Origin: Eubacterium sp.
GTDB lineage: Bacteria > Bacillota > Clostridia > Lachnospirales > Lachnospiraceae
Direction of reading: 5' to 3'
DNA length: 64,000 bases
NCBI GenBank assembly: GCA_017477505.1
Contig: JAFUVQ010000015.1
Location: forward strand, 86,192-150,191
In this document: one piece after another, positions 1-64,000 of the stretch
Layout: every line of letters starts with the position of its first letter
Numbering within the stretch: position 1 is the stretch's first letter
Position numbers and translations under genes: made by a program
Notes under the pieces: model-generated
What the model saw: the letters and a program-made list of their open reading frames with translations, nothing else
What the model was told of the DNA's origin: nothing
Databases searched by the model: none

Positions 1-1
1 T

Positions 2-1315
2 ACCGATGGGGATGTTCATGAGGAAGGCTACAAGGTTGAAAACGGTAAGCTTTGCAAGCTGAGTGTACCGAGTCTTTCTGACACTGTTGTAAGATTAAAC
101 TTCAAGGGTAAAGGCAGCGGCTACAGACTGTTTAAGGCATTCAGAGATCTCGACAAGATTCCGGTGTTTGAATTTGAATATTACGATGAAGAAGAATATT
201 TTCTGTTAGATTTTGATGAGGTCGAGGAAGATGTTCCCGGAGTTTATTACTTATGGTGGGCATCGCCGAAAGAAAATGATGAATGTGAAATAGAGATTGA
301 ATTCTTCAGCAAAAAGAACCTTGCTGTAAGTAGTGACATGGCAAAGGGAAATCTTGAGATAGGAATTAACAATGTAAGCTTAAATGACCCTGATAAGTTA
401 TTATATGTCGGACCGTCCGAGCAGTTGCCACGTGGCTCAGTCGGTCGCGGAGCAATATATAAATACACTGTAAAGCCGGGTGAAACGCTTTATGCGGATG
501 TTATAGCAAACAGATCAGAGGATGATTACTCCGGTTACTACAATGTAGGAATCGTTAAAAACGGTGAGTTGATAGCCAGATTTATCCCGGGTTCTTCAAA
601 AAGATTCAGTTACTCAGTAGGAAAAGATGAGGCGCCTGTAACGCTTCTGTTTGTAGTTCCGGATTTTGAGGAAGGTGGTTCATGTGGCATTAATCTTCAG
701 AACTGGCCGTTTAATGATGTTCCTCAGACAACGACAGGTGCAAATGAGATAGCAGATGCATATGTAACAGGAATCGTAGGTGGAATCTCAACTGATGCGA
801 ATGGTCAGGTTAAGTATAAGCCGGGTGCTCCTGTTAACAGAGCCCAGTTTGCTATAATGCTTTACAACATGGCATTCACACTCGGACACAATCCATATAG
901 AGATGATATGTCCAATGCAGTAAAATTCAGAGATGTTTCTGAAGGTTCTAATTACTACGAAGCAGTAAGGTGGGCAAGCAGTCAGAATATTATAACCGGA
1001 TATAAGGATAAGCAGGGGAACAATGATTTTAAGCCTTTAAATCCTATTACAAGACAGCAGATGGCGCTTCTCTTCAAGAGATTTGCAGATAAGATGGGTA
1101 TGGATACATCCGCAAGGGATACAAAAGTTTCTTCAGCCAAAGATTATAAGGATTTTGGAAATGAAGCTTTCGTGGATGCAGCTTCATGGGCTTCGGCAGC
1201 CGGAGTTCTTTCCGGATTTAATAAGAAGGATGGATACTACGTAAAGCCTGCTGACGGTGCAACAAGAGCACAGACAGCCATGTTTATATCAAGATTTATG
1301 AAACTGACTAAATAA
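2..1315 (+). CDS. SLH-anchored cell-surface protein; the 5' end lies outside the window
   Basis: Frame 2 is open from nt 2, with no stop before the GTG at 164 where the ORF track begins, so the gene starts upstream. The C-terminal ~190 aa carry three SLH-type repeats (WPFNDVPQ..ADAYVTGIVGG..VNRAQFAIMLYNMA; FRDVSEGSNYYEAVRWASSQNIITGY..ITRQQMALLFKRFA; FVDAASWASAAGVLSGF..ATRAQTAMFISRF). These are paralogous to the C-terminus of the 7272-12476 protein. A terminator follows. Confidence 0.75.
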   Translation, partial: TDGDVHEEGYKVENGKLCKLSVPSLSDTVVRLNFKGKGSGYRLFKAFRDLDKIPVFEFEYYDEEEYFLLDFDEVEEDVPGVYYLWWASPKENDECEIEIEFFSKKNLAVSSDMAKGNLEIGINNVSLNDPDKLLYVGPSEQLPRGSVGRGAIYKYTVKPGETLYADVIANRSEDDYSGYYNVGIVKNGELIARFIPGSSKRFSYSVGKDEAPVTLLFVVPDFEEGGSCGINLQNWPFNDVPQTTTGANEIADAYVTGIVGGISTDANGQVKYKPGAPVNRAQFAIMLYNMAFTLGHNPYRDDMSNAVKFRDVSEGSNYYEAVRWASSQNIITGYKDKQGNNDFKPLNPITRQQMALLFKRFADKMGMDTSARDTKVSSAKDYKDFGNEAFVDAASWASAAGVLSGFNKKDGYYVKPADGATRAQTAMFISRFMKLTK

Positions 1316-1331
1316 TAAAATGTGAAACAGG

Positions 1332-1363
1332 GGATGATAATTTCGGTTATCATCCTTTTTTTT
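1332..1363 (+). terminator. Rho-independent terminator
   Basis: Stem-loop GGATGATAA-TTTCGG-TTATCATCC followed by T8, 17 nt after the stop codon. Confidence 0.8.
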
Positions 1364-1513
1364 GCTTAGTTTTTTGTTTTTTATGATGTTTATTCTTTGC
1401 CGATAGTATGATACAATAACTATGTATGTGTATTTTGATTGGGGTGTGAAATCAGACAAGGATTTATGCATGATTTTCTGCCCGGTTTTAAATGGCTTAG
1501 AGAGGTTTTTGAG

Positions 1514-3820
1514 ATGAAGAAAAAGATTAGTTTGATCATAGCAGCAGCAATGGTTTTGGGACTTTCGGCCTGTGGTTCGGGAAATGGAAGTGTATCAACG
1601 GAACAGAACACGGAAGTGACTACGGCTGCCGATACTGCAACCGGTGATGCTGTAGAAAAGGATGTGGCTGAGTCCGATCTTAAGGGGGAAGGGCCATATA
1701 CACTTGAGGATACATTTGCGGATGGCGGCGGAGCCGGCGGAGGGGTTGCCGACGGTGATGTTCTTGTGGATGTTGATTTCGAAGACGGGGATGGCGGATT
1801 TGGTGTGTACACCAATGGCGGCTCATTTGACATGAAAGCCGAGAATGGACAGCTGGTTTCTAAGATTAAGAGCTGCGGCGGTGTTGATTACGCTAACCAG
1901 ATTTTCTATGACGGTTTCCAGCTCAGTCAGGGCTGTGTTTATACCTACAGCTTTGATATTTCAAGCGATATCAAGAGGCAGATTCAGTACAGGCTGCAGA
2001 TCAATGGCGGCGATTATCATGCATATGCAGGTGATAATATTGAAGTAGGACCGAATGTTACGAATTTCTCAGTTGATTTTGAAATGACAGATGATTCAGA
2101 CCCGGCTCCAAGACTGGTTTTCAATATGGGTAAAATGGATGACATGGCATCTGACCCGGGTGAGCATAATGTCTATATCGATAATGTTAAGCTTGTTGTC
2201 AAGGATGCTTCAAAAGCAACAGCAGTTCCTGCACTGCCTAACTACGTAAAGGTTTCCGTTAATCAGATGGGCTATGACATAAACGGAACCAAAGTTGCGG
2301 CTGTTAAGACAGAAAGTACGGGAGATGAGGATTTCATAATCTGTAATGCAGATACAAATGAAACTGTTTATGTAGGAAAGCTTGGTGCTCCTGTACATGA
2401 TTATGGTTCGGGCTTTGATATAAGACAGGCTGATTTCTCTGATTTTACCGAGGTCGGCAATTACTATATCTGTACAGCTGAGGGACCGAGTTATACTTTC
2501 TTCATAGGTGAAACTCCATATTATGATATTTACAGAGATTCGGTTCTGATGCTTTACAAGCAGAGATGCGGAATGGAACTGGACAGTACCGGTGTATTTG
2601 ATCATCCTGCATGCCATATGGGCGAGGCTGTAGTTTATGGTGACGAGAGTAAGAAGGTTGACGTAAGCGGCGGATGGCATGATGCAGGCGACTATGGAAG
2701 ATATGTTGTCTCTACAGCAAAGACTCTGGCTGACCTTCTGAACAGCTACACTGATTTCAACGTGGATGATGATCAGATGGGCATTCCTGAAAGTGGAAAT
2801 AAGATACCTGATATTCTTGATGAAGCAAGATATGGTCTTGACTGGATGCTGAAGATGCAGGACGCTGAGAGCGGCGGAGTATATCATAAGGTTTCATGCC
2901 TTGTATTCCCTGAAACGGTTGCTCCTCAGGATGAAACAGATCAGCTTTATCTGGCACCGGTTTCGGTTGCTGCTACCGGTGACTTCGCAGCCATTATGGC
3001 CAAGGCATCCGTAGTATATAAGGATATCGATCCTGATTTCAGCAAGACTGCTCTTGAAGCTGCGGAAAAGGCATGGGATTACCTTGAAGGTCTGGAGAAA
3101 TATACAGGCTACAGAAATCCTAAAGACATAGTTACAGGCGAATATCCTGATGACTTCACTATGGATGAAAGATATTGGGCAGCTGTAGAACTTTATATCG
3201 CAGGCGTTGATAAGACAAAGAGCTTTATAACCGCAAATAAAGATGATAAGAATTTAAAAGAAGGTCTTGGCTGGGCAGACATGGGTCTCTACGCCGAATA
3301 TGATCTTGCTTTATGTGATGATGCAGGTCTTGCTGAGATAGGCAAGGCAAGAATAATTGAAAATGCGGATGCTCTTGTTGAACAGTCAAAGAAGACTGGC
3401 TATAATCTTGGCTTCGGAAGTGCATTCCCATGGGGAAGTAATATGATGGTGGCCGATCATGGCGAACTTCTTTATATGGCTGCCAAAGTAACAGGCGATG
3501 ATACATACAGTAAGCTTGCAGGTATGCAGTTAGATTATCTCCTTGGAAATAATGCATTGGGATATTGTTTCGTCACAGGCTATGGAACACTTATTCCTGA
3601 ACATCCTCATCACAGACCTTCACAGGTGGCAGGACAGGCTGTTACAGGAATGCTTGTAGGCGGTCCGAACAAGAATCTTGAGGATCCTTATGCCAAGGCT
3701 GTCCTCGCGGAACAAAGTGCGGCACTCTGCTACGTGGACAGTGATCAGAGCTATTCAACAAATGAAGTAACAATTTACTGGAATTCTCCGCTCATCTATT
3801 TACTTGCGGCAGAGCAGTAA
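1514..3820 (+). CDS. Glycoside hydrolase family 9 endoglucanase lipoprotein (CBM4/9-like + Ig-like CelD_N + GH9)
   Basis: ATG 1514 is preceded by AGAGAGG and opens with the lipoprotein signal MKKKISLIIAAAMVLGLSAC (lipobox LSAC). A CBM4/9-like module (VDVDFEDGDGGFGVYTNGG...) and an Ig-like module (VKVSVNQMGYDINGTKVAAVK) precede the catalytic domain. GH9 hallmarks are GGWHDAGDYGRY (nt 2681-2704), HHRPS and the C-terminal YSTNEVTIYWNSPLIYLL. The in-frame extension back to 1439 lacks signal-peptide logic. Confidence 0.9.
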   Translation: MKKKISLIIAAAMVLGLSACGSGNGSVSTEQNTEVTTAADTATGDAVEKDVAESDLKGEGPYTLEDTFADGGGAGGGVADGDVLVDVDFEDGDGGFGVYTNGGSFDMKAENGQLVSKIKSCGGVDYANQIFYDGFQLSQGCVYTYSFDISSDIKRQIQYRLQINGGDYHAYAGDNIEVGPNVTNFSVDFEMTDDSDPAPRLVFNMGKMDDMASDPGEHNVYIDNVKLVVKDASKATAVPALPNYVKVSVNQMGYDINGTKVAAVKTESTGDEDFIICNADTNETVYVGKLGAPVHDYGSGFDIRQADFSDFTEVGNYYICTAEGPSYTFFIGETPYYDIYRDSVLMLYKQRCGMELDSTGVFDHPACHMGEAVVYGDESKKVDVSGGWHDAGDYGRYVVSTAKTLADLLNSYTDFNVDDDQMGIPESGNKIPDILDEARYGLDWMLKMQDAESGGVYHKVSCLVFPETVAPQDETDQLYLAPVSVAATGDFAAIMAKASVVYKDIDPDFSKTALEAAEKAWDYLEGLEKYTGYRNPKDIVTGEYPDDFTMDERYWAAVELYIAGVDKTKSFITANKDDKNLKEGLGWADMGLYAEYDLALCDDAGLAEIGKARIIENADALVEQSKKTGYNLGFGSAFPWGSNMMVADHGELLYMAAKVTGDDTYSKLAGMQLDYLLGNNALGYCFVTGYGTLIPEHPHHRPSQVAGQAVTGMLVGGPNKNLEDPYAKAVLAEQSAALCYVDSDQSYSTNEVTIYWNSPLIYLLAAEQ

Positions 3821-3861
3821 GATTAAAAGCTGAACTATTAGAAAAACGGGGTTCATTTAAC

Positions 3862-5031
3862 TTGGATAAACAGAAAAAAAGAAGCTCGAATTTTGAACTC
3901 TTACGAGTTGTGGCTATGCTGATGATAATTCTTTATCACATAAGTCTGCATGCCACAAGGTTTCAGCTTGTAAATGAAGATTCGATTCTGAGGTTTGGAA
4001 ATGATTATTTCTGCCAGCCTGTGTTCTTCAGGAGGCTGTTTATGATTGAAGGGCTTATGCCCTTCGGTACAACTGCAAATTCAATATTTCTTCTGATTTC
4101 AGGCTACTTTATGGTAGAAAGAGGAAAAGGAATCAATCTTGGAAAGATTTCAAAAAAGCTGGTGCTTCAGGTGCTTTTTGCAGCCCTGCTTCTGATAATT
4201 GTATCTTTTTCATATTACAGGATAAAGGTTCCGGACGAAAGCTTTCAGATTAATATGAGAACCATGTCGGATTTTCATGCCATGAACTGGTTTGCGGGTT
4301 ATTACTTTCTGGTAGTGGTCTTTGCAGGGCTTTTTCTGAATGAATTTCTGATGAAGCTGGACATGAAAAAATATACCTGCTTTTTACTGACGGTATTCGC
4401 GGCTTTTTCGCTGACCTGGTCAGGCGAATTTCTGAACGGATTTATATCGGGACTGCGCTCCCTCGCATGTGCCATTTTCATGTATGCGCTGAGAGGATAT
4501 ATCAAACGCTTTAACCCGTTCGGAAATATCAGATTATGGGCTCTGATTGCTTTAATTGTTGTTTTATATGCATTTATAATACTTTCTTATCATAACAATG
4601 TAGGAAATGCTGTTAACAGATATCTTCTGGAGACAGCGGAAGCTGATGCTGAGAAGGCAGAGCTGTTTTTCCAGCCGATAACTGTATATGGTAACTATGA
4701 ACTGGTTCCGGTAGTGCTCTCAGTAGTTCTGTTTGAAATATTCCGAAGGATCAGAATTCCTGCTAACAGTGTTATTAATTTTCTGGGAAGCTCCACATTT
4801 ATGATATATCTTTTCCATGATAATGATTTCTGGAGGAGTATCTGGAGAGAAAGTGACTGGATAAAGGCACTTTCAGGGAATCCGGCGGGATATCTTTTGA
4901 AGCTTTTCGGATGGATGGCATTTGTCTTTGCAACAGGCGTTCTGGTATATGCGCTGTATCTCGGATTTTGCAGACTCTGCAGTGTCTGCAAAGGAGCGGT
5001 AATTAAGAAGGATGACAGAATTCAGAGTTGA
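3862..5031 (+). CDS. Acyltransferase family 3 (membrane O-acyltransferase for a glycan or polymer)
   Basis: The N-terminus NFELLRVVAMLMIILYHI matches the acyltransferase_3 opening motif with its conserved His, and about 10 hydrophobic segments follow. The TTG start is taken from the ORF track and is uncertain. Confidence 0.7.
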   Translation: MDKQKKRSSNFELLRVVAMLMIILYHISLHATRFQLVNEDSILRFGNDYFCQPVFFRRLFMIEGLMPFGTTANSIFLLISGYFMVERGKGINLGKISKKLVLQVLFAALLLIIVSFSYYRIKVPDESFQINMRTMSDFHAMNWFAGYYFLVVVFAGLFLNEFLMKLDMKKYTCFLLTVFAAFSLTWSGEFLNGFISGLRSLACAIFMYALRGYIKRFNPFGNIRLWALIALIVVLYAFIILSYHNNVGNAVNRYLLETAEADAEKAELFFQPITVYGNYELVPVVLSVVLFEIFRRIRIPANSVINFLGSSTFMIYLFHDNDFWRSIWRESDWIKALSGNPAGYLLKLFGWMAFVFATGVLVYALYLGFCRLCSVCKGAVIKKDDRIQS

Positions 5032-5059
5032 ATTTTAGTGATTAACGGTGATTTATAGT

Positions 5060-6073
5060 ATGAGTGATATGCAGCAAGGTGTGGATATTGTACTTACCTG
5101 GGTAGATGACAGAGACCCGGAGTGGCAGGCGGAAAGAGCTAAATATATGCCTGCTGAGGAAAAGGGACGTACAGATCAATCCGCAGCAAGATACAGAGAC
5201 TGGGATAATTTAAAATATGTTTTCCGTGGGATTGAGAAATACATGCCGTGGGTCAGAAAGGTTCATTTTATAACCTGCGGGCATCTTCCGAAGTGGCTTA
5301 ATACGGAATGTGATAAGCTGAATATAGTAAAACACAGCGATTATATACCGGCTGAATACCTTCCAACTTTTTCATCAAGAGTTATCGAGCTCTGGATGAA
5401 TCGGATAGAGGGACTTTCTGAGGATTTTATACTTTTCAATGACGATACATTTGTCATAAAAATGACTAAAAGAGAGGATTTCTTCGACGGGGATCTGCCC
5501 AGGGATATAGCGGCGCTGTCGCCTCATCCCATAAGGCGGAACACCATCACCAGTACGGAGATAAACAACCTCAAGATACTTAATGATTATTTCGGTATCA
5601 AAGACATTAAGGCCAGAAAAAAGCTTTGGATAAAGCCATTCATGTATGGACAGTACGCTCTCAGAACTCTGATGTTCATGAAGTTTCCGACTATCATAGG
5701 GCTTTTCGAAGCGCACCTTCCGGTGTCTTACAATAAGTCCACCTTCGATAAGGTTTGGGAACTTGAAGGGGCAGAACTTCTGAAGACTTCCGGACATCGT
5801 TTCAGAACAGACCAGGACAATAATCACTGGCTGATGCGAAGCTGGCAGCTTCTTGGCGGAAATTTCAGTCCGAGAAGTCCAAGGTTTGGCAAATTGATAC
5901 CGGCGCAGAACATAGAAATGCTGAAGCACTTTGTTTCCGACAGGAAATGTAAGCTTGTGTGCATTAACGATAACGAGAATGTCACAGACTTTGAGAAGAC
6001 GAAAGCTGAAGTGAACGGAATACTTGATTCGATACTGCCTGAGAAGAGTTCATTTGAGCGTAATTTGGAGTGA
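5060..6073 (+). CDS. Stealth-family (CR1-CR4) sugar-1-phosphate transferase
   Basis: DIVLTWVDDRDPEW matches Stealth CR1, LKYVFRGIEKYMPWVRKVHFITCGHLPKWLN matches CR2, and ILFNDDTFV is CR3-like. The start is either ATG 5060 or the in-frame GTG 5048. Confidence 0.75.
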   Translation: MSDMQQGVDIVLTWVDDRDPEWQAERAKYMPAEEKGRTDQSAARYRDWDNLKYVFRGIEKYMPWVRKVHFITCGHLPKWLNTECDKLNIVKHSDYIPAEYLPTFSSRVIELWMNRIEGLSEDFILFNDDTFVIKMTKREDFFDGDLPRDIAALSPHPIRRNTITSTEINNLKILNDYFGIKDIKARKKLWIKPFMYGQYALRTLMFMKFPTIIGLFEAHLPVSYNKSTFDKVWELEGAELLKTSGHRFRTDQDNNHWLMRSWQLLGGNFSPRSPRFGKLIPAQNIEMLKHFVSDRKCKLVCINDNENVTDFEKTKAEVNGILDSILPEKSSFERNLE

Positions 6074-6076
6074 CTG

Positions 6077-7234
6077 ATGAGCAGGATCATAACTGTATAT
6101 GAAAATTTTTATAAGCCTGATGGAAGTGAGCTTGCCATAGGCGGAGTTGAAACTTACCTCAAGAATCTTTTTCCCATAATGCAGGAACTGGGGCATGAGG
6201 TGGAACTTCACCAGGCCGGGATAAAGCCATTTCAGAGGGAATATAACGGTGTTAAGATTTATGCTCATGTAGTGGACAGGAGCAAAGCCAAAACACGCAA
6301 CAGACAGCTGCTTGAGGAAGCTGTTAAGGGCGCGGATAAAGAAAATGATGTTCTTTTCTTCGGCGGTGCCACGAATACCGCACCCAATGATTTTAAGCAT
6401 TCCCTGACAGTTCAGCATGGCGTACATTTTGATATACCCCGACATCAGGATTTCAGTCATGAGCGTAATATCAGAAGGGTATTTCCCAAGTCCCTCAAGG
6501 CTTACGGGATTATCGATGCGCTTGACCATGCGAAAACCATAGTCTGTGTGGATCATAATTTCCCTAACTGGTATCGTACCTGCGTGGCATATCCTGATAA
6601 AAAGTTCTATGTTGTTCCGAACTTTACGGATATACCGGATGTGGACTGTGTGAGAGGAAAATTCGGTTCACTTGATTCATCCGGCTCGTCCGATGATCAG
6701 ACTGTCCGTATCATTTCTGCCCGAAGGTGGAAAGTTCACCGGGGCGCTCACCTTTTTGCGGATGTATCGGAACGTCTTCTTAAAAAGTATCCCAATGTGG
6801 ATATAACCGTTGCCGGTACAGGGCCGGATGAAGGCTATATGCATGACAAACTCGATTCATTTCCAAATGCTCATTTTATGGTATACGGTAGTGAGGATTC
6901 TCTGAAGATTCATCTGGATAAGCAGATAGCAGTAGTTCCTACTCTGGGTTCCGAGGGTACAAGCCTTTCACTTCTTGAGGCCATGGCAGCGGGCTGTGCT
7001 GTTGTTGCTACGAATGTGGGCGGCATGACCAATATCATTATAAATGAGTATAACGGGCTTATGGTCAGTCCGGATACTGACGAGCTCGAGGCCGCAGTTG
7101 CAAGACTTATAGAAGACAGAGATCTCAGAGAAAGACTTGCGGCAAAAGCATATGAAACCGTAAAGGATTCATTTAACCTAAAAAAATGGCAGGATTCATG
7201 GAGACGGGTACTCATGAATGAACTGCCGAAATAA
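6077..7234 (+). CDS. Glycosyltransferase family 4 (GT-B, group 1)
   Basis: C-terminal EX7E-type region PTLGSEGTSLSLLEAMAAGCAVVATNVGGMTNIIINEYNGLMV. An RBS (GGAG) precedes the ATG. It is a paralogue of the minus-strand gene 15778-16893. Confidence 0.85.
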   Translation: MSRIITVYENFYKPDGSELAIGGVETYLKNLFPIMQELGHEVELHQAGIKPFQREYNGVKIYAHVVDRSKAKTRNRQLLEEAVKGADKENDVLFFGGATNTAPNDFKHSLTVQHGVHFDIPRHQDFSHERNIRRVFPKSLKAYGIIDALDHAKTIVCVDHNFPNWYRTCVAYPDKKFYVVPNFTDIPDVDCVRGKFGSLDSSGSSDDQTVRIISARRWKVHRGAHLFADVSERLLKKYPNVDITVAGTGPDEGYMHDKLDSFPNAHFMVYGSEDSLKIHLDKQIAVVPTLGSEGTSLSLLEAMAAGCAVVATNVGGMTNIIINEYNGLMVSPDTDELEAAVARLIEDRDLRERLAAKAYETVKDSFNLKKWQDSWRRVLMNELPK

Positions 7235-7271
7235 AAACTCTTATAATTTTTAAATGCAAGGAAGGCATGAC

Positions 7272-10200
7272 ATGAAGAGAATAGTTTCTTTATTAATCAC
7301 AATTTGTATGATCATAGGCCTTGTGGCAGCAGGAAATCCCGGAGTCATGGCTTATACTGCAGGAATCAGTTCAGCAGGGGTTTATGCTGCAACAACTACC
7401 GATGCTGCAGAAGATGGACTTTTTAAGGAGGCCCCGGATAATCTGGCGGATTCCGGAGTTACGGCAGATATAACTGCGAATGAAAGCGATTACTGGAGCG
7501 AGTATAGTATCGTTATAACCAATAATTCCGGATCCGATATAAAAAAATGGACCATTAAAGCATATTGTCCTGATGTAAAGATTGAAGAGGTTTATTCAAA
7601 TAATTCAGTAGTTCTGAACTATGAATCCCCATATCTGTTCATCAGTTCCAACGAGAATAACGGAAATGTTGCAAATGGATCGGATAATTCTGCTTATCAG
7701 GTTAAATTCGGTTCAAGTAACAGACTCAATCTTTCTAATGATTCTATCGAGGAAGTGACTTTTACTAAGGCATCATCCTCAGCTACTTATGAATGTAACT
7801 ATACCCTTACCGGCGAAGTAAAAGATCTCGCGGCGAATGCAACTCCATACGGAATGCACGGTAAGCTTAAGGTTGCAGGTACAAAAATTCAGGATAAGAA
7901 TAATAAAGATTTCCAGCTCCGTGGTGCATCACTTCACGGAATCCAGTGGGATGTCGGATATAATTATATTAACAAGGGCGCTTTCCAGAGCCTTCGTGAT
8001 GAGTGGGGCATTAATGCCATCAGACTTCCTGCATATGTAACCCAGGGTGGATATACTGCGGGTTCAGCCGCTGCTATGGATACACGTATTCAGAATGCTG
8101 TTGAAATAGCTACCGAGCTTGGTATGTATGTACTTATCGACTGGCATGTTCACTCAGATACCGGATTGAAAACCAATCCGAATACCTGGAAGGCTGAGGC
8201 TGAAACCTTCTTCGAAAAGTATTCATCAATGTATAAAGATTATGGAAATGTGCTTTTTGAAATAGCTAATGAGCCTGTAGATACTCCGTGGTATGACGGC
8301 TCAGGAAATGATCTCTATTCATATTCGACCTACATAACAGATGTTATCAGAAATAACTGCGATAATATAGTAATATGCGGTACAAATACCTGGTCTCAGG
8401 ATGTGGAAAAGGTGGCAGAAAAACCTCTTACACAGGAAAATGTAATGTATACCATACATTTCTATTCTGCAACGCATAAGGGTGAGATCAGAAATAAAGT
8501 TAAAACCGCAATCAGTGCGGGGACTCCTGTATTCTGTACAGAATTCGGTGTCTGTTCATCAGACGGAAACGGTTCTTATGACCTGGATGAGGCAGACGAG
8601 TGGATGAGTCTTTTTGATGAGAACGGCATCAGCTACTTCTGCTGGCAGCTCTCAAATAAAAATGAAAAGGCATCATACCTTGTTCCGGGCTGTACAAAGA
8701 CAAACGGCGGATGGACAAATGAAGACCTGTCACAGACAGGTATGTGGCTTATAAATACCAATCGTCCAAAGGCAGATATTGATGTGCCGGAGGAAAATCC
8801 TGATGATCCTGTTTATGACCCGATACCTGATAATCCGCTTAAGGCTGACAATATTCTCGACACTCCTACAAACAACACAGAGGGAAATATAATCATAGGC
8901 GTAAACGGTAGTTATTATGCAGCCGAGTATCTTGCAAAGCTGAATGAGGTCAGACGTGAAGCATATGAGGAGGGACTTGTGGATCCTTCTGATCCTGAGC
9001 ATGAGAGACATCTTTCTCTTGCTGACTATGTTCCTCTTAAATGGTCAAATGAACTTGAACAGATAGCGGCTATAAGAGCGGCAGAGGCATGCATCAAGAA
9101 AGGTCATATGCGACCGAATGTATATACAAATACATTTGCATTAAGTGTAAATGGAATCAGCTCTCAAAATGAGATCATTGCCTTTAATGATGATCCTATA
9201 CATGGAATTAAAAATGATTCGGATTCGGACGATCCGGGCAGCTGGTACTATGAGAAGAAGTTTTATATAGAAGGTGATTACAGCACCACCGGACATTATA
9301 TATCTATTATTACTCCTGATAATAAGTATGTCGGAGCTTCAACTTTCCTTTCAGATAATACCTCGGGTGATTATGGCAGTTATATGTCCATTGACGCGGA
9401 GTTTTCAACCCGAAATTTAAATACTTCAGCAACGGTAACAGGTCTTGATGGACAGTATATACAGAAACTTGAGGTAGATGCAAAGGGTATACAGGATCTT
9501 TCTATCGCAGGATATCCGGGCCTTATGTATCCCGGCAACAGAACATATCTTAAGTGTGAAGCTACTTTATATTTTGTCAGTGAGTTTAATTTTAAAGAGA
9601 CCACATATAATTGTCCGGTATTCTCAAATATTACATGGTCGAGCAGTGAACCTTCGGTAGCGGATATCGATGAAGATGGCCTTCTCACAGCTCATAAAGT
9701 GGGTGATACCATAGTTACCTGCCATCTTAAGGCCGGAACTGTGGAAAAGACTATTGAAAGAAGAGTTCACGTAGCAGCTGAAGGTGTTACTGTTGAAAGC
9801 GTCGAAGACCCTGAAGAGATAACTATAGAAGCAGGCGGTAAGCCTTTACTTCCTGCAACTGTAACAGCTGTTCTTTCGGATGGTACAGAGATACAGGCTG
9901 ATGTGGAGTGGAATGAGACTGACAGCAACAGAAATCAGTATCATTCTCAGAATATATACGCACACTCAACCACCATAGCAGGTGAATCTCTCGGTTTTGA
10001 TGTAAATCAGAAAGTAAATGTAAAAGCATGCGTTCCTACAAAAGCATATTTCTATGATTTTGATAAAAAGGAGCTTGCAGAGACAGTAACTATAACAACA
10101 GAATCCGGTGTAAAGCCTGATTATCCGAAGATATTCAGATTCAGCTGTAAAGCGGGAATGTCGCATTTTTACACTTCCTATAATCAATACAGCGGATGGC

Positions 10201-12476
10201 CGGTAACCTGGTCTGATGAAAGTATGGAGTATTACAAGACCAGAAAGGGCGGTACTTTTACACTTGAGGGAGATTTCAATGGATATCCTGTTGAGGCAAC
10301 TCTCATAGTAAAGCCTGCAACTATAGAGAAGGTTGAGCTTTCGTCCACAGAAATTACGACTCCATCCGGTACGGCACCTGAACTTCCTTATGCAACTATA
10401 ACCTGGTCAAATGGTGATGTTCAGGAAAATGTTAGGGTTACCTGGAATCAGGATGAGGTTGAAGCAATTGATTATCACAACAGAGTAGGTCATACATATA
10501 AGGTTCATGGAACTGTTTCCGATTTTGAGGGAAATAAAACAGATGTAGATGAAGTCGAGGTTACAGTTCTTGATGCATATGTTACAAAAGCAGAGATGGC
10601 AAGGGAAAGTGAGACTGTAGATGCAGGAATTGCTCCGTCTCATATTCCGGGAACAGCTAAGATCACATGGTCAAATGAGGATGAAACTGAGGAGGATATT
10701 CAGTGGGATTCCGACGATCTTGATAATATTGACTATATGGCGATTGAAGGCGGAACATTTGAAATTAACGGACTTGTAAAGGGAGAAGAACTTACATTTA
10801 CAGTATACGTAAATCCTGCAACAATCACTTCAGTAGAGCCGCTTCCGGATGTGACTCAGTTCACCGGTAAGAAACCTGTACTTGCTGAAAAGGCTACTGT
10901 AAACTGGAGCAACGGAAGTAACTTTGGAAAGCCTACCGAAGAAACAATCACCTGGGATGAGTATGATGAATCTCTTTATAAAACACCGGGAACCTTCACT
11001 GTAACAGGTACTGTATCAGATAGTGAGGGCACAACAACTGCCGTAGAGCAGACTGTTCTTATAAAGGATCCTGCTCTTACCGACCTTGAATGGATTACCG
11101 TGCCTGATAAGACTAAATACATGGTAGATGAAGATCTGTCGGTTGAAGGCGGAAAATTCAAAGCTGTATTTGATGATGAATCAGAAACAGAAGTTGAGCT
11201 TAAGGCTGATATGGTCAGAGGATTTGATTCATCTGAAGAGCAGACAAAGCAGAGACTTGAAGTAACATATTCATTTACTTCTAATAACGGAACTGAAGAT
11301 GTAACGGTTACAAAGACACTTGTTTACTTTGTAGATATTATTCAGAGAGTAGCGGAAGAGATAAAGCTTACGCCTCCTACTGTAACAGAATATCCGAGAG
11401 GCACTGACATGAATCTTGATGGAGGAAGTCTCTATATCAAGTTTAATGATGGTGAGGAAGTGACGGCCGATCTTTCAGATCTTACGATCACAGGTTATAA
11501 TTCAAATGAGCTCGGAGAACAGACTGTAACGGTTAAGTATACGGATCCTCTGACAAAGGCTGTTTATGAAGAGTCATTTACAGTAACTGTAAGATATGAA
11601 AAACTTATAAAGGTAGAACTTGTAAAATCTCCGGATAAAGATACGTATTATCTTACTGAAAAGGTTGACTTTACAGGCGGAATTCTTTTCTACACATACG
11701 ACAACAATACTTATGAGCAGATAAATATGGAGGATATGCACATAAATGGTGAATATACTCTGTATGAGGGAACAAATAAGCTGTTCCTTATATGTCATGG
11801 TAAGAATGGAAACGGGGATGTAGAGGTTCATATACCTATAGTCGGATTATGGCCGTTTAATGATGTAAAGCCTACCGACCGGCTTGCCCCCAATATTGTA
11901 TATGCCTATGATAAGGGCATCATAGGAGGCTTTACACCTCTTGATGCTAACGGACATACATATTATAAGCCCGAGAAGAATGTAACACGTGCACAGTTTG
12001 CAGTAATGGTTTATAATATGGCAGGAAAACCGGAATTTGATACCACTCCATATGAGGATGGAACACTTTCGGGCTTTAAGGATGTTGCTCCGGGAAGCAC
12101 AGGATATAAGGAAATACTCTGGGCAAGCAGCAATGGTATCATAAGCGGTTTTAATAACGGTACATTTAAACCTAAGAATACAGTTTCAAGGGCACAGATA
12201 GCTATAATGCTTAAGAAGTATGCAGACTTCAGAGATTACAGAGACAAGTATGCAGATCTCGATACTTCATCGGATGATTATAAGGACGTTAAAGAATCAT
12301 TTGCTGATTCAACGATAGTAGCAGCAATGAATCCGGCTCAGATTGAATGCCTGCAGTGGGCAGTTGATAACGGAATACTGTCCGGAACCAACAAGGGAAT
12401 CCAGCCTAAGGGAACTGCAAGAAGAGATCAGTGTGCAGCATTCTTCGCGAGATTCTATGAGAAGTTTGAAGAGTAA
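7272..12476 (+). CDS. Giant multidomain surface protein: GH5 cellulase + CAP/SCP domain + Big_2 + Big_4-like and Big_3-like Ig repeats + 3 SLH repeats
   Basis: ATG 7272 (RBS AAGGAAGG) gives the signal peptide MKRIVSLLITICMIIGLVAAGNPGVMA. GH5 motifs are RGASLHGIQW, NAIRLPAY, DWHV, the acid/base Glu in FEIANEP (GAG 8271-8273) and the nucleophile Glu in FCTEFG (GAA 8541-8543). The CAP-like stretch reads YLAKLNEVRREAYEEG..PLKWSNELEQIAAIRAAE..GHYISIITPDNKYVGAS. A Big_2-like segment reads ITWSSSEPSVADIDEDGLLTAHKVGDTIV. Four V/ITW(S)N...D/EW repeats are Big_4-like and three PDKTxY...GG.L/F...VTY repeats are Big_3-like. The C-terminus has SLH repeats (WPFNDVKPT..VTRAQFAVMVYNMA etc.). Confidence 0.85.
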   Translation: MKRIVSLLITICMIIGLVAAGNPGVMAYTAGISSAGVYAATTTDAAEDGLFKEAPDNLADSGVTADITANESDYWSEYSIVITNNSGSDIKKWTIKAYCPDVKIEEVYSNNSVVLNYESPYLFISSNENNGNVANGSDNSAYQVKFGSSNRLNLSNDSIEEVTFTKASSSATYECNYTLTGEVKDLAANATPYGMHGKLKVAGTKIQDKNNKDFQLRGASLHGIQWDVGYNYINKGAFQSLRDEWGINAIRLPAYVTQGGYTAGSAAAMDTRIQNAVEIATELGMYVLIDWHVHSDTGLKTNPNTWKAEAETFFEKYSSMYKDYGNVLFEIANEPVDTPWYDGSGNDLYSYSTYITDVIRNNCDNIVICGTNTWSQDVEKVAEKPLTQENVMYTIHFYSATHKGEIRNKVKTAISAGTPVFCTEFGVCSSDGNGSYDLDEADEWMSLFDENGISYFCWQLSNKNEKASYLVPGCTKTNGGWTNEDLSQTGMWLINTNRPKADIDVPEENPDDPVYDPIPDNPLKADNILDTPTNNTEGNIIIGVNGSYYAAEYLAKLNEVRREAYEEGLVDPSDPEHERHLSLADYVPLKWSNELEQIAAIRAAEACIKKGHMRPNVYTNTFALSVNGISSQNEIIAFNDDPIHGIKNDSDSDDPGSWYYEKKFYIEGDYSTTGHYISIITPDNKYVGASTFLSDNTSGDYGSYMSIDAEFSTRNLNTSATVTGLDGQYIQKLEVDAKGIQDLSIAGYPGLMYPGNRTYLKCEATLYFVSEFNFKETTYNCPVFSNITWSSSEPSVADIDEDGLLTAHKVGDTIVTCHLKAGTVEKTIERRVHVAAEGVTVESVEDPEEITIEAGGKPLLPATVTAVLSDGTEIQADVEWNETDSNRNQYHSQNIYAHSTTIAGESLGFDVNQKVNVKACVPTKAYFYDFDKKELAETVTITTESGVKPDYPKIFRFSCKAGMSHFYTSYNQYSGWPVTWSDESMEYYKTRKGGTFTLEGDFNGYPVEATLIVKPATIEKVELSSTEITTPSGTAPELPYATITWSNGDVQENVRVTWNQDEVEAIDYHNRVGHTYKVHGTVSDFEGNKTDVDEVEVTVLDAYVTKAEMARESETVDAGIAPSHIPGTAKITWSNEDETEEDIQWDSDDLDNIDYMAIEGGTFEINGLVKGEELTFTVYVNPATITSVEPLPDVTQFTGKKPVLAEKATVNWSNGSNFGKPTEETITWDEYDESLYKTPGTFTVTGTVSDSEGTTTAVEQTVLIKDPALTDLEWITVPDKTKYMVDEDLSVEGGKFKAVFDDESETEVELKADMVRGFDSSEEQTKQRLEVTYSFTSNNGTEDVTVTKTLVYFVDIIQRVAEEIKLTPPTVTEYPRGTDMNLDGGSLYIKFNDGEEVTADLSDLTITGYNSNELGEQTVTVKYTDPLTKAVYEESFTVTVRYEKLIKVELVKSPDKDTYYLTEKVDFTGGILFYTYDNNTYEQINMEDMHINGEYTLYEGTNKLFLICHGKNGNGDVEVHIPIVGLWPFNDVKPTDRLAPNIVYAYDKGIIGGFTPLDANGHTYYKPEKNVTRAQFAVMVYNMAGKPEFDTTPYEDGTLSGFKDVAPGSTGYKEILWASSNGIISGFNNGTFKPKNTVSRAQIAIMLKKYADFRDYRDKYADLDTSSDDYKDVKESFADSTIVAAMNPAQIECLQWAVDNGILSGTNKGIQPKGTARRDQCAAFFARFYEKFEE

Positions 12477-12507
12477 GATATAAGTCATATGTATGAAAGG
12501 AGACAAA

Positions 12508-13740
12508 ATGGGAACAGATAATCAGGGTGATTTCGATGATATAGAGAGGACTACGGTCATCTTTGATCAGTCACCGTATTCTATAGCTAACCAGACCGGA
12601 CAAGGAGTTCAGTTCAATCAGCAGGGTCAGCAGCCGAACGGCGGCTGGGCACCTGCAGGGCAGCAGGCGCCGTTCGGAGGTCAGGGAGCAGGGCAGCAGG
12701 CGCCGTTCGGAGGTCAGGGAGCAGGGCAGCAGGCACAGTTTGGAGGCCAGGGAGCAGGCCAGCAGCCACAGTTCGGAGGCCAGGGCGTAGGGCAGCAACC
12801 ACAGTTCGGAGGTCAGGGCGCAGGCCAGCCGATGTATACATATAGTAATAACGGCGGAGCATACGGAGGTCCTCAGGCATCACAGCCCGGTACAGGCAGG
12901 ACCGAACAGCCGCCTTACGGCGGGGGCGGAGCTTCTCCACAGGAGCCTCCAAAGAAGAAATCCCATGCAGGACTTATCATTGGAATTATAGCAGGAGTAT
13001 TGGTTCTTATAGGACTTATAGTCGGTGGAATAATATTCGCATTTAAGAGTGTTTTAAAGAAGGCTGAAGAAGCTCTTTCAACAGAAACGACAACTGTTGC
13101 AACAGGAACTACCGAAAAAGATACCGAAGAAAATACAACTGAAGCAACTACAGAAGAAGACACCACTGAAGAAAAGACAACAGAATCTACAACCGAAGAA
13201 GATACCACAGAAGAAGATACAACTGAGGCAACAACAGAGGGTGATTCCACAACACCTACCATAGTAGGTGCGGACAACGGTGAATTTGAAGTGGACTATC
13301 CGGGTACCTATCAGTATGCTCTTGATACACAGAGGCTGGGAGATGACGTTCTTGGATATATAGATGTTCCTTCATCGTGGGTTCTTTTCAAGGAAGCAGG
13401 AAACACCTGGAACAATACACTTGCACATCAGCAGTATGCATATGGCATGATGGATGTCATTACCCATGTCACCTATGACAAAAATATGACAAATGAAGAG
13501 CTTAAGGGCTTCGCTGACGGTCTTGCCGGTTCCCTTAACAACGGAAAGGTTCAGTCTGCAAGATTCGGTGACAATACAGGATATCTTGTAACATCTGTTT
13601 ATAATGACGGAACAACTCTTAGAGTATTTGTATTTGTTGATGTCAATAAACATGTTCAGTATCTTGCTGTTGAAGGACTGGATGATGAATACAGCGATGT
13701 CTACAGACTCGTATACCAGAATTATTCACATACAAAATAA
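12508..13740 (+). CDS. Single-pass membrane protein with a Gln/Gly-repeat N-terminus, a Thr/Glu-rich linker and an unknown C-terminal domain
   Basis: ATG 12508 sits 5-6 nt after AAAGGAGA. The N-terminus repeats (A/V)GQQ(A/P)(P/Q)FGGQG. The TM segment is GLIIGIIAGVLVLIGLIVGGIIFAF. A TTE/EED-rich linker follows, then a ~165-aa domain with no motif I recognise. The gene lies 32 nt after the GH5 gene and is followed by a terminator. Confidence 0.7.
   Translation: MGTDNQGDFDDIERTTVIFDQSPYSIANQTGQGVQFNQQGQQPNGGWAPAGQQAPFGGQGAGQQAPFGGQGAGQQAQFGGQGAGQQPQFGGQGVGQQPQFGGQGAGQPMYTYSNNGGAYGGPQASQPGTGRTEQPPYGGGGASPQEPPKKKSHAGLIIGIIAGVLVLIGLIVGGIIFAFKSVLKKAEEALSTETTTVATGTTEKDTEENTTEATTEEDTTEEKTTESTTEEDTTEEDTTEATTEGDSTTPTIVGADNGEFEVDYPGTYQYALDTQRLGDDVLGYIDVPSSWVLFKEAGNTWNNTLAHQQYAYGMMDVITHVTYDKNMTNEELKGFADGLAGSLNNGKVQSARFGDNTGYLVTSVYNDGTTLRVFVFVDVNKHVQYLAVEGLDDEYSDVYRLVYQNYSHTK
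12655..12831 (+). repeat. In-frame 33-bp tandem repeat, 5.4 copies
   Basis: The unit is GCAGGGCAGCAGGCGCCGTTCGGAGGTCAGGGA. Copies 1 and 2 (12655-12687 and 12688-12720) are identical, and copies 3-5 diverge progressively. Confidence 0.95.
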
Positions 13741-13753
13741 TAATTATTAATCA

Positions 13754-13790
13754 AAGCACTCCATCGGTACCCGCCGTCGGAGTGCTTTTT
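13754..13790 (+). terminator. Rho-independent terminator
   Basis: AAGCACTCC ... GGAGTGCTT stem followed by a T-run, 14 nt after the stop codon. Confidence 0.8.
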
Positions 13791-13938
13791 GTTGTGCGCC
13801 TTATCAGATCATTTTGTCTGTTCCCGGCGGTAAGAAAACTGGTTCGATGACTTGGGTATTTGATAGACTTTTAGCTGTTTGTATGTTATGATTTTTAACA
13901 GTAGATTCCGGATCAGATACAGCTTGGGGGTAATTCGG

Positions 13939-15369
13939 ATGGAGAAGGAAAAAATACTGTATCAAAATGAGATTGATGCTAACAGGATGATGGCTATCAT
14001 CTTGAATATTACTATTTTAGTCATAGGACTAACATGGATTCTGTTTGAATATGATGTCTATTATGCCCGTGTCAGTGTACGTCCGTTGTTGCTCAGCAAT
14101 ATTATTATAATGGCTGTAGCGGACGCAGTCAGTAGATTCTATAAATATGATAAACCATGGATTAAATATATGATGATGGCGGTTCTTGTTTTAGTATATG
14201 CCGGAACCAACGCCGTACTCACATACAATGCTACGTTGTTCATGGTGATTCCGATAATGCTTTCTGTCAGATATTTTAATAGGAAGTATACGATTATCAT
14301 CGCTGCTTTGACTGTAATCATTTTCTTTGCTGCTCATCTGTATGGAGCAAATCATGGAATGCTGGATCTCAATTTTGTTCAGTACCCGGAAGGAACACAG
14401 ATCACCATACCCGATACCATGTGGATTGATGATGCTGTAGACTATGATGGTTATGACAAGGGTCTGATGATCTATAATACCATTATATATAACTATTTAA
14501 TTAAGTTTCTGCAATTTATTATAATAGCTGTTATCTCTGTAATGCTTGTAGCTATATGCCAGTATATTATTCGTAAGCAGAAAGAACTGTCCGAGCATTC
14601 AGCCAGACTCAGTACGGAGCTTTCACTGGCTGAGAAGATTCAGGCAGATATGCTTCCTAATATTTTTCCCGCTTTCCCTGACAGAAAAGAATTTGATCTG
14701 TATGCCTCGATGAACCCTGCAAAGGAAGTCGGCGGCGATTTCTATGACTTTTTTATGGTTGATGATGATCATCTTGCTCTTGTGATAGCGGATGTATCCG
14801 GAAAAGGTATTCCGGCAGCCATGTTCATGATGTTCAGTAAGAATATCGTGGCCAATAATGCAATGCTTGGCAAATCGCCGGCCAAGGCGCTTGAAGATGC
14901 AAACAATGCCATCTGCAAGAATAACCGCGAGGAAATGTTTGTGACAGTTTGGCTGGGTATACTGGAAATATCTACGGGACATCTGATTGCGGCAAATGCG
15001 GGGCATGAATATCCTGCATTATATACTCCGGGAGTTGGATTTGAGCTTTATAAAGATAAGCATGGACTTGTGGTTGGCGGAATGGAAGGCCTTAAGTATA
15101 AAGATTATGAGTTACAGCTAAAACCGGGGTCAAAGATTTTTATATATACGGACGGTGTTCCGGAAGCAACAAATATCGAGGAAGAATTGTTTGGAGTGGA
15201 TCGGATGGTAGAGGCACTGAATGTAATGTCTGAATCTGAACCTAAAGAAATCATTTCAGGCGTCAGATGTGCCGTAGATGATTATGTAAAAGAAGCCGAG
15301 CAGTTTGATGATCTTACAATGCTTTGTCTTGAGTATAAGGGAAAGGAGTACGAAGATGGCAGCAATTAA
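13939..15369 (+). CDS. Polytopic membrane PP2C/SpoIIE-family serine phosphatase
   Basis: ATG 13939 follows GGGGG. The N-terminal half has multiple TM segments. The C-terminal half has SpoIIE/RsbU motifs: LAEKIQADMLP, NPAKEVGGDFYDFF, LALVIADVSGKGIPAAMFM, IFIYTDGVPEA and QFDDLTMLCLEY. Confidence 0.85.
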   Translation: MEKEKILYQNEIDANRMMAIILNITILVIGLTWILFEYDVYYARVSVRPLLLSNIIIMAVADAVSRFYKYDKPWIKYMMMAVLVLVYAGTNAVLTYNATLFMVIPIMLSVRYFNRKYTIIIAALTVIIFFAAHLYGANHGMLDLNFVQYPEGTQITIPDTMWIDDAVDYDGYDKGLMIYNTIIYNYLIKFLQFIIIAVISVMLVAICQYIIRKQKELSEHSARLSTELSLAEKIQADMLPNIFPAFPDRKEFDLYASMNPAKEVGGDFYDFFMVDDDHLALVIADVSGKGIPAAMFMMFSKNIVANNAMLGKSPAKALEDANNAICKNNREEMFVTVWLGILEISTGHLIAANAGHEYPALYTPGVGFELYKDKHGLVVGGMEGLKYKDYELQLKPGSKIFIYTDGVPEATNIEEELFGVDRMVEALNVMSESEPKEIISGVRCAVDDYVKEAEQFDDLTMLCLEYKGKEYEDGSN

Positions 15370-15772
15370 TGAAATCGTAATAGATGCAAATACAGATAAA
15401 CTTGATGAGGTGATAGAGTTTGTGGATTCTCATCTGGAAGAGTATGATTGTTCCATGAAAACTCAGATGCAGATTGATATTGCAGTAGAAGAGGTTTTTG
15501 TGAATATAGCACACTATGCCTATAATACTGATATCGGAAAAGCAACCATAAGAGTTGAGATTTCAGGTGATCCCATTGTCATTAAGATAACCTTCCTTGA
15601 CAATGGAAAGCCATACGATCCTCTGGCAAAGGAAGATCCGGATGTGACACTTTCTGCTGAAGACAGGCAGATCGGTGGACTGGGTATCTTTATGACTAAG
15701 AAGAGTATGGATAATATTCAATATGAATACAAAAATGGCCAGAACATTCTGACCATTGAAAAGAATCTGTAG
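15356..15772 (+). CDS. HATPase_c_2 anti-sigma-factor-type Ser/Thr kinase (RsbW/SpoIIAB-like)
   Basis: ATG 15356 overlaps the phosphatase stop by 14 nt. N-box EEVFVNIAHYA, G1 LDNGKPYDP and G2 GGLGIFMTKK are present. Length is 138 aa. Confidence 0.75.
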   Translation: MAAINEIVIDANTDKLDEVIEFVDSHLEEYDCSMKTQMQIDIAVEEVFVNIAHYAYNTDIGKATIRVEISGDPIVIKITFLDNGKPYDPLAKEDPDVTLSAEDRQIGGLGIFMTKKSMDNIQYEYKNGQNILTIEKNL

Positions 15773-15777
15773 ATTCA

Positions 15778-16893
15778 TTATGACGTGATCTCATCAATAA
15801 CCTTACGCCAGGATGATTTCCAGAGTTCAATATTAAAACCGGTTTTTACGGTATTATACCCGTTTTGGGCAAGCTTTTTTCTAAGGGCTGCATCGTTAAG
15901 AAGACTAACGATTGCAGCCTTTATTTCATTTCTGTCAGGAGAAACTATGAGCCCGTTATGACCGTCAAGTATGATGTTTGAAAGACCGCCTATATCAGTG
16001 GAAACCACTGCACAGCCTGCGGCCATGGCTTCGAGAACAGAAAGACTGGTTCCTTCGGACCACATGGTAGGAACTACGGCGATATTCTTATCCCTGTGCA
16101 TCGCCATGGCATCCATGCTCTCATAACTGGTAAGGTGTACCCGGGATGATGAGGCAAGTTTCTGTTCTATATACTGTTTGCAGGGCCCTGTTCCTGCAAT
16201 GGTGATCTCAAGCTCGGGAAATTCATCAAGCAGTTCGGATGCTATATCGGCAAAAACATCTGCACCTCTCTGTTTCATAAGTCTTCTCGCAAAAATGATA
16301 TGAGGCTTTTCGGGTTTTTCATATATCTCATCAGGAACCATAGTGAAATTCGGAATGATATGAAAACGTGTATCCGGATAAGATACGAAGGTTCTGTACC
16401 AGTTGACGAAATTGTAATCAACACATACAACAAGCTTAGTCTTATCAAGATCTTTGATAGTCTTGTAGGCTTTCAGAGACTTTGCCAGAACCCTTCTTTT
16501 ATTTCTCTCATGACTGAAGTCAAAATGTCTGGGAGTATCAAAACCTATACCGTGCTGTATAGTAAGAGAGCGTTTGAAAGAGTTGGGCTGAACATTATTT
16601 GAAGCAACAAAGAACAGAATATCCTTGTCCGGATCGGCATTCTTTGTCCCTTCCCTGAAGAGATTTTTATTTCTTTTTTCTCTGGTGCTGTAGTCAACAG
16701 CATGTCCGTAAACCTTAATACCCTGATAATCATTTACAAAATCAGTATCGGACACCTGGTGAAGTTCTGCTTCATGTCCCATCTCCTTAATGAGCGGCAG
16801 CAGATTCTTCAGATATGTCTCTACGCCGCCTACAGCAAAACCCTTGCCATCCTTAGTATAAAAATTCTCATACAAAGCCACAAACCTGCTCAT
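15778..16893 (-). CDS. Glycosyltransferase family 4, paralogue of 6077-7234
   Basis: It is collinear with the + strand GT4 over its whole length (MSRFVALYENFYTKDGKGFAVGGVETYLKNLLPLIKEMGHEAELHQ vs MSRIITVYENFYKPDGSELAIGGVETYLKNLFPIMQELGHEVELHQ; also PTMWSEGTSLSVLEAMAAGCAVVSTDIGG). By eye about half the positions are identical. Confidence 0.85.
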   Translation of the reverse strand: MSRFVALYENFYTKDGKGFAVGGVETYLKNLLPLIKEMGHEAELHQVSDTDFVNDYQGIKVYGHAVDYSTREKRNKNLFREGTKNADPDKDILFFVASNNVQPNSFKRSLTIQHGIGFDTPRHFDFSHERNKRRVLAKSLKAYKTIKDLDKTKLVVCVDYNFVNWYRTFVSYPDTRFHIIPNFTMVPDEIYEKPEKPHIIFARRLMKQRGADVFADIASELLDEFPELEITIAGTGPCKQYIEQKLASSSRVHLTSYESMDAMAMHRDKNIAVVPTMWSEGTSLSVLEAMAAGCAVVSTDIGGLSNIILDGHNGLIVSPDRNEIKAAIVSLLNDAALRKKLAQNGYNTVKTGFNIELWKSSWRKVIDEITS

Positions 16894-16947
16894 AACTTCC
16901 TCACAAGACCTAAAAATATAAAACTACGGAATCATTCCACAGCCCAC

Positions 16948-16956
16948 AGTATACCA
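16948..16956 (-). promoter_or_regulatory. Candidate extended -10 (TGGTATACT) for the minus-strand GT4
   Basis: The minus strand reads TGgTATACT about 55 nt upstream of the ATG at 16893. No convincing -35 was found. Confidence 0.35.
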
Positions 16957-17119
16957 CATTCCAAAATAGTAGAAAAGAGTAGTAATAATAGCATTTTTGA
17001 CTGAAATATGATACATTATCTATGTATGCCGGTGGACTCGCAGCTATGGTTCAGCAGGCTAAAAATGATTTGCTTCATCGGCCAAAACAAACAGATTTCA
17101 GAGTAGGTACGCACCTGAA

Positions 17120-18379
17120 GTGCGTATGAATCGTCGGAAAAACGTAAAGGTAACCGGTATGTCAGGACATAACAAAAAAGAAGATAAGGCACTTTTATAT
17201 CACCTGTTCAGGATGGTTTCAGTGGGCGTCGTTGACGAACCGGTAAACCAGGCCTATGACATCGTCAGTACGGGTGCCCTGATCCTCAATCTTATAGTTA
17301 CAATTCTGAATACATATTCATACCTGTCAGGCAGGTTTGGCACGGTATTCTCTGTTATTGAGAAGGTTACTGTTGCCTTATTTGCAATAGACTATGTACT
17401 CCGTGTCATTACGGCACGTTATCTTTACCCGGATGTATCAGTTCCAAAGGCAACTTTTAAATATTTAATCTCATTTACAGGTGTTATCGATCTTTTGTCA
17501 TTCCTTCCGTTTTATCTGCCTGTTTTCTTCCCGGCGGGGGCAGCAGCCTTCAGGATGTTCAGGGTTGCAAGAATACTTCGCCTGTTCCGGATAAATGAAT
17601 ACTTTGACTCTCTCAATGTTATCACAGAGGTCATCGTCAGCAAGAAGCAGCAGCTTCTTTCATCAGTATTCATAATCGTGGTTCTGATGGTGGCATCAAG
17701 TCTCTGTATGTACAGTGTCGAGAATCCTGTTCAGCCTGAGGTTTTCAGTAATGCCTTTTCAGGAATATGGTGGTCGGCTTCGACACTTCTTACTGTCGGC
17801 TACGGAGACATATATCCCATAACCGTAATGGGTAAGATACTCGGAATCCTTATAGCATTTCTCGGGGTAGGAGTTGTAGCTATTCCTACAGGTATCATTT
17901 CCGCCGGTTTCGTAGAGCAGTACACAAGGCTGAAGCGGATGGGCGATTACGCTATGGAAGAAGATATACATTTCATACAGCTTGAAATATCTGAGGGTGA
18001 CAGCTGGAATGGCAGGAGCATCAAGGATCTGGGGCTTCCAAAGGGGGCTATAGTTGCTGTTATACAGCGTGGTGATGGTATCGTTATTCCAAAAGGAAAT
18101 GTGACGCTTAATTCCGGAGACAAGATTATTATCGCCGCCAAGTCCATGGACGATGACAGTCCGGTTGAACTTAAAGAGATAGTACTGAAAAAGGATCATG
18201 AATGGAATGATACAGCCATCAAGGATCTGGATATCTCAAGACAGAGCTTTATAGTTTTGGTTAACAGGGGCGGAGATGTAATGCTGCCGAAGGGAAGCAT
18301 GATACTAAGGGAAAATGATAAGGTTTTGTTTTATCATAAGTCTTCAAGTAAAAATGAGAGAGGGGCTGCCATAGATTAA
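17120..18379 (+). CDS. Voltage-sensor-type K+ channel with two C-terminal RCK_C (TrkA_C) domains
   Basis: Selectivity filter TLLTVGYGDIYP. S4-like segment FRMFRVARILRLFRINEYF. Two RCK_C repeats are present (IQLEISEGDSWNGRSIKDLGLPKGAIVAVIQRGD.. and LKKDHEWNDTAIKDLDISRQSFIVLVNRGG..). The start is ambiguous: GTG 17120, ATG 17126 or ATG 17159. Confidence 0.85.
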   Translation: MRMNRRKNVKVTGMSGHNKKEDKALLYHLFRMVSVGVVDEPVNQAYDIVSTGALILNLIVTILNTYSYLSGRFGTVFSVIEKVTVALFAIDYVLRVITARYLYPDVSVPKATFKYLISFTGVIDLLSFLPFYLPVFFPAGAAAFRMFRVARILRLFRINEYFDSLNVITEVIVSKKQQLLSSVFIIVVLMVASSLCMYSVENPVQPEVFSNAFSGIWWSASTLLTVGYGDIYPITVMGKILGILIAFLGVGVVAIPTGIISAGFVEQYTRLKRMGDYAMEEDIHFIQLEISEGDSWNGRSIKDLGLPKGAIVAVIQRGDGIVIPKGNVTLNSGDKIIIAAKSMDDDSPVELKEIVLKKDHEWNDTAIKDLDISRQSFIVLVNRGGDVMLPKGSMILRENDKVLFYHKSSSKNERGAAID

Positions 18380-18400
18380 GCTCCATACAGGATATAGGAT

Positions 18401-19114
18401 ATGCATTTTTTATTAGATATTCTTACCTTGCTTTTCTATCTGATAACTACCGGAAGGATGCCGAAGGGCAGGGCGGATGAACAGTTTGAAATAAATGAAA
18501 AGGCATGGAATACTGTTAAAAATGAGACCGGAAATATACTTCACCGCGGTTTTATTGAAAGACAGTATCTTCTGAAGGATTTCCGGTACGGCAGGAGCAG
18601 GGCACTTTCCAGAAAGCTTTTCTTCAGCGGGAAGGAACTTACTGCCGCGGATAATTCCTGCGAGGTCATCGCTGCATTTAACGCCATGCATGATATTAAT
18701 CTAAAGAAGAAGGCCCGGGACAGATATTCATTTCCCGAACTGATAAGGATCTTTTCTGAAAAAGGGATAGCGGCAGGAGGAATATTCGGAACTTCGCCTG
18801 TGATCATAAAGAGAGTCCTGAAGGATCTTGGGTATTCGGTGAAAAGTCTTTCACCGGCAGCGCTCAGGAAGGCAAATGTAGATAAACTGGAAAAGGAATA
18901 CGATTCATTTATTTTTACAACCTATAATGTGAGATATAATCCTGTCAGGATGATACATACCATGTGTGTTTCCAGGGAAAAAACAGGATTTATGATACAT
19001 AATGATTATGAAGGGAGCCTCAGCTATAAGAGCCTTTACGGGGCCGTTACTGGTTATAAAGGCGGGGTGGGGCATCCATTTTACCTAATTGGAATAAAAG
19101 AAAAGGAGAACTAA
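18401..19114 (+). CDS. Hypothetical protein; possible papain-fold Cys/His hydrolase
   Basis: I recognise no family. It has an N-terminal hydrophobic segment, a candidate nucleophile context AADNSCEVIAAFNAM, and later IHTMCVS / MIHNDYEG. It ends 3 nt before the next gene. Confidence 0.5.
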   Translation: MHFLLDILTLLFYLITTGRMPKGRADEQFEINEKAWNTVKNETGNILHRGFIERQYLLKDFRYGRSRALSRKLFFSGKELTAADNSCEVIAAFNAMHDINLKKKARDRYSFPELIRIFSEKGIAAGGIFGTSPVIIKRVLKDLGYSVKSLSPAALRKANVDKLEKEYDSFIFTTYNVRYNPVRMIHTMCVSREKTGFMIHNDYEGSLSYKSLYGAVTGYKGGVGHPFYLIGIKEKEN

Positions 19115-19117
19115 ACA

Positions 19118-20176
19118 ATGAATAATTTTCATCTTCCTTATCACCTCATAGTTCAGGAGGGAATCTTTACTGAAATACCGGAGACTATGCAGGATGAGAT
19201 ACCGGACCTTGAGGAGAGAAGGACTATATTTGTTACAGAGGCCAATCTGAAGGGGATTTTTAATGAAATGATCCATAAGATCATGGCATGTTTTCCGAGA
19301 AGTGAGCTGTATCTTATTGAGTCTGCAACTTATGATACGGCAGTATCTCTTGCAAAGTACATAACAATGAATGACATTACAGTGGTTATAGGTTTTGGCG
19401 GAGGAACTGTTCTGGATCTGGCAAAGTTTGCGGCATTCGTAAGTAAATCGATACTCATTTCCCTTCCTACTACACTCAGTAACGACAGCCTGGCTTCGCC
19501 TGTGGCAGTTCTGGGTACTGAAGGTAAAGCGAGAAAGTCCATAAAATGTACAATTCCCGATGCCATACTTGTTGATGTAAATGTAATATCAAGTGCACCG
19601 GAAAGGCAGATACTTGCCGGAATAGGTGATACGGTAAGTAAATATACTGCGCTTAATGACTGGAAACTGGCACATAACAGGAAGAAGGCACGTGTCGACG
19701 ATTTTGCATATATGATTTCCAAGATGGCATTTAACTCGCTGCTTCACAGGGCAGGTGAAGAGCTTAAGAGTAAAGACTTCATAAAGAAGCTGACTCAGGC
19801 TCTCGTAATGGGAGGACTTGCCATGGAAATCGCAGGTTCATCAAGACCGAGCAGCGGTTCGGAACATCTTTTCTGTCACGCTCTTGATGAACGCTTTAGT
19901 GAGGAGGTTAGAGTACCACATGGTATAGCAACTGCCATGGGAAGTTACTGCGCATGCAAATTCCAGAACAGGAATCTGGGTAAGATAACAGGGATGATCA
20001 AGGAATACGGAATTCCTGTTAAGCCGAGTGAAAACGGAATATCCAGGGAAATCTTTATCGGGGCATGGCAGCAGGCAAGCGATACGAGACCTGACAGATA
20101 TACGATACTGAATGAGACAGAGCTGTCAGACGGGATGCTCGGTGAGCTGTATGATGAGATGGAGAGTGTATTCTGA
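19118..20176 (+). CDS. Putative sn-glycerol-1-phosphate dehydrogenase (EgsA/AraM branch of the Fe-ADH/DHQS-like superfamily)
   Basis: GFGGGTVLDLAKFAAF is the nucleotide-binding glycine motif. GIGDTVSKY, SGSEHLFCHALD and VPHGIATAMG are metal-ligand motifs. The 352-aa size fits G1PDH. Distinguishing it from GldA or Fe-ADH needs a profile search. Confidence 0.55.
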   Translation: MNNFHLPYHLIVQEGIFTEIPETMQDEIPDLEERRTIFVTEANLKGIFNEMIHKIMACFPRSELYLIESATYDTAVSLAKYITMNDITVVIGFGGGTVLDLAKFAAFVSKSILISLPTTLSNDSLASPVAVLGTEGKARKSIKCTIPDAILVDVNVISSAPERQILAGIGDTVSKYTALNDWKLAHNRKKARVDDFAYMISKMAFNSLLHRAGEELKSKDFIKKLTQALVMGGLAMEIAGSSRPSSGSEHLFCHALDERFSEEVRVPHGIATAMGSYCACKFQNRNLGKITGMIKEYGIPVKPSENGISREIFIGAWQQASDTRPDRYTILNETELSDGMLGELYDEMESVF

Positions 20177-20193
20177 TACGGCTGAGGTGGGGT

Positions 20194-20233
20194 GACCGGC
20201 TGCGAGACTGACCGGCTGCGAGACTGACCGGTT
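20194..20233 (+). repeat. 16-bp tandem direct repeat, about 2.5 copies, GC-rich, intergenic
   Basis: GACCGGCTGCGAGACT occurs twice and is followed by GACCGGTT. It starts 18 nt after the stop codon at 20176. Confidence 0.9.
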
Positions 20234-20276
20234 GATTATTTAACGCACATGTGTATGCAGAATGAGGGGTGATCAA

Positions 20277-21713
20277 ATGTATGACATAATTATAATCGGA
20301 GCGGGGGTATCCGGTTCGGCTATAGCAAGGGAGTTATCGGCATATGATGTGAAGATCGCTGTAATAGAGAAGGAGTCTGATGTGTGCGAAGGCACCAGCA
20401 AGGCTAACAGCGGTATCGTTCATGCGGGATATGATGCAAAGCCGGGAACTCTGAAGGCTAAGCTGAATATGGAAGGCAACCGTATGATGGGAGAACTTTC
20501 AGAGAAACTGGACTTTCCTTTTAAGAGGGATGGTTCACTGGTGGTCTGCTGGAATGAAGAGGAACTTCCGAAACTTGAGGAACTTGCCGAAAGGGGAAAG
20601 ATAAATGGGGTTCCCGATATCAGGATACTCAGCAGGGAAGAAGCACTAAGTATAGAGCCCAATCTTGCTGACGGAGTTTATGCGGCGCTGTTTGCACCTA
20701 CTGCCGGAATTGTATGCCCGTTTCTTATGAATATAGCTTTTGCGGAAAATGCTGCGGTAAACGGAGTCGAGTTCAAACTTTCAGAGAAAGTGAACAGTAT
20801 ATCAAAATCCGTAGAGGGATATAAGGTCATTACAGATAAGGGTGAGTATGAGACTAAGATAGTCATAAATGCGGCAGGTGTTTATGCAGATGCCATCCAT
20901 AACATGGTTTCTGCGGATAAGAAGACCATAATACCGAGAAGAGGCGAATATATGCTTCTCGATAAGACGGCCGGAAATCATATAAGCCACACGGTTTTCC
21001 AGCTTCCGTCAAAGATGGGAAAAGGAGTGCTTGTAACTCCTACAACTCACGGTAATCTTCTGGTGGGACCTACGGCTGACAATCTCGAGGATAAGGAAGC
21101 TGTCAATACAACAAGAGAGGGGCTTGCCAGAGTTGCGGCGGATTCCGCCCGTTCTGTGAAGAATATACCTCTTAAAACCGTCATCACTTCATTTGCAGGA
21201 CTTCGTGCTCATGAAGCGGGAGGAGATTTCATCATAGAGGAAGTAAAGGATGCTCCGGGCTTCATCGATTGTCTGGGCATAGCGTCTCCCGGACTTTCAA
21301 GTGCGCCTGCCATAGGTGTATATGTAAAGGATATAGTTACGGGAATCCTTGATATGAAGAAAAAAGATTCATTTGTTGATGAGAGAAAAGGTACTCCGAG
21401 ATTCATGGAACTCTCTGATGAAGAGAAGAAGACTCTTATAGATAAAGATTCCTCATTTGGCCAGATTATATGCCGATGTGAGATGATAACCGAAGGCGAG
21501 ATACTGGATGCCATAAGAAGACCTCTCGGAGCAAGGACTCTGGATGGTATCAAGAGACGTGTCAGAGCCGGAATGGGAAGATGTCAGGCGGGTTTCTGCA
21601 CTCCTAAGCTTATCGATATACTTGTCAGAGAAACCGGACAGAGCATATATGACATCAAGAAACATGCAGAAGGTTCAGAACTGATCGTAAGTGAGATTAA
21701 AGATGCATGGTAG
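20277..21713 (+). CDS. FAD-dependent glycerol-3-phosphate dehydrogenase-like oxidoreductase with a BFD-type [2Fe-2S] domain
   Basis: MYDIIIIGAGVSGSAIAREL is the FAD fold, and CRCEMITEGEILDAIRR..GMGRCQAGFC is the BFD-like motif. ATG 20277 is preceded by GAGGGG. Confidence 0.8.
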   Translation: MYDIIIIGAGVSGSAIARELSAYDVKIAVIEKESDVCEGTSKANSGIVHAGYDAKPGTLKAKLNMEGNRMMGELSEKLDFPFKRDGSLVVCWNEEELPKLEELAERGKINGVPDIRILSREEALSIEPNLADGVYAALFAPTAGIVCPFLMNIAFAENAAVNGVEFKLSEKVNSISKSVEGYKVITDKGEYETKIVINAAGVYADAIHNMVSADKKTIIPRRGEYMLLDKTAGNHISHTVFQLPSKMGKGVLVTPTTHGNLLVGPTADNLEDKEAVNTTREGLARVAADSARSVKNIPLKTVITSFAGLRAHEAGGDFIIEEVKDAPGFIDCLGIASPGLSSAPAIGVYVKDIVTGILDMKKKDSFVDERKGTPRFMELSDEEKKTLIDKDSSFGQIICRCEMITEGEILDAIRRPLGARTLDGIKRRVRAGMGRCQAGFCTPKLIDILVRETGQSIYDIKKHAEGSELIVSEIKDAW

Positions 21714-21731
21714 TTGACCGGAGGGGTAATT

Positions 21732-22991
21732 ATGGAGAAGAAAGAGCTTATAATAATCGGCGGAGGTCCTGCAGGACTTGCTGCTGCGGCAGCCGCAAAG
21801 GAAAACGGAATAGATGATATCCTCATAGTCGAAAGAGATGACAGGCTGGGAGGAATACTGAATCAGTGCATTCATAATGGCTTCGGGCTTCATACATTTA
21901 AAGAGGAGCTTACGGGACCTGAATATGCTGCAAGGTTCGAGAAGAAGGTATTGGAAATGGGGATTCCATACCTCCTTAATACAATGGTTATAAATGTATC
22001 GCCTGAAAAACATGTGACTCTGATGAGCCGTGAGGAAGGAGTCGTAACCTATAAGGCGGATGCGGTCATACTGGCTATGGGCTGCAGAGAAAGACCGAGA
22101 GGTGCCCTGAATATACCGGGTATGAGGCCGGCGGGTATATTTACGGCCGGAACCGCACAGAGGATGGTAAATATAGAAGGCGTCATGCCGGGAAGAGAGG
22201 TTGTCATCCTGGGTTCGGGTGATATAGGTCTCATCATGGCAAGGCGTATGACACTTGAGGGCGCGGTTGTCAAGGTTGTGGCAGAGCTGATGCCTTACTC
22301 CGGTGGCCTTAAGAGAAATATAGTTCAGTGTCTGGATGATTACGGAATCCCTCTCAAGCTCTCCCACACAGTGGTTGATATAGAGGGAAAGGACAGGGTG
22401 AAGAGCGTTACCATTGCCGAGGTTGACGGTAATCTTAATCCTGTTCCGGGAACTGAAGAAAAGATTCCTTGCGACACACTTCTGCTTTCCTGCGGACTTC
22501 TTCCGGAAAATGAACTGTCACGTGGAATGGGAGTAGAGATAAGTCCTGTTACGGGAGGACCTGTTGTTGACAACAGTCTTGCAACCAGTATAGAAGGCGT
22601 TTTTGCATGTGGAAATGTATTGCATGTGCATGACCTTGTAGATTATGTTTCGGAAGAGGCATCTCAGGCAGGGCGGCATGCAGCGGCTTATATCAGGGGA
22701 GAAGAACAGGGCAGCGGTACATTTGTCAAAATAAATGCTGTAGACGGCGTGAGATATACGGTGCCGGCGAAGATTGATATGGCTACGCTTCCGGAAAAAC
22801 AGGTTATACGTTTCAGAGTGGGAAGAGTCATAAGAAACTGTACTGTTGAACTCCTGATAAACGGTCAGGTTGCGGCAAAGAAGAAGAGACCGGTTGTCGC
22901 TCCCGGCGAGATGGAGGAATTCCTTCTCCTGAAGAAATATTTTGACGGAGCAGCACCGGATGATATTACCATCAGAATAGTGGAAGGATAG
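21732..22991 (+). CDS. Pyridine nucleotide-disulfide (FAD/NAD) oxidoreductase, partner of the GlpA-like enzyme
   Basis: Two Rossmann motifs are present (LIIIGGGPAGLAAAAAA and VVILGSGDIGLIMA), plus FACGNVLHVHDLVD. ATG 21732 follows GGAGGGG. Confidence 0.8.
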   Translation: MEKKELIIIGGGPAGLAAAAAAKENGIDDILIVERDDRLGGILNQCIHNGFGLHTFKEELTGPEYAARFEKKVLEMGIPYLLNTMVINVSPEKHVTLMSREEGVVTYKADAVILAMGCRERPRGALNIPGMRPAGIFTAGTAQRMVNIEGVMPGREVVILGSGDIGLIMARRMTLEGAVVKVVAELMPYSGGLKRNIVQCLDDYGIPLKLSHTVVDIEGKDRVKSVTIAEVDGNLNPVPGTEEKIPCDTLLLSCGLLPENELSRGMGVEISPVTGGPVVDNSLATSIEGVFACGNVLHVHDLVDYVSEEASQAGRHAAAYIRGEEQGSGTFVKINAVDGVRYTVPAKIDMATLPEKQVIRFRVGRVIRNCTVELLINGQVAAKKKRPVVAPGEMEEFLLLKKYFDGAAPDDITIRIVEG

Positions 22992-23008
22992 AAGGGAGGC
23001 GGATGTAG

Positions 23009-23362
23009 ATGAGTGTTACAAAAGAACTTACATGTATCTGCTGTCCTCTCGGATGTCAGATAAGTGTTGAGATGGAAGGAAATGAAATCTTATCCGTTAC
23101 CGGAAATACCTGTCCAAGAGGAGATGCTTACGCCAGAAAGGAGCTTACAAGTCCTACGCGTATAGTTACATCCAGTGTAAAGGTGGAAGGCGGAAAGGTC
23201 GTTTCGGTAAAAACAGCTTCGGATATTCCGAAGGACAGGATATTTGATATAGTCAGAGAACTGAAGAATGTGACTGCGATGCCGCCTGTAAAGATAGGGG
23301 ATGTCATTAAACATGATATCGCGGGAACAGGCGTAGACATCGTTGCTACAAGCGAAGCTTAA
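23009..23362 (+). CDS. DUF1667-type Cys-rich small protein
   Basis: LTCICCPLGCQISVE..VTGNTCPRG is the DUF1667 signature as I remember it. This is the third gene of the conserved trio. Confidence 0.75.
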   Translation: MSVTKELTCICCPLGCQISVEMEGNEILSVTGNTCPRGDAYARKELTSPTRIVTSSVKVEGGKVVSVKTASDIPKDRIFDIVRELKNVTAMPPVKIGDVIKHDIAGTGVDIVATSEA

Positions 23363-23374
23363 TAAAGAAATAAG

Positions 23375-23403
23375 TTGAAAAGTACGCGTCTTAAATGTAT
23401 GAT
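23375..23403 (+). promoter_or_regulatory. Sigma-A type promoter for glyA
   Basis: TTGAAA (23375-23380), a 17-nt spacer, then TATGAT (23398-23403), about 100 nt upstream of the glyA ATG. Confidence 0.6.
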
Positions 23404-23504
23404 ATGATTTGGTGCGTTTTATTATCTGATATTGATGAGTAACGTTACAGTTACATTTAATATAAAAATAAAAGACACGAAGATATACCAAGGAGGAAAA
23501 ACAA

Positions 23505-24752
23505 ATGTACAGTTTTGAAGAGATACTTAAGGGTGATGCTGAGGTAGCAGCAGCTATGACTGACGAGATCAATCGTCAGAATCAGAATCTGGAGCTCATC
23601 GCATCTGAGAATATTGCCTCAAAGGCAGTTATGGCAGCTATGGGCAGCCCTCTTACCAATAAATATGCAGAAGGCTATCCGGGAAAGAGATATTACGGCG
23701 GATGCCAGTTCGTTGACGTAGTTGAGGATCTTGCAAGAGAAAGAGCCAAGGAACTTTTCGGTGCCGAGTATGTAAATGTACAGCCTCACTCAGGCGCTCA
23801 GGCTAATATGGCAGTATTCTTCGCAGTAATGGAGCCGGGCGATACATTTATGGGTATGAACCTTGACCACGGCGGACATCTTACACATGGTTCACCTGTT
23901 AATATGTCAGGTAAGTATTATCATTGTGTACCTTACGGTGTTAATGACGAAGGACGTATCGATTATGAAGAGGTACGCCGTATAGCTAAGGAATGCAATC
24001 CTAAGCTTATCGTTGCAGGTGCGTCTGCATATGCAAGAGAGATTGACTTTAAGAAGTTCCGTGAGATAGCTGATGAAGTCGGTGCGGTTCTCATGGTTGA
24101 TATGGCTCATATAGCAGGACTTGTTGCTGCAGGAAAGCACATGAGCCCTATACCATATGCAGATATCACAACAACCACAACTCATAAGACACTTCGTGGA
24201 CCTAGAGGTGGTATGATCCTCTGCAGCAATGCCGTAAACGAAAAGTATAACTTCAACAAGGCTGTATTTCCGGGAATCCAGGGCGGTCCTCTTATGCACG
24301 TTATAGCAGGTAAGGCTGTATGCTTCAAAGAGGCTCTTTCAGATGAATACAAAGAGTACATGGGAAGAGTAGTTGAGAATGCGGCTACACTTGCTGCAGC
24401 TCTTCAGGAGAGAGGCTTCAAGATTGTTTCAGGCGGTACAGATAATCACCTTATGCTTGTTGATCTTCAGAATCTCGGACTTACAGGTAAAGAAGTTGAG
24501 AAGCTTCTTGATGAGGTTCATATCACAGTTAACAAGAATACAGTTCCAAATGATCCTAAGAGCCCGTTTGTTACAAGCGGTATCAGAGTAGGTACACCTG
24601 CAGTAACAACCCGTGGTGCAGTTAAGGAAGATATGTATATCATAGCTGATGCCTTCAAGGCAGCCATCATTGATAAGGATATGGCTAAGGCAGAGGCTCT
24701 TGTAAAGGATATTACAGACAGATATCCACTTTACGGCGGAGAAATGTTCTAA
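23505..24752 (+). CDS. glyA: Serine hydroxymethyltransferase
   Basis: Full-length match to SHMT hallmarks: [25 protein letters not shown] and the PLP-lysine context [15 protein letters not shown] strong RBS (AAGGAGG) is present. Confidence 0.97.
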
Positions 24753-24829
24753 TCCGGGACCGGAAAGCAGAATGTACGGGCGTGTCAGAGATGACATGCC
24801 TATGCAATTAGAAAAGGAAGTAACGAAAA

Positions 24830-27130
24830 TTGTCAATGCCAAACGATAACGATATCAATAATAACGATAACAGTAAGAAACCCGGCGGGTTTAATTCGAC
24901 TATAATAGTTCTGATAATCTCCGTGGTGCTCTCGCTTATTTTCATTTTACAGTATAAGAACTTCATGAATTCCGGAAGTAAGGAAGTGAGTTACAGTGAA
25001 TTCCTTGAAAAACTGGATGCGGGTGAAGTTAAGGAAGTAAGCATCTATGACAACAGGATAGAATATGTTCCTGTAAGTCAGGACAATCCGGTTCAGACCG
25101 TGAAATACACCGTAGTAAGAACGGATGATATTAAGCTGGTAGACAGACTTAAGGATGCCAAGGTAAAGTTCACGGTTATAGATGAAGGCAGCACAGCATT
25201 TATCAGAACAGTCATCTTCTATATAGTCATGCTGGTTGTGATCTACTTTGTAATGTCTCTGATACTGAGAAATGTTACGAAGGGAAGCGGCATCATGGGT
25301 GTCGGGAAGTCCAATGCCAAGATGTATGTTCAGAAGAAGACAGGGGTCACCTTCAAGGATGTTGCGGGTGAAGAGGAAGCCAAGGAATCTCTCGAGGAGA
25401 TGGTGGATTTCCTTCACAATCCCGATAAGTACGTCAATATAGGTGCCAAGCTTCCGAAGGGTGCGCTTCTTGTAGGGCCTCCGGGTACAGGTAAGACACT
25501 TCTTGCGAAGGCAGTAGCGGGCGAAGCGGATGTACCTTTCTTCTCAATATCTGGTTCTGAGTTCGTTGAACTCTATGTAGGTGTCGGTGCCTCCCGTGTA
25601 AGAGACCTTTTCAAACAGGCCAATTCCATGGCGCCTTGTATAGTATTCATCGACGAGATAGATGCTATAGGAAGAAGCCGTGATACAAGACATATGGGTG
25701 GCGATTCCGAAAGAGAACAGACACTGAACCAGCTTCTTTCCGAAATGGATGGTTTCGACAGCAGTAAGGGTATCATAGTTCTTGCCGCTACCAACAGACC
25801 TGAAGTGCTTGATAAGGCGCTTCTCCGTCCGGGTCGTTTCGACAGAAGAGTTGTTGTAGAAAAGCCCGATCTGAAGGGTAGAGAAGATATACTCCGTGTT
25901 CACAGCAAGGATGTAAAGCTTGATGAAACAGTAAATCTGAAGGAACTTGCACTTGCTACCAGTGGTGCAGTAGGTGCCGATCTTGCAAATATTATAAATG
26001 AGGCAGCAATTCTCGCTGTTAAGAATAAGAGATCACTCGTTTCACAGAAAGATCTTATGGAATCGGTAGAGGTTGTCTTTGCCGGTAAAGAGAAGAAAGA
26101 CAGGCTGCTCAGTCCTGAAGAGAAGCGTATAGTTGCTTATCATGAGACCGGTCATGCGCTTCTTACCACACTTCAGAAGAATACCATGCCGGTTCAGCGT
26201 ATAACAATAATACCGAGAACCAACGGAGCTCTTGGCTATGTATGGCAGGTACCTGAAGAAGAGAAGTATCTTGAGACTCAGGTCGAGATGGAAAATGAGA
26301 TAGTCATCACCATGGGTGGTCGTGCAGCCGAAGCTATCAAGTTTGATTCGGTTACAAATGGTGCTTCAAATGATATCGAGCAGGCTACAAAACGTGCGAG
26401 AGCCATGGTCACCATGTATGGTATGTCCGAAAGATTCGGTATGGTACAGCTTGAAGATATGACAGGCGAGTACCTTGACAGAAGAACATATCTCAATTGC
26501 TCGGATGAGACTGCGGCAGATATCGATACAGAAGTACGGAATATAATAAATAAAGCTTATAAAAAAGCATTCATTTTACTTAAGAAAAATGAAAAAGTGC
26601 TGGATGCCATAGCAGAGTATCTTATTGAACATGAAACTATATCAGGTGAAGAGTTCATGAGGATCTATAGTGAAGTTTCCAGCAGATACCCTGTTGATTC
26701 AAAACTCCGTCCTTCCGAACTTCTTGAGATAGAGGAATCAGTTAAGCAGAGTAAGCCTTCAAAGACTGCAAAGGCTATCAAATCAGAGCTGAAAGCTGAA
26801 AAGTCTGAGAAAGCTTCAAAGGTCAAGAAGAAAAAGAAGAAGGAACGCTATGCTGTATATGAAAGTGATGATACTCCTGTAAGTCAGGAGCCGGTTTCAC
26901 AGCCGTATGCACAGCCAGTTGCACAACCGAATCCGGCAGGCAATGGCATGGATGATGGGCAGCAGTCATATAACAGCCCTGTCGCCGAAGAATATGCAGA
27001 GGACTTTGCCAGGATCAAAGAAGATTTTGAGAAGGCGAGCGAAGAATTGACTGATGTAAACGAAGGAACGGACGATAGTATCAGCAGTCGGAATACAGAA
27101 CAGAAGATGCCATGGGAAAAGGATGAGTAA
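24830..27130 (+). CDS. ftsH: ATP-dependent zinc metalloprotease FtsH with a long acidic/low-complexity C-terminal tail
   Basis: Two TM segments, Walker [14 protein letters not shown], Walker [33 protein letters not shown] and zinc site HETGHAL. The start is TTG 24830 (11 nt from AAGGA) or ATG 24836. Confidence 0.95.
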
Positions 27131-27176
27131 TCTTATCCGGCATTTGTGGCATACAGGACTTTAAGGAGGAATTTTC

Positions 27177-27386
27177 GTGGCAGCACTCGGTTATAAAAAA
27201 GCATATATGATCAATTGTTTTAACTGCGGAAATACCGTCAGGTATTATGCGGAGAATGTTCATCATCAGCCATGGCTTAACAAGGTTGTACAGGGACACG
27301 GTTTTACCGGTCATACAGGAGAGGTAAGGTGCCAGAACTGCGGTACCTGGCTTCCGCATTATGAATCAAATGAAATCCGCATGTAA
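27177..27386 (+). CDS. Small (69 aa) zinc-ribbon protein
   Basis: A GTG start lies 7 nt after a strong AAGGAGG. There are two CxxC pairs (CFNCG ... CQNCG) 33 residues apart. The 3' end overlaps the next gene by 26 nt. Confidence 0.5.
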   Translation: MAALGYKKAYMINCFNCGNTVRYYAENVHHQPWLNKVVQGHGFTGHTGEVRCQNCGTWLPHYESNEIRM

Positions 27387-28311
27387 GAATAAAAAGAATA
27401 AAAAGTATATAAAGGTGCCGGTCATAATATTGACCGGCTACCTGGCATTTTCAGTATTATCAACCATAGTATTCTACCAGATTTTTTTTAGCAGAAAAGT
27501 ATTACAGGCTGAGGAAAATCATATATATGAGCAATCATACAGTGAAAGCTATCCGAGAGAAGAACTGGAGTTTGAATCCTGCGGCAATATGCTGAAGGGA
27601 TATCTCTATGGCACTGAGAATGATAAAGGAATAATCATAATAGCCAATGGCATTAAGAGTACGGCTGAGTCCCAGATAAAGGACATCATATACTTTGTGG
27701 ATAAGGGCTGGCAGGTTTTTGCATATGACCAGACCGCAACCGGAGAAAGTGATGGTGACCATATCATGGGACTCATGCAGCAAAAGTACGATGTCATTGC
27801 GGCTGCGGAGTTTATTCACGGCAGGAACGATTCAGAGAAACTGCCTATCTTTGTTTACGGTTTCAGCATGGGCGGTTACGGAGTGGCCGCATCCTGCGAT
27901 GACCTTGACTTTGTGGAAGGATTCGCCAGCCTCGCAGGCTTTAATGAACCGACCAGGGTCATGATGTATACCGCTGACGATTATGTCGGTTTTCTGGCAT
28001 GGACACAATATCCGTTTATCTATACCATGAATTCCGTGAGAGGCGGTTCAGATGGAAATGAAAAGGCATCCGATGCCATATCGGTATCAAATGATGCAGA
28101 TATACTTATAATGATCATAGAGAATGATCCGGCTGTTCCCTATGAATCAAGTATTTATGCCATGCAGGATGATATAGATGATCCCAATGCAGTATTTGAA
28201 AAGCTGGATTCAAGCTTTAGTGGGAAACACGGGGCTGAATATATCACAAGAGACTCTATCGTTGCAGAAAGAGTTAGTGATTATTTTGAAAGCCTGCTTG
28301 AAAATGAATGA
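27361..28311 (+). CDS. Membrane-anchored alpha/beta hydrolase (esterase/lipase-like)
   Basis: N-terminal TM VPVIILTGYLAFSVLSTIVFYQIFF and nucleophile elbow GFSMGGYG. An alternative start is ATG 27370. Confidence 0.7.
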   Translation: MNQMKSACKNKKNKKYIKVPVIILTGYLAFSVLSTIVFYQIFFSRKVLQAEENHIYEQSYSESYPREELEFESCGNMLKGYLYGTENDKGIIIIANGIKSTAESQIKDIIYFVDKGWQVFAYDQTATGESDGDHIMGLMQQKYDVIAAAEFIHGRNDSEKLPIFVYGFSMGGYGVAASCDDLDFVEGFASLAGFNEPTRVMMYTADDYVGFLAWTQYPFIYTMNSVRGGSDGNEKASDAISVSNDADILIMIIENDPAVPYESSIYAMQDDIDDPNAVFEKLDSSFSGKHGAEYITRDSIVAERVSDYFESLLENE

Positions 28312-30209
28312 ATGACAGGAGTTGTATAGTTCAGATGAAACTCGACAATATAGCCGGATGTAAGTCGATTTCTGAATTTGTTTCGAAAAAAACCGAAATT
28401 CTCAGAAATACAGACCATAGCTTTAATGCAATATTCGAGCTGATGTTTTCGGAAAAAACAAATATATTTTTTGAAGAATCCGAGGGTTTTGATATAAAGC
28501 GCACAACCTACGGAGAAGCTTATGACAGGACTCTGATTCTGGCAAAGGCCATTAAAGATACTCTTAAGGATGAGAGTCCGGATTCTGTTGTGGGGCTTGA
28601 TATGGAGAACGGGCCACTCTGGGTGGAAGGCTTCTGGGCCATAATCCTGGCGGGCTTCAGACCTCTTCTTATAAATGACAGACTTCCCGAGAAAACTCTG
28701 GAGGAAGTCAGAAAAGATCTTAAGGTTGTATATACCTTATGTGAGGATTCCCTTCCGATTATGGGAGATGAAAAGCTTGATCCCAAGACTGCGGATACAG
28801 GTTCAGAATTCTTCGTAATGAGTTCCGGGACTTCGGAGCACGTTAAGATATGTGCATACCGCCCTGAGGCTATAGTTAATCAGATATATGACAGCTACAG
28901 CATCATTAAAGAATGTAAAGAAATCAGGAAGCATTATAACGGGTATATAAAACAGCTCACCCTGCTTCCTTTTTATCATGTCTTCGGGCTTTTTGCAGTG
29001 TATTTCTGGTTCGGGTTCTTCTCGCGAACATTTGTAAAATTAAATGATATGCAGCCACAGACCATTCTCGATACTATAAGAAGGCATGAGGTGACACACG
29101 TCTTTGCAGTACCTATGTTCTGGGACAAAGTATACAGTGCTGCCATGAGAGAAATCAGAAAGCGCGGCAAGGAAACCTACGAGAAATTTCAGAAGGGCAG
29201 GAAGATAGGAAGATTCATTCCTAAGATTGCATTTAAAGAGATAAGAGAAAATCTTTTCGGTGAATCCATATGCTTTATGATATCAGGAGGAAGCTTCATA
29301 TCAGAAGAAGTGCTGTCATTCTTTAATACAATTGGATACAGACTGGCGAACGGATATGGAATGAGTGAGATAGGAATAACTTCAGTGGAGACCAGTTCAA
29401 AGTATAATATACTCTGCTCGGGTTCTGTGGGAAGACCTTTTCATTCCATTCAGTATGACATAGATGAGGCAGGTGAGCTTGTGGTTCATTCCTCTTCCAT
29501 GGCAAGTTATATATATTCGGATTCCGGAGTCGTAACGCCGGAAGGTGTTTATGCAACCAGGGATATAGCTGAGGAAAGAAACGGAAGATATTATCTTGGT
29601 GGAAGGAGTGATGACATCATCATTACTTCCAGTGGAGAGAATATAAATCCATATATTATAGAGAAGAATGCCGATATAGAAGGCATTGATACACTATGTC
29701 TGGTTAAAGGACATGAAAAGGCTGCGGTGATCGCTCATGTGAATTCCTTCAGAAGAGGCGCCGATGCTATACGGGAGGATATAAAAAGCTTCCTTGATGA
29801 TGCAAAGATCAAGGCTGAAACAGAGGCTATAATCCTTACCGAACAGAGACTGATAGAGGAAAATGAATTTAAGGTGAACCGCAGGAAGATTCAGAAGAAG
29901 TATCTTTCCGGAGAATTATATTCATACGATGATGAGTCCCGCGCCAAAACCGAAAAGCGCGGAAGAAGTGCCTACTATGAAAAAGTTAACGCAGTATTCT
30001 GCAAGGCACTGGATAAGGAACCGGGAGAAGTCGGTGACTACGAAGACTTTTTCATCGACGGAGGCGGAGACAGCCTCGGGTATCTCTCAATGATGGCTGA
30101 ACTTGAGAATACCTATGAGATAGACTTCCCATCCATGGGAGAAAAGAGTCTCAGTACTATAGGAGATATAGTGGACTACATTGAACAATCTGCTGATAAA
30201 CATAGTTAA
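28308..30209 (+). CDS. ANL-superfamily adenylating enzyme fused to a C-terminal carrier (PP-binding) domain
   Basis: ATGA start/stop overlap with the upstream gene. AMP-binding core motifs: a degenerate A3 MSSGTSEHVKI, A5 NGYGMSEIG, and A7/A8 YATRDIAEERNGRYYLGGRSDDIIITSSGENINP. The carrier-domain motif is FFIDGGGDSLGYLSMMAELE, with a candidate phosphopantetheine Ser in GDSL. Confidence 0.75.
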   Translation: MNDRSCIVQMKLDNIAGCKSISEFVSKKTEILRNTDHSFNAIFELMFSEKTNIFFEESEGFDIKRTTYGEAYDRTLILAKAIKDTLKDESPDSVVGLDMENGPLWVEGFWAIILAGFRPLLINDRLPEKTLEEVRKDLKVVYTLCEDSLPIMGDEKLDPKTADTGSEFFVMSSGTSEHVKICAYRPEAIVNQIYDSYSIIKECKEIRKHYNGYIKQLTLLPFYHVFGLFAVYFWFGFFSRTFVKLNDMQPQTILDTIRRHEVTHVFAVPMFWDKVYSAAMREIRKRGKETYEKFQKGRKIGRFIPKIAFKEIRENLFGESICFMISGGSFISEEVLSFFNTIGYRLANGYGMSEIGITSVETSSKYNILCSGSVGRPFHSIQYDIDEAGELVVHSSSMASYIYSDSGVVTPEGVYATRDIAEERNGRYYLGGRSDDIIITSSGENINPYIIEKNADIEGIDTLCLVKGHEKAAVIAHVNSFRRGADAIREDIKSFLDDAKIKAETEAIILTEQRLIEENEFKVNRRKIQKKYLSGELYSYDDESRAKTEKRGRSAYYEKVNAVFCKALDKEPGEVGDYEDFFIDGGGDSLGYLSMMAELENTYEIDFPSMGEKSLSTIGDIVDYIEQSADKHS

Positions 30210-30828
30210 CTGGTTTACAAAGATAACTGCATGGCTGCCTCAGAAACTGGTTTTCAGAACAAAGATTTATTATGAAAATGGAGATCGGAGTCTGAGACGC
30301 CCCAAGGGACCTGTTATTATAATATCAAATCATACTGCGGTTTATGATTATGCCGCATTTCTTTTCGTATTCATGACAAGAACTCTCAGAGTTCCTATGG
30401 CAGAGGTGCTGTTCAGTAAGCAGCCTCTGGGTACATTTTTAAAATGCATGGGCGGTATAAGAGTTGACAGGGCAGACCATGATTTTTCATTTATCAATAA
30501 GCTTGAAAGAGTACTTAAGAAGGGGGGCGCTGTTCTGATATTTCCGGAGAGCAGACTCCCAAAGGAAGGCGAGGAAAGACCGCTTCCGTTTACACCGAGT
30601 GCGGCATATCTTGCCCTTTTGTCAGGCGCAGAAATAATTCCCGTATATACAAACGGCCGTTACTTCACGAAAGACAGGGCCAGGGTCATGATAGGAGCAG
30701 GTATTAAGGCGGCTGACTTTGTAAAAGACGGAATGGACAGGAAGGAAACTATAGATGCCCTGAACCGCGGAATGCGCGAGAGGGTTATAGAGTTAGGTAA
30801 GAAACTTGATGAAGTATCTGTTTTATGA
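30181..30828 (+). CDS. PlsC-family (lysophospholipid/1-acylglycerol-3-phosphate type) acyltransferase
   Basis: HX4D motif NHTAVYD, FLKCMGGIRVDR and FPESRLP. The TTG start from the ORF track overlaps the upstream gene by 29 nt, so the exact start is uncertain. Confidence 0.75.
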   Translation: MNNLLINIVNWFTKITAWLPQKLVFRTKIYYENGDRSLRRPKGPVIIISNHTAVYDYAAFLFVFMTRTLRVPMAEVLFSKQPLGTFLKCMGGIRVDRADHDFSFINKLERVLKKGGAVLIFPESRLPKEGEERPLPFTPSAAYLALLSGAEIIPVYTNGRYFTKDRARVMIGAGIKAADFVKDGMDRKETIDALNRGMRERVIELGKKLDEVSVL

Positions 30829-31438
30829 TTTTGTAAAGATAACGGCGGCACTGCCGGGGCTTATAGCCTTCAGACCGAAGATTTTATATGAAAATGAAGA
30901 GGCGAAAAAGAAGATAAAGGGTGGAGCGCTTATAATAGCGAATCATATCACTTTAATCGACCCCATACATGTCATGACGGCAGTATGGTACAGAAGACAC
31001 AGATTCATCTGTACCAAGGATTTCTTCGAGCATAAGATAGCGAAGCATTTTTTCAAAGGCTTCAGATGCATACCCATTGATAAAGAGAATATGGGCATGG
31101 ATTCTTTCAATGCCATAGTGAAATGTCTAAAGGACGGAGAACTGGTATCCATGTTCCCGGAAGGGAAGGTGTCGAAGGACAGCAGTGTGGTTGATACTTT
31201 CAAAAGCGGAATGATACTTATGGCTGTCCGGGGCAGGACGCCAATAATTCCGATCTATATAAAAAAGAGAAAAAGTATCCTGGAAAGACAGGTTACCGTA
31301 ATCGGTGAGCCAGTTCATGTGGAAACCATGTTTAAGGGCATGCCATCCATGAAGGATATAGAAGAAGTAAGCAACCAGTTACATAATAAAGAGGAGGAGT
31401 TAAAGAATTATGCCAATAGGAACAAGAGAGGTGTTTAA
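30809..31438 (+). CDS. PlsC-family acyltransferase (second copy)
   Basis: HX4D motif NHITLID, GFRCIPIDK and FPEGKVS. ATG 30809 overlaps the upstream gene by 20 nt. Confidence 0.75.
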   Translation: MKYLFYDFVKITAALPGLIAFRPKILYENEEAKKKIKGGALIIANHITLIDPIHVMTAVWYRRHRFICTKDFFEHKIAKHFFKGFRCIPIDKENMGMDSFNAIVKCLKDGELVSMFPEGKVSKDSSVVDTFKSGMILMAVRGRTPIIPIYIKKRKSILERQVTVIGEPVHVETMFKGMPSMKDIEEVSNQLHNKEEELKNYANRNKRGV

Positions 31439-32924
31439 GACCTATACGGACGAGGAAACCTTTGCAAAGATTAAGGAGTACGACAGCCTTTCAGAGATGT
31501 GGAAGGAAGCTGTAGCTTCATATGGGGCAGACCATATCATGATCAAAGATAACGGATCTGAATATACATATGCGGATGTAGAAAAGGAAGCGGCGGTTTT
31601 CAGGGCAGTGCTTGCAGGAAAGGGACTTTCAAAGGGGGACAGAGTAGGCATTATAGCTGTTAATTCCTACGAGGCTGTAAGAGCATTCATAGCTGTAGTA
31701 ACATCGGGTATGACTGCAGTAATGCTTCCGCCTCATCTTGATGAGAGAACCATCTTCGGATGCTGCATGAAGTTTTCACTGAAGGCAGTTGTATTTGATG
31801 ATTCGGCAAAAGACAGAGTAGGACTTGCAGGCAGCAGGTTCGCAGTAATAAATGTAAATGAAACCACAGACGGGTCTGTTGAAGCTGTTTCTGTAGCTGC
31901 TGAGGATGAGGCGGTAATAATGTTCACCGGCGGAACTACCGGAAGCAGCAAGGGCGCACTTCTTACCAACAGGGCACTCATGCAGGGTGTCACAAACGGC
32001 TGTTACGGTTATAAGGACGTATTCAATCAGAGATATATACTCCTGCTTCCTCTTTTCCATGTGTTCGGGCTTATCCGTAATACACTTACACCTATCATGA
32101 CAGGAAGTACATTATGGATATGCAGAAATACTAAGGATATGTTCAAGGATATCGCTATATTCAGACCGACTGTTATGGTTGCAGTACCTGCCATGGTTGA
32201 GATGGCTTACGGACTCTCGAAGCAGTTCGGAAAGCAGATGCTGGGTCCTGATATGAAATATATCATTTGTGGTGCTGCAAATGTTCCGCCATATCTTATC
32301 GAAGAATACTATAAGGACGGAATACTTGTACTTGCCGGTTATGGTCTTACAGAGACGGCTAACCTTGTTTCGGGAAATCCTGACAGCGTTAAGGCACCCG
32401 ATTCAGTTGGAAAACTCTTCCCGAACCAGGAAGTTAAGCTCGTGGACGGAGAAATCTGGATCAAAGGCAGCAATATCATGAGTGGTTACATAGGCGAGGA
32501 GGAGAATCCTTTTGAAGATGGATGGTTCAGAACCGGTGATTTGGGACGTTTCGATGAAGAAGGATACCTTTATATAACAGGAAGAATCAAAGAAATCATC
32601 GTTCTTCCTACAGGTGAAAATGTTTCGCCTGCTGAGCTTGAAGCAAAGTTTAATACAGTGAAGCTTATCCAGGACAGTCAGGTCTTCGAAGCAATAACAG
32701 AAGATGGAAGGCATATACTTGCCCTTGAAGTTGTTCCGAGAGCATCAGAGACAGCAAAGCTTCCAAAAGAAGAGGTTGCAGAGACAATACTGAAAGAGCT
32801 GAGAGCAGTAAATGAAACTATTCCATCAGCCCAGAGAGTTACAAAGATGACCATAAGAGATAAGGATTTCGACAGAACTCCAAGTATGAAGATCGTGAGG
32901 TATAAAAATGCAGTACAGTCGTAA
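31410..32924 (+). CDS. Fatty-acyl-AMP / acyl-CoA / acyl-ACP ligase (canonical ANL enzyme)
   Basis: FTGGTTGSSKGALLTN (A3), AGYGLTETA (A5), FRTGDLGRFDEEGYLYITGRIKEIIVLPTGENVSP (A7/A8) and a C-terminal PSMKIVR (A10 Lys). An RBS (GAGGAGGAG) lies upstream. Confidence 0.85.
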   Translation: MPIGTREVFKTYTDEETFAKIKEYDSLSEMWKEAVASYGADHIMIKDNGSEYTYADVEKEAAVFRAVLAGKGLSKGDRVGIIAVNSYEAVRAFIAVVTSGMTAVMLPPHLDERTIFGCCMKFSLKAVVFDDSAKDRVGLAGSRFAVINVNETTDGSVEAVSVAAEDEAVIMFTGGTTGSSKGALLTNRALMQGVTNGCYGYKDVFNQRYILLLPLFHVFGLIRNTLTPIMTGSTLWICRNTKDMFKDIAIFRPTVMVAVPAMVEMAYGLSKQFGKQMLGPDMKYIICGAANVPPYLIEEYYKDGILVLAGYGLTETANLVSGNPDSVKAPDSVGKLFPNQEVKLVDGEIWIKGSNIMSGYIGEEENPFEDGWFRTGDLGRFDEEGYLYITGRIKEIIVLPTGENVSPAELEAKFNTVKLIQDSQVFEAITEDGRHILALEVVPRASETAKLPKEEVAETILKELRAVNETIPSAQRVTKMTIRDKDFDRTPSMKIVRYKNAVQS

Positions 32925-33159
32925 TGAAATACTTACTAAGTTAAGTGAAATGATGAAGACAAACGGTATTACCGATAAGGACCTCATGTCTCTTCCCGAT
33001 GACATCAGGCTGGATGAAGATCTGGGTATGACCTCAATCAATATGTTATATATGGTTATCTATATTGAAGAGGAATTCGGAGTGGATTTCGGCGCCAAGA
33101 GCATAAGGGATTTCAAGACTCTTGGAGATGTCGTTAAATTTATAAGTGAAGAAGCTTAA
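32908..33159 (+). CDS. Stand-alone acyl/peptidyl carrier protein (83 aa)
   Basis: It has ACP size and helix pattern. The candidate phosphopantetheine site is EDLGMTSINMLYMVIYIEEEFGV. It overlaps the ligase by 17 nt. Confidence 0.65.
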   Translation: MQYSRNEILTKLSEMMKTNGITDKDLMSLPDDIRLDEDLGMTSINMLYMVIYIEEEFGVDFGAKSIRDFKTLGDVVKFISEEA

Positions 33160-33160
33160 T

Positions 33161-34078
33161 ATGAAGATTTTTCTTATAATCCTGGCGGCATTTCTGGTTC
33201 TTCAGGTGATCATATCAGTTGTCGCCACATTTATAACATTTAATATTGTTTTTTTAAGAAGAGACGAAAAAGGGCAGAAAAAGGATCCGGCTTCAAATGC
33301 TTACCTGAAACGTTATGAAAAGGAGCTTAAGGACAGTATCAAGTTCCTTCTTGCCAAAAAGGCTGAGAAGGTTCATATAACATCTAAGGATGGATTAAAA
33401 CTTGCTGCTGACTTTTATGATGCAGGTTCAGACAGGACTGCACTTTTCTTCCATGGTTACACATCTCTTCCTATGGCTAATTTTGCCATAATAGGCAGGA
33501 AGTTCTATGAAAGAGGATACAATATCCTGCTTATCACTCACAGAGCCCATGGCGAGAGTGAAGGAGAGTATTGCACTCTGGGACTTCTGGAACAGGAAGA
33601 TGTGATCTCATGGACGGAGTGGTGCCGTGACAGGGGACTTGGACAGCTTGTGCTGTACGGAATATCCATGGGCTGTGCATCAGTTTCCTATGCATCGGAC
33701 AGGCTGGATAAAGAACTGGTAAGAGCTCTTATACTGGACTGCGGTTTTTCGTCACCATATGAGCAGATATCAAATGATGGAAGAAAAATGCATGTTCCAT
33801 ATCAGTTGATAATGCCGATACTGACACAGCTTGCCAGAAAAAGGCTGGGTATAAATCTGAAGCAGAAGGTGAGTGATTCACTTTCCCGATGCAGTATTCC
33901 AGCCCTGTTTATACATGGAGTATGTGACTCCACGGTTGATATTAAATATGGGATAGAAAACTATGAAAGCTGCAGCTCTGAAAAGAAAATGATAAAGGTT
34001 GAAGGAGCTGAACATACAATGGCATTCCTGGACGGTGGAGACAAGGTATGTGAAGAGGTATTTGATTTTATAGCTTGA
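33161..34078 (+). CDS. Membrane-anchored alpha/beta hydrolase (Ser nucleophile), paralogue of 38221-39168
   Basis: N-terminal TM IFLIILAAFLVLQVIISVVATFI. Also FFHGYTS, HRAHGESEG, the elbow GISMGCAS and a C-terminal GAEH. The start is ATG 33161 or in-frame GTG 33146. Confidence 0.75.
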   Translation: MKIFLIILAAFLVLQVIISVVATFITFNIVFLRRDEKGQKKDPASNAYLKRYEKELKDSIKFLLAKKAEKVHITSKDGLKLAADFYDAGSDRTALFFHGYTSLPMANFAIIGRKFYERGYNILLITHRAHGESEGEYCTLGLLEQEDVISWTEWCRDRGLGQLVLYGISMGCASVSYASDRLDKELVRALILDCGFSSPYEQISNDGRKMHVPYQLIMPILTQLARKRLGINLKQKVSDSLSRCSIPALFIHGVCDSTVDIKYGIENYESCSSEKKMIKVEGAEHTMAFLDGGDKVCEEVFDFIA

Positions 34079-34150
34079 ACCGGAGCATAAGGCTTCGTTA
34101 AGGATATGAAGACATATTATAATAAACTATAAATAATCTGGAGGAGAAAG

Positions 34151-35086
34151 ATGGATAAGTATGTAATCATCACTGATACTACCAGTGATCTGAGAAAAGA
34201 ATATCAGGAGAAATATGATATCAAGGTCATCAATGGACATATCATTTGTCCTGACAAAACAGAAATACCTGCATTTCTTGAATGGAAAGACTGGGACAGA
34301 GACCAGTTCTATACGGATCTCAAGAAGAATCCTGATGGATGGACTACAGCTCCGCCAAATGTTCAGGAATATATCATGGCATATGAGCCATATATCAAAG
34401 AAGGTTACGGAATTCTTGCTATTACCATTTCAGGCGGTATAAGTGGTTCCTATGGTTTCATGACAGATGCAAGAAAACAGCTTCTTAAGGATTATCCTGA
34501 TGCGAAGATCGAATGTATTGATTCCAGAAAGTTCGGACCATGTATCGGACTCCTCTGCGTATATGCAGCTATGAACAGAGATAAGGGCATGAATCTCAAA
34601 GAGAATGCAGAAGAGATAGAGAAGCTCAAGATGAGCATGCATCAGGCAGGATGGCTGGATGACCTTTCATTTGTCGCTAAGAAGGGAAGAATCTCACATC
34701 CTAAGGCATTCTTCGGCACACTTGCAGGTGTTAAGCCTCTCGGAGATTTCGATGATAATGGTCTTACAACCGTTATCGGTAAGGTTAAGGGAGCAGCAAC
34801 AGCATATAAGGTACTTCTTGACTATATGGAGAAAACCATCAAGAATCCTGAAGACCAGATTATTTTCATAGCTCAGACCAGCCGTGAGAAGCAGGCTCTT
34901 CAGTTTAAGGAAATGATTGTTGAGAGATTCCATCCGAAGGAAATATATGTAAATGATGTATTCCCTGTTTGTGGAATAAATATAGGTCCCGGCCTTATGG
35001 CAGCTTATTACGTAGGTAAGCCTCTTTCAAGAGAACTTACATATGAGAAGCAGCTTATGGACAGTATAATCAACGGAGAAAAATAA
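34151..35086 (+). CDS. DegV-family fatty-acid-binding protein (FakB-type)
   Basis: The opening YVIITDTTSDL is typical of DegV. ITISGGISGSY is also present. Length is 311 aa. Confidence 0.8.
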   Translation: MDKYVIITDTTSDLRKEYQEKYDIKVINGHIICPDKTEIPAFLEWKDWDRDQFYTDLKKNPDGWTTAPPNVQEYIMAYEPYIKEGYGILAITISGGISGSYGFMTDARKQLLKDYPDAKIECIDSRKFGPCIGLLCVYAAMNRDKGMNLKENAEEIEKLKMSMHQAGWLDDLSFVAKKGRISHPKAFFGTLAGVKPLGDFDDNGLTTVIGKVKGAATAYKVLLDYMEKTIKNPEDQIIFIAQTSREKQALQFKEMIVERFHPKEIYVNDVFPVCGINIGPGLMAAYYVGKPLSRELTYEKQLMDSIINGEK

Positions 35087-36418
35087 ATGAAAAAGCTTAC
35101 GAATGCACCTCAGAAGATATTCTATGCATCTGGTGCCATGGGAGTAAATCTTCTCAATACCATGATGGGCTCATATATCTGCAGTGCCCTTCTTGTGGGC
35201 GGTTTCGGTGAGGAGGCCATACCTTTTCAGACCTATGTGGGAAAGGACCTTATCATACCGGCAGTATGGGCTGTATTTGCATTTCTCGCAAAGGTTGTAG
35301 ACGGTATCATTGACATTCCTATGGCTTCATTTGCAGATAATTTTAAATCCAGATTCGGCAGAAGGCGTCCGGTCATATTGATAGGTTTTATCATAATGGT
35401 ACTGGCTTATCTCGGTATGCTCTTTATCCCGAATCCAAACGGCGCCACAATGCTTAATACTGTTTATTTCGGAATTGTGCTCTGTATATTCTATTCATTT
35501 TATACACTTACCATGGTCACATATTATTCGACCTATACAGAGATTGTCGACACCGATATTGACAGGGCATTTCTGTCAAATGTAAAAGCTGTATGTGATA
35601 TCTTTTATTTCATCATCGGTTATGTAATAGTCAGGATGTTCCTTAATTCCATGAACATCAGACTGGTAGCGCTTATAGTGCTTCCGCTCAGCCTTCTGAT
35701 GATGATTCCTGTAGCACTTATCAAAGAGGAATCAAATCTCGGTGATGATTCTAAGGTGAAGAGCGTAAGTCTTATACAGTCACTTAAATGTACATTTCAG
35801 AATAAGCCTTTCCTTCGATGGATTGTTGCCTATGCATTCATGAATTTCGGAGTACAGCTTTTCCTCGGAGGAATCAATGAGTATTTCTCGAAGGTGGGAA
35901 TGAACATGATGATCGTTATGATGTCATGCTTCGCACCGGTTCCGTTTACTCTTATTCTGTATAATGTGATAATGAAGAAGAAGGGCTTCGGCTTTTCATT
36001 TATATATGCACTTGCTGTATATACCGTCGGAATGATATGCATGTTTGTTGTGGGAACCATGCCGGCGGGCACCGGTAAACTGGTAGCATCCATAGTAGCC
36101 GGAGTTATCTCTTCATTTGCCATAGGAGCGCTTTTTGCGGTTGCATATCAGCTGCCGTCACAGCTTGCGGCTGAGGAGGAGACAAGAACGGGAGTTGCAA
36201 ACTCGGCTATGTACTTTGCGGTACAGGGACTTTTCTCAGGTGTAGCAACGGGTATTGCAACGGGAATAGTGCTTACGGCACTTAAGGGATCTGAATCAGC
36301 CAATTCAGATGCTATCAGGTACATTACACTTATATCGGCAGCCGGAACAGTTGTTGCAGGCATACTTACACTTATGCTGCCTGACGTAATCAAAAAGATA
36401 GGAAAACAGGATAAATGA
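35087..36418 (+). CDS. GPH/MFS_2-family (MelB-like) major facilitator transporter
   Basis: About 12 TM segments. The GPH signature is KVVDGIIDIPMASFADNFKSRFGRRRP. The start codon directly abuts the degV stop (TAAATG). Confidence 0.75.
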   Translation: MKKLTNAPQKIFYASGAMGVNLLNTMMGSYICSALLVGGFGEEAIPFQTYVGKDLIIPAVWAVFAFLAKVVDGIIDIPMASFADNFKSRFGRRRPVILIGFIIMVLAYLGMLFIPNPNGATMLNTVYFGIVLCIFYSFYTLTMVTYYSTYTEIVDTDIDRAFLSNVKAVCDIFYFIIGYVIVRMFLNSMNIRLVALIVLPLSLLMMIPVALIKEESNLGDDSKVKSVSLIQSLKCTFQNKPFLRWIVAYAFMNFGVQLFLGGINEYFSKVGMNMMIVMMSCFAPVPFTLILYNVIMKKKGFGFSFIYALAVYTVGMICMFVVGTMPAGTGKLVASIVAGVISSFAIGALFAVAYQLPSQLAAEEETRTGVANSAMYFAVQGLFSGVATGIATGIVLTALKGSESANSDAIRYITLISAAGTVVAGILTLMLPDVIKKIGKQDK

Positions 36419-38088
36419 TAGTCACCAAAGTTAATGCTATAATGTTTGACAAGATGTTGAAGAATGGTCTTCAGAATCTTCTTGCACATGAAACAGAGAT
36501 AAATAAATTAAATGTATTTCCGGTTGCAGACGGAGATACCGGTTCTAATATGGTTGTAACCATTAAGAACGGGCTTAAACTGACAAAGAAGACCAATCTT
36601 CTTTCCGATTATCTGTCCCGTCTTTCCGAGGGTATGATGTTCGGAGCAAGAGGTAATTCCGGAGTTATTCTCTCCCAGATAATGAGGGGAATCTATCTTG
36701 CACTTTCCAATGTGGGAGCGGCAGGGACTAAGGAATTAAAAAAGGCTTTTATAAACGGTTACAAGACCGCTTATGATGCAGTCAGCAATCCTGTAGAAGG
36801 AACCATGCTGACAGTTGCAAGAGAAGGAATCGAGAAAATATCTGAGCATATAAAAAGAGAGACTACAGTAAACCAACTGCTCTTCATGTATATATCTCAG
36901 ATGAAGAATACTCTTAAGAAGACACCGGAGATGCTGCCGGTTCTGAAAAAGGCAGGAGTTATAGATAGTGGGGCATATGGTTATATCGTGATTGTAGAAG
37001 GCATGCTTAAGTATCTTGAAGGTGAGATTATAAATGAATCTGAGAAAGAGGTACATGCTGTTAAGACGGCGGATCTTCCGAGCAGTGAGCTTTTCAATGC
37101 TGACAGCAGCTTTGATACAGGCTATTGCATGGAGTTCGTACTTCAGCTTCTTAACGGGTCAGGTTACAGGGCTGATTTTAATGAAGAGGCTTTCAAGGCT
37201 GAACTGGGTAAGCACGGAAATTCCATAGTACTTGCCGGAAGCGGTACAAGGTACAAGGTTCATATTCACACCAAAAAACCTTCACCTGTTATAGAACTTG
37301 CACAGCGCTACGGTGAGTTTATATCATTTAAGCTTGAGAATATGCAGGTACAGTTCAATGAGAATCTTCACTCAAATGGTGCTGTTCCTGGGAAGAAGAC
37401 TGAAGAAAAAAGGGAAGAGATTCCATTTGGAATAGTTGCAATCCTGAACGGGGACGGGCCTGAAAGGCTATATAAAGAGCTTGGATGTACGGCTATCGTA
37501 AAGGGCGATTCCAAGAATAATGCTTCGGTGAAGAGCATACTTGACGGGATTAATGCGGTAAATGCGAAGAGGACAGCAATCATTCTTAACAGTAAGAATA
37601 ATGTGATAGCTGCAGAGCAGGCACTTACCATGACTGATAAAAAGGATTCCATCGCACTTATTAAAACAGAGAACATAGTTGAAGGCTACTTTGCCCTTGC
37701 GCTCGATATAGGAGATGAGACGGATTATGATCTGAGACTCCGTGAGATGAGCGGATATGGTGAAGGACTTAATACAGTAAAAACTACTGAGGCTACCAAG
37801 GAGTATACGGAAGGAGAACTCAGTTGTAAGGAAGGCGACTGCATTACATTTATCGGTGATAAGATGTCTGCAGTTGCGGGAGACTCTGTTACAGCCTTTA
37901 TCGAAGGAATTGCAGCTGTACCTGACATTGACTTCAAAGAGAACATGATTCTTTTCAAGAACAATATGGTAACTTCTGATGAAGAAAGCAGACTCATGGG
38001 AATTCTTGAAGAGAAGTACCCTGACATAGAAGTAAAGATGGTAGACGGCAATAACAGCATCTATATGTGGCAGGCCGGGCTGGTATAG
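36415..38088 (+). CDS. Dak2-domain protein of the YloV/FakA (fatty acid kinase) type
   Basis: LNVFPVADGDTGSNM is the Dak2 phosphate-binding motif. ARGNSGVILSQ is also present. The 557-aa length is typical of YloV/FakA. ATGA overlap with the MFS gene. Confidence 0.75.
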   Translation: MIVTKVNAIMFDKMLKNGLQNLLAHETEINKLNVFPVADGDTGSNMVVTIKNGLKLTKKTNLLSDYLSRLSEGMMFGARGNSGVILSQIMRGIYLALSNVGAAGTKELKKAFINGYKTAYDAVSNPVEGTMLTVAREGIEKISEHIKRETTVNQLLFMYISQMKNTLKKTPEMLPVLKKAGVIDSGAYGYIVIVEGMLKYLEGEIINESEKEVHAVKTADLPSSELFNADSSFDTGYCMEFVLQLLNGSGYRADFNEEAFKAELGKHGNSIVLAGSGTRYKVHIHTKKPSPVIELAQRYGEFISFKLENMQVQFNENLHSNGAVPGKKTEEKREEIPFGIVAILNGDGPERLYKELGCTAIVKGDSKNNASVKSILDGINAVNAKRTAIILNSKNNVIAAEQALTMTDKKDSIALIKTENIVEGYFALALDIGDETDYDLRLREMSGYGEGLNTVKTTEATKEYTEGELSCKEGDCITFIGDKMSAVAGDSVTAFIEGIAAVPDIDFKENMILFKNNMVTSDEESRLMGILEEKYPDIEVKMVDGNNSIYMWQAGLV

Positions 38089-38092
38089 GCAT

Positions 38093-38192
38093 GCGAATGC
38101 ATCAGGCATTCGTGTGCCGGTGCGTGCCCTGCTCCGAAGGAGCAGTCCTGCGAAGCAGGATTCACGAACGGCCAACCGAAGCCGTTCGTGAA
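38093..38192 (+). other. GC-rich array of four consecutive stem-loops, with no U-tract
   Basis: H1 is CGAATGC-ATCAG-GCATTCG (38094-38112). H2 is CTGCTCC-GAA-GGAGCAG (38129-38145). H3 is TCCTGC-GAA-GCAGGA (38146-38160). H4 is TTCACGAACGGC-CAACCGAA-GCCGTTCGTGAA (38161-38192, 12-bp perfect stem). Confidence 0.8.
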
Positions 38193-38220
38193 GGCTTAGG
38201 TAATATATAAAGGAAGTGAA

Positions 38221-39168
38221 ATGAAGAAATTAAGTACAAAGACCAAGGTCATAATAGCAGTAACTGTCATACTGAATCTTCTGATGTTCCCGGTTGTTGC
38301 AACATGCATTATTTACGGTATTCTTCTGACCAGGTCTGACAAGAAGAAGTGGAACCGTACATGCAGCATGCCTGAGGATGAAGAATATAAGCGCATGCAT
38401 GATATCGGCATGGACTGGGAGAAGAAACATAGAGGCGTGAAGACTCCTGTGATGGTGAGAAGCGGGATGTACAGGCTTTTCGGTGAGTATTTTGATTTCG
38501 GAAATGATAAAGCAGTCATTATAATCGCCGGACGTATGGAGGCATGCATCTACTCCTATTTCTTTGCGGAACCATACAGAAGAGCAGGTTATAATGTCCT
38601 CGTTATAGATAACAGGGCACATGGCCTTTCAGACGGACATATTGTTTCCCTGGGATATAAAGAATATAAAGATATAATAGCCTGGAGCAGGATGCTGCAT
38701 AAAAAATTCGGTGTAAAGGAAGTTGTTCTTCACGGTATCTGTATCGGAGCATCAACGGCACTCTTTACACTTGTTTCTCCAAAATGTCCGTCATATGTAA
38801 AAGCCATGGTGGCAGAGGGCATGTATATCAATTTCTATGAATCCTTCAAGAATCATATGATAGAGAAGAAAAAGCCGCTGTTTCCGATATGCCAGATAAT
38901 GGCAGCGCTCATCTTCGTGATGTCGGGTGCGGATATAGTTAATGACGGACCGCTTAAGCGTATGCCGCTTCTCAGGAAACCTATACTATTCCTTCACAGT
39001 AAAGAAGATATATATTCGGTTCCTGAATTTGTGCCCGATCTCTATGACAGCTGCAAGGCACCAAAGAAGCTGGTATGGTTTGACAGCGGAGCTCATTCGA
39101 GAATCAGAATCAATCATATGGATAAGTATGATGATACTATCATTGAATTCCTGAATGAATTAAAATAA
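38221..39168 (+). CDS. Membrane-anchored alpha/beta hydrolase with Cys at the nucleophile elbow
   Basis: N-terminal TM VIIAVTVILNLLMFPVVATCIIYGILL. NRAHGLSDG is present. The elbow reads HGICIGAST (TGT 38740-38742), where the paralogue 33161-34078 has GISMG. The C-terminus has SGAHS. Confidence 0.75.
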   Translation: MKKLSTKTKVIIAVTVILNLLMFPVVATCIIYGILLTRSDKKKWNRTCSMPEDEEYKRMHDIGMDWEKKHRGVKTPVMVRSGMYRLFGEYFDFGNDKAVIIIAGRMEACIYSYFFAEPYRRAGYNVLVIDNRAHGLSDGHIVSLGYKEYKDIIAWSRMLHKKFGVKEVVLHGICIGASTALFTLVSPKCPSYVKAMVAEGMYINFYESFKNHMIEKKKPLFPICQIMAALIFVMSGADIVNDGPLKRMPLLRKPILFLHSKEDIYSVPEFVPDLYDSCKAPKKLVWFDSGAHSRIRINHMDKYDDTIIEFLNELK

Positions 39169-39191
39169 AAAGATTACAAGGGGGTACAGAG

Positions 39192-39866
39192 ATGAAGATA
39201 GGTATTATTATAGCAATTGAAAGAGAATTGAAGTCATTTCTTGAGAGCGGCCATGATATTACAGAGGAGTTCGTGGCTGGTAAGACTGTATATCGTACGG
39301 AAATGTATGGTCATGATGTCTATGCGGTACGATCCGGTTATGGGGAGATAGATGCTGCGGCATCTACTCAGCTTCTTATACTTCACACGGGATGCGATAT
39401 TGTTATCAATTTCGGTGTGGCAGGAGCGATAGTACCCGGACTTAAGGTTGATGACCTCTTCCTCGTAGAAAAGGTATGTCACTATGATTATGATGTATCT
39501 CCGATAGACCCCGTAAAGAAGCATCAGTATGAAGAATATCCGGATGAATTCATACGGCTTGATGCAGGACTTCAGAATATGGTTATCGAGAAGATGCCTT
39601 CTGTACGTACTGTTACAGTGGCCAGCGGAGACCGTTTCGTAGAGCTTGTTGAGGATAAGCAGCAGCTGGCTTCTCTTGGCTGTCAGATCTGTGATATGGA
39701 GATAGCAGCTATTGCACGAATAAGCCTGCAGAACAAAGTCAAGTGTCTTTCCATCAAATGTATAAGTGATACTTACGAGGGTGATGGTGGAGATTTCAAT
39801 ACAAATGTAATAAAGAGCGCTGTAAAGGCGTTCGCAATGCTGAGGGAAGTTCTGCAGCTTCTGTAG
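39192..39866 (+). CDS. MTA/SAH nucleosidase family (PNP_UDP_1) protein
   Basis: It is collinear with Pfs/MtnN motifs: MKIGIIIAIERE, SGYGEIDAA, VINFGVAGA, ASGDRF, CDMEIAAIA and KCISD. Confidence 0.7.
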   Translation: MKIGIIIAIERELKSFLESGHDITEEFVAGKTVYRTEMYGHDVYAVRSGYGEIDAAASTQLLILHTGCDIVINFGVAGAIVPGLKVDDLFLVEKVCHYDYDVSPIDPVKKHQYEEYPDEFIRLDAGLQNMVIEKMPSVRTVTVASGDRFVELVEDKQQLASLGCQICDMEIAAIARISLQNKVKCLSIKCISDTYEGDGGDFNTNVIKSAVKAFAMLREVLQLL

Positions 39867-39887
39867 TAGAACCCGTAATAGTAGATA

Positions 39888-39920
39888 AGCCGCTCCCGAT
39901 TGTCATGGGGCGGCTTTTTT
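39888..39920 (+). terminator. Rho-independent terminator
   Basis: AGCCGCTCC ... GGGGCGGCT stem followed by T6. This is the first canonical terminator downstream of ftsH. Confidence 0.8.
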
Positions 39921-39932
39921 AGGAGGAATCAT

Positions 39933-41873
39933 ATGCCACCCGGAGGAGGAAGAATGGGTGGTCCCGGCGGCCACTACATGACGGAAGAAGAAAAGGCGGC
40001 GCAGCCAAAGGTGACGCCTGAACTCGTAAAAAGAGTATTCTCATACCTAAAGGTATATTGGAAGCAATTTATATTGGTGCTTCTTGCTATATCCCTTTCA
40101 TCGGTTCTGAACCTTATGCCGTCCATACTTACAGGACGGATAATAGATGATGGACTTATAGGACGGAATCTCCGTCTTCTTATCATTTATATACTGCTTT
40201 CACTTGGTGTGACTCTGGCAGCAAATCTTATAGGTGTGCTGGAAAGCTATATCAATACCTGGATAGCGCAGCACATTACATTTGATATGCGAAACCAGAT
40301 GTTCCGCCATCTTGAAAGCATGTCCCAGCGTTTTTTTACCACCAATAACCAGGGTGATATCATAACGCGTATGACCAGCGATATAGATGGTGTGGAGTCG
40401 GTAATAACAAATACATTTAAAAGCATTCTGTCCAATTCTATCACGCTGATCTTTGCGCTTGTAGCTATGTTCAGGATGAACTGGATCCTGGCTCTGCTCG
40501 GGATTGCAGTAATCCCGCTGTTTGTTTTTCCGACCAGAAGGGCGGGCAAGACACGCTGGACTCTTACCAGGGAAGCTCAGGAAGCCAATGATGAGGTGAA
40601 TGGAATCTTAAATGAAACTCTTTCCGTAAGCGGTCAGCTTCTGGTTAAGCTCTTTGGACGTGAGGAGAGAGAATATGCGAGATATAAAGCTGTAAATGAG
40701 AAGATGATCCGCCTTAACATCAAGGAAAGAATGGCGGGCAGATGGTTTTTCGTAGTACTGAATACTGTAACGAATATAGGGCCTATGCTTCTCTATCTGG
40801 TCGGCGGCGTGCTCATCATGAAGTTTGACAGCAGCCTGAGTGTGGGAGATATTACAGTAATGGTGGCGCTTCTCGGCAAGACCTATATGCCGGTTAACGG
40901 ACTTCTGAATATTCAGGTTGACTGGATGAGAGCCATGGCCATGTTCTCAAGAGTATTCGCATACTTCGACATGCCTGTGGAAATACAGAATGCTCCGGAT
41001 GCAGTAAAGCTTCAGAATGCAGGCGGAGAAGTGGAGTTCAGCCACGTTGCATTTTCATATGATCCTGAAAGACCTATACTGAAGGATGTGAATTTCAAGC
41101 TCCAAAGCGGGAAGAGTATAGCTATCGTAGGACCGTCGGGGTCAGGTAAGAGTACTATAGTGAACCTCATTCCGAGGCTTTATGATGTGGATGAGGGTAC
41201 AGTTACATTTGACGGTACAGATGTAAGAAAGATTGATCTGGGAAGCCTTAGGGAGAATATAGGAGTGGTTTCTCAGGAGACTTATCTGTTCAATGGTTCG
41301 ATTCGTGACAATCTGCTCTATGCGGCACCCGATGCCACAGAAGAGGAGCTTATAAAGGCTTGTGAAAAAGCTAATATTTATGAGTTCATAGAAAAGCAGG
41401 AAAAGGGATTGGATACCATGGTCGGCAACCGTGGACTCAAGCTTTCCGGCGGTGAGAAACAGAGGATATCCATAGCCAGAGTTCTCCTGAAGAATCCATC
41501 GCTTCTCATTTTTGATGAGGCAACCAGTGCTCTGGATTCTATATCTGAGAGCAAGATTCAGGAGGCTATAGAACCTATAATCAAAGAGAGAACCAGTATC
41601 CTTATCGCACACAGATTATCAACTATTCTCTGTGCAGATGAAATCCTTGTAGTGAAGGACGGCGAGATTGTGGAACGCGGCAGCCACAAGGAGCTGATCA
41701 AACAGGATGGCGTATATGCAGAGCTCTATAAGACACAGTTTGCCCGTGCAGATGCGGAGGAAGAGGAACGGAGGGCTGAGAGGCTTAAAAGACGTGAAGA
41801 ACGCCGCACCAAACGTGGCTTTATGGAGAACGGATACACGGAAGGAGAGACTCCGGTTCCGATTGATTCCTGA
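39933..41873 (+). CDS. ABC exporter, fused permease/ATPase (MsbA/LmrA-like)
   Basis: ATG 39933 lies 6 nt after AGGAGGA. Six TM segments, Walker A GPSGSGKST, signature LSGGEKQR, Walker B LLIFDEATSALD. It has a Gly/Pro-rich N-terminus and an Arg/Glu-rich C-terminal tail. Confidence 0.9.
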   Translation: MPPGGGRMGGPGGHYMTEEEKAAQPKVTPELVKRVFSYLKVYWKQFILVLLAISLSSVLNLMPSILTGRIIDDGLIGRNLRLLIIYILLSLGVTLAANLIGVLESYINTWIAQHITFDMRNQMFRHLESMSQRFFTTNNQGDIITRMTSDIDGVESVITNTFKSILSNSITLIFALVAMFRMNWILALLGIAVIPLFVFPTRRAGKTRWTLTREAQEANDEVNGILNETLSVSGQLLVKLFGREEREYARYKAVNEKMIRLNIKERMAGRWFFVVLNTVTNIGPMLLYLVGGVLIMKFDSSLSVGDITVMVALLGKTYMPVNGLLNIQVDWMRAMAMFSRVFAYFDMPVEIQNAPDAVKLQNAGGEVEFSHVAFSYDPERPILKDVNFKLQSGKSIAIVGPSGSGKSTIVNLIPRLYDVDEGTVTFDGTDVRKIDLGSLRENIGVVSQETYLFNGSIRDNLLYAAPDATEEELIKACEKANIYEFIEKQEKGLDTMVGNRGLKLSGGEKQRISIARVLLKNPSLLIFDEATSALDSISESKIQEAIEPIIKERTSILIAHRLSTILCADEILVVKDGEIVERGSHKELIKQDGVYAELYKTQFARADAEEEERRAERLKRREERRTKRGFMENGYTEGETPVPIDS

Positions 41874-42020
41874 TATTGGTAAACTTTTAAGAAAACCAAT
41901 AGTATTTCATGGTTATTTTGGTAATTATAGCTCTTGTAAATAATCTGTTGATAGTGTATCTTATTGCCAACAAATCAAGTAGTTACACATTATTCATCTA
42001 TATTTATGGAGGATACTTAA

Positions 42021-42809
42021 ATGATTAACAAGAAATTAGGCGTGATTCTTACTGTAGCACTTTGTGCAGCTGCCATGACAGGTTGTGGTAAGGAAACTAC
42101 AACAACTGAAGCTCCCAAGAATGCTACAACAGAAGCTGTAACAGAGGTAACAACAGAGGAAGCAAAGAAGGAAGAGACTACAACAGAAGCTACAACAGAG
42201 AAGAAGGAAGAGAAGACTACAGAAAAGAAGGAAGAGAAGACCACAGAAAAGAAGGAAGAAAAGACAACTGAAAAGAAAACCGAGGCAACAACTGAGGCCA
42301 CAGCTGCTTCACCTGTAAAGAATCAGGTTTACAGACTTGTCGGCGATAATGAAACAATCGGATGCTACTATTTCTATTCAGATACAGATGGTGAGTATAT
42401 CGATGCAGTCTATACAAAGGCCGACAGCAAGTTCACATATAAGGTAAGTGATAAAGAAATCAAGATGACTTTCGCTGATGGAAAAGAAGTAAAGGTTACA
42501 TTTGATTCAGCTAATAAGAGCTTTACCATGGAGACAGGTAATACTGCAAAAGCTATTGATGGGGCTGCTGCAGATAAGTATGTATTCTACAACGCTCAGA
42601 TGATAGCAGAAAAAGCAATCAATCATTATTCAGAGACATCCGGTGTAAATACAACAATTGATAAAGCATATATGGATAAAAACGGACTTGTTACAGTTAC
42701 ACTCATTGACAGCTCAAATAAAGTAGTTGCACAATATGCTATAGATGCAGTTGATGTAACAGGTAGAGAAATGATGAGTGATGTACAGGTAGATCTTAAG
42801 AGCTACTAA
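42021..42809 (+). CDS. Lipoprotein with a Thr/Glu/Lys-rich repeat linker and an unknown C-terminal domain
   Basis: The signal and lipobox read MINKKLGVILTVALCAAAMTGC. An RBS (GGAGGA) is present. Confidence 0.75.
   Translation: MINKKLGVILTVALCAAAMTGCGKETTTTEAPKNATTEAVTEVTTEEAKKEETTTEATTEKKEEKTTEKKEEKTTEKKEEKTTEKKTEATTEATAASPVKNQVYRLVGDNETIGCYYFYSDTDGEYIDAVYTKADSKFTYKVSDKEIKMTFADGKEVKVTFDSANKSFTMETGNTAKAIDGAAADKYVFYNAQMIAEKAINHYSETSGVNTTIDKAYMDKNGLVTVTLIDSSNKVVAQYAIDAVDVTGREMMSDVQVDLKSY
42198..42281 (+). repeat. In-frame 24-bp tandem repeat, about 3.5 copies (EKKEEKTT)
   Basis: The units are GAGAAGAAGGAAGAGAAGACTACA, GAAAAGAAGGAAGAGAAGACCACA, GAAAAGAAGGAAGAAAAGACAACT, and a partial copy. Confidence 0.9.
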
Positions 42810-42832
42810 AGAATAAGATATAGTTTGGTAAC

Positions 42833-42867
42833 AAAAAAACCGTGGTCATGATGATCACGGTTTTTTT
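42833..42867. terminator. Bidirectional intrinsic terminator (lipoprotein gene on +, tRNA-Arg on -)
   Basis: A7-CCGTGGTC..GATCACGG-T7; the hairpin is flanked by an A-run and a T-run. Confidence 0.8.
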
Positions 42868-42868
42868 A

Positions 42869-42942
42869 TGCGTCCTAGAGGATTCGAACCCCCGACCTTC
42901 TGGTCCGTAGCCAGACGCTCTATCCAGCTGAGCTAAGAACGC
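42869..42942 (-). tRNA. tRNA-Arg (anticodon ACG)
   Basis: The reverse complement folds as GCGTTCT/TA/GCTC-AGCTGGATA-GAGC/G/TCTGG-CTACGGA-CCAGA/AGGTC/GGGGG-TTCGAAT-CCTCT/AGGACGC/A. It is 74 nt and CCA is not encoded. Confidence 0.9.
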
Positions 42943-43098
42943 GTATATACTGTCTCAAACAGCATGACATATTATATAACTGTAAGAAGTATACGTCAAG
43001 CAAAATTTTTAATACATATTTTTGCATTGTTTTGTATTATATTCTTACTAATTCGGATAGATTTGTGTTATAATTCCTATTAACCATGGGTAGTTATA

Positions 43099-45063
43099 AT
43101 GGGAGGAATTAAGTTGAGGCTTATTAGGAAGTTAAGGGATAATTATTCATCAAATCTATATGCAGTAATGCTGACACTTTTTCTTTTTGGCTTTATGCTG
43201 CTGGGAGCTGTTGTAGGAAGTGTAGGCTATTTCGCTTTTATAACATCTTATACCAAAGAATACAAGGAGTCGGTTTATAAGTCAGCACAGGTAGCGGCAA
43301 CCTACGTCACCAATATGAAACATTGTGAGAGATGGAATGCTGTCGGACCGACTGTAATGAGTAAAATGTATGACAACTATTTTCTTAGGATGGATGAGTA
43401 TTATGATAGCTTAGATTATATGTCTCGTTCTGATGAAGAGATTTACAGAGATGGATTTAAATTTATAGGTATAACAGATGAGGATCTTTCTACAGTTGAT
43501 AAGGATACACTTATCGAACTGAACAAAGAAAATTTTGATTATGAAGATTTAGAAAAAATGGATGTTAAACCTGGAGATGATAATTATTATTCAGTGATGG
43601 GCAGTCTGATATTTCCGAGTGTATATGACTATTGCGATATGAAGGCTAATCTTCTTCAACTGGTTGAAAGTCAGGGATTATCCAATGCTTATATTATAAT
43701 CCCGGATGATGATTATAAGAATTTTACCATAGTTCTTGACTGCACTAATGAGAACAGCGGATATACTGAATGGGAATTAGGATCAAAGCATGAATCAACT
43801 GAATACTATATAGAACCGATGAGAAATATCATGGAGAAGGGGTCTCAGAAAGAAATCGTGCAGGTGGATGAAAATGCAGTGAATGATGCACCTCACGTTA
43901 CTGCCATGATTCCGGTTTATAATATAGAAATCGATGATAAGTCTGAAACAGAAGTAAAAGAAGTAGCAGGAATTCTCTGCGTTCAGAGATATATGAGTGA
44001 ACTGTATCAGGCAAAGACATGGTTTATTCAGGGCGTTTCGGCCATTACAGTTATATTTCTTATAATAATTACAGTTATAGTAATTCTTATTTTAAAAAAG
44101 AATGTCATAGTTCCACTTGGGGCAGTTGTTGAAGAGGCTGAAAGATTTGCACATGAGACTACCGAAATGGCAGGAGATAAGCTGCAGGATAATGTAGGAA
44201 ATATAAAGGAGATAAAAGCACTTGCCGAATCTATCGATAAGATGGAAGTGGATACTATCAAGCATATTGATGAAATAACTGAGATGACTAAGAATCAGGA
44301 GAGAATAGGTTATGAGATTTCTCTTGCATCTGAGATCCAGCAGGGTATGCTTCCATCTAAAGAGCAGGATCTGACTGAGGATTCGAGATATGACGTTGAT
44401 GCCCTGATGCATCCGGCTAAGAATGTCGGCGGAGATTTCTTTGATTTCTTCTTAATAGATAATGATCATCTGGCTATATTGGTTGCGGATGTTTCGGATA
44501 AAGGAGTTGCGGCAGCACTCTTTATGGCAACAACCAAGACTCTGATTCAATCACGTGCAAGGCTTGGCGGAACCGCTTCAGAAATCATAGCCTATGCCGA
44601 TCAGCTTATAGGTGAGAAGAATCCGGCAGGTATGTTCGTAACTGTATGGCTTGGTATCGTTGATCTTAATACCGGCCATGTGAATGCTTGTAATGCCGGA
44701 CATGATTATCCGGCCTTGATGAGGGCTGATTCGGGTTATACGATTGAGAAAGTTGATCATGGTCCGCCTATAGGATTCCTGCCTGATATGAAGTTCATTG
44801 AATATGATTATGATCTTGCACCAGGGGATAGGATATTCCTGTATACCGATGGACTTGCTGAAGCAAAGAGCGATAACGGGGATCGTTTCGGAACAGACAG
44901 AATGCTTGAAATTCTTAATAATAATAAGAATAAGAACAATAATGACATTATAACTATCATGTTATATGAAGTTAATAAATTCTCAGGCAAAGAACCACAG
45001 TTTGATGATATCACCATGATGAGCTTTACTTATTTTGGCAATCATAAAGGTGATAGCAAGTAA
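43099..45063 (+). CDS. Membrane PP2C/SpoIIE-family phosphatase with a ~270-aa extracytoplasmic sensor region (paralogue of 13939-15369)
   Basis: TM1 is AVMLTLFLFGFMLLGAVVGSVGYFAFI and TM2 is VSAITVIFLIIITVIVILIL. The catalytic part has LASEIQQGMLP, HPAKNVGGDFFDFF, LAILVADVSDKGVAAALFM, IFLYTDGLAEA and QFDDITMMSF. The start is ATG 43099, or TTG 43114 lying 7 nt after GGGAGG. Confidence 0.85.
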   Translation: MGGIKLRLIRKLRDNYSSNLYAVMLTLFLFGFMLLGAVVGSVGYFAFITSYTKEYKESVYKSAQVAATYVTNMKHCERWNAVGPTVMSKMYDNYFLRMDEYYDSLDYMSRSDEEIYRDGFKFIGITDEDLSTVDKDTLIELNKENFDYEDLEKMDVKPGDDNYYSVMGSLIFPSVYDYCDMKANLLQLVESQGLSNAYIIIPDDDYKNFTIVLDCTNENSGYTEWELGSKHESTEYYIEPMRNIMEKGSQKEIVQVDENAVNDAPHVTAMIPVYNIEIDDKSETEVKEVAGILCVQRYMSELYQAKTWFIQGVSAITVIFLIIITVIVILILKKNVIVPLGAVVEEAERFAHETTEMAGDKLQDNVGNIKEIKALAESIDKMEVDTIKHIDEITEMTKNQERIGYEISLASEIQQGMLPSKEQDLTEDSRYDVDALMHPAKNVGGDFFDFFLIDNDHLAILVADVSDKGVAAALFMATTKTLIQSRARLGGTASEIIAYADQLIGEKNPAGMFVTVWLGIVDLNTGHVNACNAGHDYPALMRADSGYTIEKVDHGPPIGFLPDMKFIEYDYDLAPGDRIFLYTDGLAEAKSDNGDRFGTDRMLEILNNNKNKNNNDIITIMLYEVNKFSGKEPQFDDITMMSFTYFGNHKGDSK

Positions 45064-45101
45064 CACAATTTGTTTTATTTTTAAAGTGAGGAGAAGGGAA
45101 A

Positions 45102-46037
45102 ATGAAGAAAAGACTTGTTACCAGGAGTGATTTTGATGGCCTTGTATGTGCAATGCTTCTTAAGGAACTTGACCTTATCGGGGATATAAAGTTTGTACAT
45201 CCAAAGGATGTACAGGATGGTAAGATCGAGCTTACTGAGAATGATATTACTACCAATCTTCCGTTTGATAAAAGAGTAGGACTTGCTTTCGATCATCATG
45301 AGAGTGAGCTTCTCAGGAATAAGGAAGAGGATTACAGAGGAAAGTATATTATTGATGGAGATGCAAGGTCAGCTGCCAGAGTAGTATATGATTATTATGG
45401 CGGAGCTGAGAGATTCAAAAGAGTTTCTGAGGAGATCATGATAGCTGTTGATAAGGGTGACAGCGCTGATTTTACAGAAGAGGAAATCCTAAATCCGACA
45501 GGTTGGGTATTGATGAATTTTCTGATGGATGCCCGTACAGGTCTTGGACGTTTTCATGATTTCAGAATTTCAAATTATGATCTCATGATGGAACTTATCG
45601 ACTTCTGTGTTGATCATACAGTGGAAGAGGTTCTTGAGCTTCCGGATGTTAAGGAAAGAGTTGATCTCTATTTCAAGCAGCAGGAACTCTTTAAAGAACA
45701 GCTTAGGAAGGTTACTACTATTCATGATAAGGTTGCAGTTATCGACCTTAGAAATGAAGAGACTATCTATACCGGAAACCGTTTCATGGTTTATGCGATG
45801 TGGCCTGAGATAGAGCTGTCAGTACACATTGCCTGGGGCTTTAAAAAGCAGAATACAGCGGTTATGATCGGAAAGTCGATCATCAACAAAGTAAGTGATT
45901 TCAATATCGGTGAGCTCTGCCTAAGCTATGGCGGCGGCGGTCATGCAAATGCAGGTACCTGTCAGCTTGATAATGATAAGATCGATGCTGAGCTCCCGAA
46001 TATTATAGCTAAGCTGAATGGAAAGATGCCAGTATGA
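45102..46037 (+). CDS. DHH/DHHA1-family phosphoesterase (NrnB / exopolyphosphatase-related type)
   Basis: TRSDFDG is a DxD motif, AFDHHES is the DHH motif, and YGGGGHANAG is the DHHA1 GGGH motif. An RBS (GAGGAGAAGGG) is present. Confidence 0.7.
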   Translation: MKKRLVTRSDFDGLVCAMLLKELDLIGDIKFVHPKDVQDGKIELTENDITTNLPFDKRVGLAFDHHESELLRNKEEDYRGKYIIDGDARSAARVVYDYYGGAERFKRVSEEIMIAVDKGDSADFTEEEILNPTGWVLMNFLMDARTGLGRFHDFRISNYDLMMELIDFCVDHTVEEVLELPDVKERVDLYFKQQELFKEQLRKVTTIHDKVAVIDLRNEETIYTGNRFMVYAMWPEIELSVHIAWGFKKQNTAVMIGKSIINKVSDFNIGELCLSYGGGGHANAGTCQLDNDKIDAELPNIIAKLNGKMPV

Positions 46038-46252
46038 TTTTCGGAAAAAAGATAAAAGATATTCCTTATGATAAGGCACGGGAAATACCGGCACTTAAGA
46101 CAAGTATATGTACGGGCGAGAGGGTAGCAGGCTTTGTAGATTCATCTACCGGCAGATTTCGTGATTATATGCTTATACGTGACGAAAAGGAATTAGCTGC
46201 ATTTTGTAAGGGCTGCTCGGTCTCTTCCGACCAGCTTAAGAAGATAGTATGA
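46034..46252 (+). CDS. Small (72 aa) hypothetical protein, translationally coupled to the DHH gene
   Basis: ATGA start/stop overlap with the upstream gene. The composition looks coding and a terminator follows. I recognise no family. Confidence 0.5.
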   Translation: MIFGKKIKDIPYDKAREIPALKTSICTGERVAGFVDSSTGRFRDYMLIRDEKELAAFCKGCSVSSDQLKKIV

Positions 46253-46281
46253 CACTGTTGATTTATTTTTTTAATACCATT

Positions 46282-46312
46282 AAGGAGGTTCCGGGGATGA
46301 ACCTCCTTTTTT
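46282..46312 (+). terminator. Rho-independent terminator
   Basis: AAGGAGGTTC-CGGGGAT-GAACCTCCTT stem followed by a T-run. Confidence 0.85.
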
Positions 46313-46333
46313 GTTCTTTTTTAAGTTTTCAGG

Positions 46334-46362
46334 TTGACATGTACATTTTAATAGGGTAGAAT
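46334..46362 (+). promoter_or_regulatory. Sigma-A type promoter for the SSS transporter gene
   Basis: Consensus TTGACA (46334-46339), a 17-nt spacer, then TAGAAT (46357-46362), about 75 nt upstream of the ATG. Confidence 0.7.
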
Positions 46363-46436
46363 ACACTTTGGCTTTAGTGCATTAAAGCGATATAACACTA
46401 AAGTAAAACAAGAAAAAATATAAGAGGTAAAAAGTA

Positions 46437-47990
46437 ATGGCAATCAAAATCATCTTTCTTGTAATATTCTTCGGCGCCATGATAGGCATCGGATTTTATT
46501 CAAGATCAAAAGCTAAGAATGTAAATGATTACGTTCTCGGTGGTCGTACTGTGGGTCCGTGGATATCAGCATTTGCTTTCGGTACATCTTACTTTTCATC
46601 AGTTGTATTCATCGGTTATGCAGGACAGTTCGGATGGAAATTCGGTCTGGCTTCAACGTGGATAGGTCTTGGAAATGCATTTATAGGAAGCCTTCTTGCC
46701 TGGCTTGTACTTGGAAGAAGAACCAGGATCATGACACAGAAGCTGGATGCAAAGACTATGCCGGAGTATTTCGGTAAGAGATTTGATTCCAAGGCACTCA
46801 GGCTTGCCGGTTCAGTTATAGCATTTATATTCCTTGTTCCATATACAGCAGGCGTTTATAACGGTCTTTCAAAGCTTTTCCACATGGCATTTGCTGTAGA
46901 TTATCGTATCTGTGTAATCGTTATGGCTGCACTTACAGGAGTGTACGTAGTAGTAGGCGGTTATATGGCTACAGCACTGAATGACTTCATTCAGGGTATA
47001 ATAATGCTTATAGGTATCTGTGCGGTTATTTTTGCAGTACTTCACGGACAGGGTGGTTTCCTGAATGCTGTTAAGCAGCTTTCAGTTATTGAAACCGATC
47101 CTTCAGTTACAACAGCAGCACTTCAGGAAAGCCAGGGACTTTTTGCAAGTTTCTTCGGACCTGATCCGCTCGCTCTTCTCGGAGTAGTAGTACTTACATC
47201 ACTTGGTACATGGGGACTTCCTCAGATGGTTCAGAAGTTCTATGCAATCAAGGATGAAAAGGCAGTTAAGACAGGTACGGTTGTCTCTACATTTTTTGCA
47301 ATAATCATTGCAGGTGGTTGTTACTTCCTTGGTGGCTTCGGTCGTCTCTTCGGGGAAGTGAAGGGAGTTAAAGAGGTACTTGCAGACGGAACTGTTAAGG
47401 TGGCTTTTGATAATATAGTTCCTTCAATGCTTTCAACTCTTCCGGATATTCTGATCGGTGTTGTAGTTGTACTTGTATTTTCCGCTTCCATGTCTACACT
47501 TTCATCTCTGGTACTTACATCAAGCTCAACACTTACACTTGATCTGATCAAGCCTATTATGGGACAGAGACTTAAGGAGAAGACATCACTTCTTCTCATG
47601 AAGATATTCGTTGTATGCTTCATCGCAATTTCAGTTGTAATAGCATTTAATCCTCCTACATTCATAGCTCAGCTTATGGGTGTTTCATGGGGAGCGCTGG
47701 CAGGAGCATTCCTTGCACCGTTTATGTATGGCCTTTACAGCAGGAAGATTACAAAGGCTTCAGTTTGGGCAAGCTACATAGTTGGTGTCGGCTTCACTGT
47801 AGTAAATATGATCCACCCTATCATTAAGAGCCCTATCAATGCCGGAGCTGCAACGATGATAGCAGGTCTCATCATAGTTCCGCTTGTAAGTCTTATTACA
47901 CCTAAGCCGGATGCTGAGAAGGTTGACAATATCTTCGCATGCTATGACACAGTAGTTTCGGTTCCTGAGAGAGAGAATCTCGGAAAATAA
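46437..47990 (+). CDS. Sodium:solute symporter family (SSF) transporter
   Basis: About 13 TM segments. The N-terminal motif is NDYVLGGRTVGPWISAFAFGTSYFSS, and LPQMVQKFYAIKDEK is also present. Confidence 0.8.
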   Translation: MAIKIIFLVIFFGAMIGIGFYSRSKAKNVNDYVLGGRTVGPWISAFAFGTSYFSSVVFIGYAGQFGWKFGLASTWIGLGNAFIGSLLAWLVLGRRTRIMTQKLDAKTMPEYFGKRFDSKALRLAGSVIAFIFLVPYTAGVYNGLSKLFHMAFAVDYRICVIVMAALTGVYVVVGGYMATALNDFIQGIIMLIGICAVIFAVLHGQGGFLNAVKQLSVIETDPSVTTAALQESQGLFASFFGPDPLALLGVVVLTSLGTWGLPQMVQKFYAIKDEKAVKTGTVVSTFFAIIIAGGCYFLGGFGRLFGEVKGVKEVLADGTVKVAFDNIVPSMLSTLPDILIGVVVVLVFSASMSTLSSLVLTSSSTLTLDLIKPIMGQRLKEKTSLLLMKIFVVCFIAISVVIAFNPPTFIAQLMGVSWGALAGAFLAPFMYGLYSRKITKASVWASYIVGVGFTVVNMIHPIIKSPINAGAATMIAGLIIVPLVSLITPKPDAEKVDNIFACYDTVVSVPERENLGK

Positions 47991-47993
47991 TAT

Positions 47994-48037
47994 TAAAGGC
48001 CGTAGTTGTGCAAAAAATGCATAACTACGGCCTTTTT
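47994..48037 (+). terminator. Rho-independent terminator
   Basis: A 13-bp stem AAAGGCCGTAGTT ... AACTACGGCCTTT followed by a T-run. Confidence 0.85.
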
Positions 48038-48101
48038 TGGTTGATATAATACGTATTTCCTCCGAAGGGTTATGTAAGAGGAAACACGGTTTCTCATTAC
48101 A

Positions 48102-48132
48102 TAAAAAAATGGAGTCTGCTTTCGCAAACTCC
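48102..48132 (-). terminator. Rho-independent terminator downstream of tRNA-Gln
   Basis: The minus strand reads GGAGTTTGCGAAAGCAGACTCC followed by ATTTTTTT, 8 nt after the tRNA 3' end. Confidence 0.7.
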
Positions 48133-48139
48133 TCAGAAG

Positions 48140-48212
48140 CTGGGCTACTAGGATTCGAACCTAGAAAATGCCGGAGTCAGAGTCCGGTGCCTTACCATTT
48201 GGCGATAGCCCA
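48140..48212 (-). tRNA. tRNA-Gln (anticodon CTG)
   Basis: In the reverse complement, acceptor TGGGCTA pairs with TAGCCCA, the anticodon arm is CCGGA-CTCTGAC-TCCGG, the T arm is CTAGG-TTCGAAT-CCTAG, and the discriminator is G. It is 73 nt. Confidence 0.85.
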
Positions 48213-48302
48213 TTGTTTCACAACGCATGTTATTATATTATAGAGTTTTGAAAAAAGCAAGCACTTTTTGAATCTTTTTTATCTTTCTTTTTGTATATAA
48301 AT

Positions 48303-48346
48303 ACTCCGCACCATGTTATAATAGTGCGGAGTGGTTTTGTTTTTTC
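48303..48346 (+). terminator. Terminator-like hairpin with a U-tract in the leader of the ABC-2 operon
   Basis: A 9-bp stem ACTCCGCAC ... GTGCGGAGT followed by GGTTTTGTTTTTT, ending about 25 nt before the ATG at 48373. The loop contains TATAAT. Confidence 0.45.
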
Positions 48347-48372
48347 TTGCAGAAGTTTTTTGGAGGTAATAC

Positions 48373-49089
48373 ATGATTAAAGCTGAACACCTTACAATGG
48401 TTTACGGTAAGGATTTTAAGGCGGTAGAGGATCTTTCCTTTGAGATTAAGCCGGGAGAGATAGTAGGTTTTGCGGGACCTAACGGTGCCGGTAAGACAAC
48501 AGCTATCAAGATGCTGACAGGTATTCTTAAACCGACCGAAGGCGTAGCAACGGTAAATGGATTTGATATAGTGAAGGATCCTATAAAAGCAAAGGAGAGC
48601 TTCGCATACGTTGCGGACAATCCGGATATACTGCTTCAGCTTTCCGGAATCGAATATATCAATTACATAGCAAATCTTTATAAGGTTCCTATGGATAAGC
48701 GTGAGGAAAGAATAGGGGAACTTGCCGATCGTTTCGGTATCAGGGATTCCTTGGGGAGACCTATGAGAGAGTATTCTCATGGTATGAGACAGAAGACTAT
48801 GGTCATAGCGGCGCTTATTCATAATCCGCCTGCGTGGATACTGGATGAACCCATGACGGGACTTGATCCGACAGCTGCATATGAGCTGAAAAAGATGATG
48901 AAGGAACATGCGGAGAAGGGAAATGCTGTGCTTTTTTCAACTCATGTTCTTGAAGTCGCAGAGAAACTCTGTGACAGGATAATGATCATAAACCATGGAA
49001 AATCCCTTTACCAGGGAACCGTGGAAGACTTACAGAGTGAGCATCCGGGTAAAGACCTTGAAGCTATCTTTATTGATATGGTTAACTGA
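48373..49089 (+). CDS. ABC transporter ATP-binding protein (ABC-2 type)
   Basis: Walker A GPNGAGKTT, signature variant YSHGMRQK, Walker B WILDEPMTGLD. An RBS (GGAGG) is present. Confidence 0.9.
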   Translation: MIKAEHLTMVYGKDFKAVEDLSFEIKPGEIVGFAGPNGAGKTTAIKMLTGILKPTEGVATVNGFDIVKDPIKAKESFAYVADNPDILLQLSGIEYINYIANLYKVPMDKREERIGELADRFGIRDSLGRPMREYSHGMRQKTMVIAALIHNPPAWILDEPMTGLDPTAAYELKKMMKEHAEKGNAVLFSTHVLEVAEKLCDRIMIINHGKSLYQGTVEDLQSEHPGKDLEAIFIDMVN

Positions 49090-49100
49090 GGTAACAAACT

Positions 49101-50771
49101 ATGAATTTATCTGCAATCATTTCTCTTTCAAGGGTGCTCAGCAAGAATTCAGAGATGAAGATGCCGGACAGGAAACTGTATAAGGCATTGGCTCTGATCG
49201 CTGTACTCGGTATCATGATACCCTGTACATTTATCGTTGGCTTCATCAGCTATGTTATGACTGAAGCACTGATTGAGGTTGGAAATCCCGGAGGAGGGGT
49301 TCTTTTCGAAACCCAGATTCTGTCTGCTTTTTCTATGACATTCGGAATCATGGTCATATTCAGTATTATGTTCTTTTCATCTGACAGAGAGCATTTTACA
49401 ACACTGCCTATCAAATCAGAGACTCTTATGATGGCAAAGTTTTTCTTTGCATATTTTGCCGAGAGTGTTATGGAATTTCTGATATTGATAGCTGTTTTTG
49501 TGGGCTATGGCATAGCTATGGGAAGGAATCTGGGGCTTTGGGTTGCGATAAATCCCATTTCCCTTATATCCATGGCGGCCGGAGTGGTTCTTATCCCTCT
49601 TGTTCCCATGATTTATTGTGCTATCTTCAGTCTTATTCTTATGACAGGACTTGCGAAGTTCAAGAGTACGAAAATGTTCTATCGTACATCTACAATATTC
49701 CTGCTTCTTTTTGCACTGCTTTTCGTATATTCACTCCGCGGCATAGGCGATGTGAATATGGAAAACTATGTAGTGTCACTTGGAAGCGGAGATAATTCCT
49801 TCCTTCGCGTACTGAATATCATTTTCTTCACTGTTCCATGGCTTTCAGACGCTATCAGCAGTGGAAGTATACTTAAGCTTTTCGTGTATCTTCTTGCAAA
49901 TGTAACGCTGCTTTTTATACTTTATTTCCTTGGGAAACTGCTTTATCAGAGAGGACTTTATACGGCAGCGTCCCTTGGTTCTTCCACAAAGGCGGAGCTG
50001 AAGAAGGATGATATTAAAGAAGAAAGTCAGTTTGTATCGAGCCTCAAGAAGGAATTAAAGGTTATACTGCGTACCAAAGCATTTTCCGGTAACTGTGCAT
50101 ACATAAATGTACTCTGGCCTGCCGGGGCACTGGCGCTTCTGCATTTTACAAAAGGCAAAGAAGCTATGGCGGCATTCATAGATCAGTTCAGTACAGGAAA
50201 TGACAGGGCTGAAATGATACTCTTTATGATCATCATCGGAATATCATTTATCGCTACTGCGCTTAATTCGCTGGCTTCCACAGCCTTTACCAGAGAGGGA
50301 CAGCACCTTGAACTTATAAAGTTTATTCCTGTTCCATACAAGACGCAGATGCTTGCCAAGGCTGCGGTTTGCTGCATCTTTACAGCACCTATGCTTCTCA
50401 TAACTGATATAATAATATGCATTTACATGCATGCCTCGGTTTATATCTGTGTATTCTATGCTTTAATAATGCTGATGGGGCATGTGATAGCCCTTATAGT
50501 CGGGATGAGCATGGACAGTGCGGCACCTTACAGAGAATGGGATGATGAATACAGTGCCTTGCGTGGCAACCTGAATGTGTTTTTCAGTATGGCGGTAATG
50601 ATGGTAATCTGTATAGTTGCTATAGCCATCGGACTTATAATGCATGAATTATTAAAGCTTCCGATCTTCGCATACTATGTTGCGGCATTCCTGATATTAC
50701 TTGGAGTAATGATCAGAATGATATTTGTCGGACCGAAGATCATAGTCAGAAATATGGAAGAAATGTTTTGA
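49101..50771 (+). CDS. Polytopic membrane protein, putative ABC-2 exporter permease
   Basis: It has at least 10 hydrophobic segments and lies 11 nt downstream of the ATPase gene. I recognise no catalytic motif. Confidence 0.6.
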   Translation: MNLSAIISLSRVLSKNSEMKMPDRKLYKALALIAVLGIMIPCTFIVGFISYVMTEALIEVGNPGGGVLFETQILSAFSMTFGIMVIFSIMFFSSDREHFTTLPIKSETLMMAKFFFAYFAESVMEFLILIAVFVGYGIAMGRNLGLWVAINPISLISMAAGVVLIPLVPMIYCAIFSLILMTGLAKFKSTKMFYRTSTIFLLLFALLFVYSLRGIGDVNMENYVVSLGSGDNSFLRVLNIIFFTVPWLSDAISSGSILKLFVYLLANVTLLFILYFLGKLLYQRGLYTAASLGSSTKAELKKDDIKEESQFVSSLKKELKVILRTKAFSGNCAYINVLWPAGALALLHFTKGKEAMAAFIDQFSTGNDRAEMILFMIIIGISFIATALNSLASTAFTREGQHLELIKFIPVPYKTQMLAKAAVCCIFTAPMLLITDIIICIYMHASVYICVFYALIMLMGHVIALIVGMSMDSAAPYREWDDEYSALRGNLNVFFSMAVMMVICIVAIAIGLIMHELLKLPIFAYYVAAFLILLGVMIRMIFVGPKIIVRNMEEMF

Positions 50772-50837
50772 TTATGGAGAAAAAGGCATTTATTCGTGTA
50801 AATAATAGTTGACATAATATAGAAAGAGGTTAAGGAT

Positions 50838-51662
50838 TTGAATATTGGATTATGGAATGAATTAAAGATAGACAGAATTAAGGAGATAGGTGCTTACCTG
50901 ACGGACGGAACAGAGGATGTACTTCTTCCCATAAAGCAGCTTCCTAAGGCTTCCAAAAAAGGGGATATATTGAAGGTATTTATTTATCTTGATTCCAAAG
51001 ACAGACCGATAGCAACTGTAAATGAGCCGCTTATAACACTCGGTGAATTGGCAAGGCTTACTGTAAAGTCTGTGGCGGATTTCGGAGCCTTTGTAGATTT
51101 CGGGCTTGAGAGGGATCTCTTCCTTCCGTTTAAGGAGCAGACAACTAAGGTTGAGGCTGGAAAGGAATATCTTTTTAAGCTGTATCTTGATAAGACAGGC
51201 CGTCTTGCATTGACCATGCATCTTTATGACGACATGCTTCCGAATGATAAGTATGACAAGGGAGCAACTGTTAACGGCATTATCTATGATTACAAGAAGG
51301 GCTTCGGTGCATTTGTAGCCATAGATGATAAATACGCGGGACTCATACATGAGAGTGAACTTTTCAGCAAGGTTTATGTCGGTGACAATGTGACATGCCG
51401 GGTAATCAAGAGGAGAGAGGACGGAAAGACCGATCTTGCCATCCGAAAAGAGATTCATGAGCAGATGAATGAAGATGCCGAGATGGTATTTTCAGTAATA
51501 GAAAGTTATAACGGCCATCTTCCGTTTAATGATAAAGCTGATAAGGACCTTATCAAGAAGGAATTCGGACTCAGCAAAAATGCATTTAAGAGAGCCGTAG
51601 GGCATCTTCTTAAAGAAGGAAAGATCATCATTGGCGAAGATTGTATCGACATTGTTAAGTAA
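50838..51662 (+). CDS. cvfB: S1-domain RNA-binding protein CvfB/YitL family
   Basis: The N-terminus WNELKIDRIKEIGAYL plus repeated S1-like modules (DFGAFVDFG.., GFGAFVAIDDKYAGLIHESE) and a winged-helix-like C-terminus match the CvfB layout. The start is TTG. Confidence 0.7.
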   Translation: MNIGLWNELKIDRIKEIGAYLTDGTEDVLLPIKQLPKASKKGDILKVFIYLDSKDRPIATVNEPLITLGELARLTVKSVADFGAFVDFGLERDLFLPFKEQTTKVEAGKEYLFKLYLDKTGRLALTMHLYDDMLPNDKYDKGATVNGIIYDYKKGFGAFVAIDDKYAGLIHESELFSKVYVGDNVTCRVIKRREDGKTDLAIRKEIHEQMNEDAEMVFSVIESYNGHLPFNDKADKDLIKKEFGLSKNAFKRAVGHLLKEGKIIIGEDCIDIVK

Positions 51663-51675
51663 GAAGGTAAATACG

Positions 51676-53289
51676 ATGCTAAATAGTAAGAATCCTATTC
51701 TGGGAAATAAGATATATCTGTATCTGACTGAATTCTTTGCGGGAATGTCGGTTATGGCAGTAGAACTTGGAGCGAGCAGGCTGCTTGCTCCATATTTCAG
51801 TTCATCACAGATTGTCTGGACCATAATTATCGGGACCATAATGATCGCCATGGCCCTGGGAAATATCATGGGTGGAAGGTGGGCTGACAAAAATCCCGAT
51901 CCGGATAGGCTTTACGGAAGGATTATCATTGCAGCTATCTGGATAGCACTTATACCGGCTGTCGGAAAATATATAATACTCGGGATATCCGCGCTTCTGG
52001 TTTTTACCATAAACACGAATTTTCTGGTTATCGCTGCATTTGCGGCATGTATGGTGATTTTTGTATTCCCACTTTTCCTGCTGGGAACAGTTACACCTTC
52101 ACTGGTTAAATATACCGTTGACAGCCTTGACGACAGCGGAAAGACGGTTGGATATCTTAATGCGTCCAATACTATAGGAAGTATCATCGGTACATTTGTC
52201 CCGACCTTCATAAGTATACCGGCGGTAGGAACAAGCATTACATTTCTTATATTTGCCGGAATACTTCTGGCCCTTTCCATTGTTTACTTTATATCAGGGA
52301 AGAAACGTTCGGTGAAGGCTGTGGTCGGATGTATATTCTTTATCATCGCAATTATCTTCGGCCACTGGAATTCATTTGCTTTCTGGCAGCATGACCTTAC
52401 ATTTGAAGGGGAATCTATATATAACTATCTTCAGGTTTATGAAGATGACAGTAAAGTGGTGCTTTCCACAAATGTTCTTTTCGGAGTACAGTCGGTTTAT
52501 CGTAAGGAAAAGACATTAACCGGTATGTATTATGATTACGCAATGGCAGCGCCGTATATGGCGGGAGTCAAAGAAAAGGACAGCGTGGATGTCCTTATAC
52601 TCGGTATGGGTACTGGAACATATGCGACTCAGTGCGGGAGATATTTTGAAAATGTAAATGTTGAGGGCGTGGAGATCGACCAGAAGATTACGGACCTAGC
52701 ACATGAATATTTTGAACTTCCTGAAGATGTGAAGGTTACAACTTATGACGGAAGAGCCTTCCTGCAGGGGCTGGACAGTGACATTAAGTATGATGTCATA
52801 ATGGTGGATGCATATCAGGATATAACCATTCCGTTTCAGATGTCATCGAAGGAATTCTTCACACTTGTGAAGGCTCACCTTACGGACGACGGAGTAATGG
52901 TCGTAAATATGAATATGAAGACAGATACGCCGGGTGGAATAAATGAGTATCTGGCGGATACAATAAGTTCTGTTTTCGGATCGGTCTATACTGTTGATGT
53001 GACATACAGCACCAACCGTGAACTCTTTGCTTCGGATAACTCTGAAATCTTAAACAGAATGGCAGAAGGACTGGAGCAGGAGGATGACAGTACACTCCTT
53101 AATATGATGGAAAATGTAGAAAATGGACTCGTTACATATAAGGCCGGGGACAGGATACTCACAGATGATAAGGCTCCTGTTGAACTGCTGAGTATGAAGG
53201 CAATAGACGCCCTTATAAGGGATGAGGTTGCATATTATAAAGGCATTTACGAGGAGAAAGGTCTGAAGGGACTTTTGGAGGAATTATAA
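51676..53289 (+). CDS. Fused membrane domain + spermidine-synthase-like (SAM-dependent aminopropyltransferase fold) protein
   Basis: About 7 N-terminal TM segments. The C-terminal domain has VLILGMGTGTYA (SAM GxGxG) and YDVIMVDAYQD. ATG 51676 avoids the overlap with cvfB that the 51631 start would create. Confidence 0.7.
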   Translation: MLNSKNPILGNKIYLYLTEFFAGMSVMAVELGASRLLAPYFSSSQIVWTIIIGTIMIAMALGNIMGGRWADKNPDPDRLYGRIIIAAIWIALIPAVGKYIILGISALLVFTINTNFLVIAAFAACMVIFVFPLFLLGTVTPSLVKYTVDSLDDSGKTVGYLNASNTIGSIIGTFVPTFISIPAVGTSITFLIFAGILLALSIVYFISGKKRSVKAVVGCIFFIIAIIFGHWNSFAFWQHDLTFEGESIYNYLQVYEDDSKVVLSTNVLFGVQSVYRKEKTLTGMYYDYAMAAPYMAGVKEKDSVDVLILGMGTGTYATQCGRYFENVNVEGVEIDQKITDLAHEYFELPEDVKVTTYDGRAFLQGLDSDIKYDVIMVDAYQDITIPFQMSSKEFFTLVKAHLTDDGVMVVNMNMKTDTPGGINEYLADTISSVFGSVYTVDVTYSTNRELFASDNSEILNRMAEGLEQEDDSTLLNMMENVENGLVTYKAGDRILTDDKAPVELLSMKAIDALIRDEVAYYKGIYEEKGLKGLLEEL

Positions 53290-53382
53290 TAAATATTGAG
53301 CAGTTTTTATTTTTTAATCTTATTTTAAGGTTCAGATATTATCTTTCGTATTATAATAAAGCATTGAAGGGAGATGACTTAA

Positions 53383-54936
53383 ATGGACGAAAGATGGAAT
53401 GGAGAATACAAATATGATTATGGTTATGGCAGCAAGGCTGCCGATTCGTCCGCAACAGAATACGGTACGGTAAGGGACTCAATGTACGGAGCTACTGATG
53501 CATATGCAGGAAGTGGTGCATATAATGGAGAGGGCAGCTACTCCGGAGACAGTACGTACAGCGAGACATATTCCGGGGATGGTGCATACAGCGAGACTGC
53601 ATATTATGGAGATTCCGGAGTTAAAGGTACGGATGCACATTACGGAAATAAAATGACCCGGGATACTGAAGGCATTAACTCCGGTACAGATAGAATTAAT
53701 AAGAGTGAGACCGCAAAGGTAAAGCATAATAAGACGAAGACTACCGTAGGTCAGAAGATTGCAAAGACTGCGGCATACGGCCTTGTATTCGGAATTGTTG
53801 CCGGAAGTGCATTCGGTGGTGTTAGCTACGGAATATCAAAGCTTACGGGCGGTAAAGAGGTTACAGAAGAAACAGCTTCTACCGATAATTCAAAGGGCGT
53901 TGCGGTACAGACTACGAGTACTGCATCAAATACGTCCGGAACTCTTAATTATGATGTTGCAGAGATAGCTGCGAAAGCAAAGACATCTATCGTATCCATC
54001 AATACTGTAACGAAGAAGACGGTTCAGTATTTCTTCCAGTCCTATGAACAGGAATCAAAAGGTGCCGGAAGCGGCATAGTTATAGGGCAGACGGATGATG
54101 TGCTTTACATTTCCACAAATTATCATGTTATAGAAGGTGCCAGTACAATTACGGTCGGTTTCAGCGATGGAAGTCTCATAGAAGCAGACGTAAGAGGTTA
54201 TGATTCGGATTATGATATAGCGGTTCTTGAAGTAAAGAAAACCGATATTTCGGAGGATACCATGAATGCTATAACAGTTGCGGCTGTTGGAGATTCGGAT
54301 ACGATACAGGTTGGCGAGCCGGCTATAGCAATGGGTAACCCTCTTGGAATAGGCCAGTCGGTAACAGTTGGTTATATCAGTGCCCTTTCAAGAACTATCA
54401 GTGATTATTCCGGTAACTTCATCCAGACGGATGCAGCCATTAATCCGGGTAATAGCGGTGGCGCGCTCCTGAACGGTAAAGGAGAGGTTATAGGTGTTAC
54501 ATCGTCCAAATATGTAGACAGCTCTGTTGAAGGCATGGGTTTTGCCATACCTATCAATAAAGCCATGGAACTTATAAATGATATTATAAATGGTAAAAGA
54601 AGCCTCTATATCGGAATTACCGGAGTTGACATAACGTCTGACTATGCTGCAGTATACGGACTGCCTGAAGGTATATATATAAAGGATATTGAAGGCGGTT
54701 CGCCGGCAGAAAAAGACGGACTTATGGCAGGAGACATTATTTCCTATGTTGATAACGAAGATGTTACAACTATGGAAGAACTCTCAAGGCTTATCAAATC
54801 ACATGAAGCAGGTGATGAGATCACTCTCGGGGTATATCGTCAGAATTACGGTGGAAGATATGAGCTTACTGAAGTGACTGTCACTCTCGAAGAAGGACAG
54901 GTCAAGGTAAACGGGGAAGATACTACTGAAGAGTAG
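53383..54936 (+). CDS. htrA: HtrA/DegP-family serine protease (Tyr/Ser/Gly-rich cytoplasmic tail, TM, trypsin-like domain, PDZ)
   Basis: The catalytic triad contexts are TNYHVIEG, YDIAVLEV and NPGNSGGALLN. The PDZ domain reads GIYIKDIEGGSPAEKDGLMAGDII. The TM segment is TAAYGLVFGIVAGSAFGGV. Confidence 0.9.
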   Translation: MDERWNGEYKYDYGYGSKAADSSATEYGTVRDSMYGATDAYAGSGAYNGEGSYSGDSTYSETYSGDGAYSETAYYGDSGVKGTDAHYGNKMTRDTEGINSGTDRINKSETAKVKHNKTKTTVGQKIAKTAAYGLVFGIVAGSAFGGVSYGISKLTGGKEVTEETASTDNSKGVAVQTTSTASNTSGTLNYDVAEIAAKAKTSIVSINTVTKKTVQYFFQSYEQESKGAGSGIVIGQTDDVLYISTNYHVIEGASTITVGFSDGSLIEADVRGYDSDYDIAVLEVKKTDISEDTMNAITVAAVGDSDTIQVGEPAIAMGNPLGIGQSVTVGYISALSRTISDYSGNFIQTDAAINPGNSGGALLNGKGEVIGVTSSKYVDSSVEGMGFAIPINKAMELINDIINGKRSLYIGITGVDITSDYAAVYGLPEGIYIKDIEGGSPAEKDGLMAGDIISYVDNEDVTTMEELSRLIKSHEAGDEITLGVYRQNYGGRYELTEVTVTLEEGQVKVNGEDTTEE

Positions 54937-54971
54937 AAGAGTATCTGATTTCATTATCCGGAGATACAAGA

Positions 54972-55739
54972 ATGAGATTGGACAGATTTCTGTCAGAAAT
55001 AGGAATAGGCACAAGAAAGAATATAAAACAGTTGATCAAGGCAGGCAGGATTTCCGTGAATGGGGAGATTGCCAAAAGCTCTGATATGAAGATAGATGAG
55101 AAAACCGCTGTGGTCACATTTGACGGAAAACCTCTGCAGTATAGGGAGTATGAATATTATATGCTCCATAAGCCTGCAGGGGTTGTTTCTGCGACTGAGG
55201 ACAGGGCTCATAAAACAGTTATAGACCTGATAACCGAAACGAAAAGAAAAGACCTTTTTCCCGTTGGCAGACTTGATATAGATACGGAAGGACTGCTTCT
55301 GATCACAAATGACGGTGATATGGCACACAGGCTTCTGGCACCTGAAAAGCATGTGGATAAATGCTATATGGCTTATATTAGAGGTGAACTGACCGGAGAA
55401 GATATCCGGAGGTTTGAAACGGGAATAGATATCGGAGAGGATGGCGAGGAACAGATGACTGCTCCGGCTGCTCTTAGAGTTATACGTTCCCTTACTCCTG
55501 ATAATGATAATAATAATGATAATGATGATGATAACGATAATGACGCATGTTTACAGGAAGTCGAGGTAACCATACATGAAGGTAAGTATCATCAGATAAA
55601 GCGTATGTTCGCCGCTCTTGGTAAAGAAGTCGTATATCTGAAGAGGCTTTCCATGGGAAGCTTAAGACTGGATGAGAAGCTGCTTAAGGGAGAGTACAGA
55701 AGACTGACGGATGAAGAGATAAATAATCTGAAAAAGTGA
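54972..55739 (+). CDS. Pseudouridine synthase, RsuA/RluB family (S4 domain + catalytic domain), with an Asp/Asn low-complexity insert
   Basis: The S4 domain reads MRLDRFLSEIGIGTRKNIKQLIKAGRISVNG. The catalytic Asp context is FPVGRLDIDTEGLLLITNDG. HEGKYHQIKRMF is also present. Confidence 0.85.
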   Translation: MRLDRFLSEIGIGTRKNIKQLIKAGRISVNGEIAKSSDMKIDEKTAVVTFDGKPLQYREYEYYMLHKPAGVVSATEDRAHKTVIDLITETKRKDLFPVGRLDIDTEGLLLITNDGDMAHRLLAPEKHVDKCYMAYIRGELTGEDIRRFETGIDIGEDGEEQMTAPAALRVIRSLTPDNDNNNDNDDDNDNDACLQEVEVTIHEGKYHQIKRMFAALGKEVVYLKRLSMGSLRLDEKLLKGEYRRLTDEEINNLKK

Positions 55740-55763
55740 ACAGTTTCATTGATAGACAAAAAT

Positions 55764-55790
55764 ATTCCCCGGATTTGATATCCGGGGAAT
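55764..55790. terminator. Hairpin between convergent genes (likely bidirectional terminator)
   Basis: ATTCCCCGGA-TTTGATA-TCCGGGGAAT, flanked by an A-rich run on one side and a T-rich run on the other. Confidence 0.7.
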
Positions 55791-55796
55791 TGTTTA

Positions 55797-57125
55797 TTAT
55801 CCAACATATGCAAGTGGGTTAACAGGTGTTCCGTTAATAACTATCTCGAAGTGGAGATGAGGACCTGTTGAGTATCCTGTAGATCCTACAAATCCGATGC
55901 AATCACCTGCGTTTACAGCCTGTCCTACTGAACAGTTGAAACCTGAAAGGTGCTGGTATACGGTAACGAATCCGCCACCATGGTTAACCATTACGTAATT
56001 ACCTCTTGCTACATTGTAGCCTACATAGTAAACGGCACCTGATGCAGCTGCGACAGCCTGAGTTCCTGTAGGAGCACCGATATCGATACCCTTATGGTTT
56101 GTGGAACCGATACCACCCGGTGACGCACGTCCACCGAATGTAGAAGTGATTCTGTGACTTGCAGGACATGGCCAGATAAATCCGCCTGCAAAGCTCTGAA
56201 CTACGACTTCTTTCTGAACTGTCTGAGTCTGTGTCTGGGTAGTAGTTTCAGTAGTTGTTGTCTTCTGAGTAGCATCTCCCGGACTTGCAGTAGAATTGGT
56301 TACTGTCTTTGTAACAGGAACCTGAACTGTGATTGTTTCTGTAGTAATAACCGTTACAGTCTTAGGAGCAGCAGCAGCGATTCTTTCGAGCTCTGCATCA
56401 GCTTCTCTTTCAAGCTGCTCGATATTTGCTATATCGATCTGTGTCTCGTTGATCTCACCGTTATACTCCTGAACCTTAGCCTGCTTGGCATTCTCATTCT
56501 CAACAAGAGTTGCTTTCTCGGCTTCGGCGTCATTCTTCAGAGTTTTGATCTCTGTAAGGTTGGACTGCAGGGTTTCCTGATAATCAGCAATTTCTGATTC
56601 AATCTTGATAAGTGAATTAAGCTGTTCCTGATCATAAGCAGAAATCTTGGAAACATACTCAGATGCATTATTGATATTGTCGAAATCTGTTACAGCGAGA
56701 AGAGCGTCTAAATATTCAACGTCGTTATTCTCATATGCGAAACGGATTCTTTCCTTCATCTCAGCATACTGATTATTCTCAGCAACATAAGCATTCTGAA
56801 GCTTAAGATCAATAACTGATATCTGAGATTCAAGCTTATTCCTTTCAGCTGTAAGTTCTCTTATCTTGTCTTCGGAATCAACAATCTTGCCATCAAGAAC
56901 CTTGATCTCGTCAAGAATCTTGGCCTTAGCATCATTCAGCTGATTCAGCTCATCCTTTTTTTGCTTTTTTTCTTCTTCGAGTTTTTCTTTTTCTTTTTCA
57001 ATCTCTTCTTTGGTCTTCTCGGCATGAACCGTGGAGCCAGGTACATTTGCCATTGAAAGACCGGTGCCTATAAGCATTACTGCTATAAGACCCTGAGAGA
57101 CCATCTTCTTAAATCCTAATCTCAC
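55797..57125 (-). CDS. Secreted coiled-coil + M23 (LytM-type) peptidoglycan endopeptidase
   Basis: GTG 57125 lies 7 nt after GGAGG. The signal/TM is MVSQGLIAVMLIGTGLSMA. A coiled coil of about 230 aa follows, then a Thr-rich linker. The M23 metal sites HKGIDIGAPTGT and GSTGYSTGPHLHFEI are intact. Confidence 0.9.
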   Translation of the reverse strand: MRLGFKKMVSQGLIAVMLIGTGLSMANVPGSTVHAEKTKEEIEKEKEKLEEEKKQKKDELNQLNDAKAKILDEIKVLDGKIVDSEDKIRELTAERNKLESQISVIDLKLQNAYVAENNQYAEMKERIRFAYENNDVEYLDALLAVTDFDNINNASEYVSKISAYDQEQLNSLIKIESEIADYQETLQSNLTEIKTLKNDAEAEKATLVENENAKQAKVQEYNGEINETQIDIANIEQLEREADAELERIAAAAPKTVTVITTETITVQVPVTKTVTNSTASPGDATQKTTTTETTTQTQTQTVQKEVVVQSFAGGFIWPCPASHRITSTFGGRASPGGIGSTNHKGIDIGAPTGTQAVAAASGAVYYVGYNVARGNYVMVNHGGGFVTVYQHLSGFNCSVGQAVNAGDCIGFVGSTGYSTGPHLHFEIVINGTPVNPLAYVG

Positions 57126-57158
57126 TATTCTACCTCCGTTTTATTCATTGGCCATCTG

Positions 57159-57167
57159 ATTATATCA
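57159..57167 (-). promoter_or_regulatory. Extended -10 (TGATATAAT) of the M23 gene promoter
   Basis: The minus strand reads TGaTATAAT, about 35 nt upstream of the GTG start. Confidence 0.55.
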
Positions 57168-57197
57168 CATACATTTAATAAATGGAAGAGGAAATTT

Positions 57198-57214
57198 GTA
57201 ACACTTTTGTAACA
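57198..57214 (-). promoter_or_regulatory. WalR/VicR-type direct repeat TGTTAC-AAAAG-TGTTAC
   Basis: The minus strand matches the published TGTWAH-N5-TGTWAH consensus exactly, 33 nt upstream of the -10 element. Confidence 0.5.
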
Positions 57215-57221
57215 AAGTATG

Positions 57222-57255
57222 AAAAAAATATGGCATACTGTTAAACAATATGCCG
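57222..57255 (-). terminator. Rho-independent terminator of the LemA-like gene
   Basis: The minus strand reads GGCATA-TTGTTTAACAG-TATGCC followed by ATATTTTTTT. Confidence 0.6.
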
Positions 57256-57294
57256 AGAGTATAAAAATTATGTTAATTAAAATGGAACATTATG

Positions 57295-57912
57295 TTAATC
57301 AGTGGTTTTTTCGGTGTTTCTCTTGTCTACATATATGAATTGAGAACGTGAAAGTTTGTTTCTGTACTGCGCTATAAGATTAGCCGGGAAATGCTTTATG
57401 TAGCTGTTAAAGTTTTTGGTTGCATTGTTGTATTTTGTAGCAGCAAGAGCAAGTTCGGTATGGATTTCATCATATTTCGCAAGCAGTGTATCAAGGCTTT
57501 CCGACTTTACAGACGGATTTTCTTTGATAAGGTCTTTCAAAGCAAGCTCTGCATCCTGCATCATATTAAAATTGTATAGCTGTGTAGCCGGACTCATACC
57601 AAGTGAGAGCATTGGCTCTTTCTTAAGATCGGCAGATATTTTGATGCCTGCCTCCTCAAGAATAGGGATGATCTTGTTTTTGTTGAAGTTCATATCCCAT
57701 ATAAGAGTATCTATATGACCGCCTGAGTTTTTGGCTTTATTATCCAGCTCGGATATCTGCATCAGATTCCTCAGGTAGATTACACCCACAAATACTATAA
57801 AAATTAAAGTGAAGACACCCAGTGCTTCAAAAAGAATTCTGGTCATATCGGATGTGGATGATACGTTTTCGGTTTCGGTAAGATATACGGTATTTGTTAA
57901 AACACTGAACAT
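57295..57912 (-). CDS. LemA-family membrane protein (tentative)
   Basis: One N-terminal TM (VFTLIFIVFVGVIYL). The C-terminal stretch ATKYNNATKNFNSYIKHFPANLIAQ resembles the LemA RxxYNxxVxxYNxxIxxFPxNLvA motif. Confidence 0.5.
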   Translation of the reverse strand: MFSVLTNTVYLTETENVSSTSDMTRILFEALGVFTLIFIVFVGVIYLRNLMQISELDNKAKNSGGHIDTLIWDMNFNKNKIIPILEEAGIKISADLKKEPMLSLGMSPATQLYNFNMMQDAELALKDLIKENPSVKSESLDTLLAKYDEIHTELALAATKYNNATKNFNSYIKHFPANLIAQYRNKLSRSQFIYVDKRNTEKTTD

Positions 57913-58153
57913 TTCAAATTACCTCATTTCTGTAATGATACATATTGCTTATAATGGATCATTCGCATAGACAAAGATAATTTTACTATTCTTTAGCTCG
58001 AAAGTCGAGAAGAAATTATAAGGGTTTGGCGTGGAATATTTTATACTAATGTGTTAAAATATACATTTAAGTGACCGGATGGCGTCACCCGGTGGGGTTA
58101 ATAAGGGTGATGTTATTTATAATCAAACGTAAATCATTTCGGAGGTGTTTTAA

Positions 58154-60211
58154 ATGCAGGAATTATATGAAAACAGAGAACTGTCCTGGCTCAGGTTCAA
58201 TGAAAGAGTTTTGGAAGAAGCAGAGGATGAGAGAAATCCTCTTTGCGAGAGACTCAGCTTCATTTCTATTTTCCAGACAAATCTTGATGAGTTCTTTATG
58301 GTAAGAGTAGGTTCGCTTCATGATGAGATGCTTCTGGGGGATGAATCCAGAGAGAACAAGACGAATATGACACCGGGTGAGCAGCTCGAAGCGATAAGAG
58401 AGAGAGTCCGTGAGCTTACAAAAAGGAGAGATGCGATTTATAAGATTCTTATGAGTGAGCTGGAGAAGCAGAATATCCATATTATTCATTTTTCAAAGCT
58501 TGATGCTTCCGAAGGTGAATATCTGAGAATGTATTTCGACAGAGAAGTGCTTCCGCTGCTTTCTCCGATGACGGTAAGCAAGAAGCAGCCATTTCCATTT
58601 ATAAAGAATAATGAAATATGTGCCGCAGCCGTTCTGGGAACGAAGAACAACAAGAAGAGGATAGGTATAATCCCTTGTAATACGGGTATGTTCAAGAGGC
58701 TTATAGAGATTCCGGGCAGGAAAGGCTTCTATATGCTGGCTGAGGAGCTGATACTTCATTTCATACCTGAGGTCTTCCCTGGATATAGTATTGTAAGTAA
58801 GACTCTTTTCAGAGTTACAAGAAATGCAGATATTGACGCTGATAAAGTTTATGATGAAGAGCTGAATTACCGCGACCATATGGAGGAGGTAATCAAGCAG
58901 AGACGTAAGCTTACACCTGTAAGAATAGAATATACCAGAGATATCGATGAGGCTGCGATGAAGACCATCGTTAAGACTCTTAAGATTGACAAGAATATGG
59001 CATTTAAGATTTCAGCACCGCTGGACCTTTCATTTGTCTTTGATATTCAGGATATACTCAGAAATAAGCCTGAGCTCTTCTTCGAGAAGAGAATTCCTCA
59101 GAAGTCAAATGATTTTGATGAGAGAAAACCGCTTCTTCCGCAGATTCTTGAGAAGGACAAGTTCCTTTCTTATCCTTATGAGAGTATCAGACCTTTCCTC
59201 AATATGCTTCATGAGGCGGCAAATGATCCTGATGTCGTTTCCATAAAGATGACACTTTACAGGCTTGCCAAACACAGCAAAGTGGTTGAAGCATTGGTGG
59301 AGGCTGCCGAGAACGGAAAGCAGGTTGATGTACTGGTTGAGCTTAAGGCAAGATTTGACGAAGAGAACAATATCGGATGGTCACGAATGCTTGAGCAGGC
59401 AGGGTGTCACGTAATCTACGGACTTAACGGAATTAAGGTTCACAGTAAACTTTGTCTTATAACCATGCGTACTCCGGAAGGTGTCAGATATATAACTCAG
59501 ATAGGAACAGGAAACTACAACGAGAAGACCGCAAGACTTTATACCGATCTCAGTATCATGACGGCAAATGAGAAGATAGGTGCCGAGGCTGCAAAGGTAT
59601 TCCAGACACTGTCTCTCGGTGAAGTAATGAAGACCACACAGAGCCTTCTGGTTGCACCTAAGTGCCTGCAGAAGAAGATCATTGACAGGATTGACAGTGA
59701 GATACAGATTGCAAAGGATGGCGGTGAAGGATATCTGGGATTCAAGATAAATTCACTTACTGATAAGAAGATCATCGATAAGATTATCGAGGCATCGGAA
59801 GCCGGAGTTAAGGTGGAAATGGTTGTAAGAGGCATTTGCTGTCTTCACTCCAAGATTCCCGGAAAGACTGATAATATAAGGATCATCAGTATAGTAGGAA
59901 GATTCCTTGAGCATTCAAGAATTTATATATTTGGTAAGGGCGAAAGAGAAGAGATATACATCTCGTCTGCTGACTTTATGACCAGAAATACTGTAAGAAG
60001 AGTGGAGGTTGCTGCACCTATACTTGATCCTGATATCAAGGATGAGATAAGGTCAATGTTTAATCTCTGCCTCAGTGATAATGTTAAGGCAAGAGAACAG
60101 AGTGCTGACGGTATTTATAGATATGTTACACATACCGAACCACCGGTCAATGCACAGGAAAAGCTTTATGAACAGGCGTATGAACGGGCCGGCGCTTCAA
60201 TGCAGGATTAA
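58154..60211 (+). CDS. ppk1: Polyphosphate kinase 1
   Basis: RELSWLRFNERVLEEA, FISIFQTNLDEFFMVRV, GIKVHSKLCLI (phospho-His context), IGTGNYNEKTARLYTD and RFLEHSRIYIFG are present. The 685-aa length fits. Confidence 0.95.
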   Translation: MQELYENRELSWLRFNERVLEEAEDERNPLCERLSFISIFQTNLDEFFMVRVGSLHDEMLLGDESRENKTNMTPGEQLEAIRERVRELTKRRDAIYKILMSELEKQNIHIIHFSKLDASEGEYLRMYFDREVLPLLSPMTVSKKQPFPFIKNNEICAAAVLGTKNNKKRIGIIPCNTGMFKRLIEIPGRKGFYMLAEELILHFIPEVFPGYSIVSKTLFRVTRNADIDADKVYDEELNYRDHMEEVIKQRRKLTPVRIEYTRDIDEAAMKTIVKTLKIDKNMAFKISAPLDLSFVFDIQDILRNKPELFFEKRIPQKSNDFDERKPLLPQILEKDKFLSYPYESIRPFLNMLHEAANDPDVVSIKMTLYRLAKHSKVVEALVEAAENGKQVDVLVELKARFDEENNIGWSRMLEQAGCHVIYGLNGIKVHSKLCLITMRTPEGVRYITQIGTGNYNEKTARLYTDLSIMTANEKIGAEAAKVFQTLSLGEVMKTTQSLLVAPKCLQKKIIDRIDSEIQIAKDGGEGYLGFKINSLTDKKIIDKIIEASEAGVKVEMVVRGICCLHSKIPGKTDNIRIISIVGRFLEHSRIYIFGKGEREEIYISSADFMTRNTVRRVEVAAPILDPDIKDEIRSMFNLCLSDNVKAREQSADGIYRYVTHTEPPVNAQEKLYEQAYERAGASMQD

Positions 60212-60252
60212 TGGATGATTAGAATAAATGGGGCAAACAGAGGCTGCCTTGT

Positions 60253-61692
60253 ATGAAGGAAAAGAAAAAACTACAATTTCATATAAGTCTTAGGGGCTTT
60301 GTGGCAGCTTCTATTATTCTGGTTCTGATTCTCGGGCTGGCAGCGATATCCTGTGTGATGATTTTTTTCTCCTATAAGAGTACTGATGAGAACATACTCT
60401 TTGTTACTGAAAACAATGCGGATGTAGTCATAAAAAGGATGCTTTCCGAGGATACATCCGATGAACATTTCAGAGCTTTTGTGGAAGAGGCGGCTTTCAG
60501 TCAGGAAGGCAGGATCATAGTCGTAGACAGGAATTATAAGATACTTGCCGATTCGGCAGTTCTTTCCGGCGAAGAGAAGGAAAAGGCGTATATCATTTCT
60601 CCTGAAGTAATATCAGTCATGACCGGTGATAAGAGCGGCATAAGAGTGATCAGAGGGGATTTTGCAAAGGTTATTATTCCTGCAAGAAATCCTTCGGGTG
60701 ACATTGTCGGCACGATAATATCCACATCAGCCATGGTTAGAGCCAATAAGGTTCACGAGGACATAAAACATATCAATATAGTTGCTCTCTTCATAATCCT
60801 TGTTATCGGTGTTGTTCTTGCATTGTTTTTGTCATGGATTGTTGTTAGAGAACTTAATTCGGTAAATGAACAGATCAGCAATGTTGCCGAGGGTAATTTC
60901 GATACCGAGCTTTCGGTAAGAGGTTTTAGTGAAATCCGTTACCTTGCAGATAATTACAATAAAGTACTAGGCAAGCTTGATACCATAGATTCGGGGCGTC
61001 AGGAATTTGTTTCAAATGTGTCGCATGAGCTTAAGACTCCTATGACTTCCATGAAGGTTCTGGCAGAGTCACTGGTTCAGAATGAAGGAGCCACTGCCGA
61101 GGACTATCGTGAGTTTATGGGTGATATCATCGATGAGGTTGACAGAGAGACTGCGCTTATCAATGACCTTCTTACACTTGTTAAAACAGACAAGAAAAAT
61201 GCTGTTCTCAATATAGAGGAGCATAATATCGGAGAACTGATTGGGATTATCATAAGAAGAGTATCACCTGTGGCCGAGGCCAGGAGCATAGATATTCAGT
61301 ACAGCGAATATAAGGAGGTTATAGCGGAAGTTGATAATGTGAAGCTTCTGCTTGTCATTTCGAATATAATAACCAATGCCATTAAGTACAATGTGGATAA
61401 CGGATGGGTAAGGATAACTCTCAATGCGGACGGAAAGTTCTTCTATATCAAAGTCGCTGATTCGGGCATAGGTATTCCTGATGATGCTAAGGACAAAGTC
61501 TTCGACAGATTCTACAGGGTTGACAAGGCGAGAAGCCGTGATACCGGTGGTACCGGACTGGGACTTGCCATAGCAAGAAATATCATTTTTGCCCATGGCG
61601 GAAATATTAAGCTTTATTCAGAATTTGGAAACGGAACTACATTTACTATTAAACTGCCTATAAAGCAGGAGGGTTATGTTGCTGAAGAATAA
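60253..61692 (+). CDS. Sensor histidine kinase (2 TM, extracytoplasmic domain, HAMP, HisKA, HATPase_c); no adjacent response regulator
   Basis: H-box FVSNVSHELKTPMTSM, N-box ISNIITNAIKYN, G1 VADSGIGIP and G2 GGTGLGLAIA. A HAMP domain follows TM2. Confidence 0.9.
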   Translation: MKEKKKLQFHISLRGFVAASIILVLILGLAAISCVMIFFSYKSTDENILFVTENNADVVIKRMLSEDTSDEHFRAFVEEAAFSQEGRIIVVDRNYKILADSAVLSGEEKEKAYIISPEVISVMTGDKSGIRVIRGDFAKVIIPARNPSGDIVGTIISTSAMVRANKVHEDIKHINIVALFIILVIGVVLALFLSWIVVRELNSVNEQISNVAEGNFDTELSVRGFSEIRYLADNYNKVLGKLDTIDSGRQEFVSNVSHELKTPMTSMKVLAESLVQNEGATAEDYREFMGDIIDEVDRETALINDLLTLVKTDKKNAVLNIEEHNIGELIGIIIRRVSPVAEARSIDIQYSEYKEVIAEVDNVKLLLVISNIITNAIKYNVDNGWVRITLNADGKFFYIKVADSGIGIPDDAKDKVFDRFYRVDKARSRDTGGTGLGLAIARNIIFAHGGNIKLYSEFGNGTTFTIKLPIKQEGYVAEE

Positions 61693-62173
61693 GATAAAAA
61701 TGAGTGCATTATGTACTTTCATATGCCTGGGCATTTTTACATTTGCAGCCTGCGGAAAAACACCGGAGGAGAAGACTACCGTTTCGTCTGTTTCCGGTAT
61801 GGTAAATGAAAGCAGTATGGTCACGGTTTATGATATAAAGAATGACCGTATAGAAGCAAGGACTGACAGATACCAGCTGAAACAGCCTGAATCAATACCG
61901 GCAGCGACGGAAGAGCTGATGGCGGTTTTTACGGTTCCGGAAAGTGTATCTTATGTCGGATATACAGTTGATGAATCCAGCAATGTTATTATTATTCTGA
62001 ACGGAACTGCAGCATCGGAGGAAGATGTCGTACTTACAAAGGCTGCTCTTGTGAAGACACTGTCCCAGATACATACTATCAATAAGGTGATTATAGAGAT
62101 AAGTGATGACGGGGGAAATATTATAGAAAAAGCCACATATACAGATGCTTCATTTCTATATCTGGAAGACTGA
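61676..62173 (+). CDS. Lipoprotein coupled to the histidine kinase (GerMN-like domain is only a guess)
   Basis: It overlaps the kinase stop by 17 nt. The lipobox reads LGIFTFAAC. An alternative start is ATG 61700. Confidence 0.6.
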   Translation: MLLKNKIKMSALCTFICLGIFTFAACGKTPEEKTTVSSVSGMVNESSMVTVYDIKNDRIEARTDRYQLKQPESIPAATEELMAVFTVPESVSYVGYTVDESSNVIIILNGTAASEEDVVLTKAALVKTLSQIHTINKVIIEISDDGGNIIEKATYTDASFLYLED

Positions 62174-62212
62174 ATAAGCCCTCTAAGCTTTAAGATACGG
62201 AGGAAGATTATA

Positions 62213-64000
62213 TGAGAAGACCTCTCATGACGGTCGGGGCTTTGCTGCTTCTTGGAGAAGTGGCGGGAGCAAATGTCCTGATCCGGAATGACATCTTCAT
62301 ATTTGCTGCGACGGCAGCTTTAATAATGATATATATAAGCAACAGATACGATGCGCCTCAAAAAAAATGCTCGTATCTGTTGCTTTTTTTTGTATTCATC
62401 GCGGGAGGTATGATAGGAATATCAAGTAATCATGCGGTTTTCGAAAGGAAAATGAATGACAGCGGTTGTTGCATCACTTGTGAGATTATGTCAACCGAAG
62501 AAAAAGGGTACTATACATATCTGATCGTGAGAGATTCCCGGGGAGAGAAACACCTGATCAAAATGACTGAAATGAAAGACGCGGAATTAATACCGGGATA
62601 TTATATTGAGGTTGAAGGAAGTTATGAGGGGTTCAGCTCTGCTTCAAATCCCGGTGGTTACAGTGAGAAGGATTATTACGAGGGTATAGGACTGAGCAAT
62701 ATCATATCTGTGGGCAGGATCCGCGATACGGGAAGAAGAAATTATCTCAGGCTTTTCCTTTATAACGTGAAAAATCATATGAAAGAGGGACTTTACCTGA
62801 CTATGGCAGAGAAGGAGGCGGGAGTTGTTGCCGCCATGATACTCGGGGAGAGAAACGGTCTGGATAAGGAACTGAAAACTTTGTATCAGGAGAGCGGCAT
62901 AGCACATATTCTGGCTATCTCCTCACTACACGTAATGCTCATAGGCTCATTTCTCATAAAGATATTCCGGATGCTCGGGATAAAAAGGAATAAGGCATCT
63001 TATTTAACTATTTTTATATTGATGCTTTATGGAATGATGACAGGATTTGCAGCATCTACACTTCGGGCGGCAGTAATGATATCATTATCACTTTTGGCAG
63101 CAAGACTCAGGCGGAAGGAGGATATGGCAACTTCACTCTGCATTGCCATGATCATTATCGGTATCACGAATCCCCACATATTAACAGGCGCAGGGAATAT
63201 ACTGAGTCTTGCTGCAGTGATCGGAGTTATGGCAGGACGATATATCTATGACAGCGTTTTTGGAAAAGAAAGATTTTTGAGGATTAAAAAGAAGTACAGG
63301 AAGTATATGAAAGGAATGATTAAGGGCGTGATAATGTCAGTTTCTATAAATGCTGTGATGCTGCCGGTAATAATCTACAATTATTATGAGGTTCCGGTTT
63401 TTGGCATGATACTAAATCTTGTCGTGATTCCGCTTCTGACAGTTGTGGTCGGTGCAGGGTTCGTGGCCGGGATACTTGGTATGGTATCGGGAGCTTTTGG
63501 AGCAAATGTTATTGGAGATGCCTTTTTATGGTGCGGCAGGGCAGCGGGTTTTGTTTCGGAAATGATACTCAGGATGTATGAGACTATGTGTAAGGTCAGT
63601 ATAAAGATACCGGTTTCCAGAGTTATTTCGGGACATACGGATCTGATTCACGTAAGTATTTATTATCTGCTGATTGGAGCATTTATTTATATTTTTTTGA
63701 TTACTGTGAGGAGAAGAATCGTTAAAGATCATGAAGGCAGCAGGTCCGGCGGGTTTAGTGACGAAGATGTAATGAAAATGAGGATTATGCTGACAGCCGG
63801 GTTGAAATATGTTTTTTCAATGCTGGGCCTGGCAGGTTTGTTGATAGCAAGTGTATGGATAAGAAATATGAGCCATACGGGTGTGGCATTCCTTGATGTG
63901 GGACAGGGAAACTGCTGTGTCATCCATGGCGGCTTCAGCGGGAACTATATTTATGATGCGGGTTCAAGCGACAGGGAGAATGTGGGAACCTATGTCCTGG
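62213..64000 (+). CDS. comEC: ComEC/Rec2 DNA-uptake channel protein; the 3' end lies outside the window
   Basis: It is absent from the ORF track because it runs off the window. ATG 62213 follows GGAGGA. My translation gives SNPGGYSEKDYYEGIGL, VVAAMILGERNGLDKELKTLYQESGIAHILAISSLHVMLIG (competence-domain signature) and, near the end, VAFLDVGQGNCCVIHGG (start of the metallo-beta-lactamase domain). Confidence 0.85.

Follow-up and report, generated by a model that had tools for sequence, protein, structure and literature searches.

To our knowledge, pairs of a FakA kinase and a DegV protein have elsewhere been described solely in the salvage of fatty acids. A second point of comparison is the LplT/Aas system of Escherichia coli; no system of this type has been identified in Gram-positive bacteria, yet the activity exists there (PMC11416262). 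The window analysed here, a stretch of 64,000 nucleotides from a Eubacterium sp. of the Lachnospiraceae, carries a cluster in which adenylating enzymes, carrier proteins, PlsC-type acyltransferases, a DegV/FakA pair, a transporter and alpha/beta hydrolase-fold proteins are combined. The initial annotation had suggested that this union is not a described system, and our literature searches likewise found no description of it. We find that the cluster represents an accessory operon, previously undescribed, that is conserved among Clostridia of gut and rumen and occurs in hundreds of species.

The cluster lies between FtsH and an MsbA-like ABC exporter and comprises 13 ORFs, all on the plus strand, at 27177-39866 in the ORF list of the window. 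Twelve ORFs had originally been counted, while the packing, shared strand and terminator of the proposed lipid-gene cluster stand. Successive ORFs from the zinc-ribbon ORF to the boundary between the acyl carrier protein (ACP) and the second hydrolase (ABH2) overlap by 26, 4, 29, 20, 29 and 17 nt, the 20-nt PlsC1/PlsC2 overlap assuming an ATG start at 30809 (23 nt with TTG at 30806), and a 1-nt gap then precedes the ABH2 ATG at 33161. The DegV/MFS junction (35086/35087) is 0 nt, MFS and FakA overlap by 4 nt (36415-36418), and the gaps in the cluster measure 72, 132 and 23 nt. With these junctions reproduced, the apparent operon structure is borne out, and the unit ends in an intrinsic-terminator-like hairpin with a T run (39894-39920, hairpin 39894-39910, plus strand), ahead of the exporter start placed by the gene caller at about 39933 (646 aa). 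All family assignments passed Pfam thresholds in a profile search: Hydrolase_4/Abhydrolase_1 three times, Acyltransferase twice, PP-binding, DegV, MFS_2 and PNP_UDP_1, together with the multi-domain combinations AMP-binding plus PP-binding, AMP-binding plus AMP-binding_C_3, and Dak2 plus FakA-like_M plus FakA-like_C.

The adenylation-carrier (A-T) didomain of the cluster has more than 2000 homologues, and its family is encoded by at least 470 species-representative genomes. Synteny was counted in 61 informative species-level loci at 41-66% protein identity, the wider set comprising 80 related loci. A recurring order (A-T, PlsC, PlsC, AMP ligase, ACP, hydrolase, DegV, MFS, FakA, hydrolase) was observed, and the ten-gene order with DegV and FakA is present in 57 of the 61 (40-65% identity). 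Both PlsC proteins occur in every locus, DegV, FakA, ABH2 and ABH3 each in 57, ACP in 56, the AMP ligase in at most 55 and the MFS transporter in 46, while ABH1 falls within cluster range in 24, mostly at the far end. Intergenic gaps in the relatives have medians of -29 to +18 nt, and packing is always tight although the flanking genes are unrelated. The set thus co-occurs across Clostridia, a lack of synteny in related genomes is decisively contradicted, and the recurrent order amid unrelated flanks places the arrangement far beyond chance. As the accessory genes vary and the genomic contexts are unrelated, the cluster resembles an accessory module. Most relatives' clusters share a fusion of an LRAT domain with a phosphopantetheinyl transferase (PPTase) that is missing from the window; LRAT is found in 53 of the 61 loci and a cluster-encoded PPTase in at least 39, and we take the LRAT family to be phospholipase A/acyltransferases. 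Assemblies from rumen, hindgut and human gut supplied the related loci, and the host encodes GH9 and GH5-SLH cellulases, marking it as cellulolytic, so that exposure to plant and host lipids is plausible.

The A-T didomain (28308-30209) joins a carboxylic-acid adenylation domain (AMP-binding, 4.6e-30) to a phosphopantetheine carrier domain (PP-binding, 7e-7) with the NRPS-like motif GGDSL, whose Ser589 is invariant (80/80). Its AF2 model (pLDDT 83) has as top fold matches the A-PCP didomains McyG and CAR, plus MenE, and by sequence and fold together its nearest relatives are MenE, 4-chlorobenzoate ligase, McyG and CAR. These are generic or aryl-acid ligases and fatty-acid ligases are not among them, which speaks against the earlier view of this protein as a fatty-acid activator. 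The stand-alone ANL acyl-AMP ligase (31410-32924, 504 aa; AMP-binding, 4.5e-61) has as its best PDB match the Mycobacterium tuberculosis fatty-acyl-CoA synthetase FadD13 (3.6e-34), and the 83-aa ACP (32908-33159; PP-binding, 2.6e-6) retains Ser43 in 68 of 68 homologues. PlsC1 (30181-30828; PF01553, 8e-17) is an LPAAT-like acyltransferase with an HX4D motif, in which H51 and D56 are invariant (78/78) and the conserved arginines of motifs II and III are kept (R97 in 78/78, R125 in 76/78). PlsC2 (30806/30809-31438; PF01553, 8e-23) likely starts at ATG 30809, also the gene caller's choice in a contig of the same species (L084); H47 and D52 are invariant (73/73) and motif III is divergent (FPEG[H/R/Q/K]). 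Likeness to Aas resides in PlsC2, whose best NCBIfam match over the acyltransferase region is PRK08633, acyl-[ACP]--phospholipid O-acyltransferase (90 bits), and in the AMP ligase, which is 30% identical to residues 360-625, the synthetase domain, of E. coli Aas.

The DegV/FakB-like lipid-binding protein (34151-35086; DegV, 1e-52) represents a distinct subtype. Its best PDB match is Staphylococcus aureus MW1315 (4x9x, 2.9e-23), which we take to be FakB2. When FakB residue roles (PMC10848957) are used for comparison, T66, S98 and R180 are invariant, whereas Asn277 (60/60) replaces the carboxylate-binding His of FakBs and Lys occupies the position of FakB2 R202 in 55 of 60. The FakA/YloV-type kinase (36415-38088) has Dak2, middle and C-terminal domains (three Pfam domains), scores 464 bits against the TIGR03599 YloV cut-off of 396 and aligns end to end with Streptococcus suis FakA (7w7h, 8e-72). 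DGDTG, C238 and H283/H285 are invariant, but the C-terminal Glu (E554) of the S. suis protein is missing and the E538 position is variable. The pair therefore belongs to the Fak families as originally proposed, but as a divergent, cluster-specific subtype rather than a plain housekeeping module, differing from characterised Fak proteins at carboxylate contacts and at the FakA-FakB interface. Because of this divergence the DegV ligand may differ from a plain fatty acid.

All three hydrolases have the alpha/beta fold and a membrane anchor. ABH1 (27361-28311; Hydrolase_4, 8e-11) is anchored by an N-terminal TM segment, uses Ser as its nucleophile (GFSMG; GxSxG invariant, 27/27) and is predicted to be N-in with its catalytic domain outside (positive-inside count 18 vs 5). 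ABH2 (33146/33161-34078; Hydrolase_4, Abhydrolase_1) likely starts at ATG 33161, keeps its Ser nucleophile (GISMG, Ser174) in 62 of 63 homologues and probably has a cytoplasmic catalytic domain (42 vs 10 for C-in). ABH3 (38221-39168) is also probably cytoplasmic (44 vs 3 for C-in) and carries a Cys nucleophile (GICIG; triad C174-D263-H292), with the Cys kept in 49 of 51 orthologues and D263 and H292 invariant. Its best PDB profile match is 5g59 ('esterase', 1.7e-19), presumably a Pyrococcus furiosus esterase, followed by monoacylglycerol lipases. Cys-nucleophile alpha/beta enzymes generally prefer acyl transfer over hydrolysis, and from its sequence ABH3 is a candidate transacylase or thioesterase. 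The description of three lipase/esterase-like hydrolases thus holds for the fold, but the third enzyme departs from it in its nucleophile, and with two probably facing the cytoplasm three releasing lipases are unlikely.

The MFS_2/GPH-type cation symporter (35087-36418; MFS_2, 1.2e-26) shows the highest conservation of all the cluster's proteins (60-67% identity to its best 120 homologues). K69, D72 and D76 align with the MelB cation-site residues R52, D55 and D59, whereas the sugar-binding D124 of MelB is replaced by an invariant M143. The top three Foldseek matches of its AF2 model (pLDDT 82) are MFSD2A lysophosphatidylcholine symporters, followed by MelB, the lead being marginal (1.4e-10 vs 3e-9). 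GPH-type transporters with an intact cation site are importers by family, and this membership, the cation-site equivalents, the replacement of D124 and the MFSD2A fold matches together support a role in import. No similarity to LplT was detectable, so of the proposed split LplT-Aas system joined to a Fak module the LplT part falls away, while the Aas-like PlsC2 and AMP ligase and an MFSD2A-like transporter remain. The transporter is missing from 15 of the 61 loci, chiefly in a group named Ruminococcus, and transport is therefore dispensable.

The best explanation for the operon, which we hold tentatively and at slightly less than even confidence, is a self-contained, FASII-independent route, comparable to LplT/Aas combined with Fak, that captures acyl chains and lysolipids and re-esterifies them into membrane glycerolipids. 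We infer what the modules act on, which way flux runs and how they work together as follows. The outward-facing, anchored ABH1 would release lysolipids or free acyl chains from lipid that is damaged or of external origin, and a lysolipid-like amphiphile would be imported or flipped by the symporter. Free acids could be converted to acyl-phosphate by the Asn-type DegV and FakA, to an acyl-S-carrier by the A-T didomain, or to acyl-S-ACP by the AMP ligase and the 83-aa ACP. At the inner membrane face, PlsC1 and PlsC2 would then transfer carrier-bound acyl groups to acceptors of the lyso- or glycerol-phosphate type; inward-facing ABH2 and ABH3, plus the LRAT-PPTase of most relatives, may prime, edit or transacylate. 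Conservation of gene set and order, the invariant catalytic residues, the Aas-like features of PlsC2 and the AMP ligase, the import features of the transporter, the LRAT domain of relatives and the plausible lipid exposure of the host support this salvage reading; it is weakened by the marginal MFSD2A lead and patchy occurrence of a transporter that is not an LplT homologue, by the probable inward orientation of two hydrolases, by the divergence of DegV and FakA, and by the presence of three parallel activation routes in one cluster.

It is weakened further by the aryl/generic ligases and secondary-metabolism A-PCP didomains nearest to A-T and by the cluster PPTase and NRPS-like carrier motif, hallmarks of dedicated biosynthesis. 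We accordingly weighed, as the main rival and as unlikely but of appreciable probability, the possibility that these genes form a biosynthetic cluster dedicated to an acylated lipid or a lipid-like metabolite. In this reading A-T would load one specific carboxylic acid, which may be non-fatty. Acyl donors would come from the AMP ligase with ACP and from the Fak pair, the two PlsC enzymes would assemble a product with two acyl chains, the alpha/beta enzymes with Cys and Ser nucleophiles would release or transfer this product, and the transporter would move it or a precursor. The labelling of A-T homologues as 'non-ribosomal peptide synthetase' in source annotations, the acyl-transfer preference expected of ABH3, the accessory-module behaviour and a possibly unusual DegV ligand fit such a pathway, but condensation, ketosynthase, reductase and other tailoring domains are absent from all 80 loci, the transporter belongs to an importer family, FakA and DegV are familiar solely from salvage, and PlsC1 retains the phosphate-binding Arg typical of lysophosphatidate acyltransferases.

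A specialised version of the salvage reading, which we rate as distinctly improbable, is detoxification or repair, in which membrane-damaging free unsaturated fatty acids and lysolipids, arising through phospholipases of the host or of competitors or from bile or plant lipids, would be removed by rapid re-esterification. It would make the operon a Gram-positive membrane-repair counterpart of LplT/Aas, which is reported to protect E. coli against phospholipase attack (PMC11416262). It shares all the evidence for salvage, agrees with the rumen and gut origin of the loci, and would profit from the predicted placement of ABH2, ABH3, PlsC1 and PlsC2 on the cytoplasmic face, where flipped lysolipids would arrive; against it, the cluster lacks a stress regulator and a quarter of the loci lack the transporter. 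A last reading, that housekeeping lipid genes (fakA, fakB, plsC, acyl-CoA ligases) lie together by chance and without functional unity, is suggested by the separate occurrence of each family in many genomes and by two unrelated passengers. It is effectively refuted by the synteny analysis, given the ten-gene order of overlapping or near-touching genes between unrelated flanks, the cluster-specific DegV and FakA subtype, and the separate canonical His-type DegV found 6 kb upstream in one related locus (L022).

The two passengers, the zinc-ribbon ORF and the Pfs-like nucleosidase, had been counted within the system, but each is found in 0 of the 61 loci. The former (27177-27386, 69 aa, two CxxC pairs) has sub-threshold zinc-ribbon Pfam matches only and no homologues in the 80 related loci, and was left uncalled by the gene caller in L084; it has a perfect AAGGAGG Shine-Dalgarno sequence 7 nt 5' of its GTG start. 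It is lineage-specific and its membership of the cluster is doubtful. The PNP_UDP_1 nucleosidase (39192-39866; PF01048, 2e-33) scores 122 where the cut-off for MTA/SAH nucleosidases is 169, and is probably co-transcribed with the cluster while standing outside the conserved system. The 132-nt gap between FakA and ABH3 (38089-38220, plus strand), where relatives have a median of 10 nt, is a structured spacer inside the operon, unique in the window, with inverted repeats and four hairpins, no U tract and a minimum free energy of -65.4 kcal/mol (z = -6.4).

The gene cluster that lies at 27177-39866, flanked by ftsH and an MsbA-like ABC exporter, is genuine and shows strong conservation; it unites known families in a new combination that includes several new subtypes. 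Its adenylation-carrier didomain protein (A-T) has more than 2000 database homologues (~640 aa, ~45% identity), two contigs carrying such homologues share the gene order of the window, and a scan of species representatives, one genome each, detected the family in at least 470 loci. Complete genomes with the cluster include Ruminococcus sp. JL13D9 (NZ_CP162392.1), JE7B6 (NZ_CP162391.1), and Ruminococcaceae bacterium P7. The best 80 of these loci were fetched for comparison; their record names include Oscillospiraceae, Ruminococcus, Lachnospiraceae, Christensenellaceae, Butyrivibrio, and Acutalibacteraceae, among others, and their sources are rumen, hindgut, and human gut. All window proteins were compared with the fetched loci by tblastn and counted over the 61 loci with sufficient downstream sequence. 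Both PlsC-type acyltransferases (PlsC1 and PlsC2) were present in all 61, DegV, FakA, and two alpha/beta hydrolases (ABH2 and ABH3) in 57 each, the 83-aa carrier protein (ACP) in 56, the AMP ligase in at most 55, the MFS transporter in 46, and a further alpha/beta hydrolase (ABH1) in 24. The ABC exporter was found in one of these loci, and the nucleosidase, zinc-ribbon ORF, and FtsH in none. Gene order is constant among the 61 loci, median intergenic gaps range from -29 to +18 nt, and the flanks contain no recurrent families besides cluster accessories; constant order, tight gaps, and unrelated flanks together exclude chance juxtaposition. Identity to the window proteins is 41-46% for A-T, 43-63% for DegV, 38-51% for FakA, and 39-66% for MFS. 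The initial annotation had proposed a comparison of gene neighborhoods, and in these 61 loci (tblastn) both gene set and order do recur across Clostridia. A full-text literature search found no published description of the cluster.

The ORF cluster described in the initial annotation was recovered in the ORF list, with its count of twelve corrected to thirteen consecutive plus-strand ORFs: the zinc-ribbon ORF, ABH1, A-T, PlsC1, PlsC2, AMP ligase, ACP, ABH2, DegV, MFS, FakA, ABH3, and the nucleosidase. The overlaps (26, 4, 29, 20, 29, and 17 nt) and gaps (72, 132, and 23 nt) it reported were reproduced, the 20-nt overlap depending on the PlsC2 ATG at 30809, which is the gene caller's start on the same-species contig. 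Between ACP and ABH2 there is a 1-nt gap, counted to the ATG at 33161, the DegV/MFS junction is 0 nt, and MFS and FakA overlap by 4 nt. The upstream flank is ftsH (24830-27130), and the first terminator-like hairpin with a T run to lie between genes is at 39894-39920 (plus strand), the remaining plus-strand matches of the terminator scan all falling within genes. Each of the earlier family calls exceeds its Pfam gathering score; the 69-aa zinc-ribbon ORF is the sole member of the cluster without a significant Pfam match. In this double-CxxC ORF (27177-27386; 27160-27386 with its upstream region), the GTG is preceded at 7 nt by a perfect Shine-Dalgarno (AAGGAGG); the ORF is nevertheless skipped by automatic gene callers and has no homologue among the 80 related loci. 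It overlaps by 26 nt the ATG of ABH1, which has no obvious Shine-Dalgarno, an arrangement which suggests that ABH1 may be translationally coupled to it. The spacer of 132 nt between FakA and ABH3 (38089-38220, plus strand) forms four consecutive hairpins (MFE -65.4 kcal/mol, z = -6.4), including a perfect 12-bp stem at 38161-38192, and has no U tract. It is single-copy in the window, and related loci have only ~10 nt at this position. A role in RNA processing or stability is possible, as is partial termination; alternatively, the spacer could result from a small insertion. Riboswitches and leaders were sought across the window with Rfam, which returned two tRNAs only. Downstream, at 39900-39935, the longest ORF of the MsbA-like exporter (TTG at 39900) overlaps the upstream terminator; the gene callers' start is ~33 nt later (646 aa), right after GGAGG.

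We tentatively favor, at slightly short of an even chance, a role for the cluster in capturing acyl chains and lysolipids and re-esterifying them. The main rival, that the cluster makes a dedicated acylated lipid, is in our estimation rather unlikely, its accessory-module behavior being one point in favor. A narrower version confined to membrane repair and detoxification is improbable.

The carrier serine is invariant in the A-T carrier domain and in ACP. By sequence and by fold (AF2 model, pLDDT 83), the nearest neighbors of A-T are MenE, 4-chlorobenzoate ligase, and the A-PCP didomains of McyG and carboxylic acid reductase. A-T is predicted to be a carboxylic-acid activator, for which, given these neighbors, a fatty-acid substrate is plausible but not indicated, and its NRPS-like character is a second argument for a dedicated lipid. 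An impression from motifs that A-T is a fatty-acid-specific (ACSL-like) ligase was not supported by PDB sequence and fold searches. For the AMP ligase, the best PDB match is M. tuberculosis FadD13, and it aligns with the E. coli Aas synthetase domain (residues 360-625) at 30% identity (E = 6e-30). Dlt-type D-alanylation was rejected, with DltA absent from the 25 best NCBIfam and 31 best PDB matches of the AMP ligase, which is not DltA-like. DltA ranks only 30th among fold matches of the A-T model, and neither MBOAT (DltB) nor DltD is present in the cluster according to Pfam. PF01553 occurs twice in the cluster, and its HX4D motif is invariant in both proteins. In PlsC1, H51/D56, R97 (motif II), and R125 (motif III) are conserved, the motif II and III arginines being typical of lysophosphatidate acyltransferases. 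PlsC2 keeps HX4D with a divergent motif III; among NCBIfam models it best matches the acyltransferase portion of PRK08633, the acyl-[ACP]--phospholipid O-acyltransferase model. Both proteins match the Aas N-terminal domain weakly but significantly (profiles, 22.9 and 41.6 bits).

Further clues come from genes that relatives add or lack. Most loci have a gene between ACP and ABH2 that encodes an LRAT-family domain, an NlpC/P60 Cys-His acyltransferase/phospholipase domain, which is usually fused to a 4'-phosphopantetheinyl transferase (PPTase). The fusion is found in three of the fetched loci at L030:14965-15999, L077:16974-17990, and L081:15222-16217, and in ~50 others; LRAT was counted in 53 of the 61 loci and PPTase in at least 39, with LRAT-only (~140 aa) or PPTase-only versions in some. 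We found no description of this fusion in the literature. Such a private PPTase again favors the production of a dedicated lipid. LRAT-PPTase is absent from the window, so priming of the carriers here must fall to an enzyme from another locus. A small protein is encoded directly 3' of ABH3 on the same strand in 21 loci (e.g., L004:20050-20583 and L019:20878-21357, with 19 others); its zinc ribbon at the N terminus is joined by a Pro/Gln-rich linker to a pair of conserved TM helices. Homology of the soluble zinc-ribbon ORF of the window to this family was not upheld, CxxC motifs being all that they have in common. Five loci (L077, L079, L080, L081, and L083) have a minimal variant without DegV, FakA, ABH2, and ABH3, in the order A-T, a 630-aa MFS_2 protein, PlsC, PlsC, AMP ligase, ACP, LRAT-PPTase, and ABH1. 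The MFS_2 protein of this variant is 30% identical to the window MFS and has a C-terminal extension of ~190 aa. Because of this Fak-less variant and the distribution of accessories in relatives, the core would comprise one or more carrier ligases, a pair of acyltransferases, LRAT-PPTase, a single hydrolase, and MFS, with the Fak-like module and two more alpha/beta enzymes as a very common add-on.

The three TM-anchored alpha/beta enzymes differ in nucleophile and in predicted orientation. ABH1 and ABH2 have Ser nucleophiles, and ABH3 has a conserved Cys nucleophile (GICIG, 49 of 51 sequences) with invariant Asp263 and His292, a Cys enzyme being a further point on the side of a dedicated lipid. 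The best solved relative of ABH3 is the esterase 5g59, which we take to be from P. furiosus, followed by monoacylglycerol lipases. Positive-inside counts over the families predict an external domain for ABH1 (18 vs. 5) and internal domains for ABH2 (42 vs. 10) and ABH3 (44 vs. 3), the window sequences being ambiguous by themselves.

The best PDB match of the cluster DegV is S. aureus MW1315 (4x9x), presumably FakB2. The cluster protein passes the DegV domain model and fails the FakB1 equivalog (120 vs. 350 bits, NCBIfam). FakB proteins bind the fatty-acid carboxylate through a network of Thr, Ser, His, and Arg (PMC10848957). The cluster DegV retains the counterparts of Thr, Ser, and Arg without exception, the His is replaced by Asn in 60 of 60 orthologues, and Lys occupies the FakB2 R202 position in 55 of the 60. 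The invariant His-to-Asn replacement may point to a ligand that is not a plain fatty acid, e.g., a lysolipid or another acyl-containing head group. The cluster FakA can be aligned with S. suis FakA over the full length (8e-72) and has the full three-domain architecture (Dak2, middle Zn, and C-terminal), with invariant DGDTG (ATP/Mg) and Cys/His (Zn) sites. In NCBIfam it passes the YloV subfamily (464 bits, cut-off 396) and fails the FakA_VfrB equivalog (310 vs. 975 bits). FakA residues E538 and E554, which form an interface with FakB R202, are reported to be extremely conserved and required for FakB binding (PMC10848957); in the cluster FakA the C-terminal Glu is missing and the E538 position is variable. 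One related locus, L022, encodes a second, canonical DegV (L022:3339-4193; IIGAHTGPD, His kept) 6 kb upstream of the cluster, which makes the Asn-type DegV an extra paralogue in that genome. Considering this second DegV and the divergence at functional residues, the cluster FakA and DegV look like a specialized, possibly orthogonal, paralogous pair. A second fakA was sought within the window and none was found.

MFS is the best conserved component of the cluster, with 60-67% identity to its 120 best homologues. It scores 93.7 bits against Pfam MFS_2 (gathering score 27) and fails TIGR00792 gph (53 bits, cut-off 231). In a profile alignment, the invariant residues D72, D76, and K69 align with the cation-site residues D55, D59, and R52 of E. 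coli MelB, and an invariant Met143 aligns with its sugar-binding D124. An AF2 model built from database homologues (pLDDT 82) has structures of MFSD2A, a sodium-dependent lysophosphatidylcholine symporter, as its three best Foldseek matches, followed by MelB, with TM scores of ~0.7, a small margin, and just 13-15% identity. A single-sequence PDB search gave no matches. Profile searches returned just SUC1 and, from one alignment but not from another, a marginal match to MFSD2A (E = 0.015). Against E. coli LplT there was no match by BLASTP or profile, nor was an LplT model among the NCBIfam matches. A transporter of the importer type speaks against the synthesis of a dedicated lipid, as does the complete absence of condensation, ketosynthase, and tailoring enzymes.

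The nearest known system to the cluster is LplT/Aas (E. coli b2835/b2836; fused forms PRK08633/PRK06814), which on paper operates alike and also places an MFS, an HX4D PlsC, and an ANL ligase in one operon. However, the cluster fails membership because its transporter is unrelated and its architecture differs. Its MFS is of the MFS_2/GPH type, its functions are split over separate proteins, and it has two acyltransferases and two ligases. Whereas LplT/Aas uses the housekeeping ACP, the cluster has dedicated carriers and, in relatives, its own PPTase; it is further extended by two or three alpha/beta enzymes and a Fak-like pair, in a Gram-positive host. LplT/Aas is reported from Gram-negatives only, while lysolipid uptake and acylation have been observed in Gram-positives, where the genes are unidentified (PMC11416262). 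It is conceivable, if unlikely, that the cluster is this missing Gram-positive machinery for lysolipid uptake and re-acylation, serving repair and salvage. It would then be unlike LplT/Aas in principle, with an MFSD2A-like cation symporter, private carriers served by a separate PPTase, an alpha/beta transacylase with a Cys nucleophile, and a dedicated, orthogonal FakA/DegV pair. At family level the cluster matches the Fak system itself, but it falls short of the equivalog cut-offs and departs at two sets of functional residues. The cluster pair also differs from FakA/FakB of Staphylococcus and Streptococcus in sitting in an accessory operon rather than a housekeeping context.

Other systems are more distant. 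Two hallmarks, a free-standing condensation domain and a lipid-transfer-like protein, define the fatty-acid-amide clusters oaa of Coprococcus eutactus and ebf/ecf of Enterocloster. They share with our cluster a gut Clostridia host, a stand-alone adenylation enzyme paired with a small carrier, which in those clusters handle fatty acids, and a hydrolase and PPTase in the cluster (PMC13310621, PMC10871352). Our cluster instead has PlsC acyltransferases, DegV, FakA, and MFS. No condensation domain was found in the window ORFs or among the genes that related loci have in addition, and a Clostridial fatty-acid-amide NRPS-like BGC is excluded by its absence. The exosortase-A-associated set (TIGR03098 and TIGR03101) is a recurring module that likewise has an ANL ligase, a small carrier, and two alpha/beta hydrolases. 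Matches to it are weak and far below the cut-offs (AMP ligase 1.8e-32, ABH2 8e-8), and that set is without PlsC, Fak, and MFS and has another host phylum and other neighbors. An aryl-polyene/xanthomonadin-like cluster was rejected as the cluster has no ketosynthase, reductase, or dehydratase.

Gut and rumen Clostridia meet dietary plant lipids, host phospholipases, bile, and toxic unsaturated fatty acids, and their uptake and reuse of lipids is poorly known. This ten- to thirteen-gene operon, whose A-T family occurs in at least 470 species, is a concrete candidate for the genes of Gram-positive lysolipid uptake and acylation. It also provides new subtypes of well-studied proteins in the Asn-type DegV, a FakA that lacks the glutamates by which FakB is canonically bound, the Cys alpha/beta enzyme, and the LRAT-PPTase fusion. 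If the cluster bypasses fatty-acid synthesis, it would have a bearing on responses to FASII inhibitors and to dietary fat.

The remainder of the window offers a view of the host, which from its gene content would be a cellulolytic Firmicute, probably spore-forming, and a cell-surface-anchored fiber degrader. A GH9 cellulase with CBM4_9 lies at 1439-3820, a GH5 cellulase of 1740 aa that carries Ig-like and SLH domains at 7254-12476, and an SLH protein at 164-1315. Cell-surface polysaccharide genes are located amid the cellulases, at 3862-7234 and 15778-16893 (minus strand), and encode an Acyl_transf_3 protein, a Stealth-family protein, and two GT1-family glycosyltransferases. Two proteins with SpoIIE (PP2C phosphatase) domains are encoded at 13879-15369 and 43099-45063. 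The genes for tRNA-Arg(ACG) at 42869-42942 and tRNA-Gln(CTG) at 48139-48212 are minus-strand, whereas nearly everything else in the window is on the plus strand.
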